This document shows, one piece after another, positions 1 to 64,000 of a DNA stretch of 64,000 bases. Numbering within the stretch: position 1 is the first letter of the stretch; each line of letters opens with the position of its first letter. The stretch comes from Oopsacas minuta (taxonomy: Eukaryota > Animalia > Porifera). The notes under the pieces are model-generated. The model searched no databases and had not been told where the DNA came from. It saw only the letters and a program-made list of their open reading frames with translations. The DNA lies in the NCBI GenBank assembly GCA_024704765.1, contig JAKMXF010000088.1:682001-746000 (forward strand), given 5' to 3'. Both the position numbers and the translations under genes were made by a program.

Positions 1-661
1 AAAATATAGCAAAAAATAGAAATAATTCCCGGATATTTCCAAAATTTCCCCTGGAAAAGATATGTAATCCCGGGAAGGTGGCAGGCAAGGTTGCCAATTA
101 TGCTATTTCCAAATTTGAAATATAGATTCGCCACTTCTATTTGTGACCAATAGTAAATTGGATTCTTCGGTAAACAAATCGCTCGTTGAAGGACCTAATC
201 CTGTTATTTGCCGTAAAGTATTCTATGAAAATATTGTAAATCAATTCACTCACCTTGAATTACGGCCTCAATGCCAGAATCCAAGCGCCTACAAAAATCA
301 GAAAAAAATGAAAAAATGCGAAAACCAAAAATTCTCACTCACAAACCTTTTTTTGCCTGTAGCAGTAGATTTGGACATAAAAATTTGTAAACAAAATTCG
401 AAAAATCAATCCACGTAAACAATAATAAACAGTATTTCCTCCCTGGTTACTAATTAATTCTTTCAAAATCCTTATCGATGTGGTTGCTTTAGAATTCAAT
501 TTTATTTTCTCCACAGTCTGACATTGTCCCTATTATTAGGCCTATTTTAGAGAATTTTAGCGGCTGCATTTCATTCACGCATCATTTGTAATTAAACACC
601 CATAAATGTGAGAATTCCATTGCTCAATCAATAACACTATGCATATTTGTTATACACCCAC

Positions 662-717
662 GTTGCCTAGCAACCATGGAATGTAGTCGTGTATGGTATC
701 GATTACGCATGACGTCA
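662..717. promoter_or_regulatory. RFX X-box plus CRE motif cluster
   Basis: GTTGCCTAGCAAC at 662-674 fits the RFX X-box; palindromic TGACGTCA (CRE) at 710-717; about 610 bp upstream of the GOLGA7 ATG. Motif match only. Confidence 0.35.
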
Positions 718-1326
718 TCATGTGACACATTTCTAAAGCTTCATAATCACGTTTTATGTTTTCATCAGTTTACAAATATTTAATTTGCATAATTAAATTA
801 TCTACCAAATAAGCTTTCGAAAACAAATCTTAAAATAGAATTTCTAAATTTAGAAATGGTATAATCATATTTATGATGTAATATGATGGTATCTATACTA
901 AAGTCAAATTCCTTTGTACCAGACACGTTACTATGTTGTGTAAATACTTGTATGGTATTAGAAGAAACTGGATAATTATATCGTTTTCTCTCAATGGGAT
1001 ATTTGACTTTTATAGAGGGAAAGGCTCTCAGTCTGTGAAATATCGATTTGTGATAATCTCACTTTTCTCAGGGCCTCAATTCATATGATCTAGTCAGGAG
1101 TGAGTTGAGTGGCGTGTGTTCCAGGGTGCTGGTGGGTAACTAAATGAGCCAACTTTCAGACAGGGGCGGTCACAGGATATAATTGGGCCTAATAAGGGGT
1201 AGATGGGATCTTGGGGCTACAAATTAGGTGTTAGATTCATAAGTAGAGTTACTCTTGAAAACCAAAAAATCTATTTTTCAGTTATTCAAAGTTTACTTTT
1301 TAGCTAAGGATTAGTTCCATAAGTAA

Positions 1327-1719
1327 ATGGCTACATTCAACATAGTTCCAGAACATAACAAGGTATTCCTATCACGTGATTACACTAATGGTACTGCCTG
1401 CAGGTTCAATATGGAACTACCAACGGAACTAAGAAATAACGTGTCTGAATCTCAATTCAAAGATACCGTCAAGCATATAAACGATATTTTTGCGGAGGCT
1501 GAACGATTGAGTTGTCGGTCTTATATGGAGGGCTGTTTAGGGTGTCTCACTGCGTACACAATTTTCTTATGTGTCCGTACACATTATGAGAAATGTGTCG
1601 ACAGGGTGGCACTTTATATTGTGCAGCAAAATAAAGATGTTTACGAGCCACTAGGTGTGAAGATTTGTGACCCGATGGAACGCGGTTTGAGGTGTATTGA
1701 GATACAGTATTGTATCTGA
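1327..1719 (+). CDS. GOLGA7: Golgin subfamily A member 7 (Erf4/GCP16, palmitoyltransferase cofactor), intronless
   Basis: 130 aa; KVFLSRDYTNGTACRF, SYMEGCLGCLTAYTIFLC, THYEKC and DPMERGLRCIEI match remembered GOLGA7 motifs. Confidence 0.93.
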   Translation: MATFNIVPEHNKVFLSRDYTNGTACRFNMELPTELRNNVSESQFKDTVKHINDIFAEAERLSCRSYMEGCLGCLTAYTIFLCVRTHYEKCVDRVALYIVQQNKDVYEPLGVKICDPMERGLRCIEIQYCI

Positions 1720-2090
1720 TTGTATTTATTTTTCTAATTTATCTCTTTTAAATAATACTCACTCATATTACATATTTGAGGGATTCATGGTAACTAGGCT
1801 GTTGCCATCTTATAAACAAATAGATGCAGTCCTTGCTAGAACTCTGACATGAACTGACCTGGTCATTTAGTTTTGCCATTAACACAGTATGAACTCCAAA
1901 ATTGTGGCATAAACCACGTGGGCACAAATCCTACAAAACTGGGTTTTAGCTCAATATTAATCGTAAAATCATAGGTCTTATTATGACATCAACTGGGACG
2001 TGTCCTCACCCTATGCTTAATTAATTGATGCACAGTTTGTCGCTATTTTTAGTATCATTAATAAATATACATAGAATTGGTACCAACTAA

Positions 2091-2618
2091 ATGTCAGTTC
2101 CAGAATCAGATATTTCAGCGCCTAAAATGAAAGAAGGGTTTGTAAACGTTCTCAATAATATCCTTAACGATCAAACTAATTCATCGGAATGTGGACTTAC
2201 ACCTTTATTATCACGCGCTAAGAGCCAGCGTTCAACGAATAAATTATTAGCGCGTCATGTTAAGAAGAGATCCCATGTGTTAGAAAAACGACACCGGGCA
2301 CAAATGGCGCGTAAAAAACCGAATATCCTAGATACCCCACGTGAGAGAAAGTTCCAACAATTAGCGACTAAAGGAGTTGTACAGCTTTTCAATGCTGTAA
2401 GTAGTGAACAGAAAAACATGCAAAAAAAGTTAGAAAGTGTGAAAACCGATGCAAAAAAGACAAAACTAATAAAAAACTTTGATAAAAGAGGTTTTTTGGA
2501 TTCGTTACTACATGAAAATCGAGGAAATTCTCGAGAAGAGGGGTTTGATAGTGAAATGAAGAGTGAAAGTAGTGAAAGTATAGAAAGTGATGGGGAATAT
2601 TGTAGTGATTCAAATTAA
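2091..2618 (+). CDS. RRP15: Ribosomal RNA processing protein 15, intronless
   Basis: 175 aa; KP...RERKFQQLATKGVVQLFNAV is the Rrp15p signature; acidic C-terminus. Confidence 0.9.
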   Translation: MSVPESDISAPKMKEGFVNVLNNILNDQTNSSECGLTPLLSRAKSQRSTNKLLARHVKKRSHVLEKRHRAQMARKKPNILDTPRERKFQQLATKGVVQLFNAVSSEQKNMQKKLESVKTDAKKTKLIKNFDKRGFLDSLLHENRGNSREEGFDSEMKSESSESIESDGEYCSDSN

Positions 2619-2712
2619 ATATTAGTAAATACAATATTTTATAGAAACGATTATTTTACTTAAGTTTAACGTGATTTAATGAATACCTTATGGTTGATTT
2701 ATTAATTCTAGC

Positions 2713-3948
2713 ATGGCAACTGAATTTGGCGCTAGTATGCCTGAAGAGACAGCTAGAGAGTTGGAAAGGCTTAGGAGAGAGGTGTTGATGGCGAAAGAGG
2801 AACTCCGAGCCAGATTTGAGTTCTATTTCCGTGTGCTACAGGAGAAACATCTAGAAATGGAGGTACAACTAGATGAAGTGGTCCGTATGGCAGAGGCTAA
2901 AGTGGTGGACAGACATAACAAATTGGATCAGCTGCTAATCACAAAAGCTGAGGTCACACAAAATTTGGTACATAATGAGTTGAATGAAACTCTTGAAAAT
3001 GTGTCAAGGGAGTTGGACCAGAAAATACAAGTACTGGAGGCGATTGGTGACCGGGTACCATCAGTGTGGCTCGAATGGCATGAAGAGTGGTTGGAAGGTG
3101 GCATGGGAGGATTGTGTCAAGTGGTTGAGGGAGTATCCTACGTGAACAGACACAAACCAGTGTGGTCTGGTGTCAATAAAGGAAGTGGAAGTGATGAGAT
3201 ATTCAATCCTATTGGTCTCTCAATAGATAGAGATAACGGAGATATTTATGTGTCTGATTGGTCGGTTCATAGGATTCAGGTGTTCTGTAAAGATGGCTCT
3301 TATAAGAGGACCATTAAGGCACAAGGAATGTCTTATCCTTCTGATATAGCTGTAACACCTCATCAGCTGTTTGTTATATGTTTCCTCTCAGATAATATCC
3401 TCAAGCTGGATAAGGTGTCAGGGGAAATAATGTGTCAAATAGAAACAGGTTATTCCATATTCTGTATTAGAGCTGACGTAGATACACTGTATGCAGGAAT
3501 AGTTGAAGTTAATCACATATCTCATCACAGTTTGGAGGATTTGAGTAAAATCAAGGAAACAGCACTTAACTCTCCTCACATAACACAAGACACAAGGCTC
3601 AGAGACCTAAGAACAACTCCATCTCTATTCGTAGTCCTGTTTAAGGAGTGTGACTATCTGATACAGTTATTTTCAAGAGATGGGAACTTCTTTCAAGTGA
3701 TTGCGTTACAGGAATTACTCACTTCTCCTATCCGTATCTGTCTAGACAGACACCAGAACATTATAGTTAGTGACTACGGAGCTAATAACATTAAAGTAAT
3801 CTCTATAGAGGGACATATTGTAACTACTATTGGACATGAAGGGGAAGGACCTGGAGAATTCTGCTCTCCTTATGGCATTGACATTAACGAGGAGGGTCGA
3901 ATTGTTGTAGTGGACGATAACAGATCTCACATGCTACAATTCTTCTAA
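2713..3948 (+). CDS. Coiled-coil + NHL beta-propeller protein, subfamily A copy 1 (TRIM-NHL-like, no RING/B-box), intronless
   Basis: 411 aa; N-terminal heptad-rich helix, then NHL blades (NPIGLSIDRDNGDIYVSD..HRIQVF; GEGPGEFCSPYGIDINEEGRIVVVD); co-linear with copies at 27960 and 48018. Confidence 0.88.
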   Translation: MATEFGASMPEETARELERLRREVLMAKEELRARFEFYFRVLQEKHLEMEVQLDEVVRMAEAKVVDRHNKLDQLLITKAEVTQNLVHNELNETLENVSRELDQKIQVLEAIGDRVPSVWLEWHEEWLEGGMGGLCQVVEGVSYVNRHKPVWSGVNKGSGSDEIFNPIGLSIDRDNGDIYVSDWSVHRIQVFCKDGSYKRTIKAQGMSYPSDIAVTPHQLFVICFLSDNILKLDKVSGEIMCQIETGYSIFCIRADVDTLYAGIVEVNHISHHSLEDLSKIKETALNSPHITQDTRLRDLRTTPSLFVVLFKECDYLIQLFSRDGNFFQVIALQELLTSPIRICLDRHQNIIVSDYGANNIKVISIEGHIVTTIGHEGEGPGEFCSPYGIDINEEGRIVVVDDNRSHMLQFF

Positions 3949-4245
3949 TTATTATTCTCATATTTTTTCATTTTCTTTCCTCATACTATTATTTAGAGAT
4001 TCATGGTTACCAAAGAGTACAATAGGTATGCTGTGTTAATGTTGTGGTTATAAACCTAGGCTCCATGGACTCAATTGTTGTCCACAAAGGACCCCAGTGT
4101 GTTGAAATTGGTATAAGGGGAACGCGTGTGTAAAGATAGGAACCCGTTTACCAAAATTGGATTTCAGAGTTGCATTGGGAGGTGAGGGGGCAATTTGCAC
4201 TATTATAGCCTTTTAACACCTTGAATCATAACAGCATTATAAACA

Positions 4246-5844
4246 ATGGCCTCTCATACACGTGGAGCAAATCCCAGAAATGTCCGTACAGAAAAGTCTG
4301 TTCGTGAGAGATTAGAATCAGAGACCGTCTTGATGGAAGAGAGATTGATTACTCTCCGGAAACAATTGGAGAATGATCGCAGGAACAGAGAGATAAAGAA
4401 TAAGGTTTAAGAAAGTTATAATTATAGACATACACAATTACAAACTGTCCCGTGACACTTTGAAATTGTAGGCACTATTTATATCACGCGTTCATTACCA
4501 CAACCTACCTACACACATCTGGTAAAGTGTTGTCAGGTTTGGTCATGTGACCGTCTGTACAGTTTGTAATTTTACTACTTTTCGAGTTTGGCCATTTTTG
4601 TATATTTTGGGATTTTTACATAAAATTACATATTTTGACACCAAATGTTATACTAACGGATCTATGGTTTATAAGAGATATATTTGTAGGAAAAGGGTAA
4701 TCATAGTTCTGGTTCTTTCTGGGCTAATGGCCAGATGGGTTTTGTGACCACACATGCTCAACAGCTGATCAAAGATATGAAAAATACTCAACATAAGAAA
4801 AACAGGAAATTCAAAATGCTGACGGAGAATTCATTGGTTGAGACGAATAATGTGCCACATCCGCCGCCACCATGCGATAGGGCGAAAGGTGGCGCCATTG
4901 TGAGTTCACCCGAAACTTCACATTCCATTACACTTGGAAATGGTAACTTAGAAACGTTTTTGTGTGAAAGGAATTCGCCAATAAAACATTCTTTATTGGA
5001 TGGTTGCTATGATGAGACTGAAAGTGCGGAATCTTTCAAGACAGTTTTGGAAGAATGGAGGAATGCTGGAATTGAAACTAAAACAGCAATAGGAACTGTA
5101 ACTATAAATACTGAAGTTCCGGTAAATAGAAAAATCCTAGAGATTCCAGATTTCAAAACTAGCAGTACACTGACATACTTTGATAGGCTTATGCTAAAAA
5201 AGTATAAAAGTGGAAGTAACACGAGCAAACTGGAACTAAAAAGTGAAATTCATGAAAATACTGAATCTTTGAATCCCAGTATCAGTCAATATAATATTTT
5301 CTATAATTCTGAAAATTTACATTTAGAACCGGAACCAACACCTAACCAAGGGTTAAAAATCACAGAGATTTTAGATGAAGATGAGCTCGATGAATTGGGA
5401 CCAAAAGGTGTTAAAAATAATCACACGCAGAGTGACAACAATTTCAAAATTGTCACACAAACAAATTTGAGCGGGTTTTTTCTGCTAGGCACTAAAGTTG
5501 TAGGTGAGGAAATTTCAACCAATCAATATCCAGATTATGTGGATAATGGTACCTTGATTTTAGGCGGGAAAACTGCCTGGAACCAAGGAGAATCTATAAA
5601 TAGCCACAAAGTAGTAAATTTTAGTTCAGATTCAGATTCTAGTTCTGATTGTCCATTGGTTGATTTTGATGAGTGTTTTGACAATAATTCCTCTGGTGAT
5701 GATGATATTTTGACACTTGAAAGGTTGTCAAACGAATTAAAGAATGTGTCAGATTGTGGCACGAATAGTGGCATTGAAAGTGGCACAGGTTTGTGGGCAG
5801 AGTTAATGTGTCACAGACCACCAACTTCCAATGATTTCAACTGA
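4246..5844 (+). CDS. ZBBX: ZBBX-like protein (exons 4246-4404, 4690-5844); B-box not found
   Basis: GT-AG phase-0 join of exon 1 (RERLESETVLMEERL) to SFWANGQMG; SLLDGCYDETESAESFKTVLEEWR and LTYFDRLMLKK resemble the ZBBX blocks SLL..G.FDEEASAQSFQEVLSQWR and LSYMEKLWLKK. Confidence 0.65.
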
Positions 5845-6020
5845 ACTGACCCGAACACTTATTGATACATATATTGTTGATGTATAACATAATTTGTTTG
5901 TTTGTTTACTTTCAATCTGAAGGCATTAAACATATTCAAATGTGACAAAATATGAACCTAACAATTCTGAACCATTAAAACATCAATTTTTTGTATGAAA
6001 ACATTCTATTTTAGGTTATA

Positions 6021-6953
6021 ATGCATCAACACTTGTTATTACTCGTACGATGCATCACACATTCCAAATTACCACCTCGGTTGCTAAGGTCCGAGACACA
6101 ATTACGTTATAAGAACACTAGAAAGCCACTTCCGCCACTAACACCTCGAGATCAAGAGAGAGAAAATTATTGGGAAGCTGTCATGACATATTTAGACCCC
6201 AAAGATGATCCTATATCCGAAAAACAGCTGGGGAAATCATCATCAATTTGGCGTCCACAAGAAGGTGCTAGTTCCAAAATGAAAATCAAATCCAAATCTA
6301 GGCCAAATTATGATTATGAAATAGATCTGGAACCATTTGATTCATATGCGAGTATAATCGATAGTAAAGAAAAAGGAAAATCTTTGAATAGAAGATATGA
6401 TGAAGTGTTAAGTGGTGCTTACTTGTCTATGGATGAGCCTTCAGGTGATTTCACGAAGAGACAGGACAGAATACCGCAGAACAAGACCCCTTCCAATCAA
6501 AATAGAGATCCGGAGACTAAGGAAATTTCAACATCAAAGAAAGATATCCAAACTGGAACTATAGATGTCCAAACTCAAACTGAAGTCCCAAAGGATCCCA
6601 TAACTGAGGTAGAAGATTTTGAAGAACATGAGACCAAACCTCTGGAACCGGAACCTAACTTCCTTGAGATGTTACGTGAGTCTAATTGGATGAAAATGGG
6701 AGACCCCAGGAAGAAAAAATTCCGAGGAATAGTTATCAACCAAGTTGGTAACCAGGTTTATGTCGATTACGGGTACAAATTTTTTGGAGTATTCAAAGTA
6801 CCAGATGGAATGGAACCAAGTCAATTGAAAATCGGAACTAAACTGCTAATTTTAGTCAAAGAATTGGAACTAACTCAACATTTTTTAGGTGAAGAATCGA
6901 TGTTCAGTTTGTTAGAATCAGAAATTGAGTTCGATTCCATTATTACCCAATAA
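6021..6953 (+). CDS. MRPS28: Mitochondrial ribosomal protein S28 (bS1m) with long N-terminal extension, intronless
   Basis: C-terminal FLEMLRESNWMKMGD...VYVDYGYKF...LELTQHFLG matches the MRP-S35/S28 domain; N-terminus is basic and presequence-like. Confidence 0.85.
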   Translation: MHQHLLLLVRCITHSKLPPRLLRSETQLRYKNTRKPLPPLTPRDQERENYWEAVMTYLDPKDDPISEKQLGKSSSIWRPQEGASSKMKIKSKSRPNYDYEIDLEPFDSYASIIDSKEKGKSLNRRYDEVLSGAYLSMDEPSGDFTKRQDRIPQNKTPSNQNRDPETKEISTSKKDIQTGTIDVQTQTEVPKDPITEVEDFEEHETKPLEPEPNFLEMLRESNWMKMGDPRKKKFRGIVINQVGNQVYVDYGYKFFGVFKVPDGMEPSQLKIGTKLLILVKELELTQHFLGEESMFSLLESEIEFDSIITQ

Positions 6954-7020
6954 ACTTATAATTAGTAATATTCAATATTAATCCAGAGGGCGTAGTGTCA
7001 TATACATGGCTCAATCTATA

Positions 7021-7257
7021 AGCGACACAATAAACAGATGGTGCATGCCACAATTGTGTCCTATAGCGACACGTTCTTATATTACACCCTCCATAATATC
7101 ACAACTCTAAGAAAATATTCTAAATTCAGTAACTTACTATTTTTCCAGTGGCCCCAAAAATGTCCTATGCATGGTTCAATTTTTTAGCGACACAAGAAGC
7201 AAAAGACCATGCCACAATTGTGTCCAAAAGCGACACATTCTTGCCTTCCACCCTCCA
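7021..7257 (+). repeat. Two-copy diverged direct repeat (about 72 bp, period 165)
   Basis: Core CATGCCACAATTGTGTCC..AGCGACAC.TTCTT at about 7044-7078 and 7208-7242. Confidence 0.7.
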
Positions 7258-7780
7258 CAAATCGCAACTATTCAAATTCTACCAAAATCATATATTTATG
7301 CCTTGTTTCATGTCTTTTATATTAGCAAAGAATTCTATTAATAGAACAGACTTATAGGCTTAATTATACAACTGAGATAAGCTATAAATAGAGACAAAAC
7401 TCAATTCTGCTTTAAAAGTTCTATTTTGGTAACTGATAAGTTTTTGACGATTATTCCTGTTTTGCATAAATACTTTTATAGGTTTGTTTTTTATTATTTT
7501 TCACACCTTTTGTTTTGTTGTTTGGCTTATGGTTTCAGTTTGTAACACCTTTATGGGTGGCGTTTTTGGGGGTTGTTTGGGGTGTGAAAATTGTTGCACT
7601 AATTTATAGGAAATTCTTGATTATTTTTCAAAATATTTTCACACCTTTATTCATTTTTTTATTTTCCTTATTTTTGTAAATTATCCTAATTAGATTATCT
7701 AATCCGAAATATATTTGCAAAACTTCAAAACTTCACTAATTTTTTCCAATTAGTTTCTAATTAGTTCTTCCAAATTTGCC

Positions 7781-8190
7781 ATAAAATGATACCGGAACTA
7801 TAATAAGCGCTGAATAGATAAAATGATACCAAATAATATGCGCCGAATAGATAAAATGATACCGGAACTAATAATATGCGCCGAATAGATAAAATGATAC
7901 CAAATAATATGCGCCGAATAGATAAAATGATACCGGAACTAATAATAGCGCGAATAGATAAAATGATACCAAATAGCGCCGAATAGATAAATGATACCAA
8001 ATAATATGCGCCGAATAGATAAAATGATACCAAATAATATGCGCCGAATAGATAAAATGATACCAAATAATATGCGCGGAATAGATAAATGATACCTAAT
8101 AATAAGCGCTGAATAGATAAAATGATACCAAATAATATGCGCCGAATAGATAAAATGATACCAAATAATATGCGCCGAATAGATAAAATG
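7781..8190 (+). repeat. Minisatellite, 12 units of 29-38 bp (consensus ATAAAATGATACCAAATAATATGCGCCGAATAG)
   Basis: Units read directly; ends 67 nt before the MEF2 ATG. Confidence 0.97.
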
Positions 8191-8257
8191 TATATACATA
8201 TATATTCTAAATTTAGATTTTCACTTCCAATTTTTGAGGCTATAACAAATATCAAAA

Positions 8258-11200
8258 ATGGGTAGAAAGAAGATTGCAATTGAGCGAATCCATGACAACA
8301 GAAATCGCCAGGTATGTGTTGTTTATTTACTTGTTTATTGTTTGTTTTGCTTGTTTGTTTACTCCACTTATCCAATAAGTATTTATAAATGTATTTATTA
8401 ATTTTTGCAGTCGAATAGCCTACATTTCTATGTTTCTTTTGTGTTGTCAGGTTGATAAAATGTGTCGACTTGAAACCATATGGCATATGTACGTGTAAAG
8501 TGGCTTCATTTTCTAATTATAGACCTGGCACAGAAATTCCAACCACTTCTTGGCGTTACTATGCAAATTATTACCATATTTTGTATATTTCTAAATTGGA
8601 ACCATTTATTGGGACTGAAATTTGGTTGGATAACAATTACATATTTGTAGAATATGTTTCAATTGAGATTCCTTAGTTACCTCTTTTGTTTATTGGAATG
8701 TTGTAATTTGTTCCATAGTAGTTATTAGTTCAGAAGCACAAATATGTTCTTTTGTTTGTTTGTTGTTTGCTGATAATAGTTCATATTTACAAGGTTTTAC
8801 TTCCAACTTTGGCCAATTAAATGTTTAGCATTTCGACTGTAGCATATCATAGTTTGATTTTTATTTTTCTCAGTGATTAATCATATTTTCACACCTTCAA
8901 TTTACAGATAACCTTTATGAAAAGGAAGTTAGGCTTATTCAGGAAAGCATACCAACTCAGTGTCCTCTGTGACTGCCAAATTTCTGTGATTATTATGCCG
9001 AAAAATAATAAACTATTTCAATATTCGAGCACTGATATGAATGGAATTTTACAAAAATATGTTTCACACCCGCATCCGGATGAGGCCCTTACCAATGAGG
9101 ACATGTCCAAGGTATGTTGTTGTTGTTGTTGTTGTTTATTTATTGGTACTATTGCTGTCAAATACTGCCAAATTTGGGAGAGTCCAAATGTTGTTGTCAC
9201 TTTTTGTGTAGCTACAATCAACATCCGTTAACTTGAACAGATTTTGATTTCCCAGAGGTGTTACCGACTGTATGTATTGTCCTATTTTTATTTTAATACT
9301 CTATCTACATTATATTCTTATTTCTCTTAACAATTCAATGATTTGTTAAGAGAAAGGAAATCTTGCTCTGTCAGATATTTAGCGTTAACACTCTTTGAAG
9401 AAATACTCAGGAATGTGAACTGCAATATGAAACTAACAATAGTTTTCATTTTGTACTCTCAGTATTTAGCTAGACTCTATGTGCTGTCCCCAAACAGGGG
9501 TCCAGAACCCCTTGGTGATCCACGGACGACAGCAAACTATGTGACCCGTGACCGGAAGAGACCTTTTGTATCAATTATGATTATTTCCAAATACGTAATG
9601 TCATTCCTGTACTGATGACTCGTCCTTTATTTGCTTTTTTATTGATGATTGTCAAAATTCTATAAACTTTCAATTCCTCGCGTTAAATATTCGTTTAATA
9701 TTCATATATTGGAACTAGAACTATAGTGATTATTGAAACCATACAAATTCAATTCACATTTTGTAACAGTTGTTCTATTTTTGTCTTTTCTTATTATTCG
9801 TAGAAAATGAAAACGATGACTATTACTACTTCTGATAATGAAGATATTGAAACACCTGTTCAGGATGTGGTTAGTTTCAGTTTCAGTTTAATATTGTGCT
9901 GTGTGCATAATCTGAAAGTGTGTCCTGAATTGTAAAATGTCGCAATCATTAGTGTCTGTGATTTGCTAATACATTTCAACTTGATTACTCAATTATTTTC
10001 ACCACTTCTAATTCTTGAATTTTCCACACTTGCTTTCGACACATTTTTGCAACTAAAATATCATTTACATAAGTGGAAGTGGCCCAACACTAACGAGGTA
10101 ACCATGGAAACTGGGACATAGTGGGTGTAGCCAAATACCAACGAGGTAACCATGGAAACTGGGACATAATGGGTGTAGCCAAATACCAACGAGGCAACCA
10201 TTGAAACTGGGACTTATCTTTCAAAGTCACAGAAGCACGTTAGGGAGTTGGTGAATCAATTCATGTATAGAATGCTATGATTCATTGCATATAGTATGTG
10301 ATTATATATTCCCCCATCCAATCTTGCGAAAATTCACAAACACCCTGACAACCACTTCTTGTTTTTAGCACTATAATGGGACAATGTTTCCGAATCAAGT
10401 TATCCTCGACCAACCACAATATAAACCAACGTTAGACCAACGCCTGATACAATCTATGTATCCACGTACAATGGTAGATCACAGCAAGCTGCAACAGCAA
10501 CACCTACAGCAGCAACAATTCCAACATCAACAACAACAAAGAATTCCATACCCTGAATCGGTTTGTTTATTTTATGAATATAGTTAGGCATATAATGCAT
10601 ACAACTTTTAGTCAATAGAATATCAGTGTATATATACTGGGTAAACCCTCGTATCTGATAGGTTAGGACATTTTATCACCTATCTCAGAGAGTTTTGAGA
10701 TATCGCTTAGATGTTAAATACGTTCATAGATTTATCACATTCCAAAACACCTACCAAATTTCAAGTTTGTAGCTCTTACCAATTCCTCAATATACGTTAG
10801 GCCATTTCCAATGTATTATCATGAGATATAATTTCGTCACCTTTTCTCCTGTTGTATACGTAATTACTTATTTATATTCATATTTTAATTCAGATTCTAC
10901 AACAAGCACTCCCTATAACACTTCAAAATAGTTTCGATGGTTCAAGTCCTAAGTCCATACAATCTAACACAGACAGAAGTTCCATTAGTAGCCCTCCTCC
11001 CCGTGATGAGAAGTTATCTCTCACTCTACCTCTTGAATCTAATACGCAGAAGTCTCAGAGATTGAGGGTAATTAACACATTCCATTTATGATATACCGTA
11101 TCAAAGTAACCTCCACAAACCTAGCACTCCAGTTATTGAAGTTATCTTTCCACACAAATTTGTGATATTTTGCTTCGAAATTTGTTGTTATTTACAAATA

Positions 11201-13912
11201 TTTGTAGGTGATAGAATCTGGAAATCTCAGTCTAACATTACCAATGGCCTCCAAAATGCCACACAACATACCAAAAAGTGGAAAAGTGGTTTCTAAGCCA
11301 CTTAAAGTTGTCGTGCCAAACACAAAAGCTGTCACAATGGTAAGTTATATTATTGTTTACATTCTGCTGTCATATTAACACACATTCCTTAAGGCCACTA
11401 CCGTTGCCAAGATAACAGGAGCTCTTAATCAACCAATGATAATGGCTAACAGTCATCTACATACACCCAATATTAACATGCAAACACCTAGAGACATGGT
11501 GTTCACTAATGACAATATCGACCTCTTTGGTCCCGCTACTTATACGCCATTTGGACTAGGGAATAACACTTTTGCAGGTAACTATAATTAGTTTCAGTTC
11601 TTATAGAGAATACCAATGTTAACACATTCCGTGAACTCATCCATATTCCCCTACTGCCTAACCTAATAAAGTGTTAAACTGTGACACTTGAGCCCATTAT
11701 TTGTAGAGATACCGTAGTAATTATCCCGATCCCTTGAGCTTCTGTATATCTAATTTTAGCACATGAGGATAGAGATACTATCCCGTTATCTCGAGTAGAT
11801 GTACAGAAACATATCAAGTTGGATCCAGACAATATAGACCACTCAACTCCTGAGGAACCAGATTATCAGTCAGCTGATGAGGATGATAGCCCTCTGGATA
11901 ATCAGGTATGACATATATGGATACTATTATGACACAAACAGACACATTTTTTTCCAATTTTGAAATATGCTTTTGAAAATTTGGTGTTTCACAAGGTGTT
12001 AAGATTTGTGGACACAATCTGCCACTTTCGAGGAAATAAGTGAATATTTTCACACATTCTAACGTATATTTATATTACCCTTAACACTTATATTTGATTT
12101 AGGAACCAGATGGTTCTAATTCCGATTTCATTCAGATATCTGATATAGCATTCAACGATGAGACCACATCCTTAGGGAATAGACCAATTACGCATTCTCT
12201 CCTAGGACCAGTTCATTTAAGTGAGGCGTTAGGGCGCGCTTCCGGTGACACAATTATGTCACCTGTGTCACATGACCAGTTATTAACAGATCTGAGTCCT
12301 GGACACAATACAGACAGTATGTCTACTGATTTAAGAATTAATACACCACTATCTACTGTGAGTTAAGTTTAGCTATACGCTGGGTAGATTCTCACCTGAC
12401 GTAATCGAATTATTGTGGGGGAGTCTGATTTCTATGTTTTGTATCGAATAATTTCAGACCCTGGGACGCCATGGGAGACGTGAAGGAGCTAATGATGTGG
12501 GTAGAGTACTGTACTTAATGCAATAGCTATAGCAGAGGTTCTCAAACTGTTCATTCCTCCAATACTAATGTAACTCATTCTGTGGAGCCCTGTGGTCTTC
12601 CGTGGACGTCCAAGGGGGGTCTATGGATCCTAAAGCTACATAAAAATTGGACAGAGATCCGAGTTGTACTCCCAATCTGTTGGTTGAACCTTTTTGACAT
12701 TTTCATGGGAATATTTCATTTGAAAAGAATTTCAGAGACTCTTCATATGTCCAAAAAATAGTGTCGGGGGGACAATTGATATTTAATAATATAGATTATG
12801 TCAGATAGTACAGGTGTTTGGTGGTTGTTCATACAACTAGCAAAAGTGCTTTGTAATTTTGTAATTTTCCCGTAATTTCCCTTAATTCTTATGCAAGAAA
12901 TATTAGTAATGATATAAAGGATTCTAAATTTAGATATTCATTCGTTGTAAAGCATACAGGTGTTAGTTCCAGATATAGTTCCAATTATATGTTTTTCAAG
13001 AGAATAACGGGTCCTGTCCGTTAATAGCAGACACTTAAAGCATGCAAGTGGTAGTTTCAATTTACTTTTTTACGAACAATAAATATACAATAAAACATAC
13101 GGGGGCCCTTTTCATATGCACAGCCTCTTAAATAGCTGTCAAAATGTGTCCAAATTGTGTCGCCTTATTAACACTTTGTGTGTATTATGTGTTCTATGTG
13201 TTCTATTTTCAGCCTGCTAGAAGGAGCAAGAAAGCACACATTCCTGGTATAAACGATTCTACCCGATCTGCTCTACAAACTAAATTGAACTCTAATTCTG
13301 TCATCAATGGCACTCATTCCCTTATTGCTCCCACACAACAACAAGGCAACCCCACTCTCTCATTCATGAACCCTCAACACCTACAGGTAAACAAATAAAT
13401 AAACAAGCAAGCAAACTAATATGCAAACAAATAGACAAACTAACAAGTAAATACACAAACAAACAAACAAACAAACACCCTTATTTACTTTATAAGTACC
13501 CTATTTCAACAGATGAATTATTATCAACACATTCCAAACATAACTCAAGGATTAGGAGCAGCTTTCTATTCACCCTCTGAGTACCTAAACAAACCTCCTA
13601 GCGAGTTCCCCATCGGTTCAATACGCCTAATAGACCCCTCACTCCTCCGTCAACAACAACAAACCATATCAACTGATAGAGAGCTTGACATGCCGAGCAT
13701 GCAATCACCCTCCTCAAGTATAGATTATACTGAGATTGATGGAAGTAATAAGAGGTAAGCATTCCTTTAATGTTGCTTAGCAACCATGAAATATGCCTAT
13801 ACAATACTACTGCTGTATTATTCGTAGATCATTTGAACAAAGCTCTGTCGATGAATTGAATATTGAAACAACACCAATGAAAAAGCAACACCTCCTCCAA
13901 GCAGATATGTGA
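8258..13912 (+). CDS. MEF2: MEF2 MADS-box transcription factor, about 12 exons
   Basis: Exon 1 8258-8311 (MGRKKIAIERIHDNRNRQ) and exon 2 8908-9111 (ITFMKRKLGL..AYQLSVLCDC..LFQYSSTDM) reproduce the conserved 54+204 nt exon sizes. Later exons carry KPLKVVVP (cf. KPDLRVVIP) and HIKLDP (cf. IKSEP). Exons 11394-11577, 11799-11905, 12103-12357, 13213-13386, 13513-13754 and 13828-13912 splice in phase. Confidence 0.9.
10092..10214 (+). repeat. 48-bp tandem repeat (about 2.6 copies) in a MEF2 intron
   Basis: AACGAGGTAACCATGGAAACTGGGACATA.TGGGTGTAGCCAAATACC at 10092 and 10140, partial at 10188. Confidence 0.9.
12533..12630 (+). mobile_element. hAT-like non-autonomous element fragment (family B)
   Basis: Starts CAGAGGTTCTCAAAC. 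The internal motif GTGG.CTTCCGTGGAC...GGGGTC recurs (either strand) near 19129-19181, 29821-29890, 46586-46630 and 59420-59540. CAG.GGTTCCCAAC-type ends are typical of hAT TIRs. Confidence 0.5.
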
Positions 13913-14668
13913 CTACAGGGGGCCAAGAGAGGATTTAGAATGCCTCCCTCTATATAGGATGTGGTTTTTATTGTTGTTTGTATTTATGTGTTATTCTTAT
14001 AAAATAACTCGTATATTAAACTTGTTTTCATTTTGATATATTTGTTTACTATTTTAAAACTACTGTTGATGACGCAGCATATGGAAATTCTTTGACATTT
14101 CGAAATTTTTTGTAAATAATGTAAGAGGACACAATTTCCACTTATTTACCAGAAGTGTTTTTGTGAAAACTCGCAACTTTTCTCGAAAATTCCATTCTAA
14201 CTAATCTCATGTTTGAACGGTTTAATATGGAACTAATTTGTGTCACATTATGGCAGAATATACACATTGGAACTTGTCAATATCTCTCAAACAATATTAA
14301 AGTTATATGAACCTAAGATTTCTAAGGAATGCAGCTTAGATCATAATTTGGTTGTCATGGTTACCTAATGGAATTCTGCTACAAATTCCGTATTTCTAAG
14401 TTTCTGCTATTTTACGTAATCCGCCACTTTGGCTTCTGACCAATCAAATAGCTCACTTTTGCTATAAAAATGCGAATTATGTATTCAGACTGAAATACAT
14501 ATTTTCAAGTTTTTGGTTGCTATGGAAATTGATCGGAATGTAAGTCCATATTTGCGAGTTAACGCGAGTAAAGTAGCTGTTTGATTGGTCGAATTATTTA
14601 ATTATTTTCCAGTAAATATTTACAAAATTTTATATTTTCAATTTAGATTTTTCAGAAAATATTAAGAA

Positions 14669-17600
14669 ATGACTTTAAAAGAAAAGGTATTTATGCCACT
14701 TACGAGGTGTCAAAATGGCATAAATTACAACACTTATTTCTGGTTGGACTAAAAAAATAATTTACTAAAAATTGTGTCGCTTTAGTGGCATAAAGTGGCA
14801 CAAATTTCCGCTTATAATTTTTCTCAAAATGACCATTTCTAATTTGACCAATCAATTCATTATACACCCTCTTGTATATTATATGAATTCTATTTTTAGA
14901 ACTCAGGCCCACCAGCTGATTTTTTTGAATCCCCGCTCAAAACTGGGTGGCTGACTAAGCTAGGAGGAACAGGACTCACTGCTAATTGGAGGAGGAGATA
15001 TGTAGTCCTGGACCATCATTATATGTTCTACTACAAAACTGATAAGGTGTTATACAATATTCATATACATATGTTAAAAACTGAAAAATGTCCGATTCCA
15101 GCACATTCTGTTACCCTCTGCTGTCCTCACTGGGCCACCAAGGTGTAGAACCGTTGCCCTATCGTGTGACACTTTTCGAGAGCAATTCCCAGTGGTTTAG
15201 GTTGTCTTCTGCCACATTTATGGTACAATGAAGTGTCCTTAATTAATATTTTGTATTTTAGGATAGAGCTCCAGCTGGTATTGTGTGTCTACCTGAATAT
15301 GATATCGTTGCTAGGGCAGACGCTAAGGAATGTAAGAAACCAAATGCATTTGTTATTACTTCTAGTAGTAATATTGTAAGTTATGTTATGAGTAAACAAA
15401 CACACAAACAAACAAACAAACAAACAAACAAACAAACAAACACAAGCAAATAAATAGATAGACAAACACGAATACGTATATGCAGCTATACAAACCATAG
15501 ACATACAAACAAACAAGTAAATATACAGATAGACAAACAACTATATTAACATAGGCGCCATCGTCCCAATCTGATCACAAGAGAGCATATTACATGTACA
15601 CGGATACAGATGAGGAATGTGCCTCTTGGATTACAGCTGTTGAGACTCAAATGATAGCTATTGTAGATCCTAAACAGAAAGACTACTTCACAGAAACTTA
15701 CAATAGAGCACATTCCTATGACAAGAATTGTTACCAAGATTATCATTTTGATGACGTAAGTATTATCTATAGCTAGAAAAGATTTTACGTGGTTATTCAT
15801 ATTTTCACACCTTTAGTTGGCCACAATTGTTGAAGATGTTCCCAAATTGGAACATGTAACTGCAAATAGACCCAAGAAGCCACATACCAGAGCTCCATCC
15901 AGAGGGCATAAGGATTATGTCACATTTGATGAAGATGATGTAACCGTATGTGACACAATTTTGACACCTTAGTGTTTGAACGTTTGATAGTTTAACTGTT
16001 TGTTTACCTGTTTAGACGTTTTCACCAGTTTCAGATATGGATGTAACGAAAAAAATAGAGAAAAGAAATTTCAAAAAAGTGGCACCTCCTAATATTAAAC
16101 CCATGAAACCACCTGGCGACACCTCTGTTCTACAAGGTTGTTTACTATATTAATACATATTTTGCGGTGGAATTGATTGTTATGTTACTATTTTTAGAAC
16201 GTCCGATCATTACCAAACCAAAACCTACTGTTAAACCGAGTTTTTGGAAGAACCATTCAGCAGGTTTGAATATTTGTTTGTGTAAAATAGTAAACAAAGC
16301 TTTACGTATGTAAACTTGTAAACAAACTAGTAAACAACCGTTTTTTCAGGTTCCATATCAACACCTCCTGCCAAGAAACAGCATGCACCTGGAATATCAG
16401 CTGATACACTACCCATAGATGAGACTAAATTTCCTGAGGATACAGATCTCTCGCCTGTGAGTTCAGATACCCCGCCTAAACCTACTGAGACCGTAGAATA
16501 CGCGCCAAAACCAACTCCAAGACGGAAAGGTGACAATTATAAATATTCTTATTTTACCGTCAATTCACGTTTTATGGAAATACCCGAGTTTGTTCAAATT
16601 GACTTTTATGTAAATGCGACACTTTAATCCACTATTATTACGATTTGATGATTCATTGAACTTTAAATTGGAACTATGAATATATGTATAGTTCCAGTAG
16701 GTGTTAGTTCCATTATATACAGATATTTATATGAATATTATTTAGGTAATAGTATTGTTGTTTGTATTTACAACATTCTTTGGGATCGCAATATCATACT
16801 TTGTTTTTGTTTGTTTATTTTGTATTTTATTATTTCTAAATATTTGTAAATACTATTTCACACTTCATTTTACAACTTTTTCATTTGTTATATTAATTAA
16901 ATAGTTTGTTTGTTTGTTTGTTTGTTTACTTGTGTAGAAAGGGTTAGGATAATATTATATATTTATAACACTATATTAACAGAATAATCCAATTATTTAG
17001 CTCCATCTATACCAGTAACAAAAGAAGAAATTTCCTACATCGTCTTGCCCTCTCCTCCTCCCGAATACGCACCCGAGGCAATAGAGGAGGACCCCTCACA
17101 CCCTGAGGAACATCATCCACACTCTGAGGAACATCATCCACACCCAGAGGAAGAACATCTACACCCAGAGGAATATCCAGATCTTGATAGGAATTCTCAT
17201 AGTTCGAATTCCAATCGATCATCTGTTGTGTCTATCCCAGAAATTGGTAATAATGAGGATCATGATTACTCTAAGTTAAAATCTATTAACAGGTACGTTA
17301 TTCATAATTCGATTAGCTGTCAGGGTCCTAAATGTATGCGCCCTAAACCAATAGGTGTTATAATATGTATATACATATACCGCTAATTTAACCAATAGAA
17401 TCTCAGCTATGTCAGAGAGTTATTATTATTATTATTATTATTATTGTTGTTTACTACTTTTTAGAGACTCTTTGTCAAGTACAGATTCCTCTAACAATTC
17501 GGAAAGTGTTTACCAAATCCCCAATAACGATCCTATCTACCAAATCCCAACCAATAAACCTGTCAACTCCAATACTAATGAAAATGAATACAATAAGGTA

Positions 17601-18969
17601 AACAATACAGTGGAAACTCGTTAATATGACACTAACAGACGGTTGGTTCGATTTGTCAGGGCAAACGGACCATCTGTCTGTTGGTGTCATATTAACGATT
17701 TGACGGTTCCCTTTTTGTCCATATTTACAGGGGTCTATTGTATCAGGTACCCCTTCATAAGCTACACTCGGTTGGACACTCAATCAGTCCTACACCTAAA
17801 CAGTCCCTGGATGGTACCAGCTATTCTGATCTCGTCACAGGGTATTTTTGTTCCTCTCCCCATCCTAGCACTCCTCCTATATCCCCTATGCCACAGCATC
17901 ATCAACAGCTAAGCAGGTATTTCCATGTAGATATATGCAGAAGTGTTACAATATGGAACTATGATTTTATAGTTCCATTTCAATGAATATTCCTTCGGTT
18001 AATACTCCAAGAAGTGAACATATTATCGCATAGAGTATTTAGTTCCATATTATAACACCTTATACTCCTACATTACAGGAACTAAAATAATATGTATCTA
18101 ACCTCATAGGAACCACATAAGGTCACTCTCAGTACCCAGAGAATATATTGTTAAGAAATCTGATAACTATGGTGAGGGAATTATACAGAGAAGTTCTTCT
18201 ACAAATTCTGATAGTTCCAGACCCGAGAGTAGTCCCAATATACAGGTTTGTTGGACAGTGAATGGGGCAGTTGTGTACCCTAAGGGGAACAGGGATCCCC
18301 TGTCCTGCCCCCTCATGGTATTATAGTCAACTGGCGCCATTTATGCCACTGAATCTTCTACTTTTTTGTAAATTTATGAAAGGTGTTAGTAAATATTTTC
18401 ACCAAATTAATCGAAACTAATAAAGTGTTGCTCCAATTAACTGATGGTTACTGTACATATTCTATTCTTAGATAGACCAAGAGGCCTCAGAACGAATTCT
18501 AAAACAGATAAAGGAACTAGAGGAACAGTTATTAAGTCTCACAAAAAGTTCTCTCTCAAGACAGTCCCTATCCCCTAATTACAACTCATCTAATTCTCTC
18601 TCTCAAGTTATGCATACCGATGCACAAAGATTGATAGATAACATGAGGTGATTTATTGTGACACTGTTTACTACTTGGTTCTTTATCTTAATTGTACTTC
18701 TAACTGGGAACAGTTGGTTAGTATATACTCTGGTACCAATTTTTCACACCATGATCAGCGTAATATTGATCTTATGTGAAAAGAGTATGCGTATAATTTG
18801 TTCTATTTTTAGAAGTGTGGTATTCGAAGCTATAAGTTTCCACAAACAGTCAGCTGATGAGCTACAATTAGCCAAAACGGAAAAACGAATCGCCGAAGAG
18901 GAACGCAACAATCTGCGTAAAATAATGGCAACACTTCATCAACAAACAGAGCCTTCTAACACCTATTAG
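14669..18969 (+). CDS. PH-domain adaptor with CPI motif, Pro/Tyr-rich middle and C-terminal coiled coil (CKIP-1/PLEKHO-like architecture), multi-exon
   Basis: Exon 14669-14686 joined to 14900-15046 gives PLKTGWLTKLGGTGLTANWRRRYVVL; later ECASWITAV completes the PH domain; LEHVTANRPKKPHTRAP at 15847-15897; last exon ends TEPSNTY* at 18969. Middle exon boundaries are approximate. Confidence 0.78.
17619..17697. repeat. Intronic foldback (perfect 14-bp outer stem plus inner stem), probable MITE remnant
   Basis: CGTTAATATGACAC 17619-17632 pairs with GTGTCATATTAACG 17684-17697; preceded by TA-CAGTGGAAACTCG (Tc1/pogo-like end). Confidence 0.6.
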
Positions 18970-20440
18970 TTGATGATATTTTATTTATCATTTTCTATTT
19001 TTACATTGCTGTAAACAATTTTATCTGCTGGTTGTTGTTTTGTTTATTTTGTATAGTTGTATATTTATAATATTATTTCGGCTTTATTGAGATATTTATA
19101 ACCTCACCCCTGGGTGTCAAATGGTGTGTGGATCCCCTGCTGTCTTCCGTGGACCACCAGGCCCAGGTTGTGAATCGCTGCAAAAGTTTATGAATTTGAA
19201 TTTTCGTATTATAAATCAACATTAAATTCCTCTAATTTCTGACAGTTTAAACCATTAAAATATTCGTATAAACAATTCACTGAATATGGAAGTAATTTCT
19301 AAGAAATTCTACTGATCATAGACATATTTCCTTTCAGTACTATCACCATGTTGTTGGTTCCATTTCTAAGAAACCTGACCTAGCTAATTGAAACTATACA
19401 TTTGAATGAATCTATTCATGAAACCAATCCATGGTTATGATGAAATCATAGTAGCGCATGGCTAATCAAATTCTAATGCTATAAGGAAAAACGTCTTGAC
19501 CACCCTCATTTTCATCACTTTTATTTATGTTTTGTGAGGTGTTTGTGGCAATTTTGTGAAAATTTTTTGTCAGGTTTTCGAGAGGGCTATACGGAGATCA
19601 TAGGTGTGAAAAATTTAACGGCTAGCTCGAGTGGAAATGGGGCAAAATAGTGTTTTTTTATATGTCATATATTTTGATTTTTATATATGAATATGCTTGT
19701 ATGTTTATAAGCTATATAAGCTGTATCAGTATATGAGTTTTTCCAGTCTATAGTTCTATTCCAAAGTAAATTTAGTTCCAACTCAGATTTTGGTGAGTTA
19801 TGCATCCACTTTTTTTCGAGTTTTTTCGAGTTTGTTTTTCGGAGGGATTGTTGGTATTTTTTTTTGATTTTTGTTGTTTGTTTGTTGATGAATTTAATTG
19901 ATTTGTTAGTGACGATATTTTCTGGATAATCTTAGCGGTTTTTTGTTTGGCAACTTATAAAATTCACATAAATTCGCCTCTTCTTAATTTTGGAGAAAAA
20001 ATGTGAAAGTTTGGATCACAAAATAGTGAACTTCCTTTCAAAACATTTTATCATTCTCTAAACATAATTTTCCGCCTTCTACGATATACCAAAGTCACTT
20101 TCCATCAATTTTTTCTCAGAAAAATGGATTTTTCCCTTGGAAAAACACATTTTTCTTATTTTCCAAAAGATTTTACATGATTTCGACCAATTTTTCTTGG
20201 ACAAAACTCTTCCCAGATTACTTTTGAAGACACCAACGCTTCCAAAATCGATGATTTCCTTCAAAAATCGCTTAAAAATTGAATTTTCACCCAACAACTC
20301 TAGAAATAGTATCAATCGGTATAACACATATTTGCCTCCCGAAATATACATTTTTTGGCGTTTTTTTCAGATTTATTTTTGACAAATTTGACTTTGCTAA
20401 AACTTACAAATTTTCTAAAAATACTTTTTCTAATCTTTAA

Positions 20441-21502
<1,062 letters not shown>

Positions 21503-21999
21503 ATAAATATTAGTTATATACATCAAACATTCATAATCTACTCTTCTGTTGCTATAGTAACAGGGTACTTATATAGTATGTGGACGTGGTAATTAGTTCT
21601 TGTTTCAACTAATAATTCTAGTACTGTATTCATGTGTACTCTTGTGTCTTGTTTTGCTATACTAACTATATATTAATACATAATATGCTAATTGGAGTAT
21701 TCGAGACCCTCTGGTGACAGCAGGGGGTACAGAGGATCTCAAAATTTGTATTACAGTCTATGGGAGAGGGTCCACATAATGTGATAAATTGGAATAGAGA
21801 GTCCACGGGTGGAACAGCTGTTCTAAATTTGAGGTGATTTTTGCGATTGTTCCTCTATTTTGAGGGGCCCAAATGCGTCCCCTCGCCCCCTGGTATTGTC
21901 ACATTAATCTAATGCATATATACATATACTTGACACCTTATGGAGATATATAGAAATATCTGTTCATTGTTATTTCTATTTGTTTGTTACTAAAATAGA

Positions 22000-24900
22000 A
22001 TGTCAAATAACTGTAAAATATTATATGAAGGCTATTTAGAAAAGAAAGAGAAAAAGGTGAGATTTATAGGTGTTAAATGTTATTAATCATATATTTGGAG
22101 GGCAGATAGGTTCCCTAGAGATATTTCTCTTTCTCAGGAATGTTGTGTTAATGTTAACAGCAAATACTTGACATATGACACAATTAACTATAAATAAATA
22201 CAACAAGTGATTAGAGAATAGTTCATATGATTATTTGATTGTTGTTTGTTGTTGATTTGCTTGTTTATATTTCGTTTTCTTCTAATGTCAACATCGATTC
22301 TAGAGATCTTTTGAAGTTCGCAATCCCTTCCTGTTTTGAATATGAAATGATTTTTTTTTGCAAGTTTTTTATTTCGTTGTCGATATCCGTTTGTAAGTCT
22401 TCCTTCTCTTTTTGATGTTTTTTGCTCAATTCTGTGGATTTTTGTTTGAAGTCTTGAGCTGTTGACACGATACTTTTGAAGGTGTTACTTGTTCGTTGTC
22501 TTGTCTGTTGTGTCATCTAGATGTGATATATATATATTATAGAACTATTGATTGCGTCCTGTGCTCCCTATAAGGAATCAGGATTTCTCGTGGAAATTCG
22601 CCTGTATCACCGTTAGATGTGTTGGCCCCGAATGTTAGAGGGAACACTGAATGTGTTATAAACTTTGTCTCAGGAATGAGGATAGGGATTCATACACCAT
22701 ACTTATGGATTTGACCTATGAACACGCCCCGGGAGTGAGGTTATCGAAAGGTGTCAAATCCCTAAACTATATCTGGACGGCGTGACAATACCTTACTTTA
22801 TGATAATGTTTGAAAACATTTAGCAGCTGTTCTTCACTTTCTGTCGCCTTCTTGATGTCCTCTTGAAACTCATCATTCAGTTTCTTAATCTAAAAATAGA
22901 ACAGGAGACTCTGCTTAATAGAGACATATTTCTAGTAATTTAATTATACTAAAGCCCCGTCATGAATCATACACGTGATTTCAACGGACGAAAATGCAAA
23001 GAAGTGATTGTGCCACTATAAATTGTGGCATAAGGTGTTACAAGTGGCGGTTCTAGGGAGCAAACGAACATTTTCCCTGGTTTGAAAATCCTGCCCCCTG
23101 GTATATCAGATCCTGTTACCCTTTATGTTACTATAAATAGAAACCTTGAGACAGAAATCTTGGGTCAACTTGCTTCTGTCTGTCTCCTGCTTAGCATATA
23201 CCTCATCAATTTTCTTCCGAGTATACTCACTCGATGTCTTTGAGTATATTTCATATTTCTTCTTTTTAGCTGACATAGTTTTTGTCACGTCTGCTTTGAG
23301 GTTAGCGAATATGTCGCTAAAATCCCCGCCCAGCTCTGGGATATCGAATTCATTGTCAGTGGCTAGCGGTCTTTTCCTTGTATTCGGGGATTTTTCTGTT
23401 GTCTCAATATTCGGCGACATTTCATCTGTGTCCCATGAAACTTGTTTGTTTATGTTTTCTGGGAGGTTTAAGGACAAATTTGTTGTGTTGTCCTTTGTTT
23501 GTTTGGATTTTTTGTCACCTTTGAATGTTTGTCTGTTCATATTTGTTTGTTTGTTTATTATGTAAACAAACTTGCAATTAATATATTTTCTAACTTTTAA
23601 CTCACTCCTATTTATAGTTTTTCATAACCAGATTCCATAAATGAATTACAGATGTCAATTTTGAATTACATTTTAGACAAATCTTAAGGTGTCAAAAGTA
23701 TATATTAAAAGTGTATTTTTCACACCTTAAGATTATCAGGGAGCTGTTGTCTATTAATTATAATTGTACCAGTTGGAAACTTGTTTCAGCTCCACCACCT
23801 ACAAAACCTGTCACATGAATAACTACACAATATATTTACTAACTAACGGGTGAATAGTAGTAACAGACCTCCTTTAACACGATTAATTAACACATTTACA
23901 AGTAGAGTCATTGGAATATTTCCATGAATTGGACACTATAATTACGTCATAAATAATGAGATAGGAATTGGCCGCTCGCCTGCATGCTTTGATGGACATA
24001 ATGTGTAGCTGAAGTATGTTTATTTATTTATTTATTCATTATTTTAGTGGGAAGCATTTTGGGTGAGATTAATCGACTCTCGTCTTTATTTCTATCAAGA
24101 AAAATATGTACCAACACAACAGGTAAATAACAACATTTACAAGGTGTTTATAACTGCACATATATATAATCTCATCGGACAGCAAGACTGACACAATTAT
24201 GTAAACATGTCATTATATGAATAAACTATTTTAACACCTCTATTCATAGTATCATGGATTTTTGGAGCTATCAGGGGCATGCCAATGTTCCACTCATAAA
24301 TCCAAGAAAAGCAAATATCAATTCAAAATCAAAACAGAAAAAGGAGTATTCTTATTTCAGGTATATGTATATATTCACACCTTTTGATGAGTTATTTATA
24401 GTAACAATGTGTTATAGACAATTACAGAAGATGAACGTACTTCCTGGATGGCAAATATTCTATTAGCAAGAGATGTAAGATTTGTTTGTTTGTTTGTTTG
24501 TTTTTGTTTGTTTGTTAGTTTGTTTGTTTATTTGTTTATTTGTTAGTTGTTTGTTTATTTGTTTGTTTATTTGTTTGTTTGTTTGTTTGTTTGTTTGTTT
24601 GTTTGTTTGTTTGTTTGTTTGTTTGTTAGTTTGTTTGTTTGTTAGTTAGTTAGTTAGTTTGTTTGTTTAATTGCTTGTTTGTCTGTCAATTAGTTTGCCT
24701 GTTTGTTTATTTATTTGTTTATTTATTTGTTTGTTAGTTAGTTAGTTTATTTATTTGTTTGTTAGTTTGTTTGTTAGTTTGTTTTTTTAGAGAAAAGTTA
24801 GAAGTATATCAACAGGAAATCTATCCAATCCCTCTAATTCTAATAAACATTCCGAAGGACCAATTTGGATGCGTAGGAGACCATCTTCTGCAACTGGCGT

Positions 24901-27853
24901 TCCATCATCTCGATCAACAGAAAAGGTAAATATTGTATGTCAACAACAACAAAGCATATAATATAATGTGTGTTAATAGGGGCATTTATCAAGACCATGT
25001 AGTGCTGAAAGCCCTTCAAAAAGTCAAGCTGGAACTATAGCTAAATTAGGTTCCGGTATAACACCAAGGAATAGATCAGCTTCTTGTAATGATGTCCCAA
25101 CTGCTCATCCTCCTCCTATACATATGGAGACACACCCTACACTCAGGAGAAAACAGGATAATGTAAACAAATATATAAACAAACAATAGAGCAACAAAAT
25201 ATATTTCCAAAAATTGCAATCTGTAATTTCTTTCAATACACAAATAAATGTGTCAAAATATGTATAATCACTTTAGTTTGTATCAAAGTCTCCAAACGAC
25301 ACCAACAAGCGTTCGAAATTCTTCTCACTTCCTGGGTTCAGACAGTTATCAAATCGTTTCTCAAAATCTCAAGAAAATGTTGGAGATAAAATATTAAGAA
25401 ATGAAAAGGGTAATAGAATCAAGAGAGGAGGTTCTCTTACCCTCGATATGGAGACGCAATCTGTGACAGAGAGCCTTTCTAGTACACACAGGTGATACAT
25501 TCGTCAATACTTGCTTATATTGAAGTGTCAAATTGTACAAATATGGTCCCAAACCTTCATAGTAACAAATATTCCATCGGCTATATCAAAGTGATTATCA
25601 CGGTCTCTTAAGCTTTGATATAACTACAGTCTGAACAAATGGAATTCAACATTTTCCATAAAATCATTACTTGGAATAATAGGGTCCACCGGTTAATCGA
25701 GCTAACACCTTAGTTCTGGTCAAGATACTCTGTTCCTGAAATGACCATATTAATCAGAGCTACCTTATTAACACTTCATTTTTGATATAGGACAAGAGAT
25801 TTCAATTTTGAATCATTATCACATTCACAAGGTAAGTTGTAAATACAATAAAACTTCCGCTAGTTAACACCTCTCGTATGTGTTAACATTTTGGGTGGTC
25901 TCCAGGGTGTTCACTTACTGAAGGTTTATTGTATTAATATTTTAAGGGAATTTATTATTTATTTTAACAGACAAAAATTGTTTTAAGTTCAGAATTTCTA
26001 TTTATACTTTTCAGGTTTTCCACCACGCAGTGCTTCTGTCTGCTCTGACCAATCAACTGCTAGCAAAACGAGCGCGCATTCAACATTATCTTTGGATAGG
26101 AAATCAAAAAAGCGAAGAGATCATGTTAAGAATTTTTTCACACCTGAGAAAGAGACAAATATAATTCCATCTAAAAATTCTGTGAAAACAAATCCTGTAG
26201 GAATAAACAAGTTAAGCGGGATAAGGTGTCAATTAAATGGTCCAATTCAAGTGTCACAAAATAAAGAACCAATCAAACAACAGCCTTCTCCTTCTTCTAA
26301 GTCTATAAATACACATTCCACGCATACTAGTGTCGTTGCTAGGAAACCGCCTACCCCTACTAGACATATTATAGACACGGTTCAATATGAAAACGAACAG
26401 ACAAGAGTTAGCCAATCAGATTCAAGCTTTAAGGCGCCAATTCCAACTAAGCGAGAGAGAAATGGCGCGTTAAATTCTGATGGATTAGCCAATGAGATTG
26501 AAGATAGAAAATATAATAAAAAGAGAGATGATAGATCAGCTGTTTCATCGGAACACACTGATAATCAAGTGAGTATAACAGGAGGATACACACCTATCCC
26601 GTGTTCCCATGGGGACCATTGACTTAATTAGTACTTGGTTCCAATTCCATCTCAGAAGTAATAATTAATGTTTTGTATTCTAGAAAGGAACAGATCTGAC
26701 ACAACAAATGAATGGAAATATACAAGTGAGAGGAGAGGAGAATATATTTGTTGATATTTACTTGTTTGTTTGTTTATTGATACTATATTTAGAATAAAAG
26801 CAGACATAAAAAGAATCCATTTTATGAGAATGAAGCTTTGTTATACAACAGATTCAGGTTTATTTATTTAATTATTAACACACTTGTGTATGATTATTCG
26901 AGTAATATTGGGAGGACTCTGAAGCTTGAGGTCCTGACAAAAATGGACCTCTTGTCCCCTCTCTCACAGGACATGAGTACCTTAAGATAATCCCTTCGGT
27001 GTCTGTTATTTACTGTATTGTATTTAGTTGGTTTCACGGAGATCTGACCCGAGAAGATGCAGAAAACCTTCTAAAGTTTTGTGGAAATGTTGGAAGTTTT
27101 CTGATACGAAATAGTAAGAAACATTCCAAACACCTCTGTCTATCTCTAAGGTATTCTATTACAGCTGTACGATTCAGATGTGACACAATTTTGTCACCTT
27201 TCGGAGGACACAAAAGTGGCACAGCCACTAACCGACACATTATTTGTATCTAATTAGGTATTCTGATCGGATTAGACACTTTAAAATTGATAGAAGTAAT
27301 TATGGATATTCAATTGACGGATTAGAGGTTAGGATTGTTTGTTTGTTTATTTGTTTGTTTGTTTGTTTGTTTGTTTGATTGTTTGTTTGTTTGTTTGTTT
27401 GTTTGTTTGTTTATTTGTTTGTTTGATTGTTTATTTGTTTGTTTGATTGTTTATTTGTTTGTTTGATAGTTTATTTGTTTATTTGTTTGTTTGATTGTTT
27501 ATTTGTTTGTTTGTTTATTTGTTTGTTTGATTGTTTATTTGTTTGTTTGATAGTTTATTTGTTTATTTGTTTGTTTGTTTGTTTGTTTGTTTGTTTGTTT
27601 GTTTGTTTGATTGTTTGTTTGTTTGTTTATTTGCTGTTTATATTGTTTAGGGATGTTATACGAATTTGAATAAACTTGTTGAAGTATTTATAACTTGGAA
27701 TGATAACATGGTAAAACCACTTGACAAAGGTAAACAAACAAACAAACAAACAAAACAAATAAATAATGTTTATTACTATTTGTTTATTAGTTATACAGAA
27801 ACAAACAAGAGATATAACACCTCGTACACCACCTCTAGAAACTGGTAAGTAAT
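22000..27853 (+). CDS. PH + SH2 signalling adaptor (STAP/SH3BP2-like architecture), about 15 exons
   Basis: Exon 22000-22056 (ILYEGYLEKKEKK) joins 24048 (WEAFWVRL..RLYFY), 24250 and 24417 (ERTSWM) to form a PH domain; SH2 WFHGDLTREDAENLL..GSFLIRNS..LCLSLR at 27028 onward. Ends ETGK* at 27853, or splices from the GTAAGT donor at 27845 to a 20-nt exon at 29457-29476. Confidence 0.8.
22265..23540 (-). CDS. SYCP3: Synaptonemal complex protein 3 (Cor1/Xlr), 3 exons, nested antisense in intron 1 of the PH-SH2 gene
   Basis: ELGGDFSDIF..KTMSAKKKKYEIYSK and C-terminal EIKNLQKKII..QEGIANFKRSLESML match remembered SYCP3 blocks; exons 23540-23145, about 22889-22797, 22516-22265. Confidence 0.85.
22676..22770 (+). 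repeat. Dispersed GC-rich repeat (family D); related copies about 31225-31305 and 36124-36185
   Basis: Shared motif string GAGG.TAGG..TTCAT...TGACC..G.ACA.GCCCC.G.G.GTGA.GT in introns of SYCP3 and IQANK1-like and in the HEN1 spacer. Confidence 0.55.
23770..24013 (+). mobile_element. MITE family C copy (about 245 bp)
   Basis: Near-identical to 30677-30947, 47439-47712 (minus) and 54426-54646; right TIR truncated. Confidence 0.85.
24480..24786 (+). repeat. Degenerate (GTTT)n microsatellite field in an intron
   Basis: Directly visible GTTT/ATTT/GTTA array. Confidence 0.95.
27335..27635 (+). repeat. Degenerate (GTTT)n microsatellite field in an intron
   Basis: Directly visible; explains spurious ORF 27427-27669. 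Confidence 0.95.
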
Positions 27854-27959
27854 AATTGTTTGTTATTTGAATATTTCTTAGAAAAATATTTAATATTTGG
27901 AATGTTTAATTGTGGATAGTAAACAATAACAAATAACGTACAAACACACAAACACATAA

Positions 27960-29195
27960 TTAGAAGAATTGTAGCCTGTGAGAATCCTTCCTGTCCACTA
28001 CAACAATTCGACCCTCCTCGTTAATGTCAATGCCATAAGGAGAGCAGAATTCTCCAGGTCCTTCCCCTTCATGTCCAATAATAGTTACAATATGTCCCTC
28101 TATAGAGATTACTTTAATGTTATTAGCTCCGTAGTTACTAACTATAATGTTCTGGTGTCTGTCTAGACAGATATACCTAGGATCAGTGAGTAATTCCTGT
28201 GACGCAATCACTTGAAAGAAGTTCCCATCTCTTGAAAATAATTGTATCAGGTAGTCACACTTCCCAAACAGGACTACGAATAGAGATGGAGTTGTTCTTA
28301 GGCCAAAGAGCCTTGTGTCTTGTGTTATGTGAGGAGAGTTAAGTGCTGTTTCCTTGATTTTACTCAAATCCTCCAAACTGTAATGAGATATGTGATTAAC
28401 TTTACATATTCCTTCATACAGTGTATCTACGTCAGTTGTAATACAGGATATGGAATCACTTGGTTCTATTTGACACATTATTTCCCCTGACACCTTATCC
28501 AGCTTGAGGATATTATCTGGGAGGAAACATATAACAAACAGCTGATGAGGTGTTACAGCTATATCAGTAGGATGAGACATTCCTTGTGCCTTAATGGTCC
28601 TCTTATAAGAGCCATCTTTACAGAACACCTGAATTCTATGAACCGACCAATCAGACACATAAATATCTCCGTTATCTCTATCTATTGAGAGATCACTAGG
28701 ATTGAATATCTCATCACTTCCAATTCCTCCATTGACACCAGACCACACTGGTTTGTGTCTGTTCACGTAGGACACTCCCTCAACCACGCGACACAATCCT
28801 CCCATGCCACCTTCCAACCACTCTTCATGCCATTCGAGCCACACAGATGGTACCCGGTCACCAATCGCCTCCAGTACTTGTATTTCATTGTCTAGTCCTC
28901 TTAACATATTTTCTAAAAGAACATTCAACTCATTATGTACCAAATTTTGTGTAACCTCAGCTTGTGTGATTAGCAGCTGATCCAATTTGTTATGTCTGTC
29001 CACCACTTTAGCCTCTGCCATACGGACCACTTCATCTAGTTGTACCTCCATTTCTAGATGTTTCTCCTGTAGCACACGGAAATAGAACTCAAATCTGGCT
29101 CGGAGTTCCTCTTTCGCCATCAACACCTCTCTCCTAAGCCTTTCCAACTCTCTAGCTGTCTCTTCATGCATACCAGCGCCAAATTCAGTTGCCAT
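27960..29195 (-). CDS. Coiled-coil + NHL protein, subfamily A copy 2, intronless
   Basis: 411 aa from the ATG at 29195 (MATEFG); gap-free alignment to 2713-3948. Confidence 0.88.
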   Translation of the reverse strand: MATEFGAGMHEETARELERLRREVLMAKEELRARFEFYFRVLQEKHLEMEVQLDEVVRMAEAKVVDRHNKLDQLLITQAEVTQNLVHNELNVLLENMLRGLDNEIQVLEAIGDRVPSVWLEWHEEWLEGGMGGLCRVVEGVSYVNRHKPVWSGVNGGIGSDEIFNPSDLSIDRDNGDIYVSDWSVHRIQVFCKDGSYKRTIKAQGMSHPTDIAVTPHQLFVICFLPDNILKLDKVSGEIMCQIEPSDSISCITTDVDTLYEGICKVNHISHYSLEDLSKIKETALNSPHITQDTRLFGLRTTPSLFVVLFGKCDYLIQLFSRDGNFFQVIASQELLTDPRYICLDRHQNIIVSNYGANNIKVISIEGHIVTIIGHEGEGPGEFCSPYGIDINEEGRIVVVDRKDSHRLQFF

Positions 29196-29545
29196 GTTAC
29201 TCAAAATATTTATTGTAAGATAACACTAGTCACTATTCTTATACTATCTGGATACACCACAGAACAGACTGTAACGCTTACAAGTAGTCACTGATCTCTC
29301 TAACATACACTACACACTCTAACAACCAAATCATTCATAGATATGTTAACCACATTCCATCAGGTGCTGCATAGCAACAATACAATATGTTGTGAGGTTA
29401 ATTCAAAGGAAAATTACTTTATTCGAACATTTTTATCAAACCATTTATTTTTATAGAATTGATTGTAATCGATTAAATATAGCACTAAACAATGTTATGG
29501 GTAGTAAAATATATAAGTGATAGTTCCATATTATAGTTCCATATT

Positions 29546-31827
29546 TCAATTCACTGTTATAATAAACCAATCGCATTTGAAAGGCTCGATAACTTCATCT
29601 TCAGTTAGTATTACTATTTTGAATTTTTTGTTCAGTTCGTACATCTGAGACTTATTGAACTCCATCGATGTATATTCATCTGAGTCCTCTTCACGTGCTA
29701 AGTTCTTGTAACTAAAAATAGAATACAAATGGAACTTTTGAATAATCATTGTAGGGAACTGATTTGTGTAAATTATCATTCGTCTTGTTCGGGAATTCAT
29801 TCTTGTGTCCATTAATACATCTGTTCCCAACCTGGAGTTCATGACCCATTCGTGGTCTACGAAGGACAGCAGGGAGTATACAGAATCTCAAAATTTTATT
29901 ACACCATGTGAGAATGAGTTAAAATTGGCATAGGGTGTCAATAGGTGAAATTAGTTGGAAACCCTACACTCAACTCCTGTAATATCTAAGCTCAAGGGAT
30001 CGTAAGAATTACTTTGATATAACCGAATACATACAGTAGCCGCCGGATATAAGGACCATCTTCAGAAAATGGTCCTCATATATTCCTGTATATTTATACC
30101 GGCATTGACTGTATTTATTAAATTGTAACTGATGAGTTACTTTGACGGTTTGGGACCATATTGGTACAATTTATGACTTCGAAATAAAGCGGGTATTTGG
30201 ATGTATTCGCGCCGCAGTGTTCCCTCTAACTTGGGATAGCACATCTGACTTGTCCTGCCAAAAATGTAATGAATCAGAGAAATTATCTGAAGATCGAACA
30301 TTTTAAAGTGAAAATTCCAGGGTAGAGTCCAAAAATGAGAAAATTCGGGGGAACACAGTATCCGTGTTAGATAAAACTTACTAGTCATCTTCTACTATTT
30401 TCCGAGACATTATATCTACCAACAAGGTAGGATGAATGGCATTCAATTTCTCGGAAAATATTCCCCACATTGCTGTCAGCTGATTGTGAGTGTTCACGAC
30501 AACTTCTTTACCAAATCGTAGCGCGCCTAAAAATGCTAATCGTAGCCTTTTTTCTTCGAGATCCCCGGGGTTGAAAGTGTCAAGAAAGTTTACATCTCTA
30601 TATCTCATAAATGTCTCTACGTTTCCATTTTTATCAAGAACTAGCGGCCATCTATAATACAGAATTTATTATCACACTGTTGGTAGGAAACTTGTTTCAG
30701 CTCCACCGCTTGCACCAAGTTTCCCTGTCAGATGAATAACTACACAATATATTTACTAACTAACGGGTGAATAGTAGTAACAGACCTCCTTTAACACGAT
30801 TAATTCACACATTTAGAAGTAGAGTCATTGGAATATTTCCATGAATTGGACACTATAATTACGTCATAAATAATGAGATAGGAATTGGCCGCTCGCCTGC
30901 ATGCTTAGATGGCATAATGTGTAGCTGAAACAAGTTATCATTAACAGGGCCGATGCTATTCTAAATATTTTTATTTACTTGTTTGTTTTTGCTATTTGCT
31001 GGGTTTTATCATCAAAAATAACATTCGCTATCTGAGCAAGTGGAATACTGATTTCATCAACTAAAACAAACAAATAATAAACAAACAAATAATAAACAAA
31101 CAACAAAAATATTTATAACAATTAATACCTTTCTGTTCTTCAATTTTAACCTAAAAAGTAAATGCAGTTATTTAGGTGTGAATTGTGTCGCTATCTCCCT
31201 GAAGGGGGGCTTTCCACACGGTATGAGGGTAGGAATTCATGCACCATTGACCAGCTGAACAGGCCCCGAGGGGTGAAGTTACTAAAATGTGTGGAACCCC
31301 TAACCTCTGTCCGGATATGGAAAATTCAAATTACCTTCTCGAGGAGTTTTGCTGCTCCCTCAATGTCTTCCACTCTCTGTTAAGAAATCAGTAAATCTAG
31401 GTGTTAGTTTCTAATTATATTATAGATTATAATTTGCCTGTTTCGCATCTTTACTGTCTTTCTTAGCATCAGCTGTAGCTACAAATATGTGTGGATTGTG
31501 AGTAATCAAATACATATGAGATAGTGTCACATTTTTATTACCTGTTGAAGTGGTTTTCTTCACTGGAGTTGGTTTCTTTTGGGCAACAGCTGATTTGAAA
31601 CCGGAACCAGCACTAGGTGTCGACTTGGTGGCAGGCTGTGTCGGTTTTGTGACAGGTTTAGCAGCAGATTGTGTCGGTTTTGCAGCAGGTTTAGTGGCAG
31701 ATTGTGTCGGTTTTGCGGCAGATTTAGTGGCAGATTGTGTCGATTTCGCGGCGGGTTTAGTGGCAGATTGTGTCGGTTTTGCGGCACCATCTTTAGCACT
31801 TACAACTTTTGTAGGTGGTTGCGACAT
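29546..31827 (-). CDS. IQANK1 C-terminal-domain protein with N-terminal 11-aa repeats and no ankyrin/IQ region, 7 exons
   Basis: WPLVLDKNG..TFMRYRDVNFLDTFNP..LRLAFLGALRFGK matches the IQANK1 C-terminal block WPLVIDP..TFLRY.DTNY.D..NP..LALLGALRYGK; exons joined in phase, one via a GC-AG intron (31437-31377). Confidence 0.72.
30034..30111. mobile_element. 78-bp Tc1/mariner-type mini-MITE
   Basis: TA-CAGT..GCCGG.TATAA...TTATACCGGC..ACTG-TA with an internal GGACCAT/ATGGTCC stem; TA on both sides. Confidence 0.65.
30677..30947 (+). mobile_element. MITE family C, full copy with about 25-bp imperfect TIRs
   Basis: Perfect inner 14-bp TIR AACTTGTTTCAGCT...AGCTGAAACAAGTT, outer CTGTT...AACAG; four copies in the window; no TSD recognised. 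Confidence 0.85.
31631..31784 (-). repeat. Coding 33-bp tandem repeat (AKPTQSATKPA units)
   Basis: About 4.7 units GCAGATTGTGTCGGTTTTGC.GCAGGTTTAGTG. Confidence 0.92.
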
Positions 31828-32379
31828 ATCTCAAAGTTTACTATGTTTTTTCTCTATAGAATCTCTAATATATGAAGATATGTCAGAGGATATAATATGA
31901 TTCTAAAAATAGCAACTCTGCCACTTCACACTTCAGAACACACAATAATTATTATATTTTTATCTCTATTTATATCTGATAATATGATTATATTAAATCG
32001 TGTAAGTTATTTGTTTACTTGTTTGTATTGTCAACAAACACATAAGCTTGTGTCTAACTGGAACAATAGTTAGTTCCATATTGTTAATATAAGTAAGTAA
32101 CCAAGTAAAATAATCGTGTTAGACATTTGAAAGTGTCAAAATCGAATTCTACGTCCCTGGTTACACCCAATTTGCAGGTGGAAACTAATCTCTAAGACAA
32201 TTTTGAAATATTCACAAAAAAGGTGTGACAATATGATTAATCATCTGATAAATAAGTATAACAACTGTACATAAGACAAGATTTTCCCTGACTTAGTTAC
32301 CCAGCGCTTATTCAGGAATTCACGATAATTAATTAGTTCCAATTTTACTAAATATAGCAAAATAACTATGAGAGATAAT

Positions 32380-33615
32380 TCAAGTCTGTTTCTTTGTGCC
32401 CTTTGCCTTTTTGGTGTACTTGTCCTCTGATATCTTGTTCATATAGTATAGAGCTGTCAGAGAGCACAGTACACTATACAATATGGTAATTAGAACTGGA
32501 ACTAATTACAGTAGACCCTTGTTAGCACTGTTCCAATTGCAAAATAGTTAGTTACGATTAGTGGAATGCTTTGATGCATACCAGAGCAAACTCTATAAGC
32601 GGGGAATTCTAGGAAAAAACATATTTCCGCAATGAAGAATTGAATATTTTGGTTTCTCAGAAGAAATTCTTGGAAATTTATATATTATAATAATCAAATA
32701 TCGTGAAGGAAGTGGCTATACATATTCTCTGCTTAAAGGACATTCACATTTGAAATTATATATGGGGAGTAAGCAGGAGATTCGCCGGCTCGACTTCCCC
32801 ACCTTATAGAAGTTCTGCTGTACTATAGGATATAGCTGGATATTCATAAGAGTTGTAAAAGCGGTGAAAAGACTGCCAACATATCGAATATAGTACAGTT
32901 AACCCCCGTTATATCTAACACGGATATATCCAAATACCCGCTTATACCGAAGTGTGAATTGTACAAATATGGCCTCTTCGAATTAACGAGGGTCTACTGA
33001 TGAAACTTACCAAACAGTCATTGACACCCTGTGTACCAAAACTGAAGCAAATGCTGCTAATCCAATTGAGAATACAACTAAATACAAGATTAAATATAAT
33101 TGGAACTATGATGTGTTAGTTCCATATTCACCTTCATATACGTGAGACTGGAATTCATCTCCTAACATCATTCGCTCAATCGAATTTATACCCTTGAAAT
33201 AATAAAATAATTATTTGTATGGGAAATCATATTTTGGACCATGGACTACAAAGTTATTTCTTAAATCATATCGGAGGGTGCAGATAATGACTCCCATGGG
33301 TGCTTGGACCTAGACCAAGAAGTCCATTTCTGGAACTATAATTTACACGAAGTTACAGGTCTCTATGAATATATAATTTCTCATTGTCGTTATCTCGTTG
33401 AACAACTCTTCAAAAATATTTGTTTACAATATATATGATAAACAAACAAGTAAACAACTTACTGTTAGAACAAACACGAAAATATGAGATCCGATAAACC
33501 CAGCTATTAAGGTCATGGGTTGACTAGAAGCAAGTTGTTTGGAGAACATTTGCATTCCTGCGTATATCAGTATGGTTGTCAAGGTACACAACACTAATGT
33601 ACGTATGTTGTTCAT
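32380..33615 (-). CDS. KRTCAP2: Keratinocyte-associated protein 2 (OST-A complex subunit KCP2), 4 exons
   Basis: LIYAGMQMFSKQLASS..GFIGS.IFVFVLT, then GINSIERMMLG.EFQ, LAAFASVLVHRVS.T and LYYMNKIS match KRTCAP2. Confidence 0.9.
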
Positions 33616-33760
33616 TCCTAAAAGACTGGTTGGTAACTAGGCTAGAGGTGTAATAATATCTAAAAATATTGATGGATAATTTGACAAATAATCATTCATA
33701 ACTTACCGATTTTTGGATTCTTATTTCTAAAAGTAGCTACAATTAAATATATTTTGAACC

Positions 33761-36700
33761 ATGGATTACCATTTAAATTATCAACCAATTAGAATGCAGA
33801 GTTCGCATAGCAACGAAGATTTCCCTGAACTATGTATAGTTGGTTCCAGTTCAATATTGTACCAAGATGAAATGAAATACCTGGAATTTGAGCAAGGTCT
33901 CCATTTGATACCATGGATGGGTAACACCTCACTTTTAGTGGACAGATACGACGCGCGCGGTTTTCTCGACAATCAATCAAAATTCGGTTTGAAATCTAAT
34001 TTGAAATTCCGACCAAGTCAAGAGGAAATTGAACTTGAACAAAGGTGTGATGAAGAGCGGTATTTGGAACTAAATATGGAACTAAGTGAGATGGAAATTG
34101 GAACTGAAGAAGAGGAAAAAAGGAATTCAAGAATTTTTGCCCAAATTCCCTTCAACTATGAAACTGAAAAACGTACTGGAATCAATTATGAGAACCCTAG
34201 CAACGAAAAGGTGAGTTGGAATTTAGGCTTTGGTGCATATTTTTGAGGCAAGATTGAAGACAATACCTTGGATACAGAATTCAGCTGAGGAATGTGAGAT
34301 ATATAAGGTATTTGTTCAGGTTTTGTTATCAAAAAGTGAGTAACTTTCTTTCAAAAATTTTGATATTTTGATGTATATATTTTGTTTACTTGTTTACCTT
34401 GTTATTATAATTTCTAATTATTTAGTGTAACACCAAACAAGCAATGGAATATAAATAAATTCACACATTCTCTGTTCTTAAATATTCTTATTTATCTTCT
34501 AGAGACAAACAACTGTTGACAAACCTCTCAATGAAATTACAGACTTCACCCCATACATTCCTAAGCCAGAATTGCAAATTCCTGTAACTATGACAACGCC
34601 AGGAACAGAGAGAATGCATAATATAATAGTCAAAACGGCGCGTCATGTGGCAGAGAAAGGGAACCAACTGGAAATTGTTATTAAAATAAAACAACAATAC
34701 AATTCATCATTCGATTTTCTCAGTTTCGATCATTTTCTACATCCTTATTACAAACACATTAAAAACCTTGTGTTAAGTGGTTTTAAGTCACTTTTTGAGA
34801 CACAATTTGATGACAAGAATTCTACAGAAGGTTTGTATAATTGTACCACCTTTAACACCTATTGCTATGGGGCATTTCTGCACCCTCCCCTTGATAACAC
34901 GAATCAATTAAATCAAAAATATTCTAATAAAGTTATTACATAATAAGTTATACTTGTAGTTCCAGTTATACTTATAGTTCCAGTTATACTTATAGTTCTG
35001 GTTTGACAGGTGGCCTAGGCTCATCCGTTTTAAGCGGGAATTCCTTGCAAATAACTTCTCTATAAATTAGTTCCATATTGGAAGGAGATGGTTCCTGTTT
35101 GACAACATTTGTTGATTCGAGTTTCATAAACTGAATTTCTTTTGTCAGAATTGGAACCTCGCTTTTTTTTGGTTCTGGTTTGGATTTTGGATGTGTTGTT
35201 GAAGATTCAAGTGGAGAATCTGATTGGTCATCTTGTGTAGTAGGATTGTCCCAATCAATAGTATTATTGTTATTTACTTGAAGGTGTTTGTTAGGAATTT
35301 CTAATTTTAGAGAAAAGAAAGCTGCTTGAGAACAGTAGCCAACTTCCTCAAATCCTATTGGTGGTTCCCCAGCGCCATTATACTCCACTTGGTATGGAAA
35401 ATTGTGGCAGATGGCCTCGCACCAATTCATGAACTCTTCTCTGTTCCATTCGAACTTGTGGTCAGGGTGACGAAACCCAGAAAAGTCCTTGAAAAGAATA
35501 TTGAATTCTGAGTTCGGAGTTGTTATGAACACATATTTAGGCCTCAAGGTGCCAAAAATGGCAGTTGGCAATTGTGTCAATGTGTCCTCTTCTAGATGTT
35601 CTATCACCTCTATAAGCGACACAAATTCAACACCTTCTAGCCTCGGATCCCATTGAGTAAGAGAGCCACAATATAACCCAATTTTAAGGGGGGTAGCACG
35701 ATCAATATTGTGGACAGCTTTATGTGGTTTAGCCACATTTTGACACCTTTTGAGGGTGGGTTTATCAATATCAACACCTAATATTTCATGTAAATACGAG
35801 AAATTCTTTTCCCTTAAATGCCAAATAAATTTCCCCTCGGCACAGCCAAAATCCACCAATTTAAAAGGTGTGAACTTTTCTATATATTTAATCGCTAGAA
35901 AATATCTTTGTCTGAATAAAACAGGTCTGAAAATAACTCCAAACGAACTGTCCTCTCTTGTGCTCGCCTCTTTGAGAGATAAATTTTCTGTTACATTCTC
36001 TTGCGTTGCCATGGTAACGATGGTATTAGCCAATTTAGAAGCTAATTTTAGAAGATATAGATTCGTTATAAGCAACTTTACCCAAAGTGTGAAGTATTTA
36101 ATATTAATTCGGACGCCTAGGTACGAGGATAGGGTTCATTTGACCTCAGGACACGCCCCTGGGGTGAGGTGGGCAAATACCTAACCCCAGGACAACAATA
36201 AAACCTCTCAAACATAAATGACAACAAACAATACGGATAGTATCCATATTCAAGTAAATACATAGTAATACACTGGATATTGAATTGCATGCATTTATAT
36301 GCGAGTATGTGTATTACACATTGAATGTCAGTATAAGCAATTACATTCACTAAAACGTATAATGTTACTATGGCAACTCAATCGGACGATAAGAATTCAA
36401 CTTGTCAGCAAGCAGAAGATCCGAATGAAGTTAGGTCAAAGTTCCCAGAGCTGAATTTCCCAAATCATCGACCAGTAACTGATGATATACATTTTAATCC
36501 ACCTCTATACAAGCAGAGATACTCGCTAGGAATCGATTATGTCAAAAAATTCTGTCCTTCAAAAGTGGTTGATTTCGGATGTTCGGAGTGTAAATTTATG
36601 TGGGCAATACGGAACCAGAACTATGAATTTATCCGTGAGATTATTGGTGTCGATATTGATAAAGTTGTCCTAGAGACACACGATTGTGTCGCGAAGCCTG

Positions 36701-39700
36701 TCACGAGTGAATATTTGTTCAAACGTGCTACCCCCCTTAAAATTGGGTTATATTGTGGCTCTCTTACTCAATGGGATCCGAGGCTAGAAGGTGTTGAATT
36801 TGTGTCGCTTATAGAGGTGATAGAACATCTAGAAGAGGACACATTGACACAATTGCCAACTGCCATTTTTGGCACCTTGAGGCCTAAATATGTGTTCATA
36901 ACAACTCCGAACTCAGAATTCAATATTCTTTTCAAGAACTTTTCTGGGTTTCGTCACCCTGACCACAAGTTCGAATGGAACAGAGAAGAGTTCATGAATT
37001 GGTGCGAGGCCATCTGCCACAATTTTCCATACCAAGTGGAGTATAATGGCGCTGGGGAACCACCAATAGGATTTGAGGATGTTGGCTACTGTTCTCAAGC
37101 AGCTTTCTTTTCTCTAAAATTAGAAATTCCTAACAAACACCTTCAAGTAAATAACAACAATACTATTGATTGGGACAATCCTACTACACAAGATGACCAA
37201 TCAGATGCACCAATTGATGAACCAAGAGAATCAATATTTTCTCATTTGAAACTGGAACTAACGAATACTGAAGAGACACCAAATATTGAGACCGATATGG
37301 ATACAAACAACACCTCAGTAGAGGCGAATAATCCGAATACGGAACCAAGTAATATCAATACGGAACTAACTGACATCAATATGGAACCAAACTACGTCTA
37401 CAAGGAAATAATATGTAACGAATTTCCACTGCAAGATCCAAACCATACCCCAGAAAGACAGCTGTTACTAGAGTTAGAATATCATGCAATGCAAATAGCT
37501 AAAAATGAATGGAAAAAATTGGAGGAACAAGGTGTTAGAGAGGAGGACGTTTCTCAGCAAATTTATGAGTCCAATGGGACATATTTTGATGCGGGACAGC
37601 CCAAGGGGTATTTGACCTGCTATGTATCAATTTATGGACGGCTTATGTCATATCCACAGATAAAATTTTATGGTACATACGATGATATCGTGAATACGAT
37701 TACAACTCGACAGGATTACAAACTCAATATGGAACTTACTCATTATAAAGTGGAACTAATGGTTGAAGAACCTGGATATTCAGACGAAGTGGATTCAGAC
37801 GAATGTGACAATGACGAGTCAGTAAATAATGAAATTTGGGGGGACACTTTCCAAGAAGTGGTCCAAGAAAGGAACCACGTTAGTGTACCTGAGAGTTGGG
37901 ACGATTAGTCATGGGACACCCAATTAGTTTCTTGAAATTAGAATTGTTATTATTAAGTTATAAACCTACCATAATTTGAATCAATCTATTTTCTATCTAA
38001 TATACTTGCTATACTATTCAAATGTGACAAAATGCATGCCAATGGGAGTAAATTGTCGTCAGGGAAAGGTCGCGTCTCTCATTTCACGTATTCAGACTCT
38101 CAACTGACTTCTGATGATGAAAATAGAAGTGAAACTATGAATAGTTCCCTTGAGGTGGCGAGAGAAAGGAAATTACGTCAGGAGGCAGAGGCACAAAGTG
38201 TCCGGCTAGCGGGACTATTAGAAAAAGCAGTTACACAATTCGATCCACCTCGACACAACAACGACGCACAACACCAAATTATTAATGATTTGTCCGCCAA
38301 AGCAAATCAAATCGAGCAACACCTCCAAAATCTCCAAAATCGGAAAAATCCAAGTCACTTAATTTCCCCCAAAAAGGATGACAATAGGCATATTCAGGCA
38401 ACCAATGAAATTGAAGACAGGGTTATGGACTTAGAACAACAGCTGGAACGAATTGAAGAGGGGGCCAATCAAATCGCTGGCAACAACAGGCTTACACCCA
38501 AGAGATGGTCGTCACAAATGAGTTTAGATTCAGCAATGCGGAAAGTGGATTCAGGGCGACACAATTTGACACCTGATAAGGAAAATGGTAGGGTGGCAGG
38601 CTTGGAAATTGAACTCGAAACAACTCAACGAATGAAAGAGGATTTGAGAAATCAATTAGAACAAATGTTACGTTACGCCAAATCTTTGGAAACTGAATTA
38701 CGGACTAATAAATCCGATTTTGATAAATTGAGTTCTGACAGCGAACAATGCCAAATAGATCTGTCCATTGAAAGGCAAAAACTAGCTGAGGCAACTGCAC
38801 TTCTTAACCAGGTAAAAAATAATGCACATCGAATAAATTCGTACTCCAAAAGATTGGAAAATAAACTTTTAAGATCTCAAAACCAAATCCAAAAGTACGA
38901 GTTTGATAACGAAAAAAATTTCCGTGAAAATGGTAAAATGCGTGCAGAATTTGAGCGAAGACAATCGGAGAAAGATTTGAATATTCAGAAAGTTTTTAGC
39001 GATATATCGAGAGAAAATTCTGATTTAAAATACCAATTGGAAGATGAGAGGTCAAAATTACGATCATTGAGAGGGATCCAAGCAGAAATGGGAAATAAAT
39101 TCAGGCGTGAGATGGCACAACTCTCTGACACAAAAGAATTACTTATTCGTGAGAAAAACAGTTTTGAAAAGATGAATGAAGAATCAGGAAATCATTTGCA
39201 AGAAATTGAGGTAATGCAGGAAATAATAAACAAACAAACTATGGAGATTGACCAATTAAAAGATGACAATAAAGCCGTATTGCGGGCAACAGGAAGTGAG
39301 ATTGATATGTTGATGGATAGTTTCAGTTCCAAACACCAAATACCTCAATTTACAAGTGGTACAGTGCGGGGGTTGGAGAATGAACCACGTAGATGGATTG
39401 CAGATGTTTTAGCCAAGTTAAAATGGCTACAATCAGAAATGAGGACCACTTACAAATGCGACACATTTAACACCCCACAACACGAGTATTAAATAATATT
39501 ATATACACTGATACATTCCCATTAAATATTATATTAACATATTTTGAACTTTTTAGAATATCCACCCGCTCATACAAAGCCTCCACCGGTGTATCCAGGG
39601 CATATCCCGCCCCATGATGTATCTGCACTTAATATTCCTCAACTGATATCTGGTAATCAGGAACTTAATCTTATTCCATCTGGAACTAACTTGAATGGTG

Positions 39701-42700
39701 AGAAATGCCTGGAAATTTTGCCATATAAAGTATGGGAAAATTCATATTTATTCTATTTTTAGAACAAACAGCTGTTATTTCTAGTTCCAGTGAGGAGACA
39801 GAACTTCATCCTATCCTCAGAACAGGCGCCAGTTCTAAATTTACACCTATACCTAAACTCAAGGCAAAGAGGCGACAAAAAGCAAAGATATTTTTAGAAA
39901 AAATAAAAGGCGAATGTAAACCCGAAACAGCTGATTTTACGCGGGAAACCAATCAAATAGGCGGGAATGAAGTATATTATCAGGTCCTATTTTTAGCAAC
40001 ATATACACGAGCCATATTAGGGCTTAGCCAATCTGTGCCGACCATTGTACATTCACTTAATTACAGTGGCACTATTAATTGGAGGCACTAAGTATGAGTA
40101 TTGATAATATTTCAATGAGAAAGTAAAACTGGCTCAAATGTGTCGTTAGAATAGTTTTGGTATACACATATGTACCTTAGACTGTAACAGTCTATCTATC
40201 TGGAAAATTTCAGAATTCTAGGTATAAGAGTGTGACCAGGACACCGTCGATGGAGAAATAGGCAACAGTTCTAGAAATGTGCTAACTACAGTATTGTATA
40301 GTCCGCACAGTAAAAAGCATAAATATCTGTTTGCTTTGACCAACATACAAATGAGTGTGTGTTAGTCCAGTGACAAACAAAATTTGTGCGCATTTTGAAT
40401 AGCAACTCGAATGTTACAAGAACTATCTTCGATAACGCATAAGTTCACACCAAAATTCCTCAAACGAAATTAAAATTTTCATTCGAATTTTGTGGGTGAA
40501 TAATATGTGTTTATTAACCAATGGGTTTACAGGGATATGATGGATATATTCATATTACACCTCCACCTCCAGACATGCAACAGCTGATCGATAAAGTGGC
40601 ATTTCAAGTGGTATCATGCACAAATGAAAACATTGAGAAACAATTAAAAGAAGGAACAAATTCCATTTATGATTTTCTGTATCCTAGCAACCAATACTAT
40701 GAGTATTATCGTATAAAGAAAAGGCAATTCAAAGACAGTATTAAACCGATACAAAAGGTTGTGTGCTATTTTTAGAATTATCTAGAGTTTGTTATTTAAT
40801 TAATTTTAGAAAGATGAGAGAGTTGATTCTAATAAGAAACTGATTTCATTTTCCATTCAAAGCTCAATTGATAATATGCAACTGGAACAAAAGGTGTATC
40901 TTGGTGGCAATTCAAGTTCCAGTGAAGATGAAAGTCAAAACCAGAAATCTCAGGTACAACATTTATCCCACTTACCCTTAGGGTGTATAGAGATGCATCA
41001 TGGAAGATATAGACATCCGTCCGTTCGCAGTGTCCTGAGACATATACGAGACCGATTGACATCAAAATTACACATTTTTGAGGTAAAGGTCTACACCTCG
41101 GTATGAATTCTTTGTAAAGTGAATAATTTCACACCTTTGGGGTGGTTAAGTTAGGCCAATCAGTTGTAAAACACTTCCATTCTATTGTTTCTATTGAATT
41201 TGTGCTGGACACTTTTAGATATTTTATTTCTTAAAATAGACACTCAGCAAGAAAGTAGGTGTCAAAATGGAGCTTGAAGGTTTGTTAACATAAGTATGAA
41301 ATTAACAACAAGTATTTATAAAAAGATAGTTCATATTTTCACACCTTTTTCATAGAATATAGTTTGTAAGCAAATCTAAAATATGCAACAAATCATAAAG
41401 TAATATGAAACCAACAAATAGGTTCAGTTAAATAATAATTCTGTGTTACAATAATCTATTCTATCAATTGCAAATAATTGTATGGAAAATGACAACAAAA
41501 GCAAAAGTACTTCAAAAACGTGAAAGGGGGAAGAAATTCCTTTCATACATTCTGTCACGCACGAGTGACACTAGTCATGACCTGCCAATTGATCCAAACG
41601 AGGTCGAAACGTCAGACCGTGATAACTTAGGAAGAGCCATGAGTGTACCAATATTATCAATCGAAACCAAACGAAAGTTATCTGAGTCTAAATTGACTCA
41701 ATCCTTATCAAAATATGATTTAAACCCCGGGTCTGATTCGGAAAATGATCTGGACTTGGTGTCAATGAGTGGAGAAGCGAATTACATTGATTTGAATTCT
41801 ATACAAGACAAAGTCTTCAAGAGATCAATGCATATAACGAAGGCTATAGTTAAGAAATCTAAATGGGAGATCAGGGAATTCTCCGATTCAATTAAATTCC
41901 CTGAATTCGATGAGGATATAGTTTCAATTCCAAGTGAAGAAAATGTTAACTGTGATATCACAATGTCTGAAGAGACTACACAACTCGTTAGACGTAGGAT
42001 AAGAACTTCCGTTTCATTGACACGACCCTCAAAAATTCCTCCCCTCCCGAAGAGTGCTACTCAAAAAGACCGAAATCGAGTACGAATTATCCAAGAAATC
42101 ATTAATACTGAAATAGACTATATGAAGTGTCTTAGAAAACTAATACAACTTCGTGACACTATTCTAGCGAATGTGGCAATATATGGGCTCACAGAGGAAC
42201 AGGTTAATAGGATATTTGCATTCCTTCCTGATATCCTTGAGAGTCATGAACTATTCTATATGTCGATTAGTGGAAAAGTTCTACAAATATCACAGGATTT
42301 TGACATTAGAAATTTACAACTTGGACCTGATTGTATTTCTGCATTTTCTAAAGAGATTGTTGCTATTTCCTACTCAAAATATTCAGCACAGTTTTCATCA
42401 ACTATTGACACTATTATTCAGCATAAACTATCAAATGAACAGTTTTCGATTTGTCTCAGAAAATTCGAAGCTGAATCGAAGGAGAGTTTGAAAACGGCAC
42501 TGATAAGACCCATTCAAATATTTCCAAAATACGTACACATAATCTCTGAGCTTTTGAGATTCACTGATCCATCCCATCCGGACTACTGCTCGCTGTCTTA
42601 CGCACTGACAGGCCTGGAGAGTATGGCGATACGGTTAGGCGTCGTTCGTCACGAAGCAGAGCTAAAGGAACAGTTCTTACAACTACAATCTCGGATAATA

Positions 42701-45700
42701 TCAATCAGGAAAGATTTTTTCCGTTCCCAATCTCGGAAACTTTTAAGAATAGAACCCGCAATTAAACTATCACGGAAAGACGGTTATCTCAAGCCGAAAT
42801 TCCGTTATCTGTTCATATTTAACGATCATATTATGTGTCTACGGGGTGCTAAACGGACGTTCACGACAGATATGCTTACCCCGGGACCAGACGACTGTAC
42901 GACACTTTTAAGTCAATATTTTATCGAATGGTCTATACCCATCGATTCTATAGAAGTTAAAGTTAGAGAGAAATCCGAGAATCTAAGGATATTTAGAGAG
43001 ATTACGAAGATATTAAATGAAGAGCAGACACAGAAAAGACACGACGTCAATCTCCTACAAAAAATAGATTTACTTGTCACACAGTTATATGGTGTCTACC
43101 TCGGGTTTTCCAAGGCAAATGTCCAGAATTGTATCGCTCAATTGACACGTGAATTGCGGACAGATGAGATATACACTTCGCTACAGAGGTCACATGCTAT
43201 TGATGTTGAATTGATACGTGGTTCTAGGATCAAGCGTTACATATTTTACTTGGGAACCATAGAAACGATTAAGGAATTCGTACTAACATTCCATTACGCA
43301 AAAATGCGAGTTTTGCCTGAAAATTTTCAAGGTTGGTTGACTTTCGCAGTTGATTCGGATCATAAATTAAAATCTATCCAGAACTTCCCACTATTGGCAG
43401 ACACACAGGTGTACAACACAATGTATGCTAATTGTAGTGTGAACTGTGCAACGATTGTAGCAGATAGCTTCATATGGCTTTGCTGTGGTAATCTCAGACT
43501 TGGCATTATAATGATACTTAACACTTCGGGAAAATATATTGAAAAAATTGTGCAGTCGAAAGCATGTACTGAACGAATCTCAGTGATTCAATATATGCCC
43601 CCTTTCCAGGACGATAGGACAGAATGGATGTACCCTACGGTGTGGATGGGTACAGAAAACGGGACCCTATATGTATACGACGCTTCAGACCCTACTGTGA
43701 TAGACCTTAATGTCGAAACGGAGTGTCCCGATTCAGTTGTGTCAATGATATCTTTCGACGGTAGAATGTTCATTGGATTAGCTAATGGTGATTTAATGGT
43801 GTTTGATACAGATTCGAATGGTGAATGGGATGGCATATGTAGATGTAAATCACACCTTTCTGAGTATAGTATCATATCTATGCACTTGATCGATTCACAA
43901 CTTTGGTGTTTCAGTGGTAATAATGCGATATTATTCTCGCTCGTTGATTTACAAATTGAGGAAATTGTGTCCATCAATAACGAGCCGAATCAACATGTGA
44001 TGCTGACTGCTCCTTTTGGTCGTGCGATTTGGCTGTGTCTTAAACAGGAACCAGAACTATTATTGTTCCATATTAAGCATAAAGAAGTGCTGCAAACGAT
44101 TAGCCTAAATCGCTTTTTCAGACAACTGCGTAAAGAAGATTGGATAGGGACTGAGACAGTGAGGATAACTTCGTTATTGGCGACGCACGGGTCCCTCTGG
44201 GTTGGCACGTCAGAGGGAATTGTAGTTAATTATGAGTTACATGACGGCATCCCTGTATTCGTAGGACAGACCTCTATCTCCCAGGATTCCCACAACGAAA
44301 CTGCCAAACAGTTTCTGTATTTGAGTAAGAATATTGGTCAGAGGCAAACTCCGAAATATCAAAAGCCGAAACAACATAGTGAATTGCTGGAATTGGAAGA
44401 TGGGTATTGGACACAGCTACAACCTATGGAACCAAGCTCAAAGAGAACTTCGATAAACTCAACATTTGAGGCATCAAATATCTTACTAGATGGTAATCTG
44501 AAACTAACACGAGTTGGTTCCGATCCTGTGCAAAAAGATGAACCAATTTTACACGACTTTACTTCTCCACTCAACACGAAAAGATCGATTTCCCAAATAA
44601 ACTCATTTCCCCCCAAAAAATTCGAATTTCCAAAGAAGAGCGATCCATCCATCTACGATAATACATTTAAACCTAGTGAGGAGACAATCCATGAACAGAG
44701 TTTTGAGGACTCCGCGACATATGAACTGATACCAGCCCACCTTAATATGCCCCTCGAAAGACAGATTTCATCGTTTTCAGTGTCCTCTACTGAAGAACAA
44801 GGACCTAAATTTATACCTGGTGGCATGCCGCCACCCAAACCACCTCGTAAATCCTTTTCTGTTGGTAGCCTAACCGAGGCTGATATTGAAACTGGAACCA
44901 TACCTGAAACTACTGAAATAGAAGGGCCGAAAAAATCTAAAATTAGAACTGAGAATTCTTCTGACCTTGAAGTTCTACCTAGACAAATATCGACAGAATA
45001 CAGTCAATCCTCTCTTGAAGGTTCTAGCTCCCCCGTAACTGAAACTGAAACTAAACCCACAGTTCCTAATCCAGGTTCAAAATCTGTTCGTTACGTAAAA
45101 GCAACTTTTCTAAAGCCAATTAATAAAACTAAATTGGAACCATTAAGTTCTGTACCGGAACCAAACACAATAGACCTCTTAGACCCAGCGAATACAGAGA
45201 GAATATGGAATATGGTGGACGACATCAAAATAGATCCAGAGGAAAATTACCGCGACCCTTACGTCATCATGACGAGCCCACGAAAAGAAACTGGAACTAA
45301 CTTACCAGAACCTATTTCGCCACCATTTAGTACCAGACAAGAACAAGCAAAAACCGAATCAAATAGCATATCTAATATGACACCAAAAATTGGAGTGGGG
45401 GATTATTCTAAAGTGAAACGCAATATGGAACTAACTGATGATTTTGAACAGGTTCCGGCTATGACACCTCCCACTAAAAACGAATATTTTGTTCTGTCTA
45501 GCAAAGACCACCATTCTGTCACGAATCCTTCAAAACTCTCGAATATTGAATTAGCTAAAGTGTCAAATTCCTTTGCGTATGATTCGTTGCTAGAATCTAG
45601 ATCCCATAATTCTGGCGATTACACAAAACTCCAATCTCATGGAATTATTGACGATATTCCTGACTACGAAAAATTAATCCTAGACAGTAACGGAAGACCT

Positions 45701-46484
45701 ATATCATTGTCTCCCCAAAAGAAAATACCTATAAAACGTGTTAGTTCCGATTCAGAAGCAATTGGTTCCAATAACACAAAAGATAGATTAGGTGAAAGAG
45801 AGAGTGCGTGGATTGATATACATCTAGAAAGCTATTATGTTCTGTCGATTGGAAACGGGTATTTTGACTGGAGGGAGGTCAAAACAAAACCCACAAACGA
45901 AGGAAGCATGAACCCTACAGTGTTATTATGGCAACTGCCATGTTTATATAATGTGTAGAAATTATAACACCTTGTATTTATTGATTATTTAGTTTGCTTA
46001 GTTTAATAAAGAATAATCTTTAATTCGACATTGTTACACGTTTCTTAAACCCAAAAATTCCAAACTTTTGGATAGTCGTAAGGTGTTAACTATCTTATAG
46101 AAAACAGAGGTGATAAAGTTCATAACATTCGTAGAAAGAGAGTTTCAGAATTTATGCAAAAGTTACGTGACAAGAAATCAAAACAACAAACAAACAAACA
46201 ATCAGATATTTATGAACCAGAATACCCGACCGAAGTTGTGGAAAAGAAAATTTACCAAAAGGCTGCTATAAAATATCCTATTAATAACGGTAGATACTAT
46301 TGATTATTCATATTTTCACACCTTTGGGCGGTCTAACAATAGGAATGCGGTGCTAAACATGGGAAACTTAAAATACAAAAACACAAAATATTTTCAAACT
46401 TGTATTTATACTTTTCTAGATCAAGAAAGAAAGTCAGAAGAAAAGCATGAATCTGATTGGGTTACAAAATCTAAAAATAAATGA
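33761..46484 (+). CDS. SFSWAP: Suppressor-of-white-apricot splicing factor, 10 exons, about 620 aa; hosts four genes in introns 34831-39556 and 41280-46100
   Basis: DRY_EERY domain (HLIPWMG..LVDRYDARG), SURP1 (MHNIIVKTARHV..FDFL.FDHFLHPYY), SURP2 (PPPPDMQQLIDK..YEYY), then ISFSI and RRKRVSEFM. Exons 33761-34210, 34248-34307, 34503-34830, 39557-39697, 39763-39983, 40533-40757, 40810-40953, 41240-41279, 46101-46289 and 46420-46484 are phase-compatible. Exon 2 uses a weak GAG acceptor. Confidence 0.85.
34990..36012 (-). CDS. HENMT1: HEN1 small-RNA 2'-O-methyltransferase paralog a (340 aa), intronless, nested
   Basis: VDFGCAEG (SAM motif I), EVIEH, TPNSEFN, FRHPDHKFEW, YCSQAAFF; ATG at 36012 (the ORF track starts upstream at TTG). 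Confidence 0.92.
   Translation of the reverse strand: MATQENVTENLSLKEASTREDSSFGVIFRPVLFRQRYFLAIKYIEKFTPFKLVDFGCAEGKFIWHLREKNFSYLHEILGVDIDKPTLKRCQNVAKPHKAVHNIDRATPLKIGLYCGSLTQWDPRLEGVEFVSLIEVIEHLEEDTLTQLPTAIFGTLRPKYVFITTPNSEFNILFKDFSGFRHPDHKFEWNREEFMNWCEAICHNFPYQVEYNGAGEPPIGFEEVGYCSQAAFFSLKLEIPNKHLQVNNNNTIDWDNPTTQDDQSDSPLESSTTHPKSKPEPKKSEVPILTKEIQFMKLESTNVVKQEPSPSNMELIYREVICKEFPLKTDEPRPPVKPEL
36370..37908 (+). CDS. HENMT1: HEN1 small-RNA 2'-O-methyltransferase paralog b (512 aa), intronless, nested
   Basis: FNPPLYKQRY (FxPP), VDFGCSE, EVIEH, FRHPDHKFEW; long acidic C-terminal region. Confidence 0.94.
   Translation: MATQSDDKNSTCQQAEDPNEVRSKFPELNFPNHRPVTDDIHFNPPLYKQRYSLGIDYVKKFCPSKVVDFGCSECKFMWAIRNQNYEFIREIIGVDIDKVVLETHDCVAKPVTSEYLFKRATPLKIGLYCGSLTQWDPRLEGVEFVSLIEVIEHLEEDTLTQLPTAIFGTLRPKYVFITTPNSEFNILFKNFSGFRHPDHKFEWNREEFMNWCEAICHNFPYQVEYNGAGEPPIGFEDVGYCSQAAFFSLKLEIPNKHLQVNNNNTIDWDNPTTQDDQSDAPIDEPRESIFSHLKLELTNTEETPNIETDMDTNNTSVEANNPNTEPSNINTELTDINMEPNYVYKEIICNEFPLQDPNHTPERQLLLELEYHAMQIAKNEWKKLEEQGVREEDVSQQIYESNGTYFDAGQPKGYLTCYVSIYGRLMSYPQIKFYGTYDDIVNTITTRQDYKLNMELTHYKVELMVEEPGYSDEVDSDECDNDESVNNEIWGDTFQEVVQERNHVSVPESWDD
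38032..39492 (+). CDS. Coiled-coil protein, CEP128-like (short, 486 aa), intronless, nested same-strand
   Basis: Long heptad regions; GLENEPRRWIADVLAKLKWLQSEM resembles the CEP128 C-terminal motif PHRWLAESKTKLQWLCEEL (recalled). Confidence 0.55.
   Translation: MHANGSKLSSGKGRVSHFTYSDSQLTSDDENRSETMNSSLEVARERKLRQEAEAQSVRLAGLLEKAVTQFDPPRHNNDAQHQIINDLSAKANQIEQHLQNLQNRKNPSHLISPKKDDNRHIQATNEIEDRVMDLEQQLERIEEGANQIAGNNRLTPKRWSSQMSLDSAMRKVDSGRHNLTPDKENGRVAGLEIELETTQRMKEDLRNQLEQMLRYAKSLETELRTNKSDFDKLSSDSEQCQIDLSIERQKLAEATALLNQVKNNAHRINSYSKRLENKLLRSQNQIQKYEFDNEKNFRENGKMRAEFERRQSEKDLNIQKVFSDISRENSDLKYQLEDERSKLRSLRGIQAEMGNKFRREMAQLSDTKELLIREKNSFEKMNEESGNHLQEIEVMQEIINKQTMEIDQLKDDNKAVLRATGSEIDMLMDSFSSKHQIPQFTSGTVRGLENEPRRWIADVLAKLKWLQSEMRTTYKCDTFNTPQHEY
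41489..45958 (+). CDS. Rho GEF of the ARHGEF10/10L/17 family (DH-PH-beta-propeller), single 4.5-kb exon, nested same-strand
   Basis: DH domain (RVRIIQEIINTEIDYMKCL..LIRPIQIFPKY..LLRFTDPSHPDY), PH-like region, propeller (PTVWMGTENG; GSLWVGTSEG), terminal GNGYFDWR and LLWQLP; first in-frame ATG at 41489. Confidence 0.88.
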   Translation: MTTKAKVLQKRERGKKFLSYILSRTSDTSHDLPIDPNEVETSDRDNLGRAMSVPILSIETKRKLSESKLTQSLSKYDLNPGSDSENDLDLVSMSGEANYIDLNSIQDKVFKRSMHITKAIVKKSKWEIREFSDSIKFPEFDEDIVSIPSEENVNCDITMSEETTQLVRRRIRTSVSLTRPSKIPPLPKSATQKDRNRVRIIQEIINTEIDYMKCLRKLIQLRDTILANVAIYGLTEEQVNRIFAFLPDILESHELFYMSISGKVLQISQDFDIRNLQLGPDCISAFSKEIVAISYSKYSAQFSSTIDTIIQHKLSNEQFSICLRKFEAESKESLKTALIRPIQIFPKYVHIISELLRFTDPSHPDYCSLSYALTGLESMAIRLGVVRHEAELKEQFLQLQSRIISIRKDFFRSQSRKLLRIEPAIKLSRKDGYLKPKFRYLFIFNDHIMCLRGAKRTFTTDMLTPGPDDCTTLLSQYFIEWSIPIDSIEVKVREKSENLRIFREITKILNEEQTQKRHDVNLLQKIDLLVTQLYGVYLGFSKANVQNCIAQLTRELRTDEIYTSLQRSHAIDVELIRGSRIKRYIFYLGTIETIKEFVLTFHYAKMRVLPENFQGWLTFAVDSDHKLKSIQNFPLLADTQVYNTMYANCSVNCATIVADSFIWLCCGNLRLGIIMILNTSGKYIEKIVQSKACTERISVIQYMPPFQDDRTEWMYPTVWMGTENGTLYVYDASDPTVIDLNVETECPDSVVSMISFDGRMFIGLANGDLMVFDTDSNGEWDGICRCKSHLSEYSIISMHLIDSQLWCFSGNNAILFSLVDLQIEEIVSINNEPNQHVMLTAPFGRAIWLCLKQEPELLLFHIKHKEVLQTISLNRFFRQLRKEDWIGTETVRITSLLATHGSLWVGTSEGIVVNYELHDGIPVFVGQTSISQDSHNETAKQFLYLSKNIGQRQTPKYQKPKQHSELLELEDGYWTQLQPMEPSSKRTSINSTFEASNILLDGNLKLTRVGSDPVQKDEPILHDFTSPLNTKRSISQINSFPPKKFEFPKKSDPSIYDNTFKPSEETIHEQSFEDSATYELIPAHLNMPLERQISSFSVSSTEEQGPKFIPGGMPPPKPPRKSFSVGSLTEADIETGTIPETTEIEGPKKSKIRTENSSDLEVLPRQISTEYSQSSLEGSSSPVTETETKPTVPNPGSKSVRYVKATFLKPINKTKLEPLSSVPEPNTIDLLDPANTERIWNMVDDIKIDPEENYRDPYVIMTSPRKETGTNLPEPISPPFSTRQEQAKTESNSISNMTPKIGVGDYSKVKRNMELTDDFEQVPAMTPPTKNEYFVLSSKDHHSVTNPSKLSNIELAKVSNSFAYDSLLESRSHNSGDYTKLQSHGIIDDIPDYEKLILDSNGRPISLSPQKKIPIKRVSSDSEAIGSNNTKDRLGERESAWIDIHLESYYVLSIGNGYFDWREVKTKPTNEGSMNPTVLLWQLPCLYNV

Positions 46485-46790
46485 ATTCAAACAATCAAAT
46501 TTTACAAGCCAATTCATTAAAATCGGTTTTAACTCTATTTTATGAAAATATTATTTAATTCCTGTTCCGTGGAATTGTGGATAGACTACGGTTCCCAACC
46601 TGCGGTCCACGGAGGACGGCAGGGGGTCCACAAAATTTGTTAAAATTGTATTGAGGGTCGGTTCGTGTTAATCATAAATTCCATTATCGTGCGGACAGAC
46701 GGACAAACAAACGAACGAACGAACGATATATGCCATCCATCAATTGGGACAAATGGTTCCCAACTTTTTTCAGTTATTTTGTAAAAGTTT

Positions 46791-49700
46791 ATGAGTGGAG
46801 CTAAATTGTCCAGACCAGGGTCAACACAAAGTGGCCGGGGAAGTGGATCAGATATTCATGTCAGTTTAAAAGAAAATGAATTCTTCAAATCAGCTGATGA
46901 GGTTCTGTTAAAAAGCAAAGGAAAAACAGCTGGAGATGGACCAATCAGATTATTGGAAGATGTGAGTGCAAAGTATAAATAGAAATTTGTGTTTATTATT
47001 GTTTGTATTTACAGATTCTATTTTTGGACATTTCTCAACAACAGCTGATCGATATTTCACAAGTTTCACTTTGTTTACGACTAAAAATCTGCATTTTTCA
47101 TTCAAATTTCGTTGCTAACCTAGAACCACTTTCAAATGCTCCAAGTTTAAAAATAATCGACGCAAGTTCGAACCGAATTAAACACATTCCTGGAGAATTA
47201 TTTTGGAGTGGATTTACATACCTCGAGGTTTTATATCTCCATGACAACCCGATCGCTAATTTGGAATGTCTAGGCATGTTAACTGGAGCTCCAAAGTTGA
47301 GGATAGTCACATTGTACGATACACCTTTGAGCTTGAATAACAACTATAGGCATGTGGCTGTTAATTCAATGTGGCATTTGGAAGGAATAGATTTTTATTT
47401 GATTTCAGATGAAGAAATTATTCAGGTGAGTTGGCCCTCTGTTGTTAATGATAACTTGTTTCAGCTACACATTATGCCATCTAAGCATGTAGGGGAGCTG
47501 CTAGTTGCTATTTCATTATTTATGACATAATTATAGTGTCGAATTCATGGAAATATTCCAATGACTCTACTTCTAAATGTGTGAATTAATCGTGTTAAAG
47601 GAGGTCTGTTACTACTATTCACCCGTTAGTTAGTAAATATATTGTGTAGTTATTCATGTGACAGGGAAACTTGATGCAGGTGGTGGAGCTGAAACAAGTT
47701 TCCAACTAACAGTAGTCTTAAAATACTAATAAATGGGAAAATTTGGAAATATATAATTTGAGGTTTTCTTACAAAAAGCAGCTGTAATTATAATTAATTA
47801 TTTCCTTTGAATTAACCTCACAACATATTGTATTGTTGCTATGCAGCACCTGATGGAATGTGGTTAACATATCCATGAATGATTTGGTTGCTAGAGTGTG
47901 TAGTGTATGTTAGAGAGATCAGTGACTACCTGTAAGCGTTACAGTCTGTTCTGTGGTGTATCCAGATAGTATAAGAATAGTGACTAGTGTTATCTTACAA
48001 TAAATATTTTGAGTAACATGGCAACTGAATTTGGCGCTGGTATGCATGAAGAGACAGCTAGAGAGTTGGAAAGGCTTAGGAGAGAGGTGTTGATGGCGAA
48101 AGAGGAACTCCGAGCCAGATTTGAGTTCTATTTCCGTGTGCTACAGGAGAAACATCTAGAAATGGAGGTACAACTAGATGAAGTGGTCCGTGTGGCAGAG
48201 GCTAAAGTGGTGGACAGACATAACAAATTGGATCAGCTGCTAATCACACAAGCTGAGGTTACACAAAATTTGGTGCATAATGAGTTGAATGAAACTCTTG
48301 AAATTGTGTCAAGAGAGTTGTACCAGAAAATACAAGTACTGGAGGCGATTGGTGACCGGGTACCATCTGTGTGGCTCGAATGGCATGACGAGTGGTTGGA
48401 AGGTGGCATGGAAGGATTGTGTCGCGTGGTTGAGGGAGTGTCCTACGTGAACAGACACAAACCAGTGTGGTCTGGTGTCAATGAAAGAAGTGGAAGTGAT
48501 GAGATATTCAATCCTATTGATCTCTCAATAGATAGAGATAACGGAGATATTTATGTGTCTGATTATGACGTTCATAGAATTCAGGTGTTCTGTAAAGATG
48601 GCTCTTATAAGAGGACCATTAAGGCACAAGGAATGTCTTGTCCTTCTCGTATAGCTGTAACACCTCATCAGCTGTTTGTTATATGTTTCCTCTCAGATAA
48701 TATCCTCAAGCTGGATAAGGTGTCAGGGGAAATAATGTGTCAAATAGAAACAGATTATTCCATATCCTGTATTACAGCTGAGGTAGATACACTGTATGTA
48801 GGAATATTTAATATTAATCACATATCTCATTACAGTTTGGAGGATTTGAGTTTAATCAAGGAAACAGCACTTAACTCTCCTCACATAACACAAGACACAA
48901 GGCTCAGAGACCTGAGAACAACTCCATCTCTATTCGTAGTCCTGTTTAGGGAGTGTGACTATCTGATACAATTATTTTCAAGAGATGGGAACCTCTTTCA
49001 AGTGATTGCGTTACAGGAATTACTCACTGATCCTAACCGTATCTGTCTAGACAGACACCAGAATATTATAGTTAGTAACTACGGAGCTAATAACATTAAA
49101 GTAATCTCTATAGAGGGACATATTGTAACTACTATTGGACATGAAGGGAAAGGACCTGGAGAATTCTACTATCCTAAGGGCATTGACATTAACGAGGAGG
49201 GTCGAATTGTTGTAGTGGACAGGAAGGATTCTCACAAACTACAATTCTTCTAATTATGTATTTATTTTGTCGTTGAAATGATTATAACTAACAAAACAAA
49301 ATGTTTATTATATTTTCTATTACTTAACACGTAGACACCATTTTAACACATTGTATAACACCTCATAGATTGCAATACAAGTTTGAGATTATAATCTTAT
49401 AGGATTTGGATTTATACGACACACAATTCGCCGCAATGTCAGAATCCTATTTTCTACAACTCTATCAACCCTTTAATCCCGTATGGAGTTATGAAATAGC
49501 AAACAAACACATATCTAATCTCCTAACCGTTGTCAAGAGGAAAATGGCAAAATTATCACCTGTCTTAATTCTTCAAAGGTAATATTTGTTGAAAATAATC
49601 TTTCTGAATGTATTCATTTGAAATATGCTTAAAAGGTGTTAAAATATACATATATGATCTTTAGGCATGTCAGAGGTTGGTTGGTAAGAAAGAATATTCC

Positions 49701-52695
49701 AATTGAAACTGGGATTATCCTAAACAGAATCAAACACAACTTATATAAGTGGTTTCGACCATTTCCATGGAAACCGTCAAATATGCCAAATATGAAAGAT
49801 CCATCATATTGGTTTATGTTGAAGGCATTACAAGCTCCTCCTCCTACAGCTCAGACCACATTTCTGCCCCCTCTCTTGGAACAGACCAATATAGATTTTT
49901 CAAAATTAGGTAATTGTACTCACAATATTAGAAACAGGGGTTTTTCCAGGAATTTTGCGCCAAACACCTAGATACACACCTGATTTGGAAAGTTTTTTTC
50001 AAGTTGTTAAAATAGGAGTGAATATTAAAATGTGTAAATATTGAAATCTAATTTTAGCTACGAGTATCAATCGCAAGCTGCAGAACCAATCAATTCGTCG
50101 CTTTGAAAGAAAGTTCTCGCAAGGATCTCAATCTGGGAAGACAGTGTCAACGCTAACTTCACATTCCATAACATCAGATCACGTTGCTAAGAGATACAGT
50201 CGTACATATGCAATGTTCCTTCAGCTACAGAAATTAAAATCGAATTCTTGGAGACTTCTAAACGCAAGTGCTCCAACTTTTGGGCATCTTTACAAGTAAT
50301 TTACGGATTCTAGAATAATAAAACTTCAAATACAGTTAACTCCTGTTATATCGAGGCTAAAGGGGCCGGGATAATTACTGAGGTATAACCGATGGAGTAT
50401 ATGTTACTCTGACGGTTTGGGACCATATTTGTATAATTTAACACTTCGGTATTAGCGGGTATTTCTATATATCCGTGTTAGATATAACCGGAGTTGAATG
50501 TATAACTGCGTATGTGTATGAACTTCAAAGAAGTACATACAACAATCCAGAGGAACAATTGGTAATGGACGTTCAGGACGTAATATAATAATACTGTTTT
50601 TCTTAGATCTTCAAGTAATAAACATAGAAAACGTCTACGGAGGTTATCCCAAGGCTCAATGAATATATCAGAAACTACGTCACAATATGATGACGTCAGT
50701 AGTGTAGTGTTTAGAGACCAGTATGGATTAGTTAGTAGACGGGAACCGATCATATCACTGGATTTGTATAGAGAGATGTTGTTTAATCGGCGAGATACAG
50801 GAACAGAGGTAAGCTACACATTCCTATGTACATATTTGGTAACTATACCGCTTCGGACGGGAAATACCAATTTTTAAGACATACAGTCCACTCCTGTTAT
50901 ATCTAAGGTTAAGGGCCCGTAGTAATTAATTCAATATAACCGATGGATTATTTGTTACTTTGAGGGTTTGGGACCATATTTGTACAATTTAACACTTCGA
51001 TATTACGGGAGTTAACTGTATTTTGAGATGATAAAAGGCAAAATTCTTTGATAAATGAACAAACACTAAAACACAGAATAAATCCAGACCATCTGGGCTG
51101 TATTATCTCTATGAGCTATGGGGTAATCTATCTGTATATATGATTGTATTATAGATCAGACAAGCAGCGGAGGATATACACGACTTACAGAGGTTCTATT
51201 CTAAAAGTAATGTACAGAAAATCCTCAAGAAACCACCAGAAGGTATTTTTGTTGGCAGTCAGCTCCGTTATATCGAAGTGTTAAATGGTACAAATATGGC
51301 CCTGAACCGTCAAAGTAACAAATATTCCATCGAAGTAATCACCGCGGTCCCTTGAGCTTCGATATTACATGAATTGACTGTATTAGAATTCTTGCGTTAT
51401 CTGGGAAATAAATATATTATACTTTTAGGAATTTCAACAGACCCACCTATGAATGTCCGTCAATTGGAGTGTATAATGAAGCGTGCAGCTGGAAACAAGA
51501 ATAGGCAAAAGGAATTTAAGGAAAGACGAGAAAATGTTGAGAAGATTAAAGAACAATCTCAGCTGGGGAAGATAGGTGCTGAAGTGTGGCGTGAAAAATC
51601 TCGAGATACACTGAACCAGCTGGGAAGAAGGAAATTTGAGGAAAACAAGGAATTCTCGGATAGAATCAAAGTTAGAAATCAAAATTTCGAAAATTTTCCG
51701 GTGCAAAAATTTGTATTACAATAAATTACAGTCATCACCTGTTATATCTAACACGGATATATCGAGGTGTGATATTGTACAAATATGGTCCCAAACCGTC
51801 AAAGTAACACCTCTTCCATCGGTTATATCTGAGTAATTATCACTGTCCCTTGAGTATAGATAAAACAGGAGTTGACTGATACTATTTCTTTAGTTAGAAG
51901 AAGCAGAGGCTAACAAGCTCCGAGTACAAACAGCTAGAGAACACCAACTACAAGCTAAAGAGAAACGTGCAAAACTAATAGAAGCTACTATAAATAGCTC
52001 AAATACCAAAGAAGCTAAACTGTTGCTAAGTGATGAAGTAAACTCAAAAATATTAAAAGAAATCACTACAAAAAGATTGCAAGTCGAGAAAGCCAAAAAT
52101 ACTGAGAGGCAATCAATTCAGAAAATTCTACAAAAGTCCATCGACAGGACAAGAAAAGTTTGTATTCATTTTAAGTTCCATAGGTTATATAGGTGCTTGG
52201 CTGACACTTAACACTGGCGTCCCAGGTGGGAACTGGGGTATATTCCCCGGATTTAATAATACTGCCCCGAGTCTACCAGATCCTCACTGCATATTGTATA
52301 ATAAGAATTTTCTCCCAAGGTTGAATTCCTGGGACCGCCACTTGTCATATATTTTTGGTAGGTGACAACTTCGAATTCTGGCGCCAATTAACAAAGAATG
52401 CTATTGCAATTTAAATATTTTGTAGATACAATCAATTAGAGTAGTTGAAAAGGAACAGCTGATCGAGAAAATGATCATAGCAGACAACAAAAGACAACTC
52501 GACAATAAGCAGCGAATAAAAAATGTTAAAACACCAAACGAGAACGAAATTCTTTGGACTCGAGAGGGCATAACACCTTCCTACCATCTGCCCAAGGGCG
52601 GATCAATTAGTCCAATCTGTGGACGGAACTCTATACAGATAAAATGTGGCGCCCAAATCAATCTTGCCTCCCTACAAACTGGAACTGAAACTTAA
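46791..52695 (+). CDS. LRRIQ3: Leucine-rich repeat and IQ motif protein 3, multi-exon
   Basis: LKICIFHSNF..FWSG..LEVLYLHDNP..YRHVAVNSMWHL..ISDEEIIQ matches LRRIQ3; SPVLILQR|HVRGWLVRK is the IQ motif; intron 47426-49402 hosts an NHL gene. Confidence 0.85.
47439..47712 (-). mobile_element. MITE family C copy
   Basis: Reverse complement of 30677-30947 with the same TIRs. Confidence 0.85.
48018..49253 (+). CDS. Coiled-coil + NHL protein, subfamily A copy 3, intronless, nested same-strand in a LRRIQ3 intron
   Basis: 411 aa from the ATG at 48018; gap-free alignment to copies 1 and 2. Confidence 0.88.
   Translation: MATEFGAGMHEETARELERLRREVLMAKEELRARFEFYFRVLQEKHLEMEVQLDEVVRVAEAKVVDRHNKLDQLLITQAEVTQNLVHNELNETLEIVSRELYQKIQVLEAIGDRVPSVWLEWHDEWLEGGMEGLCRVVEGVSYVNRHKPVWSGVNERSGSDEIFNPIDLSIDRDNGDIYVSDYDVHRIQVFCKDGSYKRTIKAQGMSCPSRIAVTPHQLFVICFLSDNILKLDKVSGEIMCQIETDYSISCITAEVDTLYVGIFNINHISHYSLEDLSLIKETALNSPHITQDTRLRDLRTTPSLFVVLFRECDYLIQLFSRDGNLFQVIALQELLTDPNRICLDRHQNIIVSNYGANNIKVISIEGHIVTTIGHEGKGPGEFYYPKGIDINEEGRIVVVDRKDSHKLQFF
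50333..50500. mobile_element. Tc1/mariner(pogo)-type MITE family A, full copy
   Basis: TA-CAGTTAACTCCTGTTATATC...GATATAACCGGAGTTGAATG-TA. Other full or partial copies near 25505, 29966, 30136, 32894, 50884, 51260, 51728, 53900, 59783, 61034 and 62441 share TGTACAAATATGGTCCCAAACCGTCAAAGTAAC or the TIR. Confidence 0.85.
52214..52345. mobile_element. Short TIR element, possibly Harbinger-like (related end at 23041-23105)
   Basis: TGGCGTCCCAGG ... CCTGGGACCGCCA imperfect TIR; the CAAGTGGCGG end recurs at 23041. Confidence 0.4.
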
Positions 52696-52932
52696 ACAAT
52701 ATAGTTAGCACTACATTATACCGCTTTATTCTATTAAATTCTATTAATTTTAATAGGAAATAAAACTCAGTAAACTCTGCTTGATAGAGTCACGTCGGGA
52801 CCCGAATAAGCAGAGTAAAGGTGTTGACACGAGTAACCGGTAGTTCTATTAAGGCAAATGCAATATTACAAATATTTTCCGAACAATTAATCATGAAAAT
52901 TTTGAGGGAAATAAACAACAAACAACAACAAA

Positions 52933-53475
52933 TTAATTATGTACTACCAACACCTCTTCATAAGATGGTGGGGGAGCACTCTTAACCTCTTCATAAGCCG
53001 GGGGGCTACTCTTCTCCTTTGGTTTCATTTCAAACACCTTTGGGTATCTGTATAGTAGATGTATTGTAAAAGATAGCAATGTAACTATCACAGTTAATAC
53101 TGTTATTATTGCAGTGATAGGCAGAACAATTACTGCAGTTTGTTCCGTGTTATAAGCTTTAATAATATAAGAAATCTCCGCTAATCCAAAAAAGAACGCT
53201 ATACAGTTTAGAAACGAGTATAACAGCCAGTAAATTGGAACTAAGTCTTGCTGGATACTCTTGTTCTCACATATAGTTCCAAATAGGGCAATACAACCGA
53301 CTAGACCCAGTAGAATCGAGCCGATTGATACTAAAATTAGATTTATCGGCAATTCTGTAATCTCAATGAATGCCAGATAGATTAATGGTCCCATTCCTGA
53401 GAGAATATACGTTGCTATGGCAACGGTTAGAATAGAAATAATGAGATATCTTAGGAATTTGTTGAAACAAGACAT
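52933..53475 (-). CDS. Four-TM membrane protein with two PY motifs (tetraspanin/LAPTM-like topology), intronless
   Basis: 180 aa, four hydrophobic stretches; GLVGCIALFGTICENK resembles tetraspanin TM2; tail PPAYEEV..PPPSYEEV. Confidence 0.7.
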   Translation of the reverse strand: MSCFNKFLRYLIISILTVAIATYILSGMGPLIYLAFIEITELPINLILVSIGSILLGLVGCIALFGTICENKSIQQDLVPIYWLLYSFLNCIAFFFGLAEISYIIKAYNTEQTAVIVLPITAIITVLTVIVTLLSFTIHLLYRYPKVFEMKPKEKSSPPAYEEVKSAPPPSYEEVLVVHN

Positions 53476-53689
53476 TTCTACACTCAGCTAGGATACAGAA
53501 GTAATCAAAAATGTAAAAATATTAGATGGCAAAATGTACAAAATTCAAGTCCATATAAGGGCATGGTTATGATGTCATATGTTTATGTGAATATAATCTC
53601 AGTGACCAAAGTGACAATGACTTAATAATTCTACTATCAGAATACATTTCCCTAATATTATACATAATTTCTCCTAAAAACCTCGATTA

Positions 53690-56600
53690 TCAATTCTTCT
53701 TTGAGGCATTCTTTTTCTTGGATTTTTTAGGCGGCTTCATGGTATCTTGGAGGTATTGCTTGTAGCTGAGAATGTCTCCCTCCCATTTCTCTACTCTGCT
53801 GTTCTGACAGACCCAAACTTCACAGTTTACTTGACTTATAAGTCTGAAATCATGACTGACAAGAACCATACCTAAACATAAATTGAAAATACAATGAACA
53901 CCTGTATTATCTAAGCTGAAAGGACCCGTGATAACTAGGTATTACCAATGTAATATGTTACTTTGACGGCTTGGGGCCATATTTGTACATTTTAACACTT
54001 CGATATAAGCGGGTATTCGATATATCCGTGATAGGTATAGCAGGAGTACTTTACAGTTGAAAAAGAATTATGCAAATCGTGTTAATTAGTTCCAGTTAAT
54101 TGGAACAACACCTTAATCAAATCAGTATCGGGGCAAAATAGCCTCATCAAACAAACTGACCTCCTGGAAATCCATTGACAGCTTCAGCCAATGCATCAAT
54201 AGTCTCCATATCAAGATGATTAGTAGGCTCATCCAGCAGTAACAAGTGGGGACTATTCCAACTAAGCCAGGCGAATACCACTCGACACCGCTGTCCTTCA
54301 CTTAGATTCTGCATGGGACATATTTGTTGTTTACCTGTTAGGCCGAATTGTCCTAGCGCTCTTCTCATTGCTTCTTCTCCACCTGTTTAGAAGTAAACAA
54401 GTAAACAACAAATAAGAATAAAGTACTGTTAGTTGGAAACTTGTTTCAGCTCCACCACCTGCAAAACCTGTCACATGAATAACTACACAATATATTTACT
54501 AACTAACGGGTGAATAGTAGTAACAGACCTCCTTTAACACGATTAATTAACATATTTACAAGTAGAGTCATTGGAATATTTCCATGAATTGGCCGCTCGC
54601 CTGTATGCTTAGATGGATATAATGTGTAGCTGAAACAATTCAACAGGGGGCCCTTATAAAGAATGACATCTACCTGTATCAGGAAAACATTTTAGTAAAT
54701 GTGTAACAGCACTTTCAGAGAGATCCAGCCACTCCTTGAGGTGTTGATGGTATCGACCTATTTTTAAGTGATTGTGTCGCCTTATCATACCCTCAGTCAC
54801 AGTCAGTTCTCCCTCTAGAAGTTTCAAAAGTGTCGACTTGCCGACACCATTCGGCCCCACGAGCGCAACTCTTGTTTCCAGATCTATCCCAAAATCTAAA
54901 TCTTTGTAAATCCATGGTTGATCGCCTGCATACCTAAAGCTCACATTCTGTACCATGACAACCGGAGGTGGAATAGTCCCACAATCTGGAAATGAGAAGT
55001 GCACGCTCTAAAATTGAATTTATCAAATGTTGCTAAAATAAATTTTTGTTAAAAAACCATATACTGTACTACTTGTGTAAGGTAACACTATTTTATTACA
55101 AAATTGGAAGTGTCACATTGTGTCAGATCAAATAATAGCCCTCAGGTGCACCCTGAAACTACAAATAATCTGGTCCCTACAATGTTATTCAATTGGTATT
55201 ACTCTGGACAGATTTGGACCTGTTGGTGTTAGAGGATACACTGTTTTGCAAAACACGAATATTTTAACAAGTTTCATTTGTAATGTTTTTATAGATTCAG
55301 TTTCACACCTTAGAATGATGTGTTGGCATATAACATGATATTCACCCACACATCTCGACCAAGTAACAAAATATTAGTTATTATTGCGTAAGCATTATCT
55401 TGTGTGTTAATTTAGCTGTAATCAAATAGCCCCTGACAGAGTATAAATATAATCTCAACAACTATTATTCCTGTACACGAATACACGTACGTAACCAGTG
55501 ACTATTGGAAGTAATGGCAGAGAGATTGGATAAAAATCCCATTGAAGAGTTGATAAATGCGCTAATCGATAAATATATACAATTACTGAATACCCGGCGA
55601 ATGGAGCTTTTAACTTCGTTCAGAGAAAAAAGTGAACATAAACAATCCACGGAAGGAACAAGAATGGAAAAGGTACGTCAGTTAGTTGAGGCCCAAAATC
55701 AGTTGCAAGGAAATTTGAAGGAAAACTCGTTTCAAGAAATGACTAAACGAATGGTGGAAGAATTGGAAGAAAAGATTTTGGCTTTGAGAGAAAGCATTTT
55801 AGTAGAAACACATTTGTCATTTGAATGCAACCGTATTGAACTTGAGGAATGTATTTGTAATTTCGGGGATATTGTCGAGCGAAGAGGTGTGAAAACAAAC
55901 TATGCAGCATTCCAATCACGAATAGCGGTAAATTGTAAGGAAGAAGGTGAAATCGAAAATATCCTTCCATTCGGAATAGCAATCGATAACATAACAAATC
56001 AAATATTTGTAGCAGAGCATACTCACAGTGGAATTCAGATATTCGATGAGAACGGAATTGTACTCAAACATTTTGGTGAACAAAAATTGAAATGTCCTTG
56101 GGGTATTGCCATTGATCAACTACACGTATACGTTTGTGACTGGGGACACCACGCGCTTTTTCGCTTCAAACTCACGGATTTGAGTTGTGTAAACAGTATT
56201 GGAAAGTTTGGACCAGAGAATGGAGAGTTCAAATGGCCTCGTCAAATAACGGTCTCTCCAGATGGGTCCATATTCGTCGCAGACTGCTTTAACCATCGTA
56301 TTTGTATATTTGAACCTGAACTAATACACGTACGTAACATAACACATGATTCTATAGTGTTCCCTACTGACGTGAAGACAACACGTGAACATATATACAT
56401 CTTAACTGAACGTAACACGATGTGTATGCACGTGTTCACACCAACAGGAGAACACGTGAACTCTATCATAACCATTGGACAAGGGATGGATGTAGAGTTG
56501 GGATGGTTTTTCTGTTTGGATGTTCATAACAATTTTCTTATCAGTGATATGGGTGCAAATTGTATCAAAGTGTTCTCCAAAGATGGACAATTGGTGCAGA

Positions 56601-56743
56601 AAGTAGGTGTGATTGAGGACAAAGGAGTGCTAATCGAATGTAAAGGGATCGCATTCAGTTTGGCAGGGAAAATTATTTGTGTGTCGAATACGAAAAATGC
56701 TTGTTTACAGATATTCTATTAAGTGTTTGTTGTTTTATGTAAT

Positions 56744-56827
<84 letters not shown>

Positions 56828-59800
56828 ATATTTGTGTTAAGTAGATTATTAGGATTACAAAACTGTAATTACATTGATTGTTATTTGTTTATTAATTAAC
56901 CATAATATTTACTTATAAGTAATTATCAAAGTTGTTTGTTTGTTTACTTCTGTGATTATTCTATCACCTCTTCTGAGAGAAATATTTATCTAATCATGGC
57001 AGAACGCTACGCTGTCCCCCCTAAAGTTGTAGATCTTATAGAAACACTTATCAATAACACAATAGATGGTCTGGTAATGAAACTCAACGTCCGCAGAGCT
57101 CAGCTGCTGAAGATAGTCCACAATATGAGAGAGGAGAAAAGAGCTGCTGAGAGGGGTAGAAAGGAAATGACCACAAAACTGACAGAGACTCAATCCTATC
57201 TCCAGGAGCAATTGAAAGAAAACCCCCTCCAGTCCATGCAGGAGAGGATTGACAAGGAAATGGAGGACAAATTACGAGAACTGCGGATCAACATTCCTGT
57301 AGAGACCAAATTACAGTGGCAGTGTGACACACGTGAAATAGAAATGAGTATTTCCCGCCTGGGAGATATTGTGCAAGAACCAGTAGGTGTGTCAAAGTAT
57401 TCCACATTCCAGACGTCTACTATCGCTACTGGGAAGAAAGGTTCAGGTCCTGGCCAGTTGAATGATCCACGAGGTGTAGCTATACATGAAGCTACTAACC
57501 AAATATTCGTAGCTAATTATTCCAATAACAGAGTAGAGATATTCTCTGATACAGGAGAGTACCTCAATCAGCTGGGTGTAAGGCAACTGAATAGGCCACG
57601 GGGTATAGCTATACATGGAGAGAATGTGTATGTCAGCTGCTGGGGAAATGACACTATTAACCAATTCACACTAACTGACATGAGTCTTGTTAGGAAGATA
57701 GGAAGTTGGGGATCAAACAACGGACAATTCAATAATCCTAGACAACTAACAACAGATCCCATTGGTCACGTGTTTATAGCAGATCAGCTTAACCACAGAA
57801 TCAGTATACACGACACAGACTTGAACCATCTCCGTAACATTACTCATCAGTCTATGACACAACCATTTGATGTTAAAGTGTCACGTGACCGAGTGTACGT
57901 ACTCTGCATAAATGACAACCCCTGTATGCACGTGCTAACCCTAGAAGGAGACAAGCTACACTCCCTCATTACCTGTGGACTAGGAATGGATGTGTTATGC
58001 CCTGTCTTCTTCTGTCTAGATTCACTTAATAACTTTGTTATTAGCGATAGATACTCCCATTCAATTCGGGTATTCTCTCCAGAAGGCAATCTCCTACACA
58101 AGATAGGAACAGAGGGACACCAACAAGGAATGTTATATGAACCCAAAGGAATAGCTATAACTCCAAACGAGAGATTAGTTAGTGTGTCAAAGAATGAGAA
58201 CTACCCTCTACAAATATTCTATTAGCTCTATTATTAGTTGATATTTGTTTACTTGTATGTTTACTTATATGTTTACTTGTTTGTTTACTTGTATGTTTAC
58301 TTGTATGTTTACTTGTTTGTTTACTTGTATGTTTACTTGTTTGTTTACTTGTTTGTTTATCGAACATTCAGTAATATTACAAAAACAAAAAATTAACCAA
58401 ATTTTCCAAACCCGATCACTGAACTATAAAGCTACAATTCTATTGGTCAATATCTAAATGAATAACAGCCTACCTTATCAGATACAACTTTATCAGTTAA
58501 ACCACCAGCAACCATCTTAGCTAACACCTTTTCCTTGCTTTGTGCCTGTCTCGCCAACTTAGCAGATCCATGTCCGAACCTCGCCACATAATCTTTCATA
58601 TGTTTAATCTGCCCTTGTTCCCAATTGTGTCGTTTCATCTGGTGTTCTTCCAGTTCAGATCTCGTTCGGACGTACACGTCATAATTGCCTCCGTAATAGA
58701 ATAGACTTCGTTTTTGGAGATGTATTATGTTAGTGCAAACCCCATTCATGAAATCCTGTAAAATACATTAGTAACAATACAGGGCATTCCTGCTGGTAGA
58801 TACTTCAAATATAACATATTTATACGCTGTGTATCTGAATTGTGTATATACATAATGCCTGTAGTGTATATGTGTAATAAACATGTGTTGTGGATTCTGA
58901 GTCAATTATATACGAATAAAATGATTAAACACCATCTTGTTAGTGATATGTAATAAATGTGTGATTCATTCAGGAGTATTATTTACGGATACTAATTAAA
59001 TTAAGAGAAAGCTACAACAAAACCTGAGAATGAATTAGAAATTACTTTCAGTTGGGTATTCCCTTCAAAGGATTTCAAAATATTATAACAACCATCCACT
59101 TAATAATTAACCTGAGAGTGAGAAACTAGCACAAGAATCCTTTTATACTTCTTCAGTTCCTGTTCCAACCAGACACAGGCACACAAATCAAGATGGTTAG
59201 TTGGTTCATCAAGAAGTAGGATCAGTGGTTTGACAAATAGAGCCTTAGCCAGTGCTATTCTCATCCTCCAACCCCCAGAGAAATCCTTAGATGGTCTCTC
59301 CATCATTTTACTTGTGAATCCTATGAAAATATCAAAAAATACACTCAGTGCTGACGTAATTGTAATTGTCACTAAATTACTGTTATTGAGACAAACACCT
59401 GGAGGGGACAGGATCTTAAATTCGTATAGGGTCCACGGGTGAAAGGGGTGGGAATATTTCGTAAATTTAATTAAATTGTGTCTCCCATAGTCCAACTATT
59501 TCGGTCCAATGCGGACAAGGACCCGTGGTCCACACTTCACAGGTTTAGCTCTAACCTAATCCATGTAGTACTTCAGCAGCCTTGCTCTCAGCACACACAG
59601 CATCCAGCTCTTCCATTCTATCATATAATTCTGTTATTCTCTCCATACCCCATTCCTCATCTGTACAGCTAAGCTCTGCTATCTCATCTTCTATGCGTGA
59701 TATCTCCTCACCTACTTCTATAACTAGCTGTAATGCTGTCTTGTCACTTGACTCTGCCTACATATAACATAATATCTAACTACAGTCAACTTCTGTTATA

Positions 59801-60905
59801 TCTGACACGGATATCTCGAAAAACCCGCTTATATCGAAGTGTTAAATTGTACAAATATGGTCACAAACCGTCAAAGTAACACCTATTCAATCGGTTTTAT
59901 CAAAGTAATTATCATGGTTCCTTAACCTTAGATATAACAGGAGTTAATTGTATTTGCAAATAATTAAGTGTCAAAGACATTCAACAAATAAATAAACAAC
60001 ATATCATATAATAGAGGTCTATTAGGGGTCTTATCTTGAACCCATGGGGAATAAAACAGCACTCTAAATGTATATATAACAACATACTTCCTGTTGATGC
60101 AGATATATATCAAAGTGTTTTGGTACAGGAATCTCTCTGGCAGCAATAGCCTCCAATAGCGTAGTCTTACCGCAGCCATTCAATCCAACTAGTCCGTATT
60201 TTCTACCATAGTTGAGTTCCAATTTAGCATCTGATAGCAGCTCAGATCCATGTGAAGATATTGTCACCTGTTATTATATTACACATTGTAGGGTAGGCAT
60301 AATAGTCGTTAATCGGTTCTTATAAGAACCGTTTTCCAGAGGATTGTGTTTATATCCAGCATGTTCTTACAACCAATATTTACTGTTTGTTTGTTTGTTT
60401 GTTTACTACCTGTGTAACGTGTAAATCCCTTGACTCCGGATGTGAATTCAGAACTCCAGTAACTCCTCTCTGTGCTTCTAACGACAATTTACTTTTGACC
60501 TCATTACCCTCATCTGATTCAGTTAATTCCTCATCTGAATTTGGAACTAACTCATCCTTAGGGTCTGAAACTGGAACTAACTTATCTTTTGGTTCCGAAT
60601 CTGGAACTAACTCTGATATTTCGTTATAATTAAGTAGGGATATATAAATTAACAAATTCTATTATAACAAACTGACCTGTAGAACTGGTGTTAAGAACAG
60701 GAACTGAATCTGTTAATTCTATAACTTCTAATTTATGCTCTATAGTTTCAGTTCCATTAAGCTCTATATCTATATTGTTAGCAGCATCTGGAAACTGTTC
60801 TGCAATATGATTGGTTGCTGGTTTTGCTTGTGACTTATCTGGATGGTTCCTATTCGCCGCGGCTTTCTTCTGCGCTTTCCGCTTTCTTGCATTTCCAGAA
60901 GGCAT
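53690..60905 (-). CDS. ABCF2: ABC-F translation factor ABCF2, about 9 exons; intron 58473-55008 hosts two NHL genes
   Basis: [91 protein letters not shown]. Confidence 0.95.
54426..54646 (+). mobile_element. MITE family C copy with internal deletion
   Basis: Same TIRs and body as 30677-30947, lacking the GGACACTATAATT...GATAGG segment. Confidence 0.85.
55514..56722 (+). CDS. Coiled-coil + NHL protein, subfamily B (divergent member), intronless, nested antisense in ABCF2
   Basis: [39 protein letters not shown]; ends LQIFY. Confidence 0.88.
   Translation: MAERLDKNPIEELINALIDKYIQLLNTRRMELLTSFREKSEHKQSTEGTRMEKVRQLVEAQNQLQGNLKENSFQEMTKRMVEELEEKILALRESILVETHLSFECNRIELEECICNFGDIVERRGVKTNYAAFQSRIAVNCKEEGEIENILPFGIAIDNITNQIFVAEHTHSGIQIFDENGIVLKHFGEQKLKCPWGIAIDQLHVYVCDWGHHALFRFKLTDLSCVNSIGKFGPENGEFKWPRQITVSPDGSIFVADCFNHRICIFEPELIHVRNITHDSIVFPTDVKTTREHIYILTERNTMCMHVFTPTGEHVNSIITIGQGMDVELGWFFCLDVHNNFLISDMGANCIKVFSKDGQLVQKVGVIEDKGVLIECKGIAFSLAGKIICVSNTKNACLQIFY
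56744..56826 (+). repeat. (AAC)n microsatellite, about 27 units
   Basis: Pure run between the two tandem NHL genes. Confidence 0.98.
56996..58225 (+). CDS. Coiled-coil + NHL protein, subfamily B, intronless, nested antisense in ABCF2
   Basis: ATG at 56996 (MAERY); [28 protein letters not shown]; [17 protein letters not shown]. Confidence 0.9.
   Translation: MAERYAVPPKVVDLIETLINNTIDGLVMKLNVRRAQLLKIVHNMREEKRAAERGRKEMTTKLTETQSYLQEQLKENPLQSMQERIDKEMEDKLRELRINIPVETKLQWQCDTREIEMSISRLGDIVQEPVGVSKYSTFQTSTIATGKKGSGPGQLNDPRGVAIHEATNQIFVANYSNNRVEIFSDTGEYLNQLGVRQLNRPRGIAIHGENVYVSCWGNDTINQFTLTDMSLVRKIGSWGSNNGQFNNPRQLTTDPIGHVFIADQLNHRISIHDTDLNHLRNITHQSMTQPFDVKVSRDRVYVLCINDNPCMHVLTLEGDKLHSLITCGLGMDVLCPVFFCLDSLNNFVISDRYSHSIRVFSPEGNLLHKIGTEGHQQGMLYEPKGIAITPNERLVSVSKNENYPLQIFY
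59783..59950. mobile_element. MITE family A, full copy
   Basis: TA-CAGTCAACTTCTGTTATATCT...AGATATAACAGGAGTTAATTG-TA. Confidence 0.85.
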
Positions 60906-62005
60906 TATGTTACTAATTATAGATTCTCTACTAAAAATAGAAGTATAATATGCGTTAATTACTACAGTAGACCCTCACTAATCTGAAGGTTATACAAACC
61001 TCTGAAATTTGAGGCCTAATGGAGAAATGCATAATACAGAGAACTCCTGTTATATACCGAAGCTCAAGGGACCGTGATAATTACTCCGGTATAAGCAGGT
61101 ATTTGGATATATCCGTGTTAGATTTAACGAGAGTTGCCTGTACTAGATACACTCAAACGTTACAACAATGTGCTATGCCTGAGTATATTACTACAAACAG
61201 ACAAAAAACTGCAACCTGTTCTAGCAACTACGTGTTAGTGGTTGTCATGGATACACTCTAGAAATGTATGAATATTTCAGAGACACATGTACTACAGCTA
61301 TCGGTTATATTACATTTGCTATTATGATGTGGTGAGATATATGTGGTATTAATTATGGAATAAAGCAGACTATAATTATGAGAATGTTAGGGAAGCTAGT
61401 GACAGTGTGAAACCCCTACAAGTTAAATCTGATAGGTCAGGCTATATTAGTCACCTATCTGAGAGAGGAAAGACACCTAGAAATATCATTTCCTACACTC
61501 ACGCCAAATTTCTAGTTTGACTTCCTTAATCTATTTCAGGAAAGTTGAAATGTATTATCATGGGATAGAACACTTTGTCACCTATTCTTCTCAGAGATTA
61601 GGGAAGATATTGCTTAGATATTTGAAAGGGTACATAGATAGATAACATTCCACGGAGAACTGTGGAAATGCAGGGCACACCTTCCGCTTAAACAAACAAC
61701 ATTTCTTATAATAGTTCCAAACAGGTTTCATATAATTACAGCTGACAACAATATTATAATCTCTTTGATAATAATTCTTACAAAGATTACCAACTTCTTT
61801 ATCACTTTATCAGTAGAATATGTAATTAATTACTTAAGATTCTGAATAGAGCATAAATGGAAGATTATTTGTGATATCTACTCATAGGCCTAACACTGTA
61901 TTTAGTGGCATTAAGCCATTTACACATTACAAGCTAATTTCTCATATAAAACTGTGCGTGTGTGTATAAACTGATTATTTGTAAATTGGATAATTCGATT
62001 TGTAA

Positions 62006-62997
62006 ATGGCTAGTTTTGAAGAAGCGGGCAGATATCTTCGTAGTGGGACTAAGAATTTGGTAAATGAAGTTGGGAGAGAGGGAAAGAAGCAGGTATGGAT
62101 AATTGATGAAAGTGAAAATGAGAATAAAGGATTCTTGTTAGCTACCATACTACAACAGAAAGGAGATAGATTTGAGGTAGAAATGGAAGATAGAACAGTA
62201 AGTTGTTTACTTCTAAAATGTAAACAAATTCTTGACTTTATGTGTTATATTAATAGTGAAATAAAGGAGTGTTTGTTGTGTTGTATATCTGTTTGTTCAC
62301 CCAGTGATTAGCCTTGTAAAGGGCTAATCTCATTCCTGAGATTCAGTTCCGCATTTTTAGAACTACAAGGCCCTTGGAATTTTCCATATTTTCTCAACAA
62401 ACTATAGATCACTATCTTATTAGTAGTTGGAATTCTAAATAGTCAGCTCTCGTTACGCCGAAGACGGATATCTAGAAATTCCCGCTTTTATCGAGGTGTG
62501 AAATTATACAAATATGATCCCAGACCGTTAAAGTAACAAATATTCCATTGGTTATATCAAAGTAAATCACGGTCCCTTGAGATATAACAGAAGAATTATG
62601 TCATTAAATACCGTATTTAGAGAAGAGATGTATACATCGAAGATACCGAACAAATGAATCCAATTAAATTCGATAAGTCTGAAGATATGGCAGAACTCAC
62701 ATACTTGAATGAAGCATCTGTCCTACACAATCTTAAGCAAAGATATCAGTCTAATCTTATCTATGTAAGTTATAGCAGACAGCGGTTCCCAGCAGGCAGT
62801 CCATGTGATCTCCAAATTAACACATTTCATTATCCTGTAGACATATTCTGGGCTATTTTGTGTGACTATAAATCCATACAAGGTATTTCCAATATACACC
62901 GATAAAGTTGTACAAATGTATAGAGGGAAAAAAAGGTGTGAATTGCCTCCTCATATTTATGGCATTACAGATCAGGCTTATCAACAGGTGTTAAGAA
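62006..62997 (+). CDS. Myosin II heavy chain, first three coding exons (62006-62197, 62621-62764, 62841-62997); continues beyond the window
   Basis: [34 protein letters not shown]|[21 protein letters not shown]; intron positions are the conserved myosin II ones; striated vs non-muscle class not resolved. Confidence 0.93.
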
Positions 62998-63110
62998 GTA
63001 AGTATTTGTTGTTTGTTTGTTTGTTTGTTATGTATTTTAACTAAATATGAAAGATTGACAAAATGATTTTTTCATATACATTTATGATAAACAAACAACA
63101 AAGTAATTAA

Positions 63111-64000
63111 CTAATAGAATATTTGTAGAGGGTAGTTCTCATTCTTTGACATACAAACTAATCTTCCGTTTGGTGTTATAGCTATTCCTTTGGGTTCATA
63201 TAACATTCCTTTTTGGTGTCTCTTTGTTCCTATCTTGTGTAGGAGATTGCCTTCTGGAGAGAATACCCGAATTGAGTGAGAGTATTGATCGCTAATAACA
63301 AAGTTATTAAGTGAATCTAGACAGAAGAAGACAGGGCATAACACACCCATTCCTTGTCCACAGGTAATGAGGGAGTGTAGCTTGTATCCCTCTAGAGTTA
63401 GCACGTGTATACACGGATTGTTAAATAGGCACAGCACGTACACGCGGTCACGTGACACTTTAACATCAACTGGTTGTGCCATAGACTTATGAGTAATGTT
63501 ACGGAGATGGTTCAGGTCTGTGTCGTGTACGCTGATTCTGTTGTTATCACTATCTGCTATAAATACCTGACCGATGGGATCTGTTGTTAGCTGACAAGGA
63601 TAATTGAATTGTCCGTTGTTTGATCCCATACCTCCTACCTTCCTAACAAGACTCATGTCAGTTAGTGTGAATTGGTTAATAGTGCTATCTCCCCAGCAGC
63701 TGACATACACATTCTCTCCATGTATAGTTATACCCCATGGCCTATTCAGTTGTCTTACACCCAGCTGATTGAGGTACTCTCCTGTATCAGAGAATATCTC
63801 TATTCTGTGATTGGAATAATTAGCTACGAATATTTGGTTAGTAGCTTCATGTATAGCTACACCTCGTAGATTATTCAACTGGCCAGGACCTGAACCTTTC
63901 TTCCCAGTAGCGATAGTAGACGTCTGGAATGTGGAATACTTTGGTACACTCACTGGTTCTTGCACAATATCTCCGAGGCGGGAAATACAAGTTTCTAATT
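63111..64000 (-). CDS. Coiled-coil + NHL protein, subfamily B, 5'-truncated by the window edge, antisense in myosin intron 3
   Basis: Frame open to the window edge ([15 protein letters not shown]); close paralog of 56996-58225. Confidence 0.9.
   Translation of the reverse strand, partial: LETCISRLGDIVQEPVSVPKYSTFQTSTIATGKKGSGPGQLNNLRGVAIHEATNQIFVANYSNHRIEIFSDTGEYLNQLGVRQLNRPWGITIHGENVYVSCWGDSTINQFTLTDMSLVRKVGGMGSNNGQFNYPCQLTTDPIGQVFIADSDNNRISVHDTDLNHLRNITHKSMAQPVDVKVSRDRVYVLCLFNNPCIHVLTLEGYKLHSLITCGQGMGVLCPVFFCLDSLNNFVISDQYSHSIRVFSPEGNLLHKIGTKRHQKGMLYEPKGIAITPNGRLVCMSKNENYPLQIFY

Follow-up and report, generated by a model that had tools for sequence, protein, structure and literature searches.

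Concerted evolution of the catalytic core in an inverted pair of HEN1 paralogs nested in an SFSWAP intron of Oopsacas minuta

Here we describe two genes, HEN1-A and HEN1-B, which lie head-to-head within one intron of the SFSWAP gene of Oopsacas minuta and which, in this and in six related genomes, share a catalytic core that is nearly identical between the two copies of a genome and diverged between genomes. Domain-limited, long-lasting concerted evolution by gene conversion between the inverted paralogs is the explanation in which we have good confidence, and the near-perfect 483-bp hairpin potential of the locus is most likely its by-product. Gene conversion between inverted paralogs is in itself a known kind of event; the value of the present locus is that it offers an unusually clean natural case of domain-limited concerted evolution, with a frozen boundary visible in seven genomes. 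Half of an enzyme domain would have stayed the same in two genes over a very long period, with the N-terminus, which faces the substrate, and the C-terminus, which serves targeting, free to specialise.

All coordinates refer to the window, i.e. the whole 64,000-nt stretch that was analysed (contig JAKMXF010000088.1, positions 682,001-746,000, forward strand). The comparison set consisted of the O. minuta locus and six related loci (L001-L006) from separate assemblies, all six being ENA metagenome assemblies; the lineage sharing the HEN1 pair is probably that of glass sponges. Among the read sets, the DNA-type runs (X2 and X3) were made from the sample that also gave the assembly, the RNA run (X4) being the exception. 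A search for sequencing runs yielded four runs of one sample and one of a relative, no small-RNA library being among them.

The HEN1 pair and its host intron

The host gene was recognised on the plus strand by an exon region with the DRY_EERY domain (33761..34246; Pfam PF09750, E 9.8e-23), exon 2 with the first Surp module (34572..34830; PF01805, E 1.1e-11; 34572 is not a mapped 5' limit of this exon), exon 3 (39557..39698) and an exon with the second Surp module (40530..40775), the ORF translation of which is a near residue-for-residue match to the Surp(weak) ORF of L002. The gene order is the same in L001-L006, with the first Surp module upstream and the second one downstream of the guest genes. 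Exon 2 ends with AAG before a GT donor (GTTTGT; boundary 34830/34831), and the plus-strand intron extends over 4726 nt (34831..39556) up to the acceptor TTTTTAG (39550-39556), after which AATATCC follows (boundary 39556/39557). A contig of the RNA run, at depth 2090, joins exon 2 to exon 3, from 34828(+2) to 39555(+2) with GT..AG ends; exon 3, the first one past the intron, is seen in X4 by this splice joint and by loose ends. Splicing of the host transcript in this way bridges the guest genes (34830 to 39557), and the claim of a preliminary description that both arms of the repeat lie in one SFSWAP intron holds, as the spliced contig skips all 4726 nt. RNA depth is 5759 on the exon of the second Surp module and 25 in the intron before it.

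Besides HEN1-A and HEN1-B the intron contains a third nested gene, coding for a CEP128-like coiled-coil protein (38032..39492, plus strand), whose orthologs carry PF28367 CEP128 and which is highly expressed (RNA depth 14,000-39,600). According to the Oopsacas genome paper there are 1.59 introns per gene, with an average length of 341 bp; an intron of 4.7 kb that holds three genes is therefore out of the ordinary in this genome. In a text search of that paper no mention of Dicer, Piwi, Argonaute or nested genes was found.

HEN1-A (34990..36012, minus strand, 340 aa) and HEN1-B (36370..37908, plus strand, 512 aa) are intronless, and both ORFs are intact here and in the six other loci. By full-domain similarity and motifs both are assigned to the HEN1/HENMT1 small-RNA 2'-O-methyltransferase genes. 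The short paralog, HEN1-A, matches Methyltransf_23 and has small RNA 2'-O-methyltransferases as its best named relatives, and the long one, HEN1-B, matched in a PDB comparison the human HENMT1 structures (4xcx, E 2.4e-47; 5wy0, E 1.1e-43) as well as plant HEN1 (3htx) and bacterial Hen1 (3jwh), the last two at about 1e-26 with residues 37-247 covered. SAM-binding motif I reads VDFGCAEGKF in HEN1-A and VDFGCSECKF in HEN1-B, and both copies have the metal-binding/catalytic motifs EVIEHLEED and FRHPDHKFEW, which do not vary in the HEN1 alignment. Domain, relative and structure matches all agree with the preliminary view that the arms are the catalytic regions of a pair of HEN1 genes.

HEN1-B retains the canonical FxPPLYxQRY N-terminus, is nearer to outgroups than HEN1-A in the N-terminal part, and can be aligned in its C-terminal region to the HENMT1 of annelids and molluscs. 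HEN1-A is devoid of the animal HEN1 C-terminal region and ends with a short unrelated tail. In other animals the C-terminal region of Hen1 provides PIWI contact and nuage localisation (PMC6158503, PMC3330095), and in vitro the activity of DmHen1 is higher and its selectivity lower when this region is missing (PMC6158503).

Both genes are expressed. Contigs of X4 on the unique parts of HEN1-A have a depth of about 590-1040, compared with 25 in the neighbouring intron, and RNA on the unique parts of both genes reaches 20-60 times the neighbouring-intron level. The inter-ATG spacer (36013..36369, 357 nt), which presumably comprises a divergent promoter and the 5' UTRs, is spanned by an RNA contig (36014-36639, depth 455), unstranded like all contigs of X4. 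The spacer is poorly conserved (47% mean column identity; lengths of 229-1046 nt among loci), and a four-species alignment contained little conserved sequence beyond GT(T/C)ACT just before the ATG of HEN1-B, which gives no ground for a shared promoter motif.

The inverted repeat and its concerted evolution in seven genomes

Base-by-base comparison showed that 35218-35700 (arm 1, minus strand, residues about 105-265 of HEN1-A) is the reverse complement of 36724-37206 (arm 2, plus strand, residues about 119-279 of HEN1-B) with three mismatches, at 35266, 35344 and 35487 (partners 37158, 37080 and 36937); one is silent and two are the D/N and E/D replacements, BLASTP giving two residue differences in the block. 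Extensions of lower identity reach 35207 and 37217, and with them the repeat search reported arms of 494 nt (35207-35700 and 36724-37217), 99% complementary and 1023 nt apart. The loop between them (35701-36723) holds the N-terminal coding parts, which have diverged between the two genes, and the 357-nt spacer. Both edges of the arms are sharp: on the loop side, towards the N-termini, identity falls to about 45-65%, and on the outer side, towards the C-termini, to about 30%. In BLASTP the N-terminal parts outside the block share about 50% protein identity. These values confirm the arms, mismatches and loop of the preliminary description, which had also put the adjoining sequence at about half identical in protein.

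In the DNA-type runs X2 and X3 the arm is recovered as a single 483-nt contig of about twice the depth of its flanks, and the neighbouring contigs end exactly at the arm edges (34700-35247, 35671-36753 and 37177 onward); all four arm junctions are contained in read contigs. In both runs the collapsed arm contig carries an extra variant, 36894 G>A.

Inverted repeats occupy the same place in 7/7 loci (384-494 nt, 95-99% identity), the six related assemblies having the same gene layout and a repeat of 384-442 nt with 95-99% identity. In the codon alignment the identity between HEN1-A and HEN1-B leaps from about 0.45-0.55 to 0.93-1.00 at one codon (R-x-TPL) in every locus, and where the paralogs reach 0.93-1.00 the orthologs are only 0.75-0.89 identical. 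The maximum likelihood tree of the N-terminal part sets HEN1-A apart from HEN1-B (UFboot 100 for the B clade), and the groupings (L004, L006) and {L001, L003, L005} recur inside both clades, while in the tree of the core HEN1-A pairs with HEN1-B within every species (UFboot 96-100). Core dS amounts to 0-0.17 between paralogs versus 0.95-2.4 between orthologs; in the N-terminal part the paralogs are saturated for dS and have a dN of about 0.5-0.6 (0.50 in O. minuta). Inside the tract, then, paralogs are closest within species, outside it the relation is reversed, and the identity includes synonymous sites. Because synonymous sites match between paralogs and diverge between orthologs, the identity of the core is not explicable by protein-level selection. 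GC3 is higher in the core than in the flanks in 14/14 genes, which is expected under GC-biased conversion and could instead reflect codon usage in a conserved domain.

The preliminary description had proposed an old duplication with a recently homogenised core, the stem being maintained perhaps by gene conversion. Its age and the conversion are supported by the trees, the dS values and the seven genomes; "recently" is too weak a word for a homogenisation that is both recurrent and ancient. That description had also suggested looking for concerted evolution at orthologous loci, and it was found in seven genomes, N-termini grouping by paralog and cores by species.

We infer the following course of events. 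An ancient head-to-head duplication of HEN1/HENMT1 inside the SFSWAP intron would have been the start, after which the N-terminal part of about 105 residues, including the SAM-binding motif I region, and the C-terminal parts would have diverged between the copies. The core with EVIEHL and HPDHKFEW (about 130-160 codons, the middle third of the genes) would have stayed near-identical through recurrent intrachromosomal conversion of one inverted arm by the other. As to the 5' tract edge, it was most likely frozen at one codon by flank divergence, which would stop heteroduplex extension, together with selection keeping the N-termini distinct. An edge held at one codon through species dS > 1 is tighter than simple homology decay would predict, and therefore some selection has to be assumed too, on the proteins or conceivably on the RNA stem.

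Hairpin RNA and other alternative readings

A single RNA with both arms folds in silico into the long intramolecular hairpin foreseen in the preliminary description: in the minimum free energy fold of either strand 487/494 arm positions are paired, with an arm-arm duplex energy of about -926 kcal/mol. SFSWAP pre-mRNA carries both arms, because the RNA contigs contain the junction of the two exons that flank their intron, and according to this prediction it can form a stem of about 490 bp. From the stem, in SFSWAP pre-mRNA or in another read-through transcript, Dicer might produce siRNAs antisense to both HEN1 mRNAs; these would be methylated by HEN1, the dosage of HEN1 would become self-limiting and the stem would be under selection as well. 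We consider this course of events unlikely. It draws on the transcription and splicing of an intron containing both arms, on the nearly complete pairing of the predicted fold, on the persistence of the stem with its fixed edge in seven genomes and on the precedent of Drosophila hpRNA loci, which consist of inverted copies of the genes they target (PMC10317233, PMC10292708). However, the steady-state level of unspliced SFSWAP RNA is low (25 in the neighbouring intron compared with 3,600-5,800 in exons), and HEN1-A and HEN1-B are both well expressed in the same sample; therefore any silencing would be partial at best. Moreover, conversion alone fully predicts the conservation of the stem, and while known hpRNAs do not code for protein, the two arms of this locus are functional coding sequence. 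The arms were free of A-to-G changes, the footprint of A-to-I editing, and of any other change in X4 RNA contigs, which is weak evidence against this reading, as contigs drop rare variants.

In its broader form the proposal would be that transcription of the SFSWAP intron turns the HEN1 coding cores into an RNA hairpin of about 400-490 bp, conserved across an entire sponge lineage, and that Dicer endo-siRNAs cut from it tune HEN1 mRNA and are themselves HEN1 substrates, conversion keeping the register of the stem. To this, too, we assign little chance; if true, it would be a notable autoregulatory small-RNA loop made of working genes.

It is still less probable that the locus works as an invertible cassette, in which crossing-over between the arms would flip the 1-kb loop and swap N-termini and promoters, giving four protein forms from two genes. 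Inverted repeats of such size permit inversion in many systems, and the k-mer read graph is blind to loop orientation, but 7/7 assemblies join the A-type N-terminus to the short tail and the B-type one to the long C-terminal region. Among the read contigs no joint or strand-change contigs were found at the arms.

Near-perfect repeats are a classic polishing artefact and the DNA reads share their sample with the assembly, yet an artefact of assembly collapse or polishing, a duplication of very recent date or extreme purifying selection at the protein level, together the least credible reading, are rejected on the cross-species data and read contigs: seven independent assemblies each have the repeat with their own species-specific core, arm depth and junctions fit two real arms, synonymous sites in the flanks have reached saturation and the flanks group by paralog, and in the core silent sites are identical between paralogs and diverged between orthologs.

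Comparison with known systems

Concerted evolution of parts of linked paralogs has been described for primate SIGLEC11/SIGLEC16 (PMC5701461) and mammalian HSPA1A/B (PMC5865164), and further cases are the annelid Dlx inverted duplicates (PMC3199776), Caenorhabditis and Drosophila paralogs (PMC3966223, PMC3924832) and Y-chromosome palindromes (PMC3403216). Like these converted pairs, the HEN1 copies are tightly linked and inverted, with a sharply bounded tract which is identical at silent sites and clusters by species, with old, diverged flanks and with different domains outside the tract. Unlike them, HEN1 is an enzyme of a small-RNA pathway, the tract is confined to the catalytic half of a single Rossmann-fold domain, its 5' edge stays at one codon across seven genomes with ortholog dS of about 1-2, and a splicing regulator hosts both copies in one of its introns.

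With the Drosophila hpRNA loci (PMC10317233, PMC10292708) the HEN1 repeat has in common that it is long, inverted, derived from genes it could target and transcribable on one RNA. Those loci, however, evolve fast, do not code for protein and are recognised by 21-nt reads that depend on Dcr-2, while the HEN1 arms are conserved translated coding sequence, known here from DNA and long RNA.

Motif I and the EVIEHL and HPDHKFEW-type motifs are shared with the human enzyme (4xcx/5wy0), DmHen1/Pimet, zebrafish Hen1 and C. elegans HENN-1, and HEN1-B resembles other animal Hen1 proteins also in having the C-terminal region. HEN1 is described as a single gene in most animals. Here two genes are present, one of them devoid of the C-terminal targeting region, and a limited full-text literature search, which is not proof of absence, found no paper on such a HEN1 duplicate pair. 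The conserved duplication, with one canonical copy and one without the targeting tail in a probable glass-sponge lineage, hints at two separate routes of small-RNA methylation in an early-branching animal, perhaps with a division of labour between HEN1-A and HEN1-B.

HEN1 genes and the inverted repeat

Repeat search revealed two arms of 494 nt, at 35207-35700 and 36724-37217, which are 99% complementary and enclose a loop of 1023 nt. Base-by-base comparison with the other arm placed three mismatches within 35218-35700 (at 35266, 35344 and 35487) and showed sharp arm edges, identity falling to ~45-65% in the loop-side flank and ~30% in the outer flank. ORF search showed that the arms consist of coding sequence from two intronless genes arranged head-to-head: HEN1-A, the short paralog (34990-36012, minus strand, 340 aa from ATG), and HEN1-B, the long one (36370-37908, plus strand, 512 aa). 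In BLASTP, residues ~105-265 of HEN1-A are identical to HEN1-B save for a D/N and an E/D difference, and the ~80 aligned residues before this block are about half identical. The preliminary description had reported the same mismatches, loop and half-identical protein flanks, and all of its details checked by these methods were right.

Both proteins matched SAM-dependent methyltransferase models in domain search, and among named proteins their nearest relatives are small-RNA 2'-O-methyltransferases of animals, headed by Capitella (44%) with many vertebrates after it. In the structure database HEN1-B matched the solved human HENMT1 domain (4xcx, E 2.4e-47; also 5wy0) as well as plant and bacterial Hen1, with the catalytic motifs EVIEHL and DHKFEW lining up. 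Together these matches bear out the earlier assignment of the arms to two HEN1 genes. Alignment showed that HEN1-B retains the canonical FxPPLYxQRY N-terminus and that its C-terminal region is alignable with annelid and mollusc HENMT1; in HEN1-A the N-terminus deviates from this form and the tail is short and unrelated. N-terminal identity to outgroups is 0.40 for HEN1-B versus 0.33 for HEN1-A, the former being slightly closer. Elsewhere among animals, catalysis does not require the C-terminal region, which is tied to contact with PIWI and to localisation in nuage (PMC6158503, PMC3330095). On these grounds HEN1-B looks like the conservative copy and HEN1-A like a derived one devoid of the targeting region.

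Concerted evolution of the catalytic core

Protein search found both paralogs in several ENA assemblies, and six loci (L001-L006; L007 duplicates L006) were compared with the window. Common to all is the gene order DRY_EERY, Surp, HEN1-short (opposite strand), HEN1-long, CEP128-like, (Surp2), RhoGEF-WD40, and in every related locus an inverted repeat occupies the corresponding position. Arm length, identity and loop are 438 nt, 99% and 1613 nt in L001; 438 nt, 97% and 1684 nt in L002; 422 nt, 99% and 1132 nt in L003; 388 nt, 95% and 900 nt in L004; 442 nt, 98% and 1691 nt in L005; 384 nt, 96% and 925 nt in L006.

In the codon alignment, every one of the seven loci shows nucleotide identity between paralogs rising from 0.40-0.60 to 0.93-1.00 at one shared codon (R-x-TPL), and identity between orthologs across the core, the catalytic part held in the arms, is only 0.75-0.89. 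The 3' tract edge varies, lying near residue 214 in L004 and L006 and near residue 266 in the window. A maximum-likelihood tree of the N-terminal 88 codons sets a HEN1-B clade (UFboot 100) apart from the HEN1-A sequences, the groupings (L004, L006) and {L001, L003, L005} being repeated in both, and the core tree joins HEN1-A to HEN1-B within every species (UFboot 96-100). By the Nei-Gojobori method, core dS and dN are 0-0.17 and 0-0.026 between paralogs and 0.95-2.4 and 0.06-0.13 between orthologs; for the N-terminal part of paralogs dS is saturated and dN is 0.50-0.60. Alignment, region trees and dS place the duplication before the ancestor shared by the seven genomes and show the core homogenised repeatedly within each lineage since, a case of concerted evolution, most likely through gene conversion between close inverted paralogs, limited to part of the gene. 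Conversion of the core in an old duplication had been proposed for the window, and is here extended to seven genomes. GC3 is higher in the core (0.43-0.61) than in the flanks in 14 of 14 genes, which fits GC-biased conversion, though the codon usage of a conserved domain may play a part.

The frozen 5' edge would be best explained by divergent flanks halting heteroduplex extension, jointly with selection that may hold the two N-termini apart and preserve the TPLKIGLY motif. The process is well documented for SIGLEC11/16 (PMC5701461), HSPA1A/B (PMC5865164), annelid Dlx (PMC3199776), worm and fly paralogs (PMC3966223, PMC3924832) and Y palindromes (PMC3403216), and the HEN1 pair is a new, tidy instance of known partial-gene conversion between inverted paralogs.

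The SFSWAP intron and alternative readings

Domain search placed the SFSWAP exons DRY_EERY (33761-34246) and Surp1 (34572-34830), both on the plus strand, upstream of the HEN1 pair; the second Surp exon lies at ~40530-40775. Of four sequencing runs from one sample, X4 was taken as RNA-seq on account of strongly uneven depth, TruSeq adaptor ends and splice joints. One X4 contig (depth 2090) links 34828(+2) with 39555(+2), leaving out 4726 nt bounded by GT..AG, and the window reads AAG/GTTTGT at the donor and TTTTTAG/AAT at the acceptor. HEN1-A, HEN1-B and the highly expressed CEP128-like gene (38032-39492) are therefore nested in a single intron of SFSWAP, and both arms must be present in the full-length host pre-mRNA, as previously supposed. 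X4 depth is 1039 (35721-35842) and 591 (34854-35141) in unique parts of HEN1-A and 456 (36014-36639; this contig also spans the spacer) and 1173 (37335-37458) in those of HEN1-B, as against 25 in the SFSWAP intron that follows (40100-40499); each gene is therefore expressed in its own right.

The preliminary description had proposed that the hairpin in SFSWAP pre-mRNA feeds an endo-siRNA/HEN1 circuit, a reading we consider improbable. The predicted fold of either strand (35150-37280) pairs 487 of 494 arm positions with their partners at a duplex energy of ~-926 kcal/mol, the plus-strand hairpin sequence lies in an intron that is transcribed and spliced out, and hpRNA loci derived from their own targets exist in flies (PMC10317233, PMC10292708). 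However, steady-state levels of unspliced host RNA are low, HEN1-A and HEN1-B are both well expressed beside SFSWAP, and stem conservation is explicable without RNA-level selection. None of the runs found, four from one sample and one from a relative, was a small-RNA library. The X4 contigs, which are unstranded, contain no A-to-G or other changes over the arms, weak evidence because contigs drop rare variants. On the current evidence a regulatory circuit is an unlikely reason for the repeat's existence. Loop inversion (domain swap) between the arms is disfavoured: in each of the seven assemblies the short tail goes with the A-type N-terminus and the long one with the B-type.

An assembly artefact is ruled out by the read contigs and, more strongly, by the repeat in other genomes, since the DNA-type runs X1-X3 share their sample with the assembly. 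Their contigs, from a k=31 graph, stop 30 nt inside every arm edge (34700-35247, 35671-36753, 37177 onward), and X2 and X3 each give the arm as a single 483-nt contig at 170-177x versus 87-101x in the flanks, the pattern of a true two-copy inverted repeat in such a graph. At 36894 this collapsed contig reads A against G in both assembled arms (C at 35530 on the plus strand of arm 1), a variant that may be heterozygous or arm-specific and missing from the assembly; at 36937 it carries the arm-1 letter. Six further positions within 34927-40235 distinguish X2 and X3 from X1.

Neighbouring genes and other repeats

The RNA contig 36014-36639 covers the entire 357-nt spacer between the divergent ATGs and the HEN1-B start, which could mean antisense overlap of the two 5' UTRs or a TSS of one gene situated within the other. 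Only ~160 nt separate the SFSWAP exon-2 donor from the stop codon of HEN1-A (34990-34992, minus); given this distance and the RNA contig 34854-35141, the HEN1-A 3' UTR nearly abuts the host exon and may overlap it in antisense. The CEP128-like gene starts 123 nt past the HEN1-B stop on the same strand (37908-38032), a spacing kept at 60-188 nt in related loci, with overlap in L004. Its promoter must lie within or directly after HEN1-B; its RNA depth is 14,000-39,600 versus about 800-3,300 for HEN1-B, ~10-fold or more higher. An intronless RhoGEF-PH-WD40 gene (1496 aa, 41468-45958) lies downstream of the Surp2 exon in the same orientation.

NHL-repeat genes form long inverted repeats of 92-95% identity, 5-24 kb apart (27950-29412/47801-49263, 2709-3952/27956-29199 and 57336-58240/63096-64000), together with a 300-nt direct repeat of 97% (2709-3008/48014-48313), and are a young or converting family spread through the window. 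Two arrays of short tandem repeats (8/12-nt period; 24426-24853 and 27222-27621), ~2.7 kb apart, were grouped as one direct-repeat family. At the very end of the short L007 contig (1-325), a 159-nt palindrome (99%, 7-nt gap) is probably an assembly-end artefact; the HEN1-long ORF is cut off at the contig end (427 aa versus 501 in L006). In L002, the most distant relative, a 41-nt inverted repeat of 80% (9687-9727/11230-11270) flanks HEN1-short and may represent the termini of a small mobile element.

Follow-up and report, generated by a model that had tools for sequence, protein, structure and literature searches.

A probable SFSWAP orthologue of the glass sponge Oopsacas minuta housing four single-exon genes in two of its introns

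Results

Host gene and nested genes

The window analysed here, a 64,000-nucleotide stretch of the O. minuta contig JAKMXF010000088.1 (assembly GCA_024704765.1; forward strand, numbered from its first letter), contains a gene on the plus strand that was modelled with nine exons between 33794 (or 33761) and 46484, with GT-AG borders at all junctions (local script). The first ATG of the exon 1 open reading frame is found at 33761, while the methionine common to all five genomes compared below is that at 33794. Joining the exons yields one conceptual frame which is open throughout and encodes about 590–600 amino acids; this joined frame was computed for the phase check only, and homology searches were run exon by exon. 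The coordinates of all features are compiled in Table 1.

Domain searches pointed to SFSWAP (suppressor-of-white-apricot) as the identity of the host. As expected for the N-terminus of this protein, a DRY_EERY domain (PF09750, E 9.8e-23) was detected by Pfam in 33761-34210, followed by SURP modules (PF01805) in exon 2 (E 1.1e-11) and exon 5 (E 1.5e-5). The exon 2 module aligns with SURP1 of crinoid SFSWAP and the exon 5 module with its SURP2; that one protein contains both follows from the predicted splicing. The top named homologues of the host are SFSWAP proteins, which carry DRY_EERY, SURP1 and SURP2 in one chain and in the same order. Behind its SURP2, crinoid SFSWAP contains counterparts of the exon 6 and exon 8 motifs in unchanged order, exon 6 matching residues 558-604 immediately after SURP2, and SFSWAP proteins from other animals likewise have the exon 8 motif on the C-terminal side of SURP2. 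The predicted sponge protein is shorter than its bilaterian relatives (about 600 versus 850–980 amino acids) and has no RS-rich C-terminal domain: the conceptual translation of exons 6-9 abounds in Lys, Glu and Ser but contains no RS/SR repeats. An Rfam scan of 33000-47500 gave no match.

The junction that spans the first guest-bearing intron (34830 to 39557) is phase-compatible, one nucleotide of exon 2 and two of exon 3 forming the split codon GAA. A further donor of identical phase lies within exon 3 at 39652 (G/GTAATCAG) and is kept in all other genomes. Both guest-bearing introns begin with the donor GAAG/GTTTGT, a likeness best put down to chance, since it is not conserved in the other genomes. 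The weakest part of the host model is micro-exon 7, whose sequence is poorly conserved and for which chance candidates are not rare; its acceptor is also used by the GenBank model, counterparts of 40 nt were found in two of the other genomes (L004, L005), and the remaining two (L002, L003) have candidates whose length is 1 mod 3.

Table 1. Features of the SFSWAP locus in the window (exon/intron borders are marked by a slash).
Feature	Position	Strand	Properties
SFSWAP exon 1	33794..34210	+	DRY_EERY; donor AAG/GTGAGT; orthologous exon in L002-L005 68-76% identical; dN/dS 0.10-0.17
SFSWAP exon 2	34503..34830	+	SURP1; donor GAAG/GTTTGT, phase 1; dN/dS 0.11-0.13
Host intron 2	34831..39556	+	4726 nt; guest coding sequence 4023 nt (85%)
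Guest 1, HEN1a	34990..36012	-	340 aa; small-RNA 2'-O-methyltransferase paralogue; Pfam Methyltransf_23; antisense to host
Inverted repeat	35207..35700 and 36724..37217		494 nt, 99%; left arm in HEN1a, right arm in HEN1b
Guest 2, HEN1b	36370..37908	+	512 aa; HENMT1 homologue (predicted); long C-terminal extension
Guest 3, coiled-coil gene	38032..39492	+	486 aa; starts 124 nt past the HEN1b stop
SFSWAP exon 3	39557..39697	+	acceptor tttttag/, phase 2 (5/5 genomes); dN/dS 0.33 in closest pair
SFSWAP exon 4	39763..39983	+	basic KAKRRQKAK-FLE-IK motif; dN/dS 0.11-0.25
SFSWAP exon 5	40533..40757	+	SURP2; aligns to SURP2 of named SFSWAP proteins
SFSWAP exon 6	40810..40953	+	ISFSI...acidic Ser-rich motif; phase-0 donor; conserved in L002-L005
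SFSWAP micro-exon 7	41240..41279	+	40 nt; needed to bring exon 6 (phase 0) and exon 8 (phase 2) into one frame
Host intron 7	41280..46100	+	4821 nt; 93% RhoGEF ORF (41468-45958)
Guest 4, RhoGEF	41489..45958	+	1489 aa; conserved ATG at 41489; ARHGEF10/17 type (predicted)
SFSWAP exon 8	46101..46289	+	RRKRVSEFMQKLRDKK motif; phase-2 acceptor in 5/5 genomes; dN/dS 0.24-0.31
SFSWAP exon 9 with stop codon	46420..46484	+	SDWVT motif conserved in L004, L005

Two of the eight host introns are far longer than the mean O. minuta intron of 341 bp (PMC10280926), and both are almost filled by the coding sequences of other genes. The proportions given by an initial sequence-only reading of this DNA were reproduced upon recomputation for intron 2 and likewise hold for intron 7. 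HEN1a, the only guest opposite to the host, has its stop codon 160 nt from the intron 2 donor and is 69% identical to HEN1b, which matches the structure of human HENMT1 (4xcx, E 2.4e-47) as well as structure 5wy0 (1.1e-43) and has orthologues (P0002-P0007) of 55–66% identity. Based on these matches, the methyltransferase core of both proteins appears to be homologous to HENMT1. The RhoGEF guest contains, in this order, DH (PF00621, 2.6e-23), PH_19 (PF19057, 1e-8) and WD40_2 (PF19056, 8.5e-36), a predicted domain succession of the ARHGEF10/10L/17 type.

The third guest had been labelled CEP128-like, a name that its orthologues may support. Precomputed matches to PF28367 (CEP128) exist on two of its orthologues (L004, L005), with a faint one on a third (L002), whereas our Pfam run returned no hit at all for the O. 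minuta protein and no CEP128 match for its orthologues. Furthermore, its neighbours in an atlas search are generic coiled-coil proteins with CEP128 at rank 13, and it comprises 486 amino acids against about 1100 for CEP128 in the atlas row. It is referred to here as the coiled-coil gene.

Two guests end close to the next host acceptor. The coiled-coil gene, whose protein is conserved right to the stop codon at its C-terminus, stops 64 nt before exon 3 with an ATTAAA at 39521, and the RhoGEF stops 142 nt before exon 8 with an AATAAA at 46005, i.e., 90 nt before the acceptor, as the earlier reading had noted. In contrast to these 3' ends, the 124-nt spacer between HEN1b and the coiled-coil gene contains neither AATAAA nor ATTAAA, so that not every guest need be transcribed independently. 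Upstream of the ATGs of the coiled-coil gene and the RhoGEF, conserved non-coding blocks were found at a distance of about 65–85 nt.

Conservation of the nested layout

For comparison, O. minuta was set beside four diverged hexactinellid-like genomic loci (L002-L005), and the layout is common, in whole or part, to five other sponge-derived sequences. In all four loci the order is exon 1, exon 2, HEN1a (-), HEN1b (+), coiled-coil gene (+), exons 3-6, RhoGEF (+) and exon 8, HEN1a orthologues being found at the same place throughout. The splice phases agree in five of five genomes (exon 2 donor 1, exon 3 acceptor 2, exon 6 donor 0, exon 8 acceptor 2); likewise, the phase-1 donor closes the conserved region of exon 2 in each of them, exon 8 is conserved downstream of the RhoGEF in all four other genomes, and the RhoGEF protein is conserved in all five from its start (MTT...) and at its C-terminus up to the stop. 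The distances between guest stops and host acceptors, by contrast, vary in the other genomes (42–283 nt and 402–983 nt). With dN/dS values of 0.1–0.35 for exons 1-5 and 8, and a dS that does not fall below 0.75 for the two closest genomes, the tested host exons, including those downstream of guests, are under purifying selection. The recurrence of exons, phases and guests in four other diverged genomes is more than chance.

Exons 3-4 of O. minuta contain no methionine at all, and neither these exons nor exon 8 contain one that is conserved across genomes. Since they start at conserved acceptors and have no (conserved) start codon, exons 3, 4 and 8 would have to be spliced to upstream exons. 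We thus infer the exon joins from conserved phase, conserved acceptors, missing methionine codons and dN/dS. Taken together, the host is probably an intact SFSWAP orthologue of O. minuta, in which two of eight introns each house complete single-exon genes that are conserved in their own right. The proposal of one SFSWAP gene, two of whose introns harbour four complete guests, three being co-oriented with the host, and which has SURP1 before and SURP2 after intron 2, is supported by phase, conservation and dN/dS across five genomes.

Annotation of the host gene

In GenBank the host is split into three models of 285, 713 and 66 amino acids, one of which is a chimera with the coiled-coil gene. 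Taken at face value, these models would mean that the gene has undergone fission, with a DRY_EERY and SURP1 protein, a SURP2 fragment (by itself or joined to the coiled-coil protein) and a small C-terminal gene being expressed separately and no nesting at all. An AATAAA at 34926, just past the stop codon reached by read-through of exon 2, fits such a scenario and could yield the truncated 285-aa product annotated by GenBank. Moreover, a spliced full-length protein was not found in the searched databases. A full-library phmmer search with exon 1 returned one close match only, a 158-aa genomic open reading frame, and no spliced hexactinellid SFSWAP; a word search with exon 2, which is blind to proteins more than 1.75 times the query length, returned four genomic open reading frames and no spliced SFSWAP. 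The contigs of these matches are metagenomic DNA that retains intron 1.

The fission scenario is nevertheless very unlikely in our view. It conflicts with the purifying selection on exons 3, 4 and 8, with their conserved acceptors in conserved phase and with their lack of (conserved) methionines. In addition, the O. minuta annotation counts only 83 nested genes compared to 2432 in Aphrocallistes vastus, and these gaps have been ascribed to the annotation method (PMC10282587). Three gene models were examined and rejected. For the GenBank fusion of the coiled-coil protein to SURP2, the required donor at 39388 is missing from L002-L005, and its use would skip 30 highly conserved residues of the coiled-coil protein. 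Assigning exon 8 to the RhoGEF as its 3' exon is at odds with a RhoGEF C-terminus that is conserved to its stop and with the exon 8 motif being that of SFSWAP. For exons 8-9 as a separate 66-aa gene, the methionine is not conserved and conserved coding sequence extends upstream of it. On the basis of these sequence comparisons, the GenBank annotation appears to split the host wrongly.

An inverted repeat in the HEN1 genes

The two HEN1 guests share the arms of a long inverted repeat (Table 1). Counterparts in L002-L005 span 421–438 nt at 92–99% identity, and the sharp 5' boundary of the repeat is common to the genomes. Within each of the five genomes, the two arms are 92–99% identical. The least expected element of the locus, this intronic HEN1 repeat appears to be in concerted evolution.

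In principle, the guest-bearing introns could form a conserved, splicing-factor-gated and self-limiting small-RNA circuit. As SFSWAP promotes intron retention, its level would set the polymerase read-through of intron 2; only plus-strand read-through transcripts would carry both 420–494-nt repeat arms and fold into a long hairpin RNA, and small RNAs from this hairpin would be directed against HEN1, i.e., the very enzymes that stabilise small RNAs. We consider such a circuit very unlikely.

Discussion

Gene nesting is widespread in glass sponges and in many cases conserved; in A. vastus, it involves 12.4% of the genes (Francis et al., 2023; PMC10282587). The nests described for A. vastus and O. 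minuta, e.g., at the glassin locus, resemble the SFSWAP locus in several respects: single-exon genes lie within introns of a very compact genome, different hexactinellids have kept the arrangement, and the O. minuta annotation mis-merges or splits the hosts. What differs here is that a single host carries four guests, spread over two introns and three of them co-oriented with it, with spacers of only 64–357 nt. The cited study does not name SFSWAP as a host and does not discuss strand ("same strand" and "host gene" have no occurrences in it). Same-strand nesting, which the sequence-only reading had called rare, is a minority pattern rather than a rare one, as about 37% of human nested genes share the strand of their host (PMC3192792). 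The arrangement is best regarded as an example of the nesting that occurs throughout compact glass-sponge genomes, and no feature of the locus marks a device specific to SFSWAP.

In this setting, the host pre-mRNA would be transcribed through the guests and spliced from 34830 to 39557 and from 41279 to 46101, while the guests would be expressed from their own intronic promoters and end at their own poly(A) sites, 64–142 nt before the host acceptors. Candidate promoters are the bidirectional spacer between HEN1a and HEN1b and the conserved motifs roughly 65–85 nt upstream of the coiled-coil and RhoGEF start codons. With three same-sense 3'-end signals inside the host, host expression would need read-through of these signals, and mutual transcriptional interference is therefore likely. 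For human host-nested pairs, in which the guests are likewise intronic, protein-coding and often single-exon, host transcripts are expected to suffer intron retention, exonization or premature polyadenylation on account of the guests (Kaer et al., 2011; PMC3192792). Human introns are large, however, and guests take up a small part of them, whereas the SFSWAP guests fill 85–93% of theirs and end 64–142 nt before the acceptor.

Such interference could also be put to regulatory use, with the SFSWAP level setting whether the guest introns are spliced to give host mRNA or transcripts end at guest poly(A) sites. This coupling is compatible with the structural model and extends past it. SFSWAP promotes intron retention and was reported to autoregulate its own first two, retained introns (PMC12017769), guest-bearing intron 2 is among the first two of the sponge host, guest stops and their ATTAAA and AATAAA signals crowd the host acceptors, and nested-gene-caused intron retention and cryptic polyadenylation are documented for human hosts (PMC3192792). 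Nevertheless, we regard such a coupling as unlikely. No link between the nest and the function of SFSWAP is apparent, nesting being a property of 12.4% of the genes in A. vastus (PMC10282587), the stop-to-acceptor distances are not conserved, and the sponge protein is devoid of the RS-rich tail. As far as the fly and human genes are covered in the account of Zachar et al. (1987, 1994) given in PMC12017769, the host would be orthologous to Drosophila su(w[a]) and human SFSWAP by DRY_EERY, two SURP modules and the best named matches, and shares with their autoregulated retained introns that one guest-bearing intron is among the first two; it differs in length (about 600 amino acids) and in the missing tail. 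As to intron positions, there is an approximate match to one crinoid SFSWAP intron, and no guests are called at the annotated SFSWAP locus of the crinoid.

An alternative option could be operon-like processing of same-strand guests without promoters of their own, above all of the coiled-coil gene 124 nt behind HEN1b. Trans-splicing of a spliced leader, coupled to polyadenylation upstream, would then release the guests from the host pre-mRNA or from a dicistron of HEN1b and the coiled-coil gene. A trans-spliced leader has been reported in A. vastus (PMC10282587), the HEN1b-to-coiled-coil spacer is free of AATAAA/ATTAAA, and a pyrimidine-rich ...AG with the conserved block AACCTCCCATA behind it is found about 65–75 nt before the coiled-coil ATG in four genomes out of five. 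Spliced-leader operons of nematodes, tunicates and ctenophores similarly combine co-oriented genes with very short spacers, and a leader is reported in the lineage. Against this stand the ATGs of HEN1b and the RhoGEF, which have no abutting acceptor, unlike the genes of such operons, and the unit would have to sit inside the intron of another gene. Furthermore, the conserved upstream blocks read equally well as core-promoter elements, and the leader was found on only about 4% of A. vastus long reads (PMC10282587), which makes operon-like processing improbable.

Expression of the guests from their own promoters within a spliced host remains our preferred view. Since glass sponges are known to nest genes throughout their genomes, the locus alone reveals no new kind of system. 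The annotation would be corrected in that one intact SFSWAP replaces three models, one of them a chimera with an unrelated coiled-coil gene. The locus thereby provides a well-defined, deeply conserved example of multi-gene, mostly same-strand nesting, and opens the question of how a compact animal genome may reconcile host read-through with guest polyadenylation and which role the spliced leader could play therein.

Results

The host gene SFSWAP encodes DRY_EERY, SURP1 and SURP2 in exons 1, 2 and 5, the same order in which named SFSWAP homologues carry these domains in a single chain, and exon 1 retrieved SFSWAP proteins in a full-library phmmer search. Nine exons with canonical GT-AG borders were joined by a local script into a single uninterrupted reading frame, 600 codons long with its end at 46484, the conceptual protein being without an RS-rich tail. 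Six introns measure 52–549 nt each, the genome-wide average being 341 bp (PMC10280926), and introns 2 and 7 span 4726 and 4821 nt, of which guest ORFs occupy 85 and 93%, exactly the shares given by the sequence-only reading.

Features of the SFSWAP locus and its orthologues (O. minuta positions refer to the window, others to the named locus)
Feature	Position	Strand	Source
DRY_EERY match, exon 1 (E 9.8e-23)	within 33761-34246	+	ORF listing, Pfam scan
SURP1 match, exon 2 (E 1.1e-11)	within 34572-34943	+	ORF listing, Pfam scan
HEN1a, methyltransferase ORF, 340 aa	34990-36012	-	ORF listing, Pfam
HEN1b, methyltransferase ORF, 512 aa	36370-37908	+	ORF listing, Pfam
Coiled-coil ORF, 486 aa	38032-39492	+	ORF listing
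SURP2 match, exon 5 (E 1.5e-5)	within 40521-40775	+	ORF listing, Pfam scan
Micro-exon 7, 40 nt	41240-41279	+	
RhoGEF/PH_19/WD40_2 ORF, 1489 aa, 3' of SURP2 exons	41489-45958	+	ORF listing, Pfam
Block AACCTCCCATA	in 37940-37975		
Block ATGAAACC... / (T)ATGAAACCAA..ATAGG	in 41400-41425		
15-mer TTTCACACCTTTGGG	41127-41141, 46314-46328; also 21360, 7499, 15803, 5401		
HEN1 repeat arms, O. minuta	35207-35700/36724-37217		
HEN1 repeat arms, L002	8216-8653/10338-10775		
HEN1 repeat arms, L003	9020-9440/10359-10779		
HEN1 repeat arms, L004	8346-8783/10397-10834		
HEN1 repeat arms, L005	8782-9203/10336-10757		
Exon 3 donors, O. minuta	39652/39697		
Exon 3 donors, L002; L003; L004; L005	13447; 13143; 13434; 13395		

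Among the guests, HEN1b matches the human HENMT1 methyltransferase of known structure (E 2.4e-47) and is 69% identical to HEN1a, the two genes being divergently oriented with a 357-nt spacer between them, and the RhoGEF guest carries the ARHGEF10/17 domain set in Pfam. The coiled-coil protein had been called CEP128-like, which is plausible from precomputed PF28367 (CEP128) matches on two orthologues (L004, L005), but the O. minuta protein itself had no match in the Pfam scan and found only generic coiled-coil neighbours in a protein-atlas search. Poly(A) hexamers lie 30 nt (ATTAAA at 39521) and 90 nt (AATAAA at 46005) 5' of the host acceptors at 39556 and 46100, the latter distance agreeing with the roughly 90 nt stated before.

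HEN1b orthologues of 55–66% identity were found on long contigs of ENA assemblies, and four such hexactinellid-type loci with 10-kb flanks (L002–L005) formed the comparison set. All four carry, as in O. minuta, a DRY_EERY exon, a SURP exon, HEN1a(-), HEN1b(+), the coiled-coil gene(+), small ORFs including a SURP exon, and RhoGEF(+); a fifth, metagenomic taxon (L007–L010) covers exons 1–2 only. With the O. minuta exon peptides as separate tblastn queries, exons 1–6 and 8 were recovered in order in 4/4 loci, exon 8 always 3' of RhoGEF, and exon 9 in 2/4. In all five genomes the exon 2 donor leaves one nucleotide and a pyrimidine-rich exon 3 acceptor supplies two, so that the flanking exons are phase-compatible, as had been claimed.

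Per-exon Nei-Gojobori estimates gave dN/dS of 0.1–0.35 for exons 1–5 and 8, which argues that the exons 3' of each guest block are translated, and the five genomes are well diverged, given a dS of about 0.75 for the closest pair (L004–L005) and saturation in the others. Exons 3 and 4 of O. minuta (120 codons) are without methionine, and across the five genomes no conserved methionine was found in exons 3–4 or where exon 8 begins; a protein start there is thus excluded and splicing to an upstream coding exon is required. In the crinoid SFSWAP, the exon 6 motif (ISFSI..., residues 558–604) and the exon 8 motif (RRKR-AEF-QK-..KK, 691–710) follow SURP2 in the same order, and an HMM built from exon 8 matched many SFSWAPs on the C-terminal side of SURP2 (best E 3.4e-6 vs 0.44 for reversed sequences). 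No spliced hexactinellid SFSWAP protein was found in the searched protein libraries with exon 1 and exon 2 queries.

The weakest part of the nine-exon model is micro-exon 7, whose acceptor is also used by the GenBank model. Since the exon 6 donor is in phase 0 and the exon 8 acceptor in phase 2 in O. minuta and L002–L005, the exon between them must have a length of 1 mod 3; homologous 40-nt candidates occur in L004 and L005, and candidates of 49 and 64 nt in L002 and L003. Each genome has two same-phase donors for exon 3, of which the upstream donor (G|GTAAYCAR) is conserved in sequence across all five, and the pair may represent an alternative 5' splice site adding or removing about 15 codons.

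HEN1a and HEN1b share a 494-nt inverted repeat of 99% identity, with counterparts of 421–438 nt (92–99%) in the four other genomes. Codon alignment placed the within-genome identity at 97–100% over the same ~135 codons, with a sharp 5' boundary common to the five genomes; outside this stretch the paralogues are only 40–68% identical, and inside it orthologues are 70–88% identical between genomes. As judged from these alignments, this is concerted evolution, kept up independently in five lineages, and is explained by gene conversion that stops at the diverged flanks. Read-through host transcripts would fold the repeat into a long hairpin, and selection for this structure represents the more exotic alternative.

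With up to two mismatches allowed, the window contains six copies of the 15-mer TTTCACACCTTTGGG (0.12 expected), two exact ones lying on the host strand about 105–112 nt 5' of the acceptors of introns 6 and 8. It was not found in L002–L005 and may be a short dispersed repeat.

Discussion

The locus is, on the comparative sequence evidence, very probably a single SFSWAP gene in which four guests are nested, and the earlier proposal of four complete genes in two introns, three on the host strand, is upheld by order, phases and dN/dS in five genomes. GenBank instead lists models of 285, 713 and 66 aa, which we conclude to be artefacts of an annotation procedure that left no room for nested genes. 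Its fusion of the coiled-coil gene to exon 3 uses a donor (CAC|GT at 39388) missing from the four other genomes and would remove about 30 highly conserved C-terminal residues. A RhoGEF running into the downstream exon was likewise ruled out, since conservation of the gene extends as far as its own stop. Only 83 nested genes are annotated in O. minuta versus 2432 in A. vastus, a difference for which the A. vastus authors blame the annotation method (PMC10282587).

An ATTAAA and an AATAAA lie within 34907-34943, 77–96 nt into intron 2 and shortly ahead of the codon that closes the exon 2 read-through frame; polyadenylation inside the intron at this point would yield the truncated product of 285 aa, with DRY_EERY and SURP1, found in the GenBank annotation. 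Directly 3' of the host, an LRR_9 gene (exons from 46791) precedes a same-strand 414-aa NHL-repeat ORF (48009-49253), and in GenBank the LRR gene terminates at a read-through stop (47530), the same pattern as for SFSWAP. An NHL gene likewise lies 3' of the nested locus in L003, and the region 46791-49253 may be another mis-annotated nest.

Within the annotated crinoid SFSWAP locus, which spans 57 kb, no guests are called, so that, within the small sample of loci compared, the nest appears confined to hexactinellid-type genomes. The crinoid intron after SURP1 falls within about 5–10 residues of sponge intron 2, which is too imprecise for homology.

During expression, the host pre-mRNA would cross HEN1a in antisense, read through the sense 3' ends of HEN1b, the coiled-coil gene and RhoGEF, and then be spliced across 4.7 and 4.8 kb. 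Each guest is probably driven by a promoter of its own, or shared in the case of the HEN1 pair; short non-coding blocks conserved across the five genomes inside the host introns, AACCTCCCATA ~65 nt 5' of the coiled-coil ATG and ATGAAACC... ~85 nt 5' of the RhoGEF ATG, are candidate core-promoter or acceptor elements. For general reasons, transcriptional interference between SFSWAP and its guests is likely (PMC3192792). Same-strand nesting, previously considered rare, is a minority in human at about 37% and hence not rare (PMC3192792).

Guest stops lie 64 nt (coiled-coil) and 142 nt (RhoGEF) from the host acceptor in O. minuta and 42–283 and 402–983 nt in the other genomes; because the tight spacing is not conserved, fine tuning of an overlap between poly(A) and splice signals is disfavoured. 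Alternatively, HEN1b and the coiled-coil gene may derive from a dicistronic or host-derived precursor, given their 124-nt gap with no canonical poly(A) hexamer inside and the trans-spliced leader reported in glass sponges (PMC10282587). A regulatory switch between host splicing and guest output, while hypothetical, is a legitimate idea because SFSWAP, consistent with the autoregulation named by the sequence-only reading, promotes the retention of introns, with autoregulation reported for its first two retained introns (PMC12017769).

Nesting itself is an already known kind of arrangement; this nest is new, unusually dense and deeply conserved, and reading SFSWAP as its host corrects the public O. 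minuta annotation.
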